A stretch of 64,000 bases of DNA from Chrysomallon squamiferum (GCA_012295275.1 CM022677.1:23622001-23686000); one strand, 5' to 3'. Shown: positions 1 through 64,000, numbered from the stretch's first letter. Numbers and translations are program-made. Notes: a model not told the origin generated them from the letters alone.

Positions 1-99
1 TTATTTCATCTTGATACGTGTGTATCTATCTATCTATCTATCTATCTAGTAAAATAAATAAATAAATAAATAAGTAATAGTTCGTTACCATGACATTAC

Positions 100-285
100 C
101 TGGACATGGTTGTTTTTCGCAAGACAGTACCGTCCTGCTAAACGCCGCACCTGTACACGCCTCCCTGCCAGACCGTGGTTTAGGACTGTCGCATGTACGG
201 CGTCTTTCCTTTACGTATGTTCCAGTTCCGCACGTAACGGAACACTTTGTAATCGTAAACACCCAGTCACTCCATCCACCATCCA
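100..285 (-). CDS. Gene 1 TSP1 exon (186 nt)
   Basis: cag|..|gtaatg; VDGGWSDWVFTITKCSVTCGTG..RRRTCDSPKP..CEKQPCP. Confidence 0.92.
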
Positions 286-360
286 CTGCTAATTCAGATT
301 ACGTAATATCCTACTCTATTTTTACTACTACTACTAATATAATAATAATAATCATAAGAA

Positions 361-395
<35 letters not shown>

Positions 396-679
396 AGAAG
401 AAGAAGAAGAAGAAAAAAAAAAGAAGAAAAAATTAATTATATTATTAATAACGATTCTTCATTTAGACACAGTTATTTGTATTCTCTGTGGAATAGCACT
501 TATAAAATAATAAATAATAAATAAATAAACAACAACAATAACAACATTATTAGTAAAGTGGTCGAAAGATATCATCATTCTGTCGTGACATCATTCAGTA
601 ACTGGTAAATTAAATATTTAACTTTTAACCTTACCTTCAGTATCTGCTACCGGCGACTTGTACATTTCTGAAACTTTGA

Positions 680-770
<91 letters not shown>

Positions 771-910
771 GAAAAATAAATAAATTGCTATCTATGAAAA
801 CTGATAAATTTCTACAGATCTTACCTGGAATATTTTCTATCTGCTGTTTGGTCTTTCCTGAAATTTTAAAAATAATAATATGAGAACTGTCTCATTGAAA
901 AAGTAATAAT

Positions 911-985
<75 letters not shown>

Positions 986-1615
986 AAGAAGAAGAAGAAA
1001 CAGAAGAAACAGAAGACAAAACGGAAGAATAAACAAAAATAAAGAAAATATTATATTCATCACTGTTCTTTAGACATTAATAATAATTAATCTTTATGCG
1101 ACTACATTTGTTTCTAATTCGCTTGGAATCACAATCACAAAATAAATAAATAAATAAACAAACAGACAGACAGACAAACAAACAAAGAACATCATTAACT
1201 GTTCAGCAGTACAGCATTACTTGGACATGGTTCTCTATCACAGTACCAAACTTGAAGGTGAGAGTAAAAACCCGAGCACCATTTTCCACGGTTCCGTGGT
1301 TCAGGATTGTCGCACTGACGCTGTGTTGTGTTCGTAAATGTTCCTAGACCACACGTGACAGAACACGTTGTCGTTGCAGATGTCCAAGAACTCCATCCAC
1401 CATCCTCTGTTGATGTGAGTTTAATTTAAAAAAAATTAAATTCAGATTACATTACTATTATTGTGATTATAATCATTTTATTATCATTATTATTATTATT
1501 AGTAGTAGTAGTAGTAGTAGTAGTAATAGTAGTAGTAGTAACATTAGTAGTAGTAATAGTAAGAGTTGAAGTAATAATAGAAGTCGCATATGTAACTGTC
1601 TGGAAGAGACAGTAA

Positions 1616-1646
<31 letters not shown>

Positions 1647-2468
1647 ATCAATCAATATAATAAAAAGTGATCGTGTAGAAATAATGTTTATTTAAGGTTA
1701 GTTGAAGAGAAAACTTGATTTGTCACAGATGATATATCTATATTCCTTATGCATTGCCAATGATCGTAAATTTTATACATTTAGTAATGAAAATATTAGT
1801 ATTCACGTCATTGTTACTAACTGTAAATATTTTATTTAACGTATTGGGCGATTTCTCATGCTGCGTTTTTAATGTTGATATTTCTCGTTTCGGACATTCT
1901 TTACAGAACCTAGTGTTCTGAGAAACAGCCATTTGTCATGAATACTAATACAAAATAAAAAAAAATGATTACGGGAGATTTATTATATTCACTAATATAT
2001 CGAGAACTGTTCATATAATTGTTAAACGGCTTTCACCGTTTTGTGAAGAGACACATTTTGTGCTTGGCAGTCTGAAATTCTAAACACACTGAAAGATGCC
2101 CCACCCCAAAAAAGAAAACAAAAATTTTGTTTCTATGAATCAGAAATGATAGTTTTGACCTTACCAGAAATATCTGTTACAGGCGATTCTGACTTTCCTG
2201 AAAGGTTAAAATAATGACAACAACACTAACAAGACGAAGAAGAAGCAGAACAAATTATATTCAGCTGAAGATACTAATATATAATAAATTAAGGTATTCT
2301 TATGATCTACAGTTATATAAAAAATTAACTATTTTTAATGTCAATACATTTATTTCTAGATAAGATATAACTGAATTTAAAAGTAATAAATAAATAAATA
2401 AATAAATAAATAACAGTTACATCATCAGGAATGTCAGTATAATTACAAAAACGTTTACTTAAAAATAT

Positions 2469-2500
<32 letters not shown>

Positions 2501-2755
2501 GCATTAGTTATGCAGTAATACATTACGTGGACATGGTTCTTTTTCACAGAACCAAAACCGGTTTTGCGAGTACACGCCACTGCACGTGTTTCCGTAAGGA
2601 CTGTCGCATTTACGACGTTTTTTTATTCCATGCAATCCTCTTCCACACGTCACAGTACAGTTTATATTTTCACTCAACCAACTACTCCATCCACCACTGA
2701 CTACTAACAGGAATTTAATTATCGTTATGAATATTTGCAATAATAATAATAATAA

Positions 2756-2790
<35 letters not shown>

Positions 2791-4010
2791 ATAATAATAA
2801 TAATAATAATCATCATCACTGTAGATGTCGTCTTCTTATAATTTGTCAGATGATTTAGGATATTTCAGTAAATGCTAAAGTCACTGTTAACAGTCTAGAC
2901 CTCACAATCTACTAACAACTCATTATGCAAGTAAATTATATTTCATTAGTTCAGCTGAGATATACATTGGTAAGTAAAATATTTTTTATTTTATTGTTCA
3001 AAACTTTATCTAACCTGTTTTATTTCCTTCCAGTGATTTCGCTTTTCCTGAAACTTTGAAATAATGATGAAAATGATGATAACGCTAAGAATGATATTGA
3101 TAATATTAATGATAACACATAGAAAGTTGTCGGCTTTCGATAAGAAATCTAAGATATTTTATATAAATCACCATCATTATTATCATCATTATCATTATTT
3201 TCATCATCATCATCATTATTTTGTATTACTTTTATTTGTAAACGTAATTAACAACAAAGGAAAATTAGTCGAGTTATTTTAAGTCGAAGTTTCACATCAC
3301 TGCGCAAGGACAAGGCGCTGATGAGCTTGGAGAGATGCCAGCGTTTAGCAACAAGAGCTGTTCTGAAGCGAGAGTGGCAGCATAGTCTACGTTTATTCTG
3401 ACAGTAACTCTGACATCAGTTTCTATGTCATTGTTTCAGTGTAGTAACTCTGATTTCAGTTTCTATGTCAGTGTTTCAGTGTAGTAACTCTGACATCAGT
3501 TTCTATGTCAGTGCTTCAGTGTAGTAACTCTGACAACAGTTTCTATGTCAGTGTTTCAGTATAGTAACTCTGACACCAGTTTCTACTCTCTAGTCAGTAT
3601 TTCAGTATTCTCCGAGTTTGCAGACAGTAACCGCACGATCCGCTACATGGACGATTCAGTCTTCATTTCTAATAAATCACATGTGATTCAATTTGTATAT
3701 TTCATGAGTACAAGGTCATTTACCTCGTTTTGAAGAAGCAGACATCACTGAGATGACCTGTTTATATCCTCTAGAGGTAGAACAGAGGTTCCTTGAACAT
3801 TATTTGTCTTATTTGTAATTATTTAATGGCGAGTGGTTTGCTAATAACATTTGTGCAAATAATACGTAACAGGGGCAGACAAACATACGCTGAAATGTAG
3901 ACAAACACCAATTACAACGTAGCAACTACTCAACAAATCCTAATTAAGCTGTACAAACCAGACAAAATGATTACTTCTTGCACGAAAATTTGTATAATGA
4001 CAGACTTCAT
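100..4010 (-). CDS. Gene 1 (3'-partial): secreted or membrane multi-TSP1-repeat protein, paralog of genes 2 and 3
   Basis: Spliced model join(3959-4010,3724-3747,3015-3047,2527-2700,2165-2197,1221-1406,825-857,635-667,100-285), all GT-AG phase 1. Reads MKSVIIQIFVQEVIILSVMSASSKRGKAKSLEGNKTVSGGWSSW... and continues off the window start. Confidence 0.8.
355..413. repeat. (GAA)n microsatellite
   Basis: visible trinucleotide run. Confidence 0.9.
635..667 (-). CDS. Gene 1 33-nt linker micro-exon
   Basis: tttcag|..|gtaagg; EMYKSPVADTE, phase 1-1. Confidence 0.75.
680..768. repeat. (AAT)n microsatellite
   Basis: visible trinucleotide run. Confidence 0.95.
825..857 (-). CDS. Gene 1 33-nt linker micro-exon
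   Basis: tttcag|..|gtaaga; xKTKQQIENIP. Confidence 0.75.
1221..1406 (-). CDS. Gene 1 TSP1 exon (186 nt; not in ORF track)
   Basis: cag|..|gtaatg; EDGGWSSWTSATTTCSVTCGLG..QRQCDNPEPRNRGKWC..CDREPCP. Confidence 0.92.
2165..2197 (-). CDS. Gene 1 33-nt linker micro-exon
   Basis: tttcag|..|gtaagg; RKSESPVTDIS. Confidence 0.75.
2527..2700 (-). CDS. Gene 1 TSP1 exon (174 nt)
   Basis: tag|..|gtaatg; VSGGWSSWLSENINCTVTCGRG..RRKCDSPY..CEKEPCP. Confidence 0.9.
3015..3047 (-). CDS. Gene 1 33-nt linker micro-exon
   Basis: tttcag|..|gttaga; GKAKSLEGNKT; acceptor context shared with 635-667. Confidence 0.65.
3403..3585. repeat. 40-bp minisatellite, about 4.5 copies
   Basis: unit gtagtaactctgacatcagtttctatgtcagtgtttcagt. 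Confidence 0.92.
3724..3747 (-). CDS. Gene 1 second coding exon (end of signal peptide, 24 nt)
   Basis: cag|..|gtaaat; VMSASSKR; positional match to gene 2 exon 29615-29644. Confidence 0.6.
3959..4010 (-). CDS. Gene 1 start exon (signal peptide; exon extends to 4025)
   Basis: ccag|ATATAAGAATTCGAC-ATG; MKSVIIQIFVQEVIILS|gtttgt; homologous to 30006-30057. Confidence 0.8.
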
Positions 4011-4061
4011 GTCGAATTCTTATATCTGGAATAAAAAGGAAAAATAAAAACACATAACAAA

Positions 4062-4097
<36 letters not shown>

Positions 4098-4775
4098 TGT
4101 CATGTTATTATTATTATTATTATTATTGGTTTGTCACAAACACCATCAGCTCCCGTTGAAACTATGTAAGGCTATACTTATAAGCATTTATGAAGTAAAT
4201 GAACGTTCAAGCAAACTGAAATATTTTATAATGTAATCTATCAGCAGGTGACGATGGTTTGTTTTCAGTCCATACTGCCAGATCAGATGGTTTTTGTTGA
4301 AGCTAGCAATGTTTTTCGTACGCACTTGTTTTCAAAGTATTTTTCGTAGGAAAATTAAAATAATTCTAGAAAAGCGAAAGGATAAATTTAATAACCGAAA
4401 CAATGGAGAAATATGTATACTTAAAATGACTTCCATTCCGAAACTTTACTTCACTATCTCCGATGATGGTGCACGTGAAATGTAAACAAGCGATAGCACG
4501 GTTGTTGTCAACGCGAATAATAGCGGTTAAAGAAATGATGCTATGACAGGTTATTGGTGTCAATACGGTAGCTGTTGGTGATTTTACGCTGAATTGTAAG
4601 TATGGTGCATTTTGATATTCCAATAACTAACGAATGGATATTTATAAAACTGTTACCAAAGTGTGGTTTTTTTTGTTTTTTTTTTCCACCTCCGCAGGAC
4701 TCCTCCAAATGCAATAAAGTTCAGTATAGGCCAGAAGTAAAGTTACATTTCTTACTTGTGGCCGGTTCTGGCATA

Positions 4776-4843
4776 TTTCAGTAACAATAATTAATAAGCA
4801 GGTTAAACAATTTCAGTAACAATAATTAATAAGCAGGTTAAAC
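4776..4843. repeat. About 35-bp tandem duplication
   Basis: tttcagtaacaataattaataagcaggttaaac twice. Confidence 0.85.
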
Positions 4844-5010
4844 TGACATTTCTTGTTGATATAATGCTTAAATGAGATAAATTTAAAATTATGTAATTTC
4901 AACATGGAGTAATGACATACGTAATTAGCATAAATATGCTGTTTTCGATTGTAACTTTTGTTAAAAAACATAAATATATATATATATCTGTGTGAATTTA
5001 TTTATTTATT

Positions 5011-5043
<33 letters not shown>

Positions 5044-7106
5044 GAAACAATAAAGGAAGAAACTTACACAGGATTGAATTAATATAGCGTCTCTCCCTCT
5101 ACTTTCTAAATCATTTATAAGTTAAGTAGTTCTTCTATGTCGTCACAACTTGTTTCGCTATTCTCTGTTAAAAAAATAAGGATATGAATATAATGATTGT
5201 TATAGAATGAATATTAAATATCGTCTTCCACATAATATATTTTCAAGCGTCGGGGAAACTTCCCAGCTGCAGATTGGTGTCAATTAATATATGTTGTGAT
5301 ATATGACGTCATACTTTTTTAGCCTATTGTGTACACTTTTCCTTACGTCATAATCCGATGGCACTGAAAATAAATTGCTTTGGGTAATCTCCAAAGTATT
5401 ATGGCTAACGCATATTATTTGTTAACATTTATTTTCTTATCTATTAACTTTTTAAAATTTGTGTGGCAGCATAGGATAACCAGTCGGATGTCGCGCAATG
5501 TAATTTTGAGTTACAAGCCTATCAATGCAGTCCAACACATCAGTAGATCAATGTTTTTTTATTTTATTTTATTTATTTATTTGGAAACATTTATTTATAA
5601 TAAGTAAAAAAAAAAAAACATGTTCTTTGTGTGACCTTAATTAACGAAATTATGTTAAAACTGCGCCTATATAGGATGTTTTATCTGTCTTTGAGGCAGA
5701 GTATCACGAAAGGCAGAACTGTCCTGTTTTAATACGTAGAGTTTAATCTGGTTTTTATCTTATCTTATTTTATGTATTTATTTATTTATAATGTACCTAT
5801 ATGTAAATCTGTTAGCTGGGATCCAGATGCAGGACGTCATTACGCAGATACGATCCTGTGTCGACACAATCCATAAAAGAAGCGGAATCTCCTCAACACA
5901 ACACTGCATACCTCAGAGATCCTACAAAGAATTGACTAAGGACACACAACTTAAATAACGTCTTCAAAATACTTCAGAGACAACATGCACTATATTAGCC
6001 ACCACTGTACCAACAAGTCAAACCTCAGCAGGAATATGAAGATACTCTGTTGACCATCAGGACTGAACTTTTGTCAAAAAGAACAAATATAATCCTTTAA
6101 TGGATGCCATCCGACTGTCCTTTAGATTCAGATTTGCCCAACTGATGAATGTCCAAATATCTGAACACATTCTTTAATCCTGTCTACCACACAAATCCAC
6201 AGACAAGAAACCTGGCCAATTCGAAAGACCTTAACAGAAACTCGATGACCTGCGACAACCCTTTGAAAAGCGTCAGTTTTCCTACTGAGAAATCTGAGAG
6301 GGGTTTGGGGCCACAGAAGAAAAAGATAAAAGCCAAATGATTTCCTGTAAATGCTTAGAATTATTTTTTATCGTTAACTTACTGTCAAAGGTCTCTTTTG
6401 ATATTTGAAATTTGATATTTACTGAACTGAGTAATTCACGTACACAAGTCAACAGAACACATACTTTTTCCCATTTGGTTTAATAAAAAATAGTTGGTAG
6501 AAAATTTCTCTCTATCTCTCTGTGTATATTTGTTTGTGTGTGTTTGAATTAGAAGAACACAGAAATATAGGAATATTTTTAATTTATTGAAAAATAACCA
6601 TTAAGAAACATTTCTACATAAATAACTGTAACTATTTTCTGAACCATAACAATTTTAAAATTATGAATCTTTAAAGTGGATAACAACAAAAACAATAATA
6701 ATGATAATAACAGTAATAATATTAGTAATAGTAATCATAATGACATGTTAATAATAAATATAAAACCACCAAATAAATAATCAATAATCATATATTCTTA
6801 TTTCGGCTGAACTATGAGAAATTACATTGCATGAAAAATGAAACCAAATAAACCTGATAAATATGACAAACCTTTTTTTTAACAAAAATCTTTCTTTTTC
6901 ATTTTTTCTCTCCTCCATTATTTTTTATTTTATTTATTTATTTTAGGTGTCACCATAAAATATATATTAGAATAAAAATATAAGATTTCGTTCTAAAACA
7001 TAAAATCTACGTATTAATATGGCTTTTAAATTACATCAATGTATTTATAATGGCAATTTCATCTGCTTTATTTTTGTTTCTTTTCCTACAGTATACTTAT
7101 GTTCTG

Positions 7107-7137
<31 letters not shown>

Positions 7138-7383
7138 ACGTAGGTGTGTATGTATACATATAAACTCGGGTAAAAAACATTTAGAAGAGAGAATGCTTCT
7201 AGCTTTGACTAATTACACAAATCTTTTTCATTTGTGGAAAATGTCTGAGGGAACAGAACTGTATCAAACAGCAAGAAAACGTACGTACAAACATGAGATA
7301 TTTGTAGCTTGAAAAAATTCTCTATAAAAATACCAACAGAAAAGGAAATAACTTGAGAAGCAGAAATGTCTAAAATTCTTATC

Positions 7384-7504
7384 TCAAAGTTCCTCATTTT
7401 GTGACACAGGATTGTCATAAGACATAAATTCTTTATCTTTCTCCTTTTTATTTTTATATAACGGACATTTCAAACCTGTTTCATGGACTTCTGATTTCAT
7501 TATT
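7384..7504 (-). CDS. Gene 2 cytoplasmic-tail (last) exon
   Basis: ttcag| phase 2; IMKSEVHETGLKCPLYKNKKEKDKEFMSYDNPVSQNEEL*; homologous to 33983-34091. Confidence 0.85.
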
Positions 7505-7920
7505 CTGAAACAAATATCATATGTAATGTGATTAATTAGTTGCTGATATCCATTTCACATTTCGCAAACAAAATCAATAATAACCACACGTACATCAAAT
7601 ACATAATCAGCAATAAAAAGGTTAAACTCAATAAATATGATAAATATTTGCCATAAGAATTTAAAGGGAAAAAAGTATATTTTTATTTAATTTTTGTGTA
7701 TATATATATATATTTTTATTATTGTTATTTAAATAATACACACTGGTGGGTATTAATGCTGAAAACCACATAGCCACAGCCTTTATTTTAGTTAATGCGA
7801 GAGGCTATGTGTCACCCAATCAAAGTGTACTGGGTTCGACAGTTGTATGTTGTAACAGACTATCTCACATGTTTTACCTTGTACAGGCTTTCCTGTTTAT
7901 AATGGAAAAACAAAAATTAC

Positions 7921-8008
7921 CTTTTCTTACAGATAAACGAAGCAATTACAAGCCCAGCAAGCACAGTTGTTAAACCACCAGTGACACCTAAGTATACACC
8001 TTTAGTAA
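7921..8008 (-). CDS. Gene 2 transmembrane exon
   Basis: cag|..|gtaatt; TKGVYLGVTGGLTTVLAGLVIASFICKKR, hydrophobic run then basic stop-transfer residues. Confidence 0.85.
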
Positions 8009-8208
8009 CTGAGCAAAAACAAGTAAAGGCAAATGATATATGATTATAAATTCCATGGTATGTGTTTATGTGTGGATAGAGAGAAATAGAGAGATAAGAG
8101 AGAGAGGATAGACAGAAATAGAGAGAGAGAGCGAGAATGTGTTGTGTGTGTGTATTCGAATAAAATGAGATTAATGCAAAATATATAATGTTCTATTTAA
8201 AGTCATAT

Positions 8209-8340
8209 ATAATTTAATAGTAAAATAAACTGATTTTATATATTATTTCTAATTTACACACATACACACACATATACACAAACATATTTAACTAAATTAG
8301 AAATAATATATAAAATCAGTTCATTTTTCTATTAAATTAT
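8209..8340. repeat. Inverted repeat (47-bp arms, about 38-nt CA-rich spacer)
   Basis: 8209-8255 is the near-perfect reverse complement of 8294-8340. Confidence 0.85.
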
Positions 8341-8666
8341 TTGAAAAAACAGATTAGTTATTCAAATTATTTTATGAGTAAGTGTTAAAAAATTATTAAT
8401 AATCTTTTGTAAATATTATATTTATTCTGAAAGGTTTACGAAAAATACTTCTATCTAAAGAAATAAGAATAAGATATATTCCAAGCCAAAAAGGTTTCCT
8501 TACAAAAGTCCAATATACAACACTACTACTAATTTTGTTAATAATACTAATGATAAATGTTACTTCTGCCACCACAAATAGAAAGAAACATTAAAAAATA
8601 AAAATAATGATAATAATAAAAAATTAAAACTAAATAAAAAAGTAAATCATAATAATAAAAACCCAC

Positions 8667-8726
8667 TAAATTTTCTTCTAAAACCGTCTTCATTTGTTGG
8701 TTCATTCATTTGATTTTTAACTTCGT
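8667..8726 (-). CDS. Gene 2 stalk repeat exon 3 (60 nt)
   Basis: ccag|..|gtgggt; NEVKNQMNEPTNEDGFRRKF. Confidence 0.75.
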
Positions 8727-8921
8727 CTGGAAATAAATATGCAGATGGAAATAATAAACACACACATAACACACACATAACACACACATAACACACACAC
8801 AACAAATACTCACACACTCACAGAGAATGCAAAGACAAAAAAAGTACAAAAAAATAAAAAAATAATAATAAAAAAAAATAAAAATAAAATAAAAAGTAAA
8901 TCATAATAATAAAAAACCCAC

Positions 8922-8981
8922 TAGATTTTCTTCTAAAACCATCTTCATATGTTGGTTCTTTACTTTGAGGTTCAACTTCGT
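8922..8981 (-). CDS. Gene 2 stalk repeat exon 2 (60 nt)
   Basis: ccag|..|gtgggt; NEVEPQSKEPTYEDGFRRKS. Confidence 0.75.
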
Positions 8982-9174
8982 CTGGAAATAAATATGCAGA
9001 TGGAAATAATAAACACACACATAAGACACACACACACACACACACAAACACACAACAAGCACACACTCACACAGGATACAAAGACAAGAAAACTACAAAA
9101 AAAAAAAAAAAAAATAATAACAAAAAAAATAAATAAAATAAATAAATAAATAAATCATAATAATAAAAACCCAC

Positions 9175-9231
9175 TAGATTTTCTTCTAAAACCATCTTCA
9201 TATGTTTCTTTCCTTTCACATTCAACTTCTT
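9175..9231 (-). CDS. Gene 2 stalk repeat exon 1 (57 nt)
   Basis: ccag|..|gtgggt; EEVECERKETYEDGFRRKS. Confidence 0.75.
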
Positions 9232-9258
9232 CTGGAAATAATAAACACACACACACAA

Positions 9259-9316
<58 letters not shown>

Positions 9317-9472
9317 CAAGCACACATTCATACAGAATACAAAGACAAGAAAACTAAAACAAAATAAAATAAAAGAACAATAAAATAATATAAAATAAAT
9401 AAATAAATAAATAATAAAACAAAAATACTGTATATGTACATCTGTGTGGAGTGTGTTTATAACTGCACTTAC

Positions 9473-9496
9473 CTCCATAATCAATGATATCTTCAC
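9473..9496 (-). CDS. Gene 2 24-nt micro-exon
   Basis: acag|..|gtaagt; GEDIIDYG. Confidence 0.7.
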
Positions 9497-9753
9497 CTGT
9501 CAAAACAAGAAAAAAGCAATACTATCATTAATAGTCATCATCATTATAATCATTTTCATCATTCTTAGCATTTAAGAAAAATAATTATATAATGCTAACA
9601 ACAAGAACAAAAAGACAACAGCAAATGAAACAACAACAAGAAGAAGAAATAATAATGATAATAATAATAATATAAATAACAACAACAATAAAACAATTAT
9701 AATAATAATAAGAAAGGAATAAAAACATTATTATTTATAATGGATAATCTTAC

Positions 9754-9783
9754 CTGCTACAGATGTGGCAACAGGATTTGTAA
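9754..9783 (-). CDS. Gene 2 30-nt micro-exon
   Basis: acag|..|gtaaga; VTNPVATSVA. Confidence 0.7.
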
Positions 9784-9937
9784 CTGTGATAAAAAAAGGT
9801 GTGAAAAATAAATAGATAAATAAAATAAATAAATAAATAAATAAACATTCAACAAATCAATGTGAAAATTAAACAACAACAATGGCAAAAACCATAACAA
9901 AAACCATAACAACAGGAATAATAATAACAATAACAAC

Positions 9938-9973
<36 letters not shown>

Positions 9974-10454
9974 AATAAATAAATAAATAATAATAAAAAA
10001 TATGTCTCTTTCTTTCTTGCTTTTTATTTATTTATTTACCATCATTTTCATTATTATTATTATTATTATTATTATAGACAGTATAAGAGGAAGAGAGATA
10101 AAACAAAAACATTTTATTCACTTTATTAAAGTATTAATAACTAATCTTCATATAGACACCGTTATTAGTACTTAACTTCCAATAGGAGAAACGAAATAAA
10201 TAAATAAATAAATAAGTGCATATAATAGGAATAATTTCAGTATCATGTGATCAGCACAATCTTATAATCTATTTGGAAATAATTATTTTTCTCTGATAAC
10301 TAGATGTTGATTTTTGTGTTTCTGGCAATTGATGCATATTAGTGCTTTCCACCTTTCTCACAATATCCATAAAGTATCATAAAATCATGGCTTTTCTGAA
10401 TAATTTTCTCTTCTTAAAACTATCATACTAATACTAAATGAGTTAGCTTATTAC

Positions 10455-10629
10455 CATGACATGGCTGCCATGTGAGGTTTAGAACTGTTGCCTACACAGT
10501 CATTTCCTCCGAGTTGTGGCACTGGTCTGTTACACTCCCTGACTACTGAGACCATAACCATGTCTGGTTGACATTTAGCAGTGCAAGATTCTTGGCATTC
10601 GACAAACCATGAACCCCAACCTCCATCAA
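10455..10629 (-). CDS. Gene 2 TSP1 exon class E, +1 frameshift (175 nt)
   Basis: DGGWGSWFVECQESCTAKC..RECNRPVPQLGGNDCVGNSSK, then shifted LTWQPCH; counterpart of 50430-50606. Confidence 0.8.
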
Positions 10630-11335
10630 CTTCAAATAAATTTTAAAAAAAAGATAATAAAGAAAAATAAGTAAATTAATTTAAACCCCCAAAAACAATA
10701 TAATTAGATAAGACATGTAAGTTTATATGTGTACTAACTGCCAGAAATAAATGGGAATCTGTTGGTTGTTACATAACAGTAATAAATTATGTTTATATGA
10801 TTACATTTTACTGTTCATTTATTTCTAAGTCAATTATTATTATTATTATTAACAATCCTGGCTGGTAATAATGTCACTGGTTTTTGTTCCTATTACTGAA
10901 GTTGTTGTTGTGAATTTACTCAGGGTGTTTCTCTATTTGTATTGGTGCATTTTCAGTTTGTTCTCCATAATTAGTTCATGTTTATTTATCTGTAATTGTA
11001 ACTGAAAACTACGTGCAGTTAAATACAGAGACAGACACACACACAAACACACATATTCATACATACATATAATTATAAACTCATGTATGTATATGTAGGT
11101 ACGGTTTAATTTTTATAGACACAGACATTTTATTACCAAACAGCTGATTTCAAGAATTGCAATAACTGCAAAAATTCAGGTATCAGGTAAACTTAATTTT
11201 AAAAAATAAATATATAAAAAATAATAATAAAATGAAATATATACCACAAAATTGTTTAGGAGAAGTCTGTTATCCTTGGATTATTTAAAACTACTCATGA
11301 AATTTGTTGAGTCAAAAAAATAATAAAAAATTATC

Positions 11336-11381
<46 letters not shown>

Positions 11382-11460
11382 GTAAGTATGTATGTATGTA
11401 TGTATGTATAGAGAGATAAATATATAATATATCTTTGTTAGAAAATTACTCTCTACATAC

Positions 11461-11634
11461 TTTTCTTACAGCAGTTTCTGTAACTAAGACTCTGACTATC
11501 ACCAAGACAAGGTGAGCCACTTGGACTGGGTGCAGGATTTGTACACAATCTCTTGTATGTAACTGCCTGTTTACATGAGTTTGAATTACATTGTGCAACT
11601 CTCTCAATAAACCACACATTCCATCCTCCATTCA
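11461..11634 (-). CDS. Gene 2 TSP1 exon class A (174 nt)
   Basis: [30 protein letters not shown]|gtatgt. Confidence 0.9.
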
Positions 11635-12499
11635 CTGAAACACAGTACAAATTGTGTAATATTTATGTCTTCTAACAATAAATTTATAACCTTACAATTA
11701 TAGAGATCTGTGCAAATCTGCATGTCTTGTATAAAAACTATAAATTATCGGTTCAAAAGAATCATAAAACAACAACAGCGATCTGTCTTAGCATATGAAT
11801 TTACCTGTATAAAATATGTTTCTTCAAAATATTTTGAAAACAAAATTACATTAGAAGAGGATTTGACTTGTTTTTAAAAGAAACATGAACTGTTTTAGAA
11901 TCTACCTAATTCAAAGTTCACAGTTGTATATATATATCTATCTATTTAGTCATATTATAATATCTGGAACATCTTTAGCTATGGCCTGGAACCAGTATGC
12001 TACAGGCTAAAATTAAATAATATCTTATCTTCTTCTCTACCAGTTTTTTTCTATGTTAAACATGACTACTCAAATACTACACATGTAAGTATTTCAGATA
12101 TCAGTTACATTTAAATCAGGTTCAATGTGTTAATTTTAATCATCACTCTGCATTCTTTACTCTTTGAAATAAATAAAAATTAAACATGTGACTAATTTTC
12201 TGATATCTTATGTAGTTCTAGTTCCAATTAACACATTCTAATTTGAAAACAACATATTTCATTCACATCTATTCTACTTTAATGAGAGACATACCAACTG
12301 TCACACTGCACATCCATTTTTCTGTTCTGTTTTTGGATTTGAGTTAATTATTAATGTTTCTCAAGGTGGAGGGGTGTATGTTGTACTATGCTGTACAACA
12401 TCCTCACATGGAATAGGGAATATTTTAGTTTTATATTTACTTTCTTACTGTACAATGTAACCAGTCAGTAAACAAATATTAGAAATACTCTGATTATAC

Positions 12500-12709
12500 C
12501 AATACAGTCTTTTGGGCTAGAACACTTCTGCATCACACTTTTGTTATTTGGCCCTGTACACTGCTTTTCTCTTTTCCTAGATCCAGGGTTGTCACATAAT
12601 CTGAAATAGGAAACTATCTGATATCCAATTCCACAAGTTACATTACAAGGTCCATATGCTTTTTGTATCCATGGAAACCAATGACTATCCAGAGACCCAT
12701 ACCCATTTT
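12500..12709 (-). CDS. Gene 2 TSP1 exon class B (210 nt)
   Basis: [43 protein letters not shown]|gtataa. Confidence 0.88.
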
Positions 12710-12860
12710 CTGAAAGACAAATGTTTATATTTACGACAATTTTCTATTAACTTGTATTTTAACTTGTAAGAATGCAGGGCGTTTAGATTATAAGGCAGTG
12801 GATACTGATACAAATATTGATGTTAATCTTGTTATTCTCACATTTCAAATAAATAAATAT

Positions 12861-12904
<44 letters not shown>

Positions 12905-12958
12905 TGATAATGATAATAATAATAAGAAAAAGCAGAAGAAGAAGAAGAAGAATAATAC

Positions 12959-13153
12959 TGTTATGACAGTTAGGTATCACGAAACACTTTATTGTATATA
13001 TTTGTTCTCGTTGCCCTTGACAGGTCAATCCTTGTCCCTCTGGTTTAGGACGATTGCATTCTCTTCTAATATAAACATGTTTATATCCATATCCACAAGT
13101 GACACCACAAAGTTCTTGTGTTATAATTTCCCAACTACCCCAACCACCATGAA
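12959..13153 (-). CDS. Gene 2 TSP1 exon class C (ancestral donor GT>AT; in-phase cryptic GT 6 nt further)
   Basis: VHGGWGSWEIITQELCGVTCGYG..RECNRPKPEGQGLTC..CFVIPNC. Confidence 0.8.
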
Positions 13154-13329
13154 CTGAAAAAAAATTAATATATAAACTTGTGAGGAGGAACAGTGAAAAC
13201 CAGTATAAAATATTTTATAGCAGTAAGAGTTAAAAAGAAATAAGAGAAAAGAAAGAAAGAAAGAAAAAAAACCTTTAAAAAAGTTTATAATGTTGAAAGA
13301 AACAGGATATGCTATTTTAGATTCAGAAG

Positions 13330-13333
<4 letters not shown>

Positions 13334-13394
<61 letters not shown>
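13334..13394. repeat. (GA)n microsatellite
   Basis: visible run. Confidence 0.95.
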
Positions 13395-13396
<2 letters not shown>

Positions 13397-13897
13397 AACA
13401 TTTTATGGGGTAAATACTTTTGGATAAAACTAAATATCTTTAGTATCACAGAAAGCATTATTCTTATATTACATTTCTTGTATTTTATCAAGAGGATGGG
13501 AGAACTTAATTGCAGAATATAAAATAACAGATGGTTTTTTGCCAGTATCTATATATCTATCTATATATACACAGTGTACATATTTATCAAGTCACAAGTT
13601 TTTGTAGATTGATTTGTACTAAGCATATAGTTTCTGGTTATACATAATCTGTCTGTCTGTCTGTCTTTCTATCTATCTATAGAGTCATGCATATTTATTG
13701 AGTCACAAGCTTTTGAAGATGGATTTGTACCAAGCACATAACTTATGATTATACATATTCCCTGAACCAGATAAATGTATGTATGTATTTTAGAACTGAA
13801 ATACCTCTGTCTTACATACATCTGATTAGGTTCTGTACATAGACAATATTTGAGAATGCCCTGATCAAAGGTGGACAAAGTCCAGTCAAGACGTCAC

Positions 13898-14114
13898 ATG
13901 TATGTATGTATGTATGTGTGTATGTATGTATGTATGTATGTATGTTTGTCTGTATGTCTGTATGTATGTATGTATGTATGTATGTATGTATGTATGTATG
14001 TATGTATGTTTGTATGTATGTTTGTATGTATGTATGTATGTATGTATGTATGTATGTATGTATGTGTGTATGTATGTATGTTTGTATGTATGTATGTATG
14101 TATGTATGTATGTA

Positions 14115-14153
<39 letters not shown>

Positions 14154-14172
14154 GTATGTATGTATGAATGTA
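13898..14172. repeat. (ATGT)n tetranucleotide microsatellite
   Basis: visible run; source of the spurious HTYI/MYVC ORFs. Confidence 0.95.
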
Positions 14173-14341
14173 TACTGAAGCACAAGTTTCCATAGATACA
14201 TTTGTACTGAATACATAATAAACCTTCTAACATACTTCTCATTTCTGTGTCAGCAGATTCAACATGGTTCAAGCGAGACCATGAAATCTTGGCACTTCTT
14301 AATGTAATTTTCAACAACTTATTATGAAAACATGGAATTTT

Positions 14342-14376
<35 letters not shown>

Positions 14377-14833
14377 TTATTTTCTTCTTATTTTTTGGGA
14401 AAGATTTTTCCATTTAAGTCATGTGTTGTTATCAGTTATGAAACAAATTACAAAATTACAAACATTAAGTCATTCCAGAATAATGTCACAGAGATAACCA
14501 TTAAATGAACAAAAGCTTGCTACTGTTAATAAACAACTGAGTAACAATGGATTCAAATAACAAATGATTTTTGCAACTTGTGTATAATCTTAGGCACATT
14601 TATATTCTCAATCGCAGCAAACAGGACAGTCATAAAAAAAAAAAAAAATAAACAAATAAAAATGAATGAGAAGAAATAACTTACTGTTCTGAGTAACTGC
14701 ATACTTTCATACTTTCCCCAAAATGCAGCTTAAAACCAGGTTTGATTATAAAGGATTACATTCTGGAATTATTGTTTTGTTTTGTGGTTTCTTTCTTTTT
14801 TTTTTTTTTTTTTTAATTTCTCACTCAGCTTAC

Positions 14834-15007
14834 CTGTCTTACATGAATCTTGTTTGCACTGTTCAAAGCCAGATGTAACAAAAACCCCGAAACAAAAGAT
14901 GTTTGGCCCAATACACTTCCTAGTGTTATAGAAGTATCTTTGACAGGAATGACGACAAACCCCATTCACCTTTCTCCAAGATGACCACTGAGCTCCATTC
15001 ATAGGAT
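14834..15007 (-). CDS. Gene 2 TSP1-like exon class D (174 nt)
   Basis: [44 protein letters not shown]|gtaagc. Confidence 0.88.
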
Positions 15008-15701
15008 CTATGTGTGTATATATATATATATTATTATACAAACACACCTGCACATACACACACAGACACACAAAGAGAAAAATGTCACTGTCATTTTGTT
15101 ATTTTTGTTCAACATTCTAATTATTTACTTATTTTAATTCAGAATATTCATAAAAAGTATTGAATTATGAACGCAATACCAATCAAACAGGTTATGAGAA
15201 AGAAATTAATAAATTTTATCTAAATCTTTTAGCAGCACCAGTAGTCTGCAAACTGAGATAACCTCACAAGTCGCACCATTTTCTAAATATTTACACCATC
15301 TTCCAGAAGTGACATTATTATTTATTTATTTATTTTTGTTTTGTTTTGTTTTTCTTCAATAAATATAGAAAACTCATTTCTAAAACATTTAATACACATG
15401 TTAAATGAACAATATTGAAAAATATATCAAATGAAATTAAGATAAAAAACATACATATGGGCTCTGTATGTGCATGGATGTATGTGTGTATGTGTGTCTC
15501 ACTGTGTATTTCTATACATAATTTAAATAGTTTTCTTCTCTTTTGTAATTAAAAGAAAGATTTCTCTGACTTATGTTAATCATATTTTATATGAAAACAG
15601 AAAAAAAGCAGAAAAAAAAAGCTAATAAAAAAAAAAAAAAAAAAATAAAAATGTTCTTATTAATTGACTATTTCATTACATAAAAAAGACAATTAGCGTA
15701 C

Positions 15702-15872
15702 GTTTCTCACAGCAGTCTCTGTAATTAACACTCTTACTATAACCAGGACAAGGTGAGCCACTTGGACTGGGTGCAGGATTTGTACACAGTCTTCGGCGAA
15801 TAACTTTCTGTTGACAGTTCAAATCACATTTGGCAACTGTACGAATAAACCATTGACTCCATCCACCATTCA
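15702..15872 (-). CDS. Gene 2 TSP1 exon class A (171 nt)
   Basis: [32 protein letters not shown]|gtacgc. Confidence 0.9.
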
Positions 15873-16283
15873 CTGAAAATAATTTACAATTACTGAACTC
15901 TGTATCTTCTAAGTTAACTGTAAATTTGAATTTTCTTAGCAGACTATTTAGCATTTATCTAAATTTTTTTCTTCAGAAAAGCCTTTAGTACAAATGTTCA
16001 AATTGCTGCACAATTTATTCTGGTTTCTAAGATTATTTTACCATTTATGTAAGGCCATTAATTATTCTTTTATTACTTTTGTTTTTGTTAATGAAAAAAA
16101 ATCAGGATAATAATCAACAGAAAATTGATTATACTTTATTTTTCTAAACATATCTGCATATTATTTCCTGAAATCAGGTCTGGATAGGAGAACATTTGTT
16201 TTGTTGTTTTTTTTATTTTTTTATTTATTATTATTCTTAACTGTTAACTGTAAAACCCATACAAAAAAAACAATTAAAAATAC

Positions 16284-16495
16284 CAAAACACTCTGTTCTT
16301 CTCGAAAACACTTCCGCATCTCAGTTTTTTCATTTGGCCCATCACACTTCTTTCCTCCATTCTTAGGTATGGGGTTGTTACAAAATCTAATGTAAGGAAT
16401 TTTTTGATTTCCAGTTCCACAAGTCACAACACAAGGTATATATCTTCTTTGCATCCATTCAGACCAGTCACCATCCAATGAACCGTACCCATTCT
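16284..16495 (-). CDS. Gene 2 TSP1 exon class B, frameshifted near 3' end (212 nt)
   Basis: NGYGSLDGDWSEW..CVVTCGTG..RFCNNPIPKNGGKKC..KCFR; last Cys out of frame. Confidence 0.8.
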
Positions 16496-17743
16496 CTGAA
16501 AGTATGTAAAATGTTCAAACTCTTCTGATTTTTCTCCATCATAGTCACTGCTAAACAGAATCACTAGTCAGATAGTTTATTTTAGTTAAAGCATTGCCGT
16601 AATACTACAAAAGCTGAGGAGATTGAAGTAATATTTATATTTCTTTATTATCAGCTGTTAACTACTGTTTATTGTTTTTATTTACTTTTATTTTAATTTT
16701 ATTTCATACACATAAATACACTCAAATGTGCAGACAACAACAATGCAGGTGAATACAAGGAAAACTGCTTTAGGTTTTCCATCAGTTGCAGAAATCAATT
16801 TCTGACATTATTATTTATTTTTACTTTTCAAACTTCGGTTTTGCAAGAGTTTGAGGACAGTCCATTTTCTAATTATAAAAACAAAACAGCAACCCGAAAC
16901 AACAGAGATATTAAAATACTTTAAAACCCATTTCTAAAATATTATGCTACAAGATGTTTGTCCTTAGATTTCTTTCTCTTGTCTCAGATTAATTACAGTC
17001 TGCACTTCAAGATTCTTTATTATTTTGTAAGTTCAATACATACTGTTAATCCTCAATCCTCTCCTTGTCCTTGTCTTACTACTACTATTACTACTGTCAT
17101 AATAAAAGTAATAGTAATAGAAATAATAATAATAATAAGAAGAAGACAAAGAAAAAAAACAAGAAGAAGAATACTCTTACAACACTGAATTCTTCTTAAA
17201 CATGCTCATTTCAATGTTTTTTTCTTTTCTAACTTAGGTTTTGTATATCAGTTTAAAAGGAAAGCATTTCTGAAATCATCTTCAGGAAAGTTCAGTTTGT
17301 AAAATTTATAATGTGCTAAAACTTTGATTTATATAAAACACAGAATTTTAAATCTTTAAGATATATTACTTATCCTATTATAAAATATTACTTTATTAGA
17401 TATATTCTCTTATTGATCTTCCTCTTCTAATTAACGTCCCACATTTCTTCACCGAAACAAAATGTTATAATTGTGTAATTGCATTGCATCCACATAATAA
17501 AACAACAACAACTACTGCTTCTGCTACTACTACTACTACTACTACTACTATAATAATAATAATAAAAAATTAAAAGAAGAAGAAGAAAAATACTCTTACT
17601 ATATCAAAATGTCTTGAAAAATATGATTTTAAATAATTTCAGACACATATCATCTGATTGTAAGAAAATATGCTATTAAATTTCATCTGTTACTTTCCTC
17701 TTTATTTATTATAATTTGCTTTTATCAGTTCTTCACCAAAGAT

Positions 17744-17781
<38 letters not shown>

Positions 17782-17809
17782 TATAATGATGATAATAATA
17801 ATAATAATC

Positions 17810-17847
<38 letters not shown>

Positions 17848-17880
17848 GAAAACGAAGAAGAAGAAGAAGAATACTCTTAC

Positions 17881-18057
17881 TACATGGTAGACGCTTGCAT
17901 GCTTGTTTCAATAGTTTTTCTTTTGGCCCATGACAGGTCACACCTTGTCCAACTGGTTTGCATACTCTTCGAACATAAACAGTGGCGTATCCATATCCAC
18001 AAGTGACACTACAAGGTTTTTGTTTTATAATGATCCACCTACTCCAAACACCATGAA
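17881..18057 (-). CDS. Gene 2 TSP1 exon class C (177 nt)
   Basis: [45 protein letters not shown]|gtaaga. Confidence 0.85.
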
Positions 18058-18184
18058 CTTTTTATAGCAGAACGAGTCCAAAAGGAATAACAGAAAAGAA
18101 ATTAATAAGAAAAATAATTATAAAAACTTAAAATAGTTTATAATGCTGGAAGAAATAGGATGTGCTATTTTAGATTCAGAAGAA

Positions 18185-18225
<41 letters not shown>

Positions 18226-19313
18226 ACACACACACCAATAACATTTTATGGGTACATATATAATTATCAAATTTATAAACTGAAGAATTCTTAGGATCGG
18301 ACTGTCTGCCCTTCTTTTTCTGTTTGTTTCAGTGTTTTAATTTTTGATTTTTTAAATATAAATGAATTTTAACTTTTTATTTCTTATTACAATAATTTTA
18401 TTTTATGTCAAATCGCTTGCCAAATTTTATAAAGCTTTTAATAACAGAAACATTCTGACTTCAAACCATGATGGAAAAACACACCAGAATTTACACCTTG
18501 TCCTTATAACTAGTTTTCATAGCTTCTGTGTAATTTCAGAAACAAACAAAACAAACAACATCAAATAAAGCACACACATTCAGGCAGCTCTTTCCTTGTT
18601 AATAAACAGCTACTGACTATGATCACCTGACATAAGCACTGTTAATGAGTTAACATAAATCCTTTTTACTGCTAACCAACTAATCAGAAATCATATTAAT
18701 AAAGTCGTTAACAACTTCTAACAGTAATTTGTCACTAAGTAATATTGTATATTTGTGGAGAATAGTATCAAATAATTCCCAACATCAGAAACATTCTGTC
18801 TAGTCAAACAGGCTATGCATGTACACATAACAAATTAATAAAGTGTTTATTCAGACTAATATACATTTATCCATTGAAATTGCATAACAAAGCTGTAATT
18901 AATATAACATTTAGATAAAATGTAGACTATATTTTACTCAAATATGGGAAATGAAAGGAAATGAAACACATATAGAACTTACTCAGATCTGAAGAGTATT
19001 CACATGTTTACATACACTGAATAAGGTGTGTCTTTGAAAATTCACAAACTAAATTAAAGGGATTGAAATCATAAAAAAAAAAGAGTAATAAAATAAATAT
19101 ACAAAATAATAACAATAATAATAATAACAATAATAATAATAATAACAATAATAATAATAATCATAATAATAATAATAATAATAATAATTCTATGATATAT
19201 GCATTTAGTAACTCAGGACCCAGAAAATGACAATGAATCCCCAAATTCATTTGCAGTTTTTCATTTAGGAAATACTGAGGGTGTTTTGTTTCGTTTCTCT
19301 TCAGTCAACTTAC

Positions 19314-19484
19314 CAATTTTACAAGCATCTTCACTGCACTGCTCTAAATGAGTCTTAACAAAAACACCGAAACAATAGCGATTTTTCCCAATACACTCCC
19401 TCACTTCGAGGACATGTCTCTCACATGAGCTTTCACACACATCATTGACTGTTGTCCACAACGTCCACAGAGGTCCATTGATAT
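19314..19484 (-). CDS. Gene 2 TSP1-like exon class D (acceptor AG>GG; in-frame alternative acceptor at 19517)
   Basis: [43 protein letters not shown]|gtaagt. Confidence 0.8.
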
Positions 19485-19808
19485 CCGGGGAAATTTTATT
19501 TTCTTCTTTATTTTTGCCTAGAGAAACAAAAAAACATGAAACGACTGTTACTGAGGAGAAAAGAAAAGAAACAAAAGAATTACTAATAATAAATAAATAG
19601 AAGCAACAGCAAATAAAATGTTTTACAAACATTTTTTTTATTCTTCCTTTTTACCTAGATAATTTTAAATGAAGATTCACAAAAATATTTTTAATAAATA
19701 ATAATAATAATAATAAAAAAATAAATAAATAAAAACTACTACTACTAATAATAATAATAATATTACTTTATTTTTGGACACTTTCTTACAAAATCACATT
19801 CTACATAA

Positions 19809-19979
19809 TTTTCTCACAGCAGTCTCTGTAACTAACACGCTGACTTTGACCAGGACAAGGTGCGCCACTTGGACTGGGTGCAGGATTTGTACACAGTCTT
19901 TTGTGAATAACTTCCTGTTGGCAGTTGAAACCACATTTTTCTACTCTCAGGAGAATCCACTCATTCCATCCACCATTCA
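19809..19979 (-). CDS. Gene 2 TSP1 exon class A (donor GT>TT)
   Basis: [45 protein letters not shown]|ttatgt. Confidence 0.8.
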
Positions 19980-20342
19980 CTGGAATACAATTAACAAAGA
20001 CTGAGCTCTGTGAACCTTTTACGGCATTTAAGTAAATTGTGAATTCATTTTCATTTCAAAACAATCATAACCTTATTGGCTAAAATATCAATGTATAGAA
20101 ATCTTAAACTATTTTTAAATTATCTCAAAAATCTGAGAACGTAAGTGCTAAATTTGACTAGACAATGGTTTTTGAATGCATTAATGAATGCATTTTTTTT
20201 TTTATAGTTATTTTACTTTATTATTTAATTATTTTTTAATATTATTATTATCATTATTTTTCTTTTCTGTTTTGTTTTGTTTTTATTTTTTATTTATTTT
20301 TTTTTTTTTTGTATTATTTATTTAGTTTGTTTGTTTCAGTTT

Positions 20343-20383
<41 letters not shown>

Positions 20384-20500
20384 CTGATAAAATTGGTTAG
20401 CTTATTCGTGATAAGGAATGTTTTCTTCTCGTATTATTTCATTATGGCACAAAATTAACCAATGAGTATATACAAAAAATTAGAAATACCCTGATTATAC

Positions 20501-20711
20501 CAATACATTCTTTTAATCCGTGGCACTTTTGGATCACAGTTTTCATCTCTCGTCCCAGACACTTCTTTCCTCCATTCTGAGGGGGAGGGTTGATACATCT
20601 TCTAAAGAAAGTGAACTGTATGATTTCCGATTCCACAAGTGACGTCACATGGTACGTTTAATTGTATTAACCAATGAGACCATTCACCATCCAGTGACCG
20701 ATTTCCTTTCT
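20501..20711 (-). CDS. Gene 2 TSP1 exon class B, +1 frameshift with TAG at 20602-20604 (211 nt)
   Basis: EKGNRSLDGEWSHW..CDVTCGIG..HFL*, then shifted RRCINPPPQNGGKKC..CHGLKECI. Confidence 0.8.
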
Positions 20712-21332
20712 CTGAAAGCAAAGTGTTCAGTTTTTTACTTTTATTATTTTTATTTATTTATTAGTTTTATTAATTTTTTATTTTTGTATTTTTGTTTTTT
20801 TTTTTTTCTATTGTCACATTCAATTTTAAAGTGGGTACGTACTAAAGTAGTATTTCAACTTATATATGCCAGAGCATATTCAAATGTGTAAAATAATATT
20901 TCTGTTAGTTTCATTCTCAGCTATATAGATGTTTTTATAAAATTTTATTTATCGTTATTATTAATTTATTTTGTGCATAAAAATTCAAACAAACTTGAAT
21001 TAACATTGCTTTATGATAGCTAATTTTCTAAAATATGTAATACACTTTTATTTATATAAAACATACTGATAATTAAACTAGTTTATAATGATTTCTAATG
21101 ATAATAATGAAATATTACTTTAATAGATGTTTGTCCTTCTTTTTTTCCTCTTCTTTTAATTAACATATTATACTTTTTTATCACACTACATATGATACAA
21201 ATACTGTCACTATACATCTTATACTACTACTACCACTTCTACTACTACTAGTAGTACTCCTATTTCTACTACTACTACTACTACTACTACTACTAATCCT
21301 AGTAACAGTAATAATAATAAGAATCTTGCTAC

Positions 21333-21521
21333 CACAGTGTTTTATAACAAAACACATGCGTTTCCGTATATCTTCATGGTCCCCTTGACATGGCAATCCT
21401 TGTCCTATAGGTGCAGGATTATTGCATTTTCTTTGAAAAGCAACATACTTATTTCCATATCCACAAGTGACAGTACAATGACCTTTTGCTGTAACTTCCC
21501 ATTCACCCCAAGCACCATGAA
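21333..21521 (-). CDS. Gene 2 TSP1 exon class C (189 nt)
   Basis: VHGAWGEWEVTAKGHCTVTCGYG..RKCNNPAPIGQGLPC..CFVIKHC; weak donor gtagca. Confidence 0.85.
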
Positions 21522-21673
21522 CTTAAAACAACAACAAAAAAAAAAAAAAAAACTTATGTTGATGTAAAACTGCTATAAAACAGAAATTAGTTTGAAAAAG
21601 AATTAAACAAAAAGAGAAATCATAATAACAGTTGATTATTCAGAAGTAACTGTAATGTGTGAGAGAGTGAGAG

Positions 21674-21731
<58 letters not shown>

Positions 21732-22287
21732 GAATCTGCCTCATTAGAATTTGTTGTAATTATAAACTATATTATTATCCAAGATTCTAAAGGGGCTCGT
21801 TTTCAGACTCATGATTCTAAACAACATATGGATCAAACTAAATAAACATGAGAATAGCAAAGTGTTTAAAGATGTGATGACTTTGACTTTAGCCTATAAT
21901 TTTACCATATGGATCTGGTGATCATAAAAATAAAAGGTGTCTTAAAAGGTACAAAACATGCAAAATAATGTTTTTGTTTTTTTTAATTTTTTTTGTTTTT
22001 TTTTTTTTTTTTGTTTTTAAATAGTTGCAAATGAATGTTAAGTTTTGAACTGTTGTAAGTTTTGTACAATGTACATGCCAAGTACACATCAATATAATAA
22101 TAATAATAATAATAATAACAACAACAACAATAATAATGTTGATGATGATGATTATGATAAATAAATAAATAAATGAAAGATATATCCATTATGAGTAACT
22201 GCATAAGTCAGGATAGTCAAAATGAGACTTACACATACTTTGTTATGCAACACATATTAACGAATCCATGTCTCGGTTTTGATTTCC

Positions 22288-22289
<2 letters not shown>

Positions 22290-22372
<83 letters not shown>

Positions 22373-22382
22373 GTTATTATTA

Positions 22383-22431
<49 letters not shown>
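22290..22431. repeat. (TAT)n microsatellite
   Basis: visible run. Confidence 0.95.
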
Positions 22432-22432
<1 letters not shown>

Positions 22433-22452
22433 TTCTTTCTTATTTAACTTAC

Positions 22453-22629
22453 CTGTTTCACATGAATCCTCTCTGCACTTTTCTACACGGGATTTTACAT
22501 AAGTTCCATAACAATAGCAGTTTTTGCCGACACACTGTCTAGAGTTATATATATACCTTTCACATTTGTGTGAGCATACATCACTGAAATCTGTACTCCA
22601 CTCTGTCCACTGCGCTCTGTTGCAAGTGT
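22453..22629 (-). CDS. Gene 2 TSP1-like exon class D (177 nt)
   Basis: DTCNRAQWTEWSTDFSDVCSHKCERY..RQCVGKNCYCYG..CREDSCET|gtaagt. Confidence 0.88.
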
Positions 22630-22831
22630 CTGGGGAGCAAAAGAATATATATATATATATTTGTTATGTGACTTGTGGTATTGGAAATTTTGCAGTTCCT
22701 TTCTTTATATAAAAGTCCTTTTTTATAATATTCTTAAATAACAATGATTATTTGTGGGTTTTTTTTTTTTTAAATAATAACAAAACAAGTAACTTTCCAC
22801 ACACATACACACATGGGTTAGTGTGAATATT

Positions 22832-22871
<40 letters not shown>

Positions 22872-23369
22872 CAAAATAAAAAAATAAAATGAACGTGTAT
22901 AAAATAACTAAGTGAAGTTCTGGTGTTTTAAATAATATCTGAAATTTTCAGTGACTATACATATTCACTCATTTATTTATGTATGTATATATGTGTGTGT
23001 CTGTGTGTTTGCGTGCATGTGTGGGTATGTGTGTTAATAACAAGCTATTTGTCGAAGTGAGAGAGATCTTGCCACAGCTTTCACCTTTTCTACAACCTTC
23101 AGATTATAAATTTAATTATTTTATTTTAACATACTGTTGGAGACTAATTTGGACTTTATGACTCTTTTAATAATATTTCACATTTTAGACAGAAAAAAAA
23201 AAAAAAAAAATTAATAAATAGAATAAACACTTGTAAAAACATAAATCATGTGGGGGAATGTTCAGATTCATTGTTCATGAGAGAGAAGTCAACAAATAAT
23301 ATATGACTTTAAAAAGACGACCTATTCTGCAGACTATAAACCATACATATCTGATTCTCTGTTACATAC

Positions 23370-23540
23370 CTTTGTCACAGCAGTCTCTGTTGTCAACACG
23401 CTGACTATCACCAGGACAAGGTGCGCCACTTGGACTGGGTGCAGGATTTATACACAGTCTTTGGTGAATAACTTCCTGCTGACAGTTGAAACCACATTTT
23501 TTAACTCTCTGAAGAAACCAACTATTCCATCCACCATTGA
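23370..23540 (-). CDS. Gene 2 TSP1 exon class A (171 nt)
   Basis: VNGGWNSWFLQRVKKCGFNC..RLCINPAPSPSGAPC..RDCCDK|gtatgt. Confidence 0.9.
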
Positions 23541-26347
23541 CTGAAATACAAACCTTCAGTCTGTGTATCTTCTAAGTATATTCTAAATATAAAATAAGTT
23601 CATGAAACCAATTACAGCTGTGTTTTTGCCTTTATCTAATTATTTCTCCCAAATATGTCGGAAAAAAAAAAAAAAATTATTATAATCATGAGCTATGGAA
23701 ATTCATTTCTTTTTTACAATCTGTTTTTTTCTATTAAACAGTCTAAGAAATAATTTGTGTAAAGTACATTATACACCCCATTCATTACAGTTGACAGACA
23801 GATGTAGGTAAATTGTTTCATATGCCAGCACTTAATGTTATTTGCATGTACTATGTGAACTGAAGATATGCCATTTGGCACAAGAAATGAATTATTCAGA
23901 TGTGTTGTTACCAGTGGAGGAATAAAATGTTTTTTTTTAAAGTTTAGTAAATAAAACAATAAATAAAATGCTTTTTTTACTTTTCTTTCTTGACATATTT
24001 TATGCCATTACTATTATTATTATTATTATTAGCAGTATCAGCAGCAGCAGCAGTAGTAGTAGTAGTAGAAGTAACAGTATTAGTAGTAAAAGTATGTGTG
24101 TTTGTCTATTTTAATATGAAGAAATCAATTAAAAATATTGTCAGTACTTCCAGATTATTCTTGCATTTGTATCTGATGGTCAACCTCTGCTAATAAAAAC
24201 ATATGACAATAAATTATTTCCAAATCACAATTTTATCCAAATGCTGCAGATTTAAGAGTTTTAAATTTGAAACGAACTACAGGTTCCAATGATCATTTCT
24301 TTTTATTCCATAAAGAGACACAATCCGAAATCAGTTGATTGACATTTCACACTAATAGCTCTGATATCTTTTGGCAGCCATCTTTAAATACTGGTCTGAA
24401 AAGTCAGATTTTATCCACATTTTTTCCCCATGATATAGTCTTGATATTTTCTAAGTTAAACATCTTCTGGCCAATCTTCATTCAGACCCAGCTAGTCTGG
24501 CTTGTGATGCATTCATGAAAATGATGAAATCAAATTCTTCTGTTGCTTTTTAACTTGTAAGAGCATAACATTGACACTATATTTCTTCTATAACAAACCG
24601 TAACCTGAAAGCTTCAGATGCTGATCTTATTAAGATCATTTGTAGATTTTATTAAGATCAAAATTGACTGAAGTAAAAAATTAATATTGTTCATAGAAAA
24701 TAAACTTTAATTCTATTCATTATCAGTCAGGTGTAATATGAATGAAGACTAGTGTACTTTACTGTCATGAAATTAATACATTTTATTTTATTACATTATA
24801 CTGCATACTTGGCTGTTTATCCAATTCAGCACAGCATACAGGCAAATATTACACATCTTTATCATTGTCTATGTATGAAAAACTGTATGAGAGGCAGTTA
24901 ATGTACTCTCAATGGGATTAATACTATAACAAATATTTGTCAAATTTTCTGTTTGTCTTATTAAAACACAATGAAATTATATAGAGCCCAAAAAGGTAAC
25001 ACAGAAAATATTCGCATAACCTTTTTGTTGTACGTAACCCTTTTTTATGAATTAAGTTATGAAGAATTTCATTATCATTTCAAACAGCATTTCATTTGGT
25101 TCCACAATTAGTTGTTCACGGAATATGCTGAAATAAATCCAATCTTTATGATTAATATATTGGAAGAGGTAAAACTATTAAAGTAACTTTTCATTTCTTC
25201 TGAAAACATCTGCCGCTCCTCCCAAAAAAAATATATAAAAACTTCAGATCTTCCTAAGTAGTTAAATTTTAGCTCTATATTATACTAGTATTAATAAATT
25301 CCAAAATGTTAATATTATTCTGCTTCCATTTGCAGAATGAAAGCAACTCTTGAAATATGTTGACAATGTCAAGGTTAGTTGTTTGTTTTATTGGGATATC
25401 CTATTCACTACTGAGAAGTATATTCTGACAGCTACGTTGAAAGGCAAGAAGGCTGCGAAGTGCCAACATTTCAGATACAGCGAACTGCATTTTATTTTCA
25501 ACAATGATAATAATGATCGTTTAGGCAATTTCCTTTTACAACAGATAGGAAAATACTATAGGAAAAAGTTGACAATGTAAATGCAGTCCTTAGATGTAAG
25601 ATAAATAAAAGATTATTAATGTATTCCTGTTAAACGAACAACAGAGCTTCTCTGTATAAGAGATGCTGGAAACACTAACACGATTCAGTGGTTACCTACC
25701 TTTATAGATAACTTAGTATTATTATGTAAACAACACAGTCAGTTTATTGGTGAGATTCTTTCTCTTATGTTGTTGTTCACAGGAATCTCTAACATCTGCT
25801 ACTGCCTCTTTTCTTCACAACGACTCCCATGCATTAACACCTCCATTAAAATTATGCCTGCAAATTTTGAACAGCGCTCTACATTTTCTAGATGAGAAAA
25901 ACACTATTAGAAAACTCAGTAATCTGCTAACCGTTCATGCTCCTTGCAACATTCTCTATCCTGTCTTTTTCCTACATTTCAGCAGTCTTCGCCCCTCTTT
26001 CTCTAGCAGAAAACTAATGTAAAACGTACACAAACCACGCATTTGTAGTCCTAGCTAGGGCTTGAAAAGTTAAAATGGCGACGTTTATGAAATAGCGAAA
26101 TTTTATTGTCTTATCAGAACTTAGCCACCAGACACAAATGCAATACCATGCTGGAAGGATAAAAACAGATTTAAGGCTGGTACTTCAGTGCACGATTCAT
26201 TTCAGAACCATTTATGTCTAGAAACTGCATTAAAATTCTTAGAACATAATGAACAGTAATTATATTTTATTTACATATTTACAGGATTAAGACACCGAAT
26301 AACTCATCAGACCAAAAGGTAAAAAGAAAAGAAAAAGCTGGTTATAC

Positions 26348-26557
26348 CAACACATTCTTCTTTGAGGCAGTTCTCTGTGGCAACTTTGTTTTCTGAACCA
26401 CGACAGTACTTTGCTCCTGCTCCTGTAGGTGGAGGACTGTCACATGTTCGAACGTTAAAAACAAATCGTATTCCAACTCCACAAGACCCATAACACATAC
26501 CTGTTGTCTTCCCCATCCACAGACTCCATCCACCATCCAGGGTCCAAACTCCATCCT
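26348..26557 (-). CDS. Gene 2 TSP1 exon class B (210 nt)
   Basis: EDGVWTLDGGWSLW..CYGSCGVG..RTCDSPPP..CLKEECV|gtataa. Confidence 0.9.
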
Positions 26558-27450
26558 CTGAAAATAAAGCGTTCATAACGATGTTATGTTTCCTTTTCAG
26601 TTTTCAACTGCAGCAATATTAAGGTGAATCTATTTCAATGAAACAAGATAATGTAATTATTCTGCCTGAGGACATTCAAGTGCATAAATATATATATTTA
26701 TGTTATTACATTTATTTTCACATTTCTTTTATTTATATCTTCTTTTATTAATTTAATTAGTAATTTTTTGTTTTAATATATTATTATTACTGTCATTATT
26801 ATTAATGTTGTTTCAGTTTCATTTAATTATTTATTTATGCAAAACAATTTTAACTATTAGAAAAAAATATATAATAATAAAACAAATTTTGGAACATTTT
26901 ATGTATTAGACATCTGATAGTATACACTGTTTAACTATAGATTTGATAAACGGAAATGATAAAAACACTTTTCTTAAGTAAAGCACAGTAAAAAATAAAA
27001 AATAAAAAATAATAACAATAATAATAAATAATGAAAAAATTAATTAAGTTCATCTTTCATCATTTGAAGGAAGAAACATTAATTTTCATAATTGTTTTTT
27101 TAGAGATTTTTTAGGGGATTACCTGATTTTCTTAAAAGTGGGGTTTACAGCCTCACCTGTTTATATTCTGGACACCAAGATCCTACCACAGTTGCTGCAG
27201 TAAAATTATGAATATGCAAATCACTAAAGAATATATATATCCCAAACACATACCTTGTTTATTTTTATGAGTCAAAGCAATTTCTGACGCCTTAAATATG
27301 ACAATTTTATGCATTGGGTGAAGACAGCTTGTTTGATTATGATAAAAATACTTTTTCTCTTTTTCCATCTTTTTCGTCCACATTTATTTTGTTACTGAAA
27401 ATTTTTCCAAATGAAAATGAAAAATGTAGAAATATTATTGGTATTTTTAC

Positions 27451-27639
27451 CACATCCATTACGCACGATGCAACGTTCTTTAAATATATTATGTTCTTCT
27501 CCTTGACAAGTCAGTCCTTGGCCTTTTGGAGCAGGATTATCACACACTCTTTGAAAATGAATGTTTCTGTATCCATATCCACAAGTGACAGTGCAGGAAC
27601 CTTTACTCTGAAGATGCCAACTACCCCAATTTCCATTCA
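27451..27639 (-). CDS. Gene 2 TSP1 exon class C (189 nt)
   Basis: VNGNWGSWHLQSKGSCTVTCGYG..RVCDNPAPKGQGLTC..CIVRNGC|gtaaaa. Confidence 0.9.
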
Positions 27640-28740
27640 CTACAAAAATTATTATATGTACAAGTAAGAGTGAACAAAACAAACCAAAAAACCGCCCCAA
27701 AAAACCCACTACAATCAAACAAAAACTAATTTGAATAAAATAAACATACAAAGGATATTCTTTTAGAACAAGAAAACATTGGAGAGAGGGACAGAGAGTT
27801 CACTTTTTCAGGGAGAACCCTCAGAATGTTTATTTCCTTACAGATTTCATGACCTTGAAATAAAATTAATATGCTGAATGCTGTGTACAGTGTGAGAAAA
27901 CATTTGGTACAAATCCAGCTTAGAATGAAATGATATTCAGACAGGGAATATCAACTATATAAATTAAATAAATTTGTCTTCTCTATAAATAAAACCCCCA
28001 AAATATGTATAAATAATGGAAGTTTCAGTATAATTTGTTTCTGCTTTATTTTGATGTTTGCTTTTGTGTGTGTGTTGCTCTTATTGTTTTTTGTTTGTAT
28101 GTTACTAGGATTTTCTAAATTTCTTTTTTTTTGTTAATTTTTTTCTCTATTAACTATTAAGGCTTTTTGATATATTTTACTAAACCTAAAAGTCTGATAA
28201 AATGAGTTGCTTTTCAGAAAAATACAGAAATGAGGTATTAGTACCACTTGAAATGTCTGCATTTCTACTTGTTTATCTGTTCTAACAGGAGTTACTGCAT
28301 GACAAACATGCAGAAAAAGACTTTCAAAGTATTCATTTTATTTTTTGATATTTTCCTTAGTTACCCTCAACATTTCTCAATCAAATTTGGTCAACTGAAA
28401 ATTATTAACATTGTCATGATATTCTGCTAACAAGAATAGAAAAGCTTTGTTAGAAAACTATGGAGGTCAGTTCATTATTTTCTAGTCATAACCATTGTTA
28501 AGAAAAATTAATAATCTGCACTAGCTTTATTCTTTGGTTTACATGAACACAGCTGACCTAAATTTGGAACAATTAAACAGCTTTTTCTTGATACTGTGTT
28601 AATACATAAAATAAAATCCTTGTTATTACATCAGGATAATGAACAATTGCAATATCCCCAACTCCAAGATGCCACATAATCCCCAGTTTGAATGCAAGAC
28701 CACATATAGGAATATTGTTTCAGTTTCTCACTCAACATAC

Positions 28741-28926
28741 CTATTAGACATGAACCTTCTTTGCACTGCTCTAAATGAGACTTAACAAAAGTTCCATCAC
28801 AATAGCGGTTTTCCCCAATACATATTCTGGTGTCATAGACATATCTTTCACATGAATGTTGGCATTCACCAGTGAATTCTCTTTCCCATGATGTCCATTT
28901 TACTTTTTGTGCTCTATTCCAAGCTT
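28741..28926 (-). CDS. Gene 2 TSP1-like exon class D (186 nt)
   Basis: EAWNRAQKVKWTSWERE..CQHSCERY..RICIGENRYCDG..CKEGSCLI|gtatgt. Confidence 0.88.
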
Positions 28927-29614
28927 CTGGGGGAAAAAAATAAAAATAATAATTTAAAAAATATAAAAAACTGACTACTTCTCTGTTTAGCAAGAGGTGG
29001 TGTGTTTCTAAGCTACTGAAAACTTTAGAAGTCCTATTTCATAACTGCTAATAGAGAATAAATAGCTCCTTTAACAGCAATATGTTCATTTATTTTATTT
29101 ATTTAATTAATTTATTAAGTTATTTATTACTATAATTTTGTTTATGTTTATCTAAATATACATTATACATGGCAAAATTGCACAAGTTGATTTTATATAA
29201 GAAGTAATGCACTTACCTTCACTAATTTAGATAATGTACATTATAAATGTCTGATAAATATTGTAAACAGATTCAATATGTATATCTGTGTGTTTATATT
29301 TAATCTGAACATTAAATACTGCAGCTAGGTTCCTTAACTTGTTTACATGCTTTATTTTCCAGATGATTTTCAATTAAACTATAATTACTGATCCTTATTA
29401 ATAAAATAATATAATTAAAATATACAAATAAAGCAATGTTATTGAGTATATTTTTAATTTTTTTTATTTCTTATTTTTATTTTACTACTCTTCATTATTA
29501 ATTTTTTCAATTTTGTAATAAATATGGAACAGTCTGAGTTATTATTAGTTTCTTACCAGGCGTGGATGTTTTACATATCTGAATAAAATCTGAACCTGAT
29601 CACTCATTTCTTAC

Positions 29615-29644
29615 CTCTGCTGTTTCGGCTGTAACATGCTATCA
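29615..29644 (-). CDS. Gene 2 second coding exon (30 nt)
   Basis: ttcag|..|gtaaga; VIACYSRNSR completes the signal peptide. Confidence 0.65.
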
Positions 29645-30005
29645 CTGAATTTGCTTGTATAGTGTGTGTAATAGACTGCTGTTAACCAGATATTTGTTGT
29701 TGTTTTTTCAAGCTATTTCACAGTATGTATTTTTTTTAAACTATCTTTTTTATGTAGAACATGACAACATTCATACATACATAAATATGAATTACATTCT
29801 GGGCTGCATTTACCCAGTCATGGCCCAACTTGAAAATGCTGCATTAAATGTTGTCAGTTTCTATTTATTTATAATACCATTTATAGCATGTGCTAGAAGC
29901 TCCACACTGCTTTAATTTGTCCTTGATTACAGCAGTTAATCAACTAATTTAACAGTTGTTACATTTTATATTATATTATATTTAATATAAACAAACTATA
30001 CAAAC

Positions 30006-30057
30006 CATATAAAATCATATATTCCTGGATTACAATTAATACAGTAATAGACTTCAT
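30006..30057 (-). CDS. Gene 2 start exon (signal peptide; exon extends to 30072)
   Basis: gtag|ATAAAACAAGTCGAC-ATG; MKSITVLIVIQEYMILY|gtttgt. Confidence 0.8.
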
Positions 30058-30099
30058 GTCGACTTGTTTTATCTACAGGAAAACAATATTTAAAAATAA

Positions 30100-30148
<49 letters not shown>

Positions 30149-30221
30149 AAAAAAATGTGAAAAACAAATAATTTAAAAGAAACTGAAATATTAAAATAAT
30201 TATATTATTTAAGTATTAACA

Positions 30222-30269
<48 letters not shown>

Positions 30270-32934
30270 AATTTTGTCTATTGAGATTATTATATTATTT
30301 TGTTTATCTTGCCATTTCCAAAATAAAGAAAAACTATCTAAGACAGAATGATACAATTTTTTTTAAATATTTATAAATAATTTGGTACAGATATCAGTGA
30401 ATCATTATTTAAATTTCTTTTTTTATTATTTCTTTTCTTTTTATCTTTTCAAATTTTCATGTTATTTATTTATTCAATATAATTTAAGAATTCTTTCCCT
30501 GTGGGAATACTCGGAATACTCGGTATAACGTTGTAAAAACTTGTTAATTAAATTAACGATTTACCTGATTTGGTTAATTCCTACCTGTTAGTACACAGGC
30601 CTATAGATTTGAACTTAATCATTTCAAACAACCTCATTTATCGAGTTTGTATGATGTTGGAAGAAACGTTTTAGAAAAATAATGATTTCAATTGTCGTCT
30701 GTAGGGTGAATGATAAGGCTTAAAATGCGATTTTAGTTTTTTAAAGGGTGAAGAATTGTGTTTACAGATTCTTAGTAATACAAAAGGATAATAGTATAAT
30801 GTTTAGGAGTGAATATATTCCTTTAATCTTTACTGCTTATCGTTTCATTATTTTTTTTAATTTAATTTTTTTTTTTTTTTTTTTTTTTTTGTTATGGTGA
30901 GTTCGTTTACATATGTGATTTTAGCTTATACCATTAAAGTGGAGATAACTCCACTTTTCAAGCAACTGTAAACAATCACCTGTCCTTTGACAGACCATCT
31001 GCAAAGACCTACAAGGAGAAACTTGTAAAATAAAGATAAAAATGTTCTTTGAATACTAACACAGCAACAGCCTCCAATACTTACATATTTTGCCAATGAA
31101 TTAACTCTGACCTGACCAATCAAAGTGGAATGAATACCAAATCACTTTGAATCAGTTTTGGTGATCAAAGTTGACACTCAGATAGTTTGGTACCTTAGAT
31201 CTGCTGTTTGAGTCCTCTAATGTTGCTTGAACAAAATGTACATTTTAATGACTCCTTTACCATAATAAGACGGTCTAAATGATAAGAACGATGAGACCAG
31301 CTTATTTATTGGACAAAGATGCAGATTCATGACATCATCCACTTAACAGGAAAAACAATTCTGGCAGACAATTGATGTGTGACCTGAATTCTGATTTTTG
31401 TGTTGCATCAGGTTCTGGAGACAGAGACATTCTCTGTGTTAAATGCAGTGCAAAAGCAGTATATTGCACATAAATGGTTATCACTTTATGGTGTTGACAC
31501 AATACAACGTGCTTGATGCCTATACAATCTTCTTTCCCCTGTTCCTTTCCAAGATTGACATAGTAGTAACTGCAGTGTGGGTGGGGAAAACAAGAAGTCT
31601 GTGACCAAATTGCTGGAAACTGTCTTAAAAGAACATGATTGCAGAAGGAAAGGAGAGAAAGCAAAAATGGATAAAGCTTGCTTCCAAAGACCAAATACAT
31701 TTCTGCTGTGTGAATGATAGGTTTTATTTTTGTGCTATATGTTATTAAAGGTCTAAAAAAAATGTATAGTCAGATGTTAAGTTTAGATAATTGGAAATAG
31801 AATGATTTCATTCAAATCATTTAAAATACTTAGATGGATTAGTTTTCATTAATAAATATATTGTTTATTAAAATGTTGCCATTTGTGGTATGGATAGATG
31901 GATTTGTGCTAATTTATATAAATTTGTTATTTATTAAAATGTTGACATTTATTTAGGGGCTTTTTTTTTTTTCTTTCATGTTTTATGCTGCAGTGCTTTG
32001 CCATCTAAAGAACGAAGGTATAATTTTTCAGACCAAAAGCACCATTGTGGACAAATTTCTTATCTAATTTTATCAAAATGAACCTATCCTGGTTTGAGAT
32101 ATCAGTGATCAAGCCATTTTCCATTATTATATATTTTTATTGGCCATTAAACAATTTACAAGGGATGTGTAAAATTAAGTCAACGTCACAGTTTATGGAC
32201 TGATTTACTGCGACGTATATGGACAAAGTAAAAGTACCTCTCATTAAATGTAGTGTATCTGAAATCAGTGAAATTCATAGAACTTTTGATATTGTGCTAA
32301 TAAACTGAGATACTTGTATATCCTTTGTCATATACATCTTACTTTTTTCTATTTTCTTTGATTTCCTGCCTGTGCTGTTTGGAGCATAAGTAATACATGG
32401 AACCTCATGGATTTCATTTGTTTGTGAGGAATAAACACATTGATATTACTTTGAAAATATGTGGCAATCTTGTGGAGGTCACATGCTTATGAACAATAAG
32501 AAAATGCATAACACCTGTGGAAAAACACATATGATGTTTGTGCAAATTATGGAATAATAATAATAATAATAATACTTCTTATTTTCGTAACCTGTGCATT
32601 TTTTCTTTGTATTATTATTATAATTTTTTTAATCATTCGTTGGTATAAATGAATATAAATGCAGTAATGTTTTAAAAAATATATTTTGAAACGAATAGCA
32701 ACTAGATATCATAATTTTAGAAGCAACACATTGTGTATGATATTTATTTACTTCCATACCAGCTCAGTAACAAATAAGAAACACATACACTTTCAGTAAG
32801 TTAACAACGTATAACAAATTTGATTGTACAGTGCTACTACCTATTATCATTACTGCTGTTGTCATTTTTGCCATGGTTATGCCACTCTGCATTATTCCAA
32901 GTTTTATTTCATTATTTAATATGGTCAAACCTGG

Positions 32935-32977
<43 letters not shown>

Positions 32978-33161
32978 GTGTCTGTTTTAATAAGATTTCA
33001 GTAATTTGTCTAAAATTATCTGTGGATAAAATTGAAAACAACAAATATTATTATATTAACTTTATTTATTCATTTTATATACAAATTGTATGTTTGTATT
33101 ATGTCCGTAGTCTGTATGTTTATGAATGTGTGTGTGTGTGCATGTGTGTATTTAATGGACA

Positions 33162-33206
<45 letters not shown>

Positions 33207-33982
33207 AATGGACATTTATGTGTGTGTAATATATTATTTGCTTTAGATGTTTTATCTTTGTGTGTGAGCAGTTCGCTTTCTAAATAAATAAGAGTTACCA
33301 ACATTCTGAACAATTTTAATTTTAAGATTTAAAGTGTAAAGTGAAAATTGATTTCCTCCAAATTAGTATAGATAATAATAATAATTATCACATTCAGAAT
33401 AACAACATAACAAGAACAACACTAACAAACAGATAAATAAAATGTTACACATTCTGACTGATTTGTGAGAAACTAGATAGTATAAAAAGATAAACACAAT
33501 AAATATGATAATTTGTTTAACAGTTTATACAGTTATTAATTTAACATAACAAACTAGAAAATACTATATAAATAGAATGCGCTAAAGTAATGAAAACATT
33601 GAAACATATATTTAAGATAAAGTACAAAATTTGTATATCAACTTAAATCTATAATTTCCTGGGCGTGAAATATCTCTCATTTTATTATTCACGGGTTAAA
33701 AACAAAAAAATAAAAGCAAAGAAAAAATAATATAATTAATATAAATAATTCTAATTACAAATGAAATACTATTGCCGATACACAGTTACATGAAATATGC
33801 TGTCAGACCTCATTTATTGTTGAAAAAATTGTTTAAAAATACTTTCTGTAAACTACAACTACTACTACTACTACTACTAATTAAAAAAAAAAAAAAATAA
33901 TATAAAATAAATAAATAAAGACAAGGAAGGAAACAAACTTGTATGATTTTCAATAAGTAGAAATATATATGATACTCTTCCA

Positions 33983-34091
33983 TCAGTTTCTTTCTGACAC
34001 CGGATTATCATAAGCCATATATTCTCTTTTCTCTTTATTTTTGTATAACGGATATTTCATACTTAATTCTCCCTTTTTCTTTTTCATACTT
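33983..34091 (-). CDS. Gene 3 cytoplasmic-tail (last) exon
   Basis: ttcag| phase 2; [35 protein letters not shown]. Confidence 0.85.
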
Positions 34092-34528
34092 CTGAAATGA
34101 AATTTATTTATCAATGTTAGTAAAGTGACTAGTCAGCAACTAAAACAGAATTTAAGCAAATTGATACATACACACACAAACATACAAAAATGCAGTATAA
34201 AGTAAAAATATATATAATAATAATTATCCATAAATTATTGAAAGGAAACTCTTGTTTATGGACCCAGGCCAAGGCCAAATGAGAGAGGTGTTGTGACTCA
34301 CTGTTCAGGGATAATGAAACATATCTTGTTAACTGAATATACAAATAAAAGGGAACTTCAAAATTACCTTTTCTTAAATGCATACAAAGCAATTAGAGTG
34401 ATAGCCATTGCAGTTATTACAGCACCAAATACTTTAAACAAGTATGCAGGTATAGTAGCTGAGGAGAAATACATAAATAAAAACAATATATAATGCTATA
34501 CTGGGTGGTATATATAAATGTATGCATG

Positions 34529-34581
<53 letters not shown>

Positions 34582-36307
34582 GGGGGTTGTTCTGAACTAA
34601 AATAACTACTTAACCAAAAAAGTTTAGCAAGTTTTTGTAAATGACTGTTGCTTCCAAATAAATTAAAATAAAGTGATAAAACTTGGTAATATGTTAATTG
34701 TATATGCCCTGTTGCTTTGGGTAATGAAAATATCACAATTTGTCATACTGCACTGAACCAACATTATCAAAAAGGAAAATGAAGACTTTATCCTGTTATA
34801 ATGGATTGCCATCCAGGCTTAACTGAAAATCAACATCATGAAGCAATGGGATGGCATAACGCCACAGGTTCAAACGTTCTCCATGATTAGCCCGGACTTT
34901 GCAGCAAACTATAGGCACTAGAATTCATGCTGAAACTGTCCATAACCGTCTCCATGCTGATGGATTACAAGCACATCGCCCTGTTGTAGCTGTTTCTCTG
35001 ACAGTGCATCACATTGAGGAACATCTGAGATGGGCCAGAATACACCAACACTGGCGATCAGACATTATTCACAGACCAATCCATGTTTTGTGTTCAGTTT
35101 GCAGATCGTAGGTGTCATGTATGGAGGAGACGAGAGAACGATATGACGCAGAAATGTCATTCAGCATGCATTGGCAGTATTAATGAAAGGTCCAACATTC
35201 ATGGTGGAGGTAAAACAGATCTCGTTTTCATTCACCGAAACATGACTGCTCAACGTTACAGCGATGAGATCATTACACAAGTGGTCATTCCATTCCTGCA
35301 GCAGCATCCTGGTTTTCTGTGTCAACAAAACAATGCTAGACCACATATCTTCTTGAGTGGAACCACATTCAAGTGTTGAACTGGCCACCAAAGTCACCTG
35401 ACTTGTCCCCAGTTAAGGATGCATGGGACCTACTGAGCCACAGGGTACACAAAAACTATCCTTATATCTTTAATGTTCATGACCTACAAATTACTCGGGA
35501 ATGGAACGCAATTACTGTTCCTGAGATTAATGTTCTCATTAGAAGCATAAGACGATGACGTATTGCTGTCTTCAATGATGCTGGTGCAGCACACACACAC
35601 ATCATTGAGCCCTCTCACCATTTTGGTAGATATACCCACTGTTTCATCAGTAACAACGTTGACATCATGACAACATGTTACTGCTGGCTACATTCAGAAA
35701 TGTTGTATCAAGGAAATAATGTGTACAAATAAATTCAACATCCAATCAGGTTGTCTGTATTTCATATCTTGTACGTAATTGCTAAACTTACTTTGAACAG
35801 TATATACATCATACACATAGGCAAATCATAAATAATACCTAGAATAAGACAGTATACATCTATCTACCAATCTATCTATCTATCTATCTGTATTTCATGT
35901 ATTATTACATTTCTCACTTACACTACAACAATAACCTCTCCTACTCCTCATCATAATAACAATACTAATATTAATAACAACCATGAATAGGTAAATAAAT
36001 AAACAAAAAAATATATATATAAAACAAAATTAAAAATAGCATGAAGAAAAACGAGAAATAAAAGTGCAGAGAGACCTTCAGACTTTTCTCCATTTTCTTC
36101 TTTTGTGCTGATAGCTGTAAAGTTTTCTGGAAATAAATATAGATTATCAGGTAGGCAGCATGAAATAACTAAATGAACAACAAAAATATGTCTGTTCAGT
36201 TTAGAACTTTTTTTTTAATGTCCCCCTCTAAATAGATAAATCAATAAATAAAGCTAGAATAATGATAAAAGATAAAGTAAAAATAATAATAATAATAATA
36301 ATAATAA

Positions 36308-36338
<31 letters not shown>

Positions 36339-36981
36339 AAGAAGAAGAAGATGATGAAGATTAACTACTTTTCAAGTGGAAATAATTTGTATTTCCTTGC
36401 TAAAACACTGAAGTAATACAAAATAATAAGAGATAAATTACTAATCCCAGACAATACATTTTAGATTATTATTTCTGTCAAAAACATTCAGTCTATTCTT
36501 ACCTCCAGACATTTCTGAAATAAATAAATAAAAACTGAAACAAATGGGTAATAAAATATATCTGTTTAAACTTAAAACTAATTTGCTTTCTATGTCATAT
36601 GATAAAATCATTTGTCAACTATCTGTTAGTTCCACGAGTGAGTGTTTATCTAGACACCTTATTTTATATCTTCGAGTTAGGAATATCAATTCATGTCATT
36701 TATTCTGGTGTAAGAGATGGTGGCAATGCTAGCATGATTCACTGGTTGCCTGCTTTTATAGATAACCCAGCATAATTATGTACACAGACAGTGTATTTTA
36801 TTACTAAAATTCACATGCTGCTGAAAGCTAGTTCTTTGTAAAACACTGCAATAATGCAATACATAATAATATGAGACAAACTGTCAATGCTAGACAATAA
36901 ATGTCAAATTGTAAGATATAGCTAATATTCTTACCTCCAGTATTTCCTTGAACAATGGGATATGTTTCTGAAATAAATATA

Positions 36982-37025
<44 letters not shown>

Positions 37026-37313
37026 ACATTGTAATAACAGAAGTATTATAATTACCAGTGCAGACAGGAAGGTTAATTCATGTTTAATCATCATAATTAA
37101 TTTGCAAAGAGGAATTCGAAACAGAATACAGATCTGTACAGTTCAGACATCAGTTTTTTAGAGGTGAAAATGTTTTTGAGATATCTGAAATAATCAAATA
37201 ATGATGATGCTGATCTACAGTTAAGACTTCATTTGATAATTCTGTCTTCTTCAAAGAGTTTATTTTATTCTTACCGGGAGTATTTTCCTCTGCCACCTTA
37301 TTTATCACTGAAA

Positions 37314-37348
<35 letters not shown>

Positions 37349-37562
37349 GCAAGCAAGCAAGCAAGTAAATAAGTAAACAAATACATAGATGATCAATTAT
37401 ACCAAACAGTCAGCTTTGTTACAAATGAGGTTACATTGTGGTAGAAATATAATAGAAAAATGGCCAAGATTTTCAGTTGGGCAGAAGCTTTGCATGTAAT
37501 GAGTTTAATGTGAGTTGAGTCACAAACATATAAAAAAAAAATAATAATAAAAAAAAAAAAAA

Positions 37563-37601
<39 letters not shown>

Positions 37602-38662
37602 AATAATAAAATAAAATAAATTAATAAATAAATATTAATAAATATCAACTACAACAACAACAACAATAGCAAAAATAATAATACAGAAGCGAATGAAAAT
37701 AAATAATATGATTACCAGAACATAGAGGTACAATACAGTCTACTAAATCAGTATCCAAATTAGGGCCTTCACAATACTGTCCTCCAGACTTTGGTGATGG
37801 TCTTTCGCAGATCCGTATTTTGACACGAACGCTCTTTACAGTGCCAGGAGCTCCACAGGTTGACTTGCAAGGGATAAGAGTAATTTGCCATGAGGACCAT
37901 CCTCCATCAGCTGTATAAATCAATTTAATATTTATTACAAATATTTTTCTTTTGAAATTTCCCTAAATAATAATGAAAAAAAAATAATAAAATAAAATAA
38001 AATAAAATAAAATAAATAAAAATAAATAAATAAATAAATAAATAAAAATAAATATCATACTTTTTAGATAATTGTAAGTTTTCTATTCTAAAGCTAATGT
38101 TATCATCATCATGATGAAGATAATAAAATGTTAGGTGCTGATTTATCATTCAGATCACGTAAAAGAGCAGCAATGGCTGCACCATTTGTCAGCATATCTC
38201 TCACATAACAAATCATTCAGCATTTTTGTTCTTTGTCAAGAAAAACAATCTAAAAAAAAAAAAAAAATGCTTTTATTGTCAGGTTCCTTATATAGATTGT
38301 AAATTTATTAGCTATAAAGTTTGCTATTATTGAAAAACACTTTGCTGAATTTCCATTTCTGCATTCAATGGACAATCATAAAAATTAAGATATAGTCAAT
38401 TCATTGCACCCATAGAGTAATAGAAAAAACTCCCAAGAAGCTAGTAAAATAAAAGATGATCAGTCATACCAAACAATCAGCTTTTGGTTCACTGAGCTTA
38501 CATTCTGGTAGATTCGTAACTAAAAAATTGCAGACAGCATGAAGGTTTGCATATATAGAATTTAAAATCAGACGAATCAAAGGCACGAACAAAATAAATA
38601 AATAAATAAATTTAAAAGGTGCAGGAAAATAATAATAATAATAATAATAATAAAAATAAAAA

Positions 38663-38693
<31 letters not shown>

Positions 38694-39544
38694 AAATAAA
38701 TAAAAAATAAAAAAATAAACATACAAATAAATGTAACAACTAAAGTATTACAATTACCAGTGCAGAGAAAAAGGTGACATTCAGCTTTAATCATCTAAAT
38801 TAATTTGCAAGTGGATATTCATCTTAAATGCCAAACATATTCATAACTCAATATAAATTAAAAGAAAACATGAATCGAAGTTAATTAATTTCAAATGATG
38901 TGACTGTACAATTTAGATATTACTTTATAATTCTTTTCCCCCAGCATTTTTTGACAAAAGTGTTTTGGTGTTAAAATATTCAAATGATGATCAGGATGCT
39001 GATGATGATGATGATGATAACAACAACAATGACAACAACAACAACAACAACAATAATAATAATAAGTGTCTACTATTAATTTCTTTCCCTAAAACATATT
39101 TGTAATATTTGTAATATAGAATAAAATTAGACAAAACATCAATCCCAGACAATAAATGATGAATTCTGCAGGTTATATTTGATAATTAACTCTTCTATAG
39201 AACATTTGATCTATTCTTACCAATAGTAGTTCCTTGAAGAATCGCTGAACTTTCTGAAAAAATAAATAAATAAATAAATAATACATTGTAATAACAGAAA
39301 TATTATAATTACCAGTGTGGAGAGGAAGGTTACATTCAAGTTTAATCATCAAAATTAATTTGCTAGTGGATATTCATCTTAATTGCTAAATGTATTCATA
39401 ACAGACTACAGGTTTGTACTGTTTATACGTCACTTTACAATTCTCTTTCACAATTTTTTTATTTATTTTATTTTTTGGGGGGAGGGGAAATATTTTAGTG
39501 CTACCTGAAATATTCAAATGCTGCTGCTGCTGCTGCTGCTGCTG

Positions 39545-39594
<50 letters not shown>

Positions 39595-39929
39595 GTTGAT
39601 AATGCTGATAATAATACTAATAGTAATAATAAAAGTTAATTTTCATGTCAATACTATTCATATTACTAAATTGCTAAAACAGGAATGAATGTTTAATGTC
39701 ACACCAGCATGAAAAACACTGGGTGTCAAACAAAGGCAAATATAACAAAATGGTGATTGCTAAAACAGTGTCATAATACATGTTATAAAAGAGACAAAAT
39801 ATTAACCCCAAAAATTTAATTTTTGAATTTTGTGAATTAACACTTCATTTTATAATTCTATGTCCCTCATGGATTTTGTTTTATTCTTACCTCCAGTATC
39901 TCCATGAGCCACCTGTTCTATATCTGAAA

Positions 39930-39968
<39 letters not shown>

Positions 39969-42900
39969 ACAAAGAAACAAATAAATAAGCAACCAAGCAA
40001 ACATGCAAGCAAGTAAATAACCAGACAAATACATAGATGATCAATTATACCAAACAGTCAGCTTTGGGTGCAAATAAAAAATGGCCGAGATTTTCAGTAG
40101 GGCAGAAGCTTTGCATATAATGAGTTTAATGTGAGTTGTTCTAAAGCTGATGCTATGATATTATTGTATCATCATTATGACAAAATAACAAAATGTTAGG
40201 TAATGAAATGTTAGGCACCATTTGTCATTGTATCTCTTGCATGACAGATTGTTCAGCTTTCGTGTTCTTTCTGTTGACTATAATATGTCTGTCAAGAAAA
40301 ACAATCTACAGAAGAAAAAAAAAATTCTTCTGTTGTCATAGACCTATTAGTTATAAAGTTATTGTCATAGTGAAGTCAAAATTCGTATTAAAATTTGTTA
40401 TTTTAGAAAAATCTGTTTAAAAAAAAAAAAAACATAATTCATTAATCGTAAAAAGTAAAAATTAAATCCATAAATAAATATATAAATAAATAAATAAATA
40501 AATAAATAATAATAAGAAGAAATAAATCAACACAAAATAATTTAAAAATAGAGTGAAAACAGAAATGTTATCTGTTTCACATTTGAATAACTTTAACACA
40601 CACACACACACACACACACATTGATTTTTGCCAGTTAGGAATGATTACTTTGATTTACAATGATATTAAACATAGACCATCTACTTTCACATTATCTGTT
40701 TCCCTACATTAAGCAAAAGAGACAATGAAAATGGTGGATTTCAAATACAATAAATGGAAATATAGAAATAAATCATGCATTTATGTAGCAGAGATTTCTC
40801 TAATGATGTACTCCTTTTCAAATTAAAAACAGTAGAGATATTTTCTGCTGCATAAACATGGCAGCTGGACTGATTGTTAATATTTTTGTGATTCATTAAC
40901 ATAAATGTGTTCTGTTAGCCCTTTCGCTATTGCTGAATGGACTATTAGTCTTTCATTTTCTATAATGTTCTAAATAACTAAATAATCTCTGATCAATGTA
41001 TTCATTTATTCATGGATAAAAACTGCAAAAAATGGAGTAATTTGCAGTGGACAAAGTTAGAAGAACGGGCTCTATTTTCACCCTGCAGCATGTGATTATG
41101 GTCTGTAATGCGCACACATTAACTCTTACAAACACATGCATGAAATTATCTCAGGGACAGTCTGAATTACCCACATCAATGCATGGTAACCAGTAAAACC
41201 TAACAATGTTGTTAAAATATCAGTGTATGAAGTTTCCGTGCCATTCTCCACAACGATGACAAACACATATGTCCCTTTAGCCTTTTTAAAATGAAAATGA
41301 GATACCTAGCCACTGTCAGCTATTCCTATATCAATGGCAATTAGATTAATTTAAAGGTGCTTTTCTCTGATGTTGGGTGAAAAGTGGATCAACCTAAGGA
41401 CATGTACTGTGCAGTCATGTTAAATGTAAACTGTATCTCCCTTAAACAGTTGTACAGCTGCTTATGTATGACAGGAAGTCTGCAGAGTATTTGACAATCT
41501 AGTCTTGATGTTGTAATCTACTCTTGCTGACGTCATTAAATTATCCCAGTTAATTGAAAATGAGTACAAAATATCCATATAATTTAAGATGTTGTTCTCA
41601 AGCACAAATCGATAATCTAGCATCAAACATATCAGTTCTTTTGCATACTTATAACGTGGAGACTCAGTAACATTTTGTCAAATAAAGTAATATCAACCAA
41701 AAATAAAATAAAAAATAAAACAACCACAGCATCATCACAAATATTTACAAATACATTTTTTAAAAATTCCACAAAAAACCCAAATACAAAAAATAAAAAA
41801 ATAAAAATAATATATAACAAAACAACAGCAACAAATAAATAACTGAATAAATAAATAATAAACAAAATTATATATATATATAACAAAATTAAAAATAACA
41901 CAAAGAAAAACCTTTAGGATTTTCTTGGTTCATAGCAGTACCTTGTTCTGGAAATAAATTTAGATAGCAGGCAGGCTAAACAAACAACAAAAATAAGTCT
42001 GTTCTGTTTAGAATATATTCTTAATAATGTCTCTCTCTAAATACATAAATAAAGCTAGAATACTAATAAAAGATAAAGTATTTATTTATTTTTTATAATT
42101 TACAATAAAAAGTACCTATTATTATTATTATTATTATAGTTCTGCTGTGTTTATTATTTTTGTCAGATGTGGGACACTATATTACTCCTAAGCAAGTATA
42201 TTTAGAATATAGTAACCTTTTCAAATATGAACATTAATAAATATAATTTAAAAGTAGAATTAACCTAATTTGTGAATAGAAATGCAACAAAAACGCTAAT
42301 CATGTAAAGTATTTTAGTGGTAATATTAAGATGCAGACTAAATGAATTCTCTTTATGATTCCGAACTATGATATTATTTCTTTCTACATACCAGCCTTTT
42401 CTCATATAACATGCATAGTCAGTTTCTTTGTTTCTTATATCGGTCTTTCAACAAGCACACATGCTTTATACATACAACTGCACAACATACATTCAAAACA
42501 CATGTACAGGGACCTCCTGTATTAAGAATAAATAGAATAGTTAATGCAATTAGTATAGTGTCGATGAAATCTGCGTGATGATTACCTGGACAAGGTATTT
42601 GCGAACAGCCAGAATTCATATTCATCACATCATTCCCTGGACATGGAAGTCCTCCAAACTGTGGTTTTGGATTTGTACATGTTCTTTTGTACTCCGTCTG
42701 TAGAGTACCTTCTCCACAGGTAACACTGCACACACTTTGACCTTCACTCCAAGATGTCCATCAACCATTGACTTATAAACAATTATACATTTCATATTTA
42801 TTACTCTGAAAATAACTATTTTTTTTTTTTTCTGTTTTATTTCATTATTAATATTATTGTTTTTTTTTTTTTTTATTTATTTATTTATTTATTTATTTTA

Positions 42901-43748
42901 GTTTCTTTATAAACAAAATGTAAATATAATAATGTTTTGCCAACAACTGAATGCATTTTTAAACCCCGTACCAATTAGATGCATGGCTAACAAATTTAGA
43001 AATCTGAAATTTTTTTGAATGAAATCTAAAAACAGGATTAATGTAACTGATGAAAATCAATATGACTGTATATGTAACATTAAAACTAATTCTTTAATAG
43101 CAACAACAGGAATTACTCTTAATATATTGTGAATTATACAAAGAACGTTCCACCAGCCAGGGATTTGATTTATCATTTATATATACATATATATTATAAT
43201 TTAATCAGATAATGATGAATACGAATTCTGGCTGTTCGGAAATACCTTGTCCAGGTAACCATCTCGCAGATTTCATTGATACTATACTAACTGCATTAAC
43301 TATTCTATTTATTCTCAATAAGATAATGAAATAACTAAATATTTGGAAAAAAACAAAAACTCAAGCAAAAACAACACAGCTTTTTTCTCTATTAAGAACA
43401 ACTGATTTAGTTAATGAGAATGAAATCTATGAATTTATTACCTGGACACTGTTGTTCCCAACATTCATTTATATCTCTCATCTTAGTAGATTCCCCTGCA
43501 CAGTCTATTCCTCCATATTGTGGTTTTGGATTTGTACACATCCTTGTGAAATGGATCTGTAAAGTACCTGTTCCACAGGAAACACTGCATGCACTACCAG
43601 ATACTGACCAAGCTGACCATCCTCCGTCAACTTATAAAGGAAATTAGACATTTTACATCTTAAAATAACTTATCACATAGCAATTTTATCTTTTTATTTT
43701 TTCTTATATTTTCTTCTTATTATTTTTATTTTATTTATTTATTTTCTT

Positions 43749-43780
<32 letters not shown>

Positions 43781-44064
43781 TTTTTGTTTCCTGATGCATT
43801 ATTTATCCGTATTTGGTATAAACAAAATATGAATAAAATAATGTTTCCAACAACTCAGTGTATTTCCAAACTCTCAGTACTTATTAGATGACTGGCTAAC
43901 ACATTAAGAAAATAGTAAATTAAACTGACACCTTTCTATTAATAAAATTTAAATATAATGACTAATAAAATTGATTAACATAATCAGTATAAATATAAAA
44001 TAATAAGAACAGTTTATTACCTGGACAATTTCTTTCACAGCAAGTTTTTGTGTGTGTGCGTGTG

Positions 44065-44098
<34 letters not shown>

Positions 44099-45601
44099 TT
44101 TGTGAGTGTGTGTGCATGATGATCATTATCAATAAGATAATGCAATCATTATATTTTTTAAAAACGATACTGCGTTTTTCTCTGTTAAGACAAATTTATT
44201 CATTTAAAGAAAAGAACAATGCAGATTTATTTACCTGGACAGTGTCCCTTCAAACAGATACTTGTATCTCCACTCCTAGTCAATTTCCCTGCACAGTATT
44301 TTCCTCCATATTGTGGTTCTGGATTTGTACACTTCCTTTTTAAAACAGACCGTTGAATACCACTTCCACAGGTAACACTGCATACAACTCGACCTTTCTC
44401 CCAAGATGTCCACCCACCATTGACTTATAAAAGTAATTAGATACTTTACATTTCATTACATTCTTAAAATAACTTATTTATTTATTTTCATACTATTATT
44501 ATATTTATTTATTTATTTATTTATTTATCCTTACTTGGTATAAACAAAATGTAAATATAATAATGTTTTACATACAACTGAATGTATTTCAAAACCCCAA
44601 TACTGTTTAGATGACATACTCAAACACTTAAAAATATATATATATATATATTTTTTTTGCTTATAATTTTTATTTGTTTTATTTAATTTAATTTTATTCT
44701 ATTATTATTATTATTTTTTTTTTTTTTTTTTTTTTAATATTTTATTTTCTGTTATCTTCTTCTTCTAAACTGTTTTCATACTTCTGCAAGTCTCTTACTT
44801 GGACAGCTTTTATCCCTACAAGTAGTTGTATTTTTACTCCTAGTAGATTCCCCTGCACACACTTTCCCTCCATATTGTGGTTCTGGATTTGTACATTTTC
44901 TTTTGGAAACTATCTGTAGAATACCGTTTCCACAGGTAACAGTACACACCTCTTGACCTTGGTCCCAAGATGTCCACCCACCATCGACTATAAAAGTAAT
45001 TAATACTCTTAATAAAACTTATGTACCAGTGTTATGTATTCCTATGATTCTTCTTCTTCTTCATCTTCTTCTTCTTCTTATTATTATTATTATATAAAAA
45101 GTGAAATAAAAAAAAAAAAAAAAAAATTATAATAAAATATCACTGACTCATAAAGGTAGACACTTTACATTAAATATTCTTGAAAAACTTATTCTGTAGC
45201 AATTTTATTATATTGTTTTTACTTATTACTATCATTAGTTTTCTTTGATTTATTTATTTATATTTTAATTTTATTTTTTATTTATTTTTGTTTCTTCGTG
45301 CATCATATCCTTATATGATACAAACAAAATATGAACTTAATAATGTTTCAACAACAACAGCAAATATTTGAAGACCCCAATATCAATTAGGTAAGTGGCT
45401 AACACACTTAGAAAATAATAAATTTATTTGATATCTTTTAGTAAGAAAAATTAAAAATAAGATTAATGTAACTGGTGAAGAGCAATATGATGCATAACTA
45501 AATATTGAACCCACAATAATAAGTAATTATTTTAATATATACTATATTATAACAAATAATGATTTTTATGTTATTTAATTGAACAGTGAATGAACTCATA
45601 T

Positions 45602-45632
<31 letters not shown>

Positions 45633-46328
45633 CATACATACATAGATAGATACATAGATAGATAGACAGACAGAAAGATAGATAGATAATCATTATGTGC
45701 AAGATAAAAAAAATCTTTAAAATATCTTTAAAAAATAAATACACCACTTTTCTTTATTAAGAACAATTTATTTATTTGTGAGTGTATTACCTGGACAGTT
45801 CATTTCCCAACATGTACTTGTATTTCTGCTCGTATGAGATTTTCCTGAACACACACTTCCCCCATGTTGTGGTTCTGGATTTGTACATTTTCTTTTGAAA
45901 ACCGTCTGAAAAGTACCGTTTCCACAGGTAACACTGCATGAACTTTCACCTTTCTCCCAAGATGTCCACCCACCATTGACTTACAAAAATAAGAAAACAC
46001 TTTACATTTAAATACTTAAAATAGCTTTTGGTCTAGCAATTTTATTTATTTATTTATTTATTTACTTTTGTTATATATCCTTACATGATACAAAGAAAAT
46101 ATGAAATTAATAATTTTAACCAACAACAGCACATATTTCAAGATCCCAATACCAATCAGGTAAATGGCTAACACATTTAGAAAATAATAAATTTATTTGA
46201 TATCTTTTAGTAAATTTATTTGATATCTTTTATATCAAAGAACGATTTTTATGTTATTTAATCAACCAGTGAATGAACTCATACATACATACATAGATAC
46301 ATAGATAAATATATAGATATATAGATAG

Positions 46329-46379
<51 letters not shown>

Positions 46380-49016
46380 CATTATGTGCAAGATAAAAAC
46401 AATCTCTGAAAAATCTTTAAAAAAAATACACCTCTTTTCTTTATTAAGAACAATTTATTTATTTGTGAGTCTATTACCTGGACAGTTTCTTTCCCAACAG
46501 CTACTTGTATTTTTACTGATAACAGATTCTCCTGAACACACAGTCCCCCCATTTTGTGGTTCTGGTTTTGTACATTCTCTTTTGTAAACCATTCGTTGAT
46601 AACCATTTCCACAGGTAGCACTGCATGAACTTTGAATTAGCTCCCAAGATGTCCACCCACCATTGACTTACAAAGGTAAGAAAACACTTTACATTTAAAT
46701 AATTAAAATAACTTTTGATCTACAATAATATTATATATTTTTTTAAATTTATTTATTTATTTGAAAAAATGCACACATGCAAATAAGAATTGATGATAGT
46801 CAGTTAGATTGAAGCACTGGAACCAATAAGCTGTTGTTAAAATATATTCTACATGATCCTGTTGATTATACTGTGGTGTCAGCCTAATTTCCTTTATATT
46901 TATATATTTTTTCTCTGTGTTTTTTTTCTTTTTAATCACATGCACACATATACACAGTTTTTGTTATTTATTTATTTTAAAATCTTTTTATATACAAAAA
47001 TTATTTTGTCTTTTAATTTCTTATTGTTTTATTTAATTTAATTTTATTCTATTATTATTATTTTTAAATTATTTTATGTTTTATCTGCTATTATCTTCTC
47101 TTTTCTCTTTTTTCATATTTATTAAAAAAAAAAAAAAGAAAAAAAAAAGTTCAAATAAATAATAATAATAACAAAAAATCACCAATCATGTACAATGAGC
47201 CACTGGCAACTAACATACTGGTGAAATATGTTGTACAAGATGGCATTTATTCATTTATTTATTTATTATTATTATTTTTGTTATTAATTATATCTAATGT
47301 TTATTTTTATTTTTTTATCTGGTTGTCTTATTACCTATTACCTATATATATATATATAGATAGATAGATAGATAGATAGAGATAGATAGATATACAGATA
47401 TAGCTAGTATATAGAAGATAATAAAATCAATAAATATTTGCAAAAACAATACAGCACGTTTCTCTGCTAAGAACAATTTATTAACTTAAGGATGTCTGCG
47501 AGTTTATTACCTGGACAGTGTTTACCCCTACAAGTAGATGTATTTTTGTTTGTAGTAGATTCCCCTGCACACTCTGCTCCTCCAAATTTTGGTTCTGGAT
47601 TTGAACACTTCCTTTTGAAAACTGTCACCAGAGTACCGTTTCCACAGGTAACACTGCATGAAGTTTCACCTTCCTCCCAAGATGCCCACCCACCATTGAC
47701 TTACAAAGGTAATGAAATAATTTACATTAATAATCTTAAAATAATGTATGACGCAGAACATTTATTTCCAATGTTATTTACTATTATTATGATTATTATT
47801 ATTATTATTATTTTTATATATATATTAAAAAAATATAAATATAAATAAATAATAATAAAATACCGCCAACAATGTTCTTGAGATTGATAATTGTAAGATT
47901 TTTCAAAATATAATCTACAAGACTGCATTTATTTTTCTCATGTGTCAGCATTTTTCTTTATATTTCATTTTCAATGTTTTTCTTGATCTCCTGTTAATAC
48001 ATACATGTATATGAAAATTCTGCAATTTATTACCTGGACAGTATTTTTCCAAACAGGTAATTGTATTTCTGTTCACAGTAAATTCACCTACACAATGTTT
48101 TCCTCCATATTGTGGTTCTGGATTTGTACACGACCTTTTGAAAACAGTCTGTAAAGTACCATTTCCACAGGTAGCACTGCATGAACTTCCACCTTTCTCC
48201 CAAGATGTCCACCGACCATTGACTTACAAAGGTAAGAAAACACTTTACATTTAATACTTTTAATACAACTTATGATGTACCAATTTTATTTTCAGTGTTA
48301 TTTATTTAATAATTATTATAATTATTATTATATAAAAAAGTTAAATAAATAAAAGAAATAATAATAAAATATCATCAACTTATAAAGGTGATCAGACACA
48401 TTATATTACAAATTCTTGAAAAATTTATGATGTAGCAATTTTATTATAATGTTTTTACTTTTCATTATCATTATTTTCCTTTTATTTATTTGTTTGTTTG
48501 TTTGTTTATTTATTTACTATGTTTTCTTCATGTTTATAATATCCTACTATATGATACATACAAAATTTGAAATTAATAATGTTTTACCAACAACAGCACA
48601 TATTTTAAGATCCAAATACCAATTAGGTAAGTGGCTAAAACGCTTAGAAAATAATAAATTTATTTTATATCTTTTAGTAAGAAAAATTAAAACTAGATTA
48701 ATGTAACTGGTGAAGAGCAATATGACTGCATACATAATAGTAAAACTAAATACTGAACAGCAATAATAAGAAATTATTTTAATATATATTATAACAAATA
48801 AAGATTTTTATGTTATTTAATCAAACAGTGTCTGATTTCATGTACACACACACACATAAATAAATAAATAAAATGATAATGATAAGTAAAAGCATTATAC
48901 TAAAATTGCTACATCATAAATTTTTGTAATGTAATGTGTCTGATTAGCTTTATAAGTTGATGATATTTTATTATTATTTTTTATTTATTTAACTTTTTTA
49001 TTTAAATATATTATTA

Positions 49017-49047
<31 letters not shown>

Positions 49048-49055
49048 TGATAGAC

Positions 49056-49087
<32 letters not shown>

Positions 49088-49580
49088 TGATTGATTGATT
49101 GATTTATAATCATTATATATAAGAAAAAACTGAGAAATCACTAAATATTTGAGAAAAAAAAAAAAAACCACTTTCCTTTATTAAGAACAATTTATTTATT
49201 TGTTGGTGAACACTTTGTGAGTTTATTACCTGGACAGTTTCTTTCCCAACAGATACCTGTATTTTTAATGATAACAGGTTCTCCTGGACACAAAAGTCCT
49301 CCATTTAGTGGTTCTGGATTTGTACATTGTCTTTCAAAAAGTGTCAGTTTAGTACCGTTTCCACAGGTAGCAGTGCATGAATTTAAAGCTTTCTCCCAAG
49401 ATGCCCACCCACCATCGACTTATAAAGGTAAGCAAAACATTTACGTTTAATATTCTTAAAATAACTTATAATCTAACAATTTCATTATCAATTTCTTATT
49501 ATTATTAATATCTTTGATATTTTCCTTTTATTATTTATTTTGTTATTATTATATTGAGTTTATTTTTTCTTATGTAATCA

Positions 49581-49626
<46 letters not shown>

Positions 49627-49949
49627 TTGTATTTGTATAAAAAGTTAAATAAATAAAAAAATATATTTTAAGATCCTAATACCAATTAGGTAAGTGTCTA
49701 ACACATTTAGAAAATAATAAATTTATTTGATATCTTTTAGTAAGAAAATTTAAAAATAGGATTAACGTAAGTGGTGAACAGCAATATGATGCATATTTAA
49801 TATTAAAACTAAATACTGATCCATGATAATATGAAATCATCTTAATATATACTATATTATATCAAAGAACAATTTTTTTGTTATTTTATTGACCAGCATC
49901 TGATTTCATACATACATAGATACATAGATACAGAAATATAGATAGGTAT

Positions 49950-49981
<32 letters not shown>

Positions 49982-52900
49982 TCATTATGTATAAGATAAA
50001 AAAAAAATCTAAATATTTGAAGAAAAAAAAAGAATACACCCCTTTTCTTTATTAAGAACAATTTATTTATTTGCTGATGAAAACTCTGCGAGTTACCTGA
50101 ACACTGACTTTTCCAACAGTATACTTGTATTTCTCATTATAACAGATTATAATTGGTTACTGTCTTAAGATTTCAACTTTATACTGCGAGGGCTAATAAC
50201 ACGAAATGCATATATTAGAATGACAGAAACCAGTTGTTTCTTTAATCTATACCACCTCAATATATATATATATATATAAATATATATATTTTCTCAAAAA
50301 ATCTTATCAATATGTTTGTTTTAGTATGAAAGTCTATTTTATCATGTCTTATCACTTGTTTCTTAACATACAGAAGTACAAATTATTTAGTATTCTTTCG
50401 AACCAGAATAACACTTCTTGGTTTATTACCAATTTTACATGGCTCCATACGAATTTTAGAACGGTGGCCTGTACAGTTTTTGCCACCAAATTGTGGTGTC
50501 GGTCTGTTACACTCTCTGATTTGTAGCACCTCAACTGCAGATGTTCCACAAGTAGCACTGCATGGTCCTTTGATGTCATAAGACCAAGTACCCCAGCCTC
50601 CGTCAACTAAAAAAAAGCAACAACAAACAACCTATTTATTTAACTGACAAACTTAACTAATATATGCAAATAAAGAAACAAATCTTCACAAAGTTTCTTT
50701 AACACTATTTGAGATTAAGTGACCTACATTGTGACGTGTTGTTATATTATTTTGTCGCATGTACGATCCAACTATTACTGATAACGAATAAAGGGGTCAT
50801 TACAGTTCAAATCACCAGTGGGTTTAACAGATTGGATTTTGCTTTAATTTGGTTTCTTGTTAGATCTTGAAATGACTAGCCCAAATCTGAAATATTAGTT
50901 CAATCGGTGCAGTTTTGGTGATATGAGACCCTAAAAATTCAGCTTTTTGCTAAAAAACTAAAAAATATATATGATTGTCACCACCCTTTTGAGACCCTGA
51001 TATCATGGTAATATGGATCGGTTCTGATGAAACTGCTGTCATTGGAAAGCTAACTTAATATATTATGGTCACCTGTTGTTTGACCTTGAATTCAACCTTG
51101 TCCTTCATTTGACCTTTAAATGACATCAAGTCAAAATTAAATTTAAAATATTACCTATACCATAAAATAATTTTTCCCAGATACACTATTCTTTAGATTT
51201 GTAATAAAACAGATCATACTTGACAATAAAATGCACATTTCACCACTTCTAAGGCATCTGTTTATACAAATACGAGGCTGTACAAACTTTGTCTAATTTT
51301 GGTGCTTTGTTGTATCATGACAACACCCTTGAAAGCATTTTATAAGAAATATGTAAAATAATTTTGGGCATTTAGAAGCTTTTGTTGTTATCAAGGCAAT
51401 GATTCAGAAGTCTAAATTTAATCACTAAAAGTGTTACTGTTTCCCCTGACCCAGTTATTTTACGAATGTAATAATTGATCCATTTGGGTTGAAATTGTAA
51501 GATCTGGTGCTTTGTTGTATCATGACAACACCCTTGATCCTCATCTTCTCAATCCAACATCTGTCCTCAGCTCCAAAACAGATAAATAGATGGTCCATGG
51601 AGACACATAATATTGATGTGATAGTCTCCATGCTCATCTGAATCAGGCCGGTATATGGTGTTCATTTAAAAAAAAAAAAATTGTCATTTCAGGTTTAGCT
51701 GTTATGTCAAATGTTTTTTCTTATTACTGAATACATAAACAGCTGGAAAGAAAATTGTCTATGAGTTACTTTTTGATTCTGTTATGGCAGGTAGTTTTGT
51801 TCTGTTGGTACCAATCCATTGCTGGTATATTCTGTTTATACAAAACATTCCTTAATTGCCCCATAATATACTTTTTATCCTACATAGAATACAGATTTCT
51901 AATGGAAACTTTCAAACATGATTTAGCTTTAGATTAGGGTTGTTTTTACAGACTTGGACAAACATGAGTTCCTGATAATCTAACAAGAACAAACCATTTT
52001 GGAGCAATGCTGCTAGTGAAAAAATCCAATCTGGTTAGGATTCTTTCCAGAAAAAAATAAGGCTCCTAGATATTCAATAAAAAAAATAGCTGCTTTTGAA
52101 TATTATACCTTCTTAAAAACTAGGAGAATATTTAACTGCAGGACATATCTGATTACTTTCATGAAAACTAATAATCTCATTTTCAGTTCATCTGACAAAA
52201 CTTTACCCTTATTCTTATCTCATTATCCTAATACAGCTTTTAAAACTATTTTGTTTGTGGCTGCAAACTGCCTCATAATCCTGCCTGTATTCCTAAATCA
52301 TAATCATCCAAGAAATGGATTGAAGATCAAAAGGTAAAAAGGTTATGTCAATTTAGATTCGGGATTCTTATCAAATTAGCTTTCCAGTTTCATCATAATT
52401 GACCAACTGGCTAGCAAGATATATCTGTCTACAAAAGGGGTGGTCAAAATTTGAGGGCCAAAGCTACTGCTCTGATTGAATTAATTTTTGAGAATTCGAC
52501 TAGAATTTTGTTTATAACTGGTAAAGGACATGTTTATACTGATGAAAGGTTTTATTCTAAAAAGTTCTAAGAGAATTGAGCATCTTGTTTCTGATAAAAC
52601 AGTAATAAATGAAGTAAATATGTTTATTACTTTAATACATTGCTTATTAATTTATTTAGATATTCATTCATATAATTAATAATAAACATCAGCAGTGGTA
52701 ACAATGATAGATAGCAATTATGTCTGAGTTTGTTCACAAAAACTGCAACTTACCCAAGTTGCTGTTACTGTTAATTTATTTGACTATTTTTGTATATTTA
52801 TCTGCAAACAAATTGTTTCATATTTTCTTAATGGTAATATTGTTATATATTTTATCTGCATAACTGTTATTGATTTTGTTGAAAGTATTTTCGAAGCTGT

Positions 52901-54043
52901 GGACAAGAAACTAAAATTTTACCAGCATCAAAACTATCAACATTTAACTCATTTAATAAATGAAAAGACTAAATAAAGGATTTCCTAAGACAAATATAAA
53001 AATAAAGACAGCAAATAAATGCACAATAAACAAAATATTTATTAAAGAGAATAATTTCAGAATTACTACTAGATAGTTAAATAGATATATACATATACTT
53101 ATAATATGTGAATTTATATATACAGTAGTTGTGAGCCAAAATCCAAGTTATGAGCAAGCTTCAGATATGCTGCCGCTAGATGGCACAACAAACAACCTAA
53201 CATCCAGCCAGCATCCTGCATCTCACTCGTTTACTTCACATGGTTAACTCACCATGGAAGAATCTCTGTTGTGTTGTGCTTTTTTCTGACCAAGGATCCT
53301 AAGGAAGTGAGTGCAAAGAACGGTGCTGAGAAGAAGAAGTGGATGATGTCCATTGAATTAAAGCTTGAATTCATAGAAAAACATGAGCGAGGTGTGCATG
53401 TAGTCAACTTGGTTAGGCAGTACAAGCATAGTATTTCTACGATATGTACCATGCCGAAGCTGAAGGAGTCAATAAAGACTGCAACTCCAGCCAAAGGCAT
53501 TAAAATAATGTGTTTTATCTCCAAGAAAATACATGTCACAAAACCAAGTTATTTCTTTATTTTCTCTTTTATTATTTTTTTGTTGTTGTCAATATTTGAC
53601 ATTTAAAAGTACATTTTTCTTATTTAAAATCATGTTACAAAAAACAAAACAAAATAGTGTGGTTTTTGGGTGGCTGGAATGGATTAATGGTATTTCAATT
53701 AGGTTCATTTGGGAAAATTGATTTGATATACGAACAAATTGAGATACGAGCTTGGTCAGAGAACAAATTAAACTCGTAAGTCAAGGTACCACTGTTTATA
53801 TATATATATATATATTTGTATGTATGTGTGTACATACAAACACACAACATCATATGAATAAAGTTAATTTCCTAACAAATTATATCAAAAACACTTTGCT
53901 AAAATATAATAAAAAGTATAAAACAAATTTTTTCTTTCCTTTTGTACAATATATAAAATAATTTTATAAAATAAGTTCAACATAATTAAGCAATCCAGCT
54001 GAATAGTTAGATATTTACAACAAACTTAGAAGAAACAACATAA

Positions 54044-54091
<48 letters not shown>

Positions 54092-55543
54092 AACTACATA
54101 AAAACCAAAATCTTATAATACCGTTTGATCACTTTGTTAGACAATGACACTCTACATACCTTTCTCACAACATGTCCTTGTCGCAAGACGCCGACTCTTC
54201 CCAGGGCAAGGTGCACCATGTTGACTGGGTGCAGGATTAGCACATAATCTCATCATTATAATTATCTGTCCACATGAGGTCGAATTACATTTTGAAATTC
54301 CCTGAGTAAACCACACGCTCCATCCACCATTCACTAAAATAAAAATTACAACTACTGAGCTCTTGAAAGTATTTATACCTTGTAAGTAAATTGAAATTTA
54401 TAATGATTTCAGAAGAATCCTAAGAAAAACAAATTTTAGCAAGCTCTCTGAGCATATGAATTGCCTGTATCACGTTTTTCTCCAAAATATTTTGAAAACA
54501 AAATTACACTGACACTGATTTAAATTTGTTTTTAAAAGAAACAACAATAGTTCTAAAATACTGATAATTCACAGGTTGTGTTACCATATGTTTATTTAGT
54601 TGTGCTATACTACCTAGATTCAATAAAACCAACCAGCATTATCTTATCCTATCCGCTACTAGATTCTTTTTCTATGTTAAACATGTTTTATCAGACAGCT
54701 TACACATATGAAATTATTTTTATTTTAATAATGAATTTGCATTCTCATCAAAACACTCTATAAAATCATGAGTAAAGGAAAAAATAAGCATTATATGTAT
54801 CATTAATTTACTGATGTCTCGTTACACAGATCTAGTTTAATTTTATACATTTTAATTTGAAAATATTTTATTCCATTCACACCTAAAATGTCTGTATTTG
54901 ATCTAGAGATATGAAATTTGGTAGAAAAACATACTCATATATGTTTTCCTTTTTTATTTTTATTTTTTTTTTTTTTTTTTTTTTGTTGTTGTTATTTTGT
55001 TTCTTGTTTTGCTGTTATTTTGTTTCTTTGTGTAGTGTTTTTTCTTTGCATATTCTTTCTGTGTTGCATTTTTGTTCTTTCATTTTTCGTTTTTTTTTCA
55101 TATGGGAAAAGAAATATTTAATTTTTAAATTTACTTTCTTACTGTACTAACTGACCTATCAGAAGAAAAAAAAAATAGATATACGCTAACTATACCAATA
55201 CATTCTGCTGTACGAAAACACTTCCGTATCTCAGTTTTCTGATTTGGCCCTACACACTTCTTTCCATTTCTCGAAGGTCGAGGGTTCATACACAGTCTGA
55301 AGAAAGGAAGTATATAACTCCCAATGCCACAAGTTGCATCACAAGGTTTCAGTGCTCTTTGTCTCCAAGAAGTCCATCCACCATCCAATGCCCCAAACCC
55401 ATTTTCTGAAAATTAAATGTTTTTTACAACTGTAACTATCACTTATTCTTAACTTACAATAATGTCTTATAAGCCGCAGGATACTGAAGTACATAAAGAA
55501 ATATTTACATTAGTGTTATTATTCTAACATTTATGAAATTACA

Positions 55544-55582
<39 letters not shown>

Positions 55583-55612
55583 TAGTGCTACTAGTACTAC
55601 TAATATCAATAC

Positions 55613-55649
<37 letters not shown>

Positions 55650-55896
55650 TTGTACACATTTATTTATTTATTTTCTGTGTGTGTGTGTATGTGTGTGTGT
55701 AAAACCTCTAAGTATAATTCAAATTCAAAGTATTTATGACATCAGCATTTCATTTGTCCTGAAATTAATTTAGCTAAACGTTCTTTTTAAACTATTTTTG
55801 GAACTGAGCTTTACTATACTTCAGCTTGAAAAAAATAAGTTATACATATATAAATAATTTATTATAATTTGCTTATCTCAGTTCTTTAACAATAAC

Positions 55897-55950
<54 letters not shown>

Positions 55951-57176
55951 GAAAACAATGAAGAAGAAGAATACTCTTACTACATTGTGGTCGCCTACAT
56001 AATCGATTCAATACTTTTTCTGCAGGCCCTTGACATTTCAATCCTAGACCCTGTGGTTTAGGATTATTGCATTCTCTTTGAGTATAAATAGCGGTGTATC
56101 CATATCCACAAGTGACACTACAAGGTTTTTGACTTTTAATTTCCCATCTACTCCAAAAACCATGAACTTTGAAAAATCAGTTTAAAACAGGTTAAAATCA
56201 AAAACTAGAAAGACAGAAATCACAACAACAGCTCATTATTAAATAAATAAATAATAATTTATACAGTAGTGAGAACAAGACAACTTGGAAAGTTTCAAAA
56301 GCAAGCATCAATATTGTTAACGGACCTACTCATATTTTGATGTAACCTGGAGCATAATTCATTGGATGTGAAAAGCCTAATACATCTGGCGTAATATCAA
56401 TAGCTTTTAAAAAATATATAAGGTTTTAATTATTCTCAGCAATCTTTGGATAAAACATAATACATTTTGTATGATTGGAAAAGCCATTTTCAACTCAAAT
56501 TTATTATACTCAGCAGTCAGAAAGATTTGTTATAAATACATATTAAAGAAAAAAGCTTTTATATTTCAGTTATTGTGTTTCATACCTGAAATTTTGGGGG
56601 ATATGAAAATATGGGACTCCATAAAAAGCCTTTAATACAGTGTTCAGGAATGCATTATGAGCACAGGATGTTTTGTACATTAATGTTTATTATTTTTTAA
56701 ATGAACTAAATCATAATTGCCAAATCTATTCTGTAATTTTTACATTTATTTTTATTGATTTTTAGTTATTTATTTGTTTGTTTGTTTGTTTATATTGTTT
56801 ATTTAGTTATTTATTTATTTTTTTATTTATTTATTAATTTATTTTTTATTATTATTATTATTTTTTTTTTTTTTTCAAGTTTTTTTTTTTTTTTTTTTTT
56901 TCGGGAGGTTACAATTTTTTTATGCATTGTTTTTTTTTCAGTCTTCTTACCTGATTTGCATGCACCTCGTTTGCATTTTGTGACGAAAGGATAACTAAAC
57001 ATCCCGTAACAAAAGACATTCTCCCCGTCACAGTTATTAATGTTATAGACATATCTTTCACAGTCACGATTGCATGGCCCACTCATGTTTTTCCAAGATG
57101 ACCACTGAGCTCCATTCTTAGGATCTGTGTGTGTATGTATGTCTCTGTGTGAATGTGTGCATGTGTGTGTGTTTAC

Positions 57177-57212
<36 letters not shown>

Positions 57213-60200
57213 CTGACTTATACAGAAACAAAAAGAGAAAAATGTCATATTGGTATTTTTGTTCAACATTCTAATTATTTACTTATTCAGAATATTCACA
57301 AAAAGTACTGTTATATGAATTATGAACACAATACCAATCAGACAAGTGATGAGAAAGAAATTAAAAATTTTATCTAAATCTTTTAGCAGCACCAGTAGTT
57401 GCAAAACTGAAATAACCTCACAAGTAGCACCTTTTTCTAAATATTTACAGCATATGCGACAAACAACATTATTATTATTATTAGTAGTAGTAGTAGTACT
57501 TAACTATATGGAGAAACCGCTTTTCTTGAAAATATTCTAGCATCATGTCAATATGAACAATCTATAACCTGTGTGTGTGTGTGTGTGTCTGTAGGTGTGT
57601 GTGTCTTTTTACTTAAAAACATTAAATATATTTCATGTTTTGAAGTTGAAAGAAAGACTGCTTTGACACTATATTACTTTAATCGGTCAAAAAAAAGACA
57701 CTGTACATACGTTTCTCACAGCAGTCCCTGTCAGAATAACTTTCAAAGGCCCCAGTACATGCTGAGCCAGTCACACTAGGTGCAGGGTTTGTACATAACC
57801 TTCGGTAAGTAACTTCCTGGTGACAGTTCGAATTACATTTTGTAACGGTATGAATAAACCAATTATTCCATCCACCATTCACTGAAAACAAATTACCATT
57901 ACTGAACTCTATATCTTCTAAGTAAACTATAAATGTATTATCACTTCAAAAGAATCTTACAGAAATAATTACATCAAGTTTTGTTAGCAGACAATTTAGC
58001 ATTTATCTAACAGGTTTCTCAAAAATATGTCAAGAAGAAAATATACTTTTGTTATTCTGTATTTAATTAATTAATTTATTGTTATGAAACTGTTTCTAAA
58101 TTATCGTTAAAATCCTTAAGATAATCATCGAAACTAATTATAGTCTAGTTTTGTACAGAAAATATTACTCAAATTATAATAAAGATGAAATTATTTTTGA
58201 TAGCTGAATATGTACATGTGTGTGTGTGTATATGTAGATAGATAGATATATAGATATATAGATAGACAGATAGATAGATAGATAGATAGATTTTTCTTCT
58301 TGTTCTTTTCTTTTTTCTATTTTTCCTAACTATTTACATTACATCCAAACCAAACTGAAGTAACATCTAAAATACCGTATATACTTGTGTATAAGTCGAA
58401 TTTTGGGGAGACTATATTAAGGTAATATTTTGGGGGTCGACTTATACATAGGTAATGCTTTTGTAGCTGTTGCTGAAGAGTCGCCATTTTGACTATTTTT
58501 TGCTACAGGATGCATCTAAAATAATCGCAGTCTTTCAGCTTTTCAAAAATATAATTTTATCGTATAAAAAATTTTGAAAAATTAATTAACAAAACCAAAT
58601 ATGAATGTAAAACATGATATTCTTCCGTTTAATGACATAAAAATACATTTTAAAGCGAGAAAACCATCAGTACGGCGTTATGCCGTACGGCGTCTTGCAA
58701 TGATCTAGGAATGCAGACTTCTCTGCCAAATTGCACTAAATATCGGTCCTAATTTCATAAACAAAACTCACTTGTTTAATTGTAAAGAATTTGGTGAAAT
58801 AATATTGCAATCGTCATTAATATCCACTACCGACAAATTTTGTAAATCATAGAATGGCTAAATATAAGTTAGGTCTCCATGTTAGACCTATTACATTAAA
58901 GAGATACTATTTATGATACATTTAGGCTACAGTTCGTGTAATACATGCATTTACGTTATTATGGTGTGTTCGTGCAAGTTACAGCTCATGCAAGTTATGT
59001 TACAGTAGGTGTACAATGTAGGCCTTCATGGCACTGTCACACTGGTCTAAAAATAGTGACGTGCCTGGAATCTACAGTCGACTTATACACAAGTAATACC
59101 TAAAATGACGCAATTTTTGGTCTTAAAATACACATCGACTTATACATAAGGTCGCCTTGTACACAAGTATATATGGTAAGACATTGATTATTAAATAGTT
59201 ATCAATAAAACTGAAGAATAATATGGTGCCTTGGTCTAGAATATCACATCATCTGGTTGTGTAACTGGCCAAAATGATACTGGGGCGTTAGACAGCCACA
59301 TCGACATACACACAATTAACTAGCCATTTATAAATCATTGGTCCTTTGTGGACAAATCCCAGTGACTCCTCAAAATGTCTGAAATTTTAAATTACCTCTG
59401 AATTCATCCTTTCATTAACACTGCAATCATTGTTAAGTCTTGTCATCTGGCACTCTCATGCATCATAATTGAACATAAACTGGTCTGATAAGATGCACAG
59501 TGTAAGCTACTTTTAACTGTAAACAGTTTCATAGGCAAAAATCTTATTTCATTCACATCTAAAACGCCTGTATGTTTTTATTAGAGATATGGATAAACTG
59601 TCACAAGATATGCAATGATTTAGAAGACTTAAATATAGTGCTCAGTTGTGAACACATACTGTGTCCAGTTTCGTATAACTTTTCTTTATTATTATTAACA
59701 CTAGTAATCAGATATTGTAATTTGCTAAACATTTGCTAAAAAAAAAACATGATTAAACTTGGCTGGAGGTGATTTAGAAGACTTAAAAATTTGAACTAAA
59801 AAAATTATTAAAACCATGATTAAACTTGGCTGGAGGTGAGAATCTCCATTCAGTATTTACTTTTTCTTTTGTACTTTTTTCTTTATTTTTTTATTTCTTT
59901 TTTCTTTTGATTTTTTTTTCTTTTAGTTTATTTTTACTTTTTTTTTTTAACTTAAAAAATTGGTAAACTTACTCAGATTGAATTATTTAAGTTACAATTG
60001 TCAAAAAAGTACATACAACAATTATAGTATACCTGTACATTCTTTTACTTGAAAACACTTCTCGTTCTCAATTTTGCTACTTGCCCCTACACAATTCTTT
60101 CCTTTATTCAAACGTGGAGGGTTGTTACATAATCTGATGTAATGAACTATATGATATCCAATTCCACAAGTTACATTACAAGGTGGCACTACTGTTTGTA

Positions 60201-61050
60201 TCCAAGGAGACCATTCACCATCCAGTGACCCAAACCCATTTTCTGAAAGACAAATGTTTGTATGTATAACGACTTTCTCTGAAAGTAAAATAAAATGTTA
60301 ACATTTTAATTATTTTCTCCTTAATATTCAATTCTAAAGATGACCATTAGTAAGGTGATTCATTTTAAATTTTTAAAAAGTATAATGGTAAAACATCAGC
60401 AGATTCAAGTATGTAGAGTAATATATTTATTAGTTTTAATATTAACTGTTTGTTATTTATCTTTATCTATATTTAAATATCATCAAAGTGCACCAATGAT
60501 ACAGATAAAAATATATGAAGGAAAAGCAGAAATAGATTTATGAGAGATGTATTATTTATTTTTTATTTCTAACTTAGGTTTTGTTAATCAGTTTAAAAGG
60601 AAATGCACTTCTGAATTCAGCTTCAGGATAATTCAATTTGTAAAACTTCTATTTATATAAAACACATAATTTTAAATCGTTAAGACATATTTCTTATTTG
60701 ATTATATAATATTACTTTATTAGATATATTCTCTTATTGATCTTCCTCTTCTAATTAATGTCTCACATTTCTTCACCGAAACAAAATGTAATAATTGTGT
60801 AACTGCATTGCATCCACATAATAAAACAATAACAACTACTGCTTCATCTACTACTACTACTACTACTAATAATAATAGTAAAAGGAGAAGAAGAAAAAAT
60901 ACTCTTACTGTATCAAAATTTCTTGAAAAATATGATTTTAAATAATTTCAGACACATATCATCTGATTGTAATAAGATATGCTATTAAATTTCATCTGTT
61001 ACTTTCCTCTTTATTTATTATAATTTGCTTTTATCAGTTCTTTACCAAAG

Positions 61051-61091
<41 letters not shown>

Positions 61092-63701
61092 ATGAAGAAG
61101 AAGAAGAATACTCTTACTACATTCTGCAGGCTTGCATGCTCGTTTTATTGATTTTGAATTTGGCCCTTGACAAGTCAGTCCTTGACTGAATGGTTTAGGA
61201 TTATTGCATTCTCGTTCAGCATAAGTAGTGCTGTATCCATATCCACAAGTGACACTACAAGGTGTTTTACTTTTAACTTCCCATGCACTCCAACCACCTT
61301 GAACTTTGAAAAATTAATTTAAAACAGGGTAAAATCAGAAACTAAAAAGAAAGAAATCACAACGACAGCTCATTATTAAATTAAAAAAATAAAAAAATAA
61401 TGTATACTGTAGTGAGAATGAATAACGAAAAACAAGAAAAAGAAAGTTTCAAAAGCAAACATCAATATTGTTAAAGGTCCTACTCATATTTTGATGTAAC
61501 TTGGAGTATAATTCATTGTCTATGATTAATCTGAAAAGCCAGATGCATCTGGCATAACATCAATAGTTTTTAAAATAAAATATAAGATTCTCAGTCAAAC
61601 TCAGGATAAAAACTAATTATATTTTCTATCACTGGAAAAGCATTCTCAACTTACATTTATCATAACAGTTGGGAAGATTTGTTGGAAATATGTATTAAAG
61701 AAAAACTGCTGTATTTCAAATATTAAGTTTCAAAATTCCACAGAATTTACCCTGATTACTTATATTTCAATCTTAGTAGACAGGACTGTCACATAGAAAA
61801 GAAGCAATTTATGATGTAATCCATGCTTTATTATCCCCTAAATAAAGTTTAACACTAGATTTGACATCCAGAGTCACATCCAGGTATTAGTTTTATTTAT
61901 TAATTTTAAACACAGTTGTATCTTGTTCTTGTTGCCATTAATAGGTCAGTCGTTGCCATTATGCTTTTGATGATTGCATTCTCTTCAAATATGTTTTTAT
62001 ACAACCATATCCATAAAGATCTCAGCTTATGCTTTCCCAAATACTCCAAGGCCACTGACCTTCAAAATGTTTTATTAATATTATTATTTTTTTTTTCCTC
62101 ATCTTATTCTTTCACAGATGATGTTTATGTAATTACATAGTAACCGTTATTGATATTTTTCATTATTATTATCAGCTCTTTTGCATATCAACAGACAAAA
62201 TCTATGGTTCCAAAGGATTCTGGTTTTAAATATTTTATAATTTTATAGTTTACATTTACTCGAAATAATAATGACTTAATCAGCATTTCAGTGTTGTATT
62301 AAATTAAAGCTGCCACTGAACAGAAAAAAAAAAAAAAAAAAAAAGAAAAAGAAAAGTATGAACAGAAGAAGATGATGATGAAATTAATTAGTATTAAAGG
62401 TAAAAAAAAAAATAAAAAAAAAAAAGCCTGAATTTAGACAGCCATATAATTAATTTTGATGTCCTGAAAAAGCACATCTTAGATAATAATAATAATAATA
62501 ATAATAATAAAATAATTATTATATAGATACCAATAGCACTTTTCTTGTTAATAAATAATTAATAAGTGACAATATATATAAAATATTTTTCAGTATTACT
62601 TGCCAGCCTAATCAGTATATTTATTAGTTATCAAACAATTTTGAAGATCAGAATCATTCTGCCTGTTCATTCTGCCAGATCTTTCACTTACACATATCTT
62701 TTAAATTAATAAATAATTTATTCAGACTAATATAAAACTACCCAGTGAAAGTATGTATTAAAAAACTGTTAATATATATATTGTATATATTTTTTTTGAA
62801 AACACATATAAGTTTCCCAAATTTGAACAGAATTTCCCATTTATATCTATATTTAACAAAATTTATTAAAAAAGTAATAATAATAACAATAATAATAATA
62901 CTAATACTAATACTAATAATACTACTAATAATAATAAGAATAAAAGAATAAGAAGCTTATAAGAATAATTGAGTAATTCAATATCCACAAAGTGCTTATC
63001 CATCCCTGATTTTATATGCAGCTTAATATATTTTTTATTTTATTTTATTTTTTTTTTCTTTATCAACTTACCACTTTTACAAGAATCTCCTCTGCACCGC
63101 TCTAAACGAACCTTATAAAAAACGCCGAAACAATAGCGATTTTTCCCAACACACTCCCTCACTTGGTAGACATGTCTCTCACATGAGCTTTCACACAGAT
63201 CATTGACTGTTGTCCACGACGTCCACCGAGGTCCATTGAACTTATGGTCTGAAGATATTAAAAAAGATAATAACAAAACAAATAATAAATAAAAATCAGA
63301 AGATAAACATAACAAATCTACCACCAGCATATTGTTTCCTTCTTCCTATTTACATTCGAAATGAAATTCGCGTTTGAGGAGATAAAATAAGAAAACAGAA
63401 GTAATAATAACTAAAACTCAAAGGATAATTGTACATATTAAATCTACCAAAACTTTATTTCATTCTTTCTTTCTACCTAGAAATATACAGTAGAAATAGT
63501 TGTGGGGAAAACAAAAACTGATGTACATACGTCTGACACAGCAATCCCGGTAAGTAATAGACTGATCAGGCCCAGGACAATATGAACCACTTGGACTGGG
63601 TGCAGGTTTTGTACATAACCTTTGATGAATAACTTCCTGTTGACAGTTCAATTTACACTTTGTAATCGAATGAACAAACCAGTCATTCCATCCACCATTG
63701 A
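33983..63701 (-). CDS. Gene 3 (5'-partial): type-I membrane multi-TSP1 receptor or adhesion protein, 20 TSP1 exons in window
   Basis: Order A-D-C-B-A-D-C-B-A-E-(F x9)-linkers-TSP1-linkers-TM-tail; all internal exons phase 1-1 and open except 42586-42771. Confidence 0.85.
34368..34458 (-). CDS. Gene 3 transmembrane exon
   Basis: cag|..|gtaatt; [31 protein letters not shown]. Confidence 0.85.
34612..35803 (+). mobile_element. Decayed Tc1/mariner DNA transposon
   Basis: Frameshifted transposase pieces: [38 protein letters not shown] (Tc1 WPxxSPDL motif). TIR remnant aagtttagcaa near 34620 vs ttgctaaactt..tttgaacagTA near 35780-35803. Confidence 0.85.
36076..36126 (-). CDS. Gene 3 stalk exon (51 nt)
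   Basis: ccag|..|gtctct; [17 protein letters not shown]. Confidence 0.6.
36503..36514 (-). CDS. Gene 3 candidate 12-nt micro-exon
   Basis: ttcag|AAATGTCTGGAG|gtaaga; flanks match the 33-nt micro-exons. Confidence 0.5.
36935..36967 (-). CDS. Gene 3 33-nt micro-exon
   Basis: [11 protein letters not shown]; cag|..|gtaaga. Confidence 0.75.
37275..37307 (-). CDS. Gene 3 33-nt micro-exon
   Basis: [11 protein letters not shown]; cag|..|gtaaga. Confidence 0.75.
37716..37910 (-). CDS. Gene 3 membrane-proximal TSP1 exon (195 nt)
   Basis: [42 protein letters not shown]|gtaatc. Confidence 0.9.
39221..39253 (-). CDS. Gene 3 33-nt micro-exon
   Basis: [11 protein letters not shown]; cag|..|gtaaga. Confidence 0.72.
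39891..39923 (-). CDS. Gene 3 33-nt micro-exon
   Basis: [11 protein letters not shown]; cag|..|gtaaga. Confidence 0.75.
41912..41947 (-). CDS. Gene 3 36-nt stalk-type micro-exon
   Basis: ccag|..|gttttt (weak donor); [12 protein letters not shown]; flank homologous to the 36076 exon. Confidence 0.55.
42586..42771 (-). pseudogene. Gene 3 class F TSP1 exon with premature TGA (poison or pseudo-exon)
   Basis: VNG*WTSW (TGA at 42761-42763); remainder intact [25 protein letters not shown]. Confidence 0.85.
43213..43320 (+). repeat. Inverted duplicate of 42520-42627 (exon 3' end plus donor)
   Basis: 108 bp, 8 mismatches by eye to the reverse complement of 42520-42627. Confidence 0.9.
43442..43630 (-). 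CDS. Gene 3 TSP1 exon class F (189 nt)
   Basis: [39 protein letters not shown]|gtaata. Confidence 0.92.
44235..44423 (-). CDS. Gene 3 TSP1 exon class F (189 nt)
   Basis: [38 protein letters not shown]. Confidence 0.92.
44799..44987 (-). CDS. Gene 3 TSP1 exon class F (189 nt)
   Basis: [29 protein letters not shown]|gtaaga. Confidence 0.92.
45791..45979 (-). CDS. Gene 3 TSP1 exon class F (189 nt)
   Basis: [29 protein letters not shown]. Confidence 0.92.
46478..46666 (-). CDS. Gene 3 TSP1 exon class F (189 nt)
   Basis: [29 protein letters not shown]. Confidence 0.92.
47511..47699 (-). CDS. Gene 3 TSP1 exon class F (189 nt)
   Basis: [29 protein letters not shown]. Confidence 0.92.
48034..48222 (-). 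CDS. Gene 3 TSP1 exon class F (189 nt)
   Basis: [29 protein letters not shown]. Confidence 0.92.
49230..49418 (-). CDS. Gene 3 TSP1 exon class F (189 nt)
   Basis: [29 protein letters not shown]. Confidence 0.92.
50430..50606 (-). CDS. Gene 3 TSP1 exon class E (177 nt)
   Basis: [50 protein letters not shown]. Confidence 0.9.
53121..53795 (+). mobile_element. Truncated Tigger/pogo-type DNA transposon
   Basis: ORF 53271 gives [26 protein letters not shown] (CENP-B-like N-terminal HTH of Tigger); right TIR-like end aactcgtaagtcaaggtaccactgt. Confidence 0.8.
54160..54333 (-). CDS. Gene 3 TSP1 exon class A (174 nt)
   Basis: [30 protein letters not shown]|gtatgt. Confidence 0.9.
55196..55405 (-). 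CDS. Gene 3 TSP1 exon class B (210 nt)
   Basis: [36 protein letters not shown]. Confidence 0.9.
55981..56166 (-). CDS. Gene 3 TSP1 exon class C (186 nt)
   Basis: [39 protein letters not shown]|gtaaga. Confidence 0.9.
56951..57124 (-). CDS. Gene 3 TSP1-like exon class D (174 nt)
   Basis: [32 protein letters not shown]|gtaaga. Confidence 0.9.
57711..57881 (-). CDS. Gene 3 TSP1 exon class A (171 nt)
   Basis: [30 protein letters not shown]|gtatgt. Confidence 0.9.
58375..59176. mobile_element. Non-autonomous MITE (Tc1/mariner-pogo type, TA target duplication)
   Basis: TA|ccgtatatacttgtgtataagtcga ... tcgccttgtacacaagtatatatgg|TA; subterminal tcgacttataca repeats. Confidence 0.85.
60033..60242 (-). 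CDS. Gene 3 TSP1 exon class B (210 nt)
   Basis: [44 protein letters not shown]. Confidence 0.9.
61118..61303 (-). CDS. Gene 3 TSP1 exon class C (186 nt)
   Basis: [44 protein letters not shown]|gtaaga. Confidence 0.9.
61910..62060 (-). pseudogene. Decayed class C TSP1 pseudo-exon
   Basis: remnants WSIWE, YGYG, RECN with stops and indels. Confidence 0.65.
63072..63248 (-). CDS. Gene 3 TSP1-like exon class D (177 nt)
   Basis: [45 protein letters not shown]|gtaagt. Confidence 0.9.
63531..63701 (-). CDS. Gene 3 TSP1 exon class A (171 nt)
   Basis: [44 protein letters not shown]|gtatgt. Confidence 0.9.
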
Positions 63702-64000
63702 CTGAAATACAACGTTGCTATTATCGAGCTGAGAGAAAATCATTACATTTTCAAAGTACATTATATTTCTTATAATTTAAAAAATAATCTTACGACACCA
63801 ACGATGGCAATTATTTTGTCTTTATCAAATATATATTCTCCAAAATATACTGAAAAAGAAATTATACTGCATGAATTTTGATCAGTTGTTAAAATGGGAA
63901 AGGACATTTTATAAACATGCTTAATGTTATTCAGGATTGTTTTCTATAAAACAGTTTGTCATTAATGTATTTACTTAATCTGGAGTTAATGGGTAATTTT

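Follow-up and report, generated by a model that had tools for sequence, protein, structure and literature searches.

Alternative splicing caused by inverted repeats has been called well known (PMC6549551), and several systems come close to the locus studied here. In CHM, a 1,752-bp intragenic inverted duplication involving exon 12 has 8- and 4-bp microhomology, FoSTeS/MMBIR was proposed as its origin, and a predicted hairpin was accompanied by skipping in RNA (PMC8756506). In MANBA, a 13.1 kb Alu-mediated inverted duplication of exons 8-11 was associated with cDNA in which exons 8-9 or 8-10 were skipped, and the allele gives a shortened protein with residual activity (PMC6549551). On the side of DNA repair, the templated insertions of MMBIR (MMB-TI) copy a nearby template in inverted orientation, show microhomology or microhomeology at their junctions, return to the original strand, and accumulate as germline variants (PMC8421209). 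Inverted Alu pairs are linked to loop-out exon skipping, the more so with a weak acceptor, and have an evolutionary effect on isoforms (PMC13019027), while the long-distance interaction of SMN2 exon 7 and the stem-loop of MAPT exon 10 are examples of pairing that occludes the 5' splice site and hinders U1 snRNP (PMC7404189).

At the present locus, one TSP1-module exon of a receptor gene model carries an in-frame stop codon, and its donor region is repeated, inverted, in the intron upstream. The likeness to the CHM allele lies in an inverted copy of an exon region within a neighbouring intron, in microhomology at both junctions, and in a predicted pre-mRNA hairpin. However, the CHM copy takes in the whole exon, lies downstream of it and is pathogenic, with out-of-frame skipping that was observed, whereas here the copy is ~105 nt long, covers the donor side only and lies upstream, its arms have diverged by 7%, a stop is present, and skipping is predicted and in frame. 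With the MANBA allele it would share a template-switch inverted duplication with microhomology and skipping explained by a hairpin (here predicted), but that event is recent, pathogenic, far larger and backed by cDNA. The first of the two inverted copies described below resembles an MMB-TI in being inverted, near its template and flanked by microhomology; the MMB-TI search was for templates within 100 bp, whereas here the template is 585 nt away, and an effect on splicing does not enter the definition (PMC8421209). As with inverted Alu pairs, a long intramolecular duplex is linked to exon skipping (again a predicted outcome), but both Alu arms are intronic transposon copies flanking the exon, whereas here the arm copies an exon-intron junction of the gene itself and is predicted to lie paired across the donor. 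Predicted pairing over a 5' splice site is also the point of contact with SMN2 and MAPT, whose structures are short, tuned, experimentally probed and on coding exons, in contrast to the 108-nt near-perfect duplex made here by duplication. The mechanism is thus already known from the human CHM and MANBA alleles, of which this would be an old and tolerated invertebrate counterpart; what sets it apart is its small size, its restriction to the donor, the preserved frame, its age, the stop that followed and the recurrence of such a copy within one gene. Poison exons (AS-NMD) are stop-containing cassettes that are conserved and regulated; the exon resembles them as a stop-containing cassette with downstream junctions but derives from a domain exon and gives no sign of being conserved or regulated.

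The window (the whole stretch of 64,000 nucleotides of DNA that was analysed) is AT-rich animal DNA, with a GC content of 23-36% in 2-kb bins. A profile search, using a profile made from 27 exons of the same window and merging overlapping duplicates among its 50 rows by eye, detected 40 separate TSP1-module exons, every one of them on the minus strand: three in gene 1, 17 in gene 2 and 20 in gene 3. It is gene 3 that carries the stop codon and the inverted copies, and its model places the 5' end outside the window, past 63701. The features needed here are:

33983..63701, minus strand: gene 3, a sequence-only model with 20 TSP1 exons, 7 microexons, a transmembrane exon and a tail
33983..34091, minus strand: last coding exon of gene 3, the cytoplasmic tail, with two conserved tyrosine motifs common to gene 2
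34368..34458, minus strand: transmembrane exon of gene 3
41912..41947, minus strand: downstream 36-nt microexon, acceptor of the predicted skip junction
42586..42771, minus strand: TSP1-module exon with a stop, 186 nt, bounded by AG and GT, phase 1-1, in-frame TGA at 42761-42763
42772..42800, minus strand: acceptor of the stop-bearing exon, in the loop of the predicted hairpin, with 7/13 pyrimidines and no YTNAY motif at -40..-10
43442..43630, minus strand: intact TSP1 exon next upstream, which would supply the donor for the predicted skip junction

The stop-bearing exon reads NG-stop-W, the TGA being its third full codon. A sequence-only reading of this DNA had described it as the only stop-containing exon of gene 3, which holds for the 20 TSP1 exons of that gene in the window, and its TGA is the sole nonsense codon among all 40; the accompanying statement that siblings have Gly at this position was right for seven of eight, the other having Arg. 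The part beyond the stop scores 24.6 bits against Pfam TSP_1 (PF00090; cut-off 21.6 bits), one of two above the cut-off among the four exons scanned, and has the WxxW, six Cys and Arg of that module. All 18 residues that are invariant among the eight siblings are preserved (18/18). The donor, CAG/GTAATC, is normal for the array, where six of eight siblings have CAG/GTAATA. The acceptor, in contrast, is the weakest of the nine unit exons: a YTNAY motif and 9-11/13 pyrimidines are found in all eight siblings, although their motifs, at -11 to -14, sit closer than usual branch points, and two intact exons are equally weak by one measure each (50606, with no motif; 37910, with 7/13 pyrimidines). 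The stop-bearing exon also has the longest terminal branch (0.38; a neighbour has 0.33), and it appears to have decayed in part. Two ways around the stop were judged unlikely: selenocysteine or read-through at the TGA, from general background, and rescue by an in-frame acceptor past it, since the sequence upstream of all five internal AGs is purine-rich.

From exon 50606 on, the form that skips this exon gives 771 residues with one terminal stop, and the form that includes it stops at residue 567 of 834. Each of the nine upstream exons has an open in-frame donor option, and under the gene model no simple route other than skipping leads to a full-length receptor. In this model 175 nt separate the TGA from the end of its exon and 10 further exons follow, which, as in poison exons, is an in-frame stop well ahead of a downstream junction. 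A stop that far ahead of a junction with downstream exons usually leads to NMD, so inclusion predicts decay and not a product; it would also end the protein ahead of the transmembrane segment. No frameshift occurs among the 20 TSP1 exons of gene 3, and its other parts (the remaining 19 TSP1 exons, the 7 microexons, the transmembrane exon and the tail) are open. Gene 2, which terminates in a tail and transmembrane exon of the same kind, has a 1-nt frameshift in each of exons 20490-20711 and 10450-10629, with no inverted copy nearby, representing either assembly indels or a damaged gene.

The donor of the stop-bearing exon lies within a long inverted repeat, the parts of which are:

42520..42627, minus strand: template and 3' arm of the stem, comprising the last 42 nt of the exon, the donor CAG/GTAATC and 66 nt of intron
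43213..43320, plus strand: inverted copy, which forms the 5' arm of the pre-mRNA stem and starts 121 nt inside the upstream intron, its first 6 nt probably host-derived microhomology
43321..43329, minus strand: first copy of a 9-nt direct repeat that flanks the insertion
43207..43215, minus strand: the other copy of this 9-nt direct repeat, in which the first 3 nt match the template as well (return microhomology)

The arms are 108 nt each, separated by 585 nt, and match with 8 mismatches (93%), as the sequence-only reading had found by eye when it described an inverse copy of the exon's last 42 nt, its GT donor and 66 nt of intron; the distance it gave, about 440 nt upstream in the pre-mRNA, is 442 nt when computed from the acceptor. 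On the transcribed minus strand the mismatches are four G.U, two A.C, one A.A and one C.C; the four G-U pairs noted earlier were correctly counted, but one of them, at 43316, probably came from the host sequence where the insertion joins it rather than from a later substitution. The match scores 159 bits, compared with at most 35.6 bits in 10 locally (block-)shuffled windows, and is not due to chance. Among the best 25 of 62 inverted matches within 3 kb, it is one of two that are long and complex, the other scoring 198 bits (48314-48501 against 48844-49018), and the next best is a simple repeat of 71 bits. Within these same best 25 of 62, the only exon with its donor beneath a long inverted copy is the only one of the 40 TSP1 exons with a nonsense codon. 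If stop and covered donor were independent, this coincidence would be 1 in 40 (2.5%), or 3 in 40 (7.5%) when the two frameshifted exons of gene 2 are counted, both values being post hoc.

The origin of the copy can be read from its junctions. The intact sibling intron after exon 44423 serves as the empty site, a state inferred from this one paralogous intron; the entry matches it at 8/10 positions, and the arm's first 6 nt are identical to it and agree with the template at 5/6. Microsatellite tracts occupy the homologous site in all five of the other unit introns examined. Like an MMB-TI, the copy has a nearby inverted template and microhomology or microhomeology at its junctions. Because of this microhomology, the flanking 9-nt direct repeat and the microsatellite setting, it looks like a repair accident, likely one of microhomology-mediated template switching, a signature that overlaps with that of Pol theta end-joining. 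With the junction base set aside, the arms differ at 7/102 positions. Siblings polarise three of the seven (two on the exon side, one on the arm side) and CpG context suggests one more per side; decay is spread roughly equally over both arms. The exonic part of the stem holds two of the differences, each of which alters an amino acid and is placed on the exon side, in one case by 7/8 siblings and in the other by CpG reasoning only.

It had also been suggested that the stem masks the donor and loops out the acceptor, with folding proposed as a check. The 971-nt region folds at -299.5 kcal/mol (z = -15.7), and none of 20 shuffles was as stable. The mean probability that the donor is unpaired is 0.001 with the arm and 0.114 when the fold ends short of it, compared with 0.07-0.37 for five tested of the eight sibling donors; the acceptor is in the loop, 0.41 unpaired. 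The arm duplex itself is at -161 kcal/mol, with 104/108 positions paired. These figures are equilibrium predictions for naked RNA, and they agree with the earlier suggestion on both counts, giving an intragenic inverted copy predicted to pair over a splice site, of the CHM/MANBA type. The predicted hairpin would likely cause the exon to be skipped in frame, leaving the frame open through the membrane segment. The helix today consists of runs of 40, 2, 12, 24 and 26 bp, the longest unbroken run being 40 bp (24 bp if only Watson-Crick pairs are counted), and with its 585-nt loop it falls under the reported in vivo need, since Solnick and Lee (1987), as cited in PMC2275289, saw no in vivo effect below a perfect stem of more than 50 nt. 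At birth the stem would have had about 105 perfect pairs. A blocked donor can also yield intron retention or the use of cryptic sites instead of skipping.

The second long inverted repeat of gene 3 involves a decoy acceptor:

48328..48489, minus strand: template of the second copy, holding the decoy acceptor (AG at 48379-48380)
48856..49005, plus strand: second inverted copy, lying within a microsatellite tract at the homologous position in its intron
45146..45175, minus strand: paralogous decoy acceptor, with no inverted copy, a GAG end instead of AAG, and without the near CTGAT motif

This copy lies 211 nt past donor 49230 and has 9 mismatches in 149 aligned positions. Compared with the 7/102 of the first copy, its age is indistinguishable (Fisher p = 0.80), and both are younger than the duplication of the units, which have diverged by 16%. 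The decoy (48378) is 156 nt ahead of the real acceptor of exon 48222, and its use would add a stop at codon 13. The arm lowers its predicted unpaired probability from 0.40 to 0.001, whereas the real acceptor stays at 0.52 either way. Since the copy contains the decoy's junction, it must be later than the decoy. We read it as the same kind of accident as the first, tolerated because it covers only a decoy acceptor, and inverted copies are thus recurrent in gene 3. Both long stems, among the best 25 of 62 inverted matches, cover a site whose use breaks the frame, which hints that stems of this kind may mask sites in vivo, although this is one pair of cases and, for random templates of these lengths, the chance of covering a splice site or decoy is 27% and 41%. 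The paralogous decoy, which is unmasked, is weakened in sequence and the masked one is not. An excess of G.U pairs was considered as a mark of selection and rejected: the first stem has four G.U to two A.C (p = 0.69), the second has no G.U, three A.C and six others, and pooled without the junction base there are three G.U to five A.C. The absence of such a bias in either stem leaves no sign of selection on the stems.

The sequence-only reading had offered two outcomes, an inversion that silenced the exon, which then decayed, or a switch between receptor and truncated product, and the first is the better supported. The course of events that we consider probable, on balance, is an accident, the silencing of a redundant in-frame module, its decay, and finally a stop that locked in the skipping. 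A template-switch repair accident would have placed the 108-nt inverted copy in the upstream intron. As the arm is transcribed before the donor, it would be waiting when the donor emerges, and the stem could form in the nascent RNA with the copy lying over the donor. U1 binding and exon definition would be lost at the paired donor, 43442 would be joined to 41947, and the exon skipped in frame. The hairpin would have come first, and the stop and the erosion of the acceptor afterwards: once skipped, the exon would be free to gain the TGA, which in turn would make skipping obligatory. With at least 20 TSP1 modules in the gene, losing one would be nearly neutral, so no regulatory purpose is needed. 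This account fits the microhomology at both junctions, the like ages of the two copies, the near-total predicted pairing, the weakest acceptor and the 1-in-40 coincidence. Against it stand the retention of all 18 core residues, the broken helix with its long loop, and the death of exons without any hairpin (50097-50144; gene 2 exons 20711 and 10629). The first of these was gauged by simulating neutral change at 3-5% per site (20,000 runs): a stop arose in 22-35% of runs, all 18 residues were kept in 13-30%, and both occurred in 2.5-3.8%. The full retention strains the silence-then-decay reading only modestly, and the coincidence of stop and covered donor is the stronger consideration.

The same observations can be turned into the alternative that survives best, in which the hairpin stands by without effect or acts only in part, exon inclusion or intron retention persists, and this haplotype is a null or weak allele with its message cleared by NMD, as in birth-and-death receptor arrays. 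Core residues that look as if they were selected until recently, a neighbouring gene with two frameshifted exons and no hairpins, and helix runs broken around so long a loop all speak for it. We consider it unlikely, as it leaves the coincidence of the stop with the donor-covering copy unexplained, and must contend with a near-total predicted pairing of the donor and with a gene 3 that is open in every other exon. The assembly itself may not be clean, since the two frameshifts of gene 2 resemble long-read indel errors, and the TGA could be an error or a private variant in an exon that is intact (as its core residues are) and either constitutive or alternatively spliced under the hairpin. This is quite unlikely, given that no frameshift is seen across the 20 TSP1 exons of gene 3, that a substitution error would have had to make a stop in the sole hairpin-covered exon, and that the erosion of the acceptor is independent of the stop.

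It could be speculated instead that the frame-breaking sites came first, and that the inverted copies, perhaps from one multi-switch event, were selected as built-in antisense suppressors. Both of the long non-microsatellite local inverted repeats in the 64 kb (2/2, among the best 25 of 62 matches) cover a frame-breaking splice site and none a needed one, the two copies are of the same age, the second is later than its decoy, and of the paralogous decoys only the unmasked one is weakened. However, random templates cover some site often enough (the 27% and 41% given above), purifying selection on its own would clear away any copy that covers a needed site, more decay than was found would be expected if the stop were older, and the paralogous decoy shows that the gene manages without an arm, which together make such a rescue improbable. 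A long shot, in the same vein, is that micro-inversions arise at a microsatellite hot spot in the introns and serve as built-in antisense oligos, selected suppressors that trim and proofread a fast-evolving TSP1 receptor array.

ADAR has a preference regarding A.C mismatches, and a role for ADAR had been raised earlier; it finds no support here. A regulated switch, in which helicases, transcription speed or ADAR editing tune inclusion and so choose between a membrane receptor and an NMD or secreted product, is very improbable: the duplex is long enough as an ADAR substrate (104/108 paired) with two A.C mismatches, and inclusion would end the protein ahead of the membrane segment, but the junctions are those of a repair accident, a second copy occurs at a homologous site, the G.U count is no more than chance, the stop 175 nt before a junction with 10 exons after it predicts decay and not a product, and the TGA lies 134 nt outside the stem, so that this arm offers no template for editing it into a sense codon.

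If the skipping is real, the accident-then-decay reading would provide a natural and dated example of exon loss by a path described until now mainly as a rare cause of human disease, in which a single repair scar of ~100 nt is enough to silence an exon and the hairpin is then locked in by a stop gained later. Receptors built from repeated domains on symmetric phase-1 exons could alter their module number in this way without deletion, and a stop codon in an assembly need not equal a pseudogene. For the stem length and reach needed to mask splice sites in an invertebrate, an internal control is at hand in the two arms together with the paralogous decoy that is unmasked. A published case in which an inverted repeat led to exon skipping and then to nonsense or exon loss in evolution was not found, in a search that covered subscription journals thinly and is weak evidence of absence, and nothing relevant to the gene family appeared among the literature matches listed.

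Sequence searches placed the array in a broad context. Exon 43443-43628 gave 31 matches of 38 candidates among longer proteins, at 44-61% identity; these are generic TSP1-repeat proteins, the named ones mostly from molluscs, and include no same-species transcript or orthologue. Exon 19315-19500 gave 0/1 candidate, and exon 44236-44421 none among near-length proteins. Metagenome contigs yielded 8 loci from 185 pattern matches, at 43-58% identity, none orthologous, and neither these nor the protein searches returned a second haplotype or same-species sequence. Rfam gave no match across 43206-50700. Eleven public runs share DNA with the window, six of them 62-78% of sampled words and three 14-15%, and one is recorded as RNA, figures that say nothing on expression or genotype. 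The tails of gene 3 (33983-34091) and gene 2 (7387-7503) have 51% identity, with two tyrosine-containing motifs in common, and a two-sequence tail profile had no matches in 1.84 billion representatives.

Gene 3 has other dead pieces besides the stop-bearing exon, namely the decoy acceptors 48378 and 45146 and the remnant 50097-50144, which is the leftover 3' end and donor of a unit exon that has lost its 5' part. GC-richer intronic stretches (~34800-35700 and 53200-53800) look, by eye, like DNA-transposon remnants. The dN/dS of the stop-bearing exon (1.14) lies within the range of its siblings and is uninformative as a signal of decay. Among the eight intact unit exons (43442-49418) the mean pairwise dN/dS is 0.96-1.42, yet 18/62 residues are invariant; by this crude counting method, and with gene conversion possible, the combination is suggestive of surface residues under diversifying selection, a pattern known from recognition receptors. 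A four-exon TSP1 super-repeat occurs in several copies in both genes 2 and 3 (11461-28930; 54160-63701), and gene 3 also has the separate run of nine unit exons. In both genes, runs of phase-1 microexons of 12-51 nt form the pre-membrane stalk (36076-41947; 8580-9425), some with weak donors such as GTTTTT and GTCTCT.
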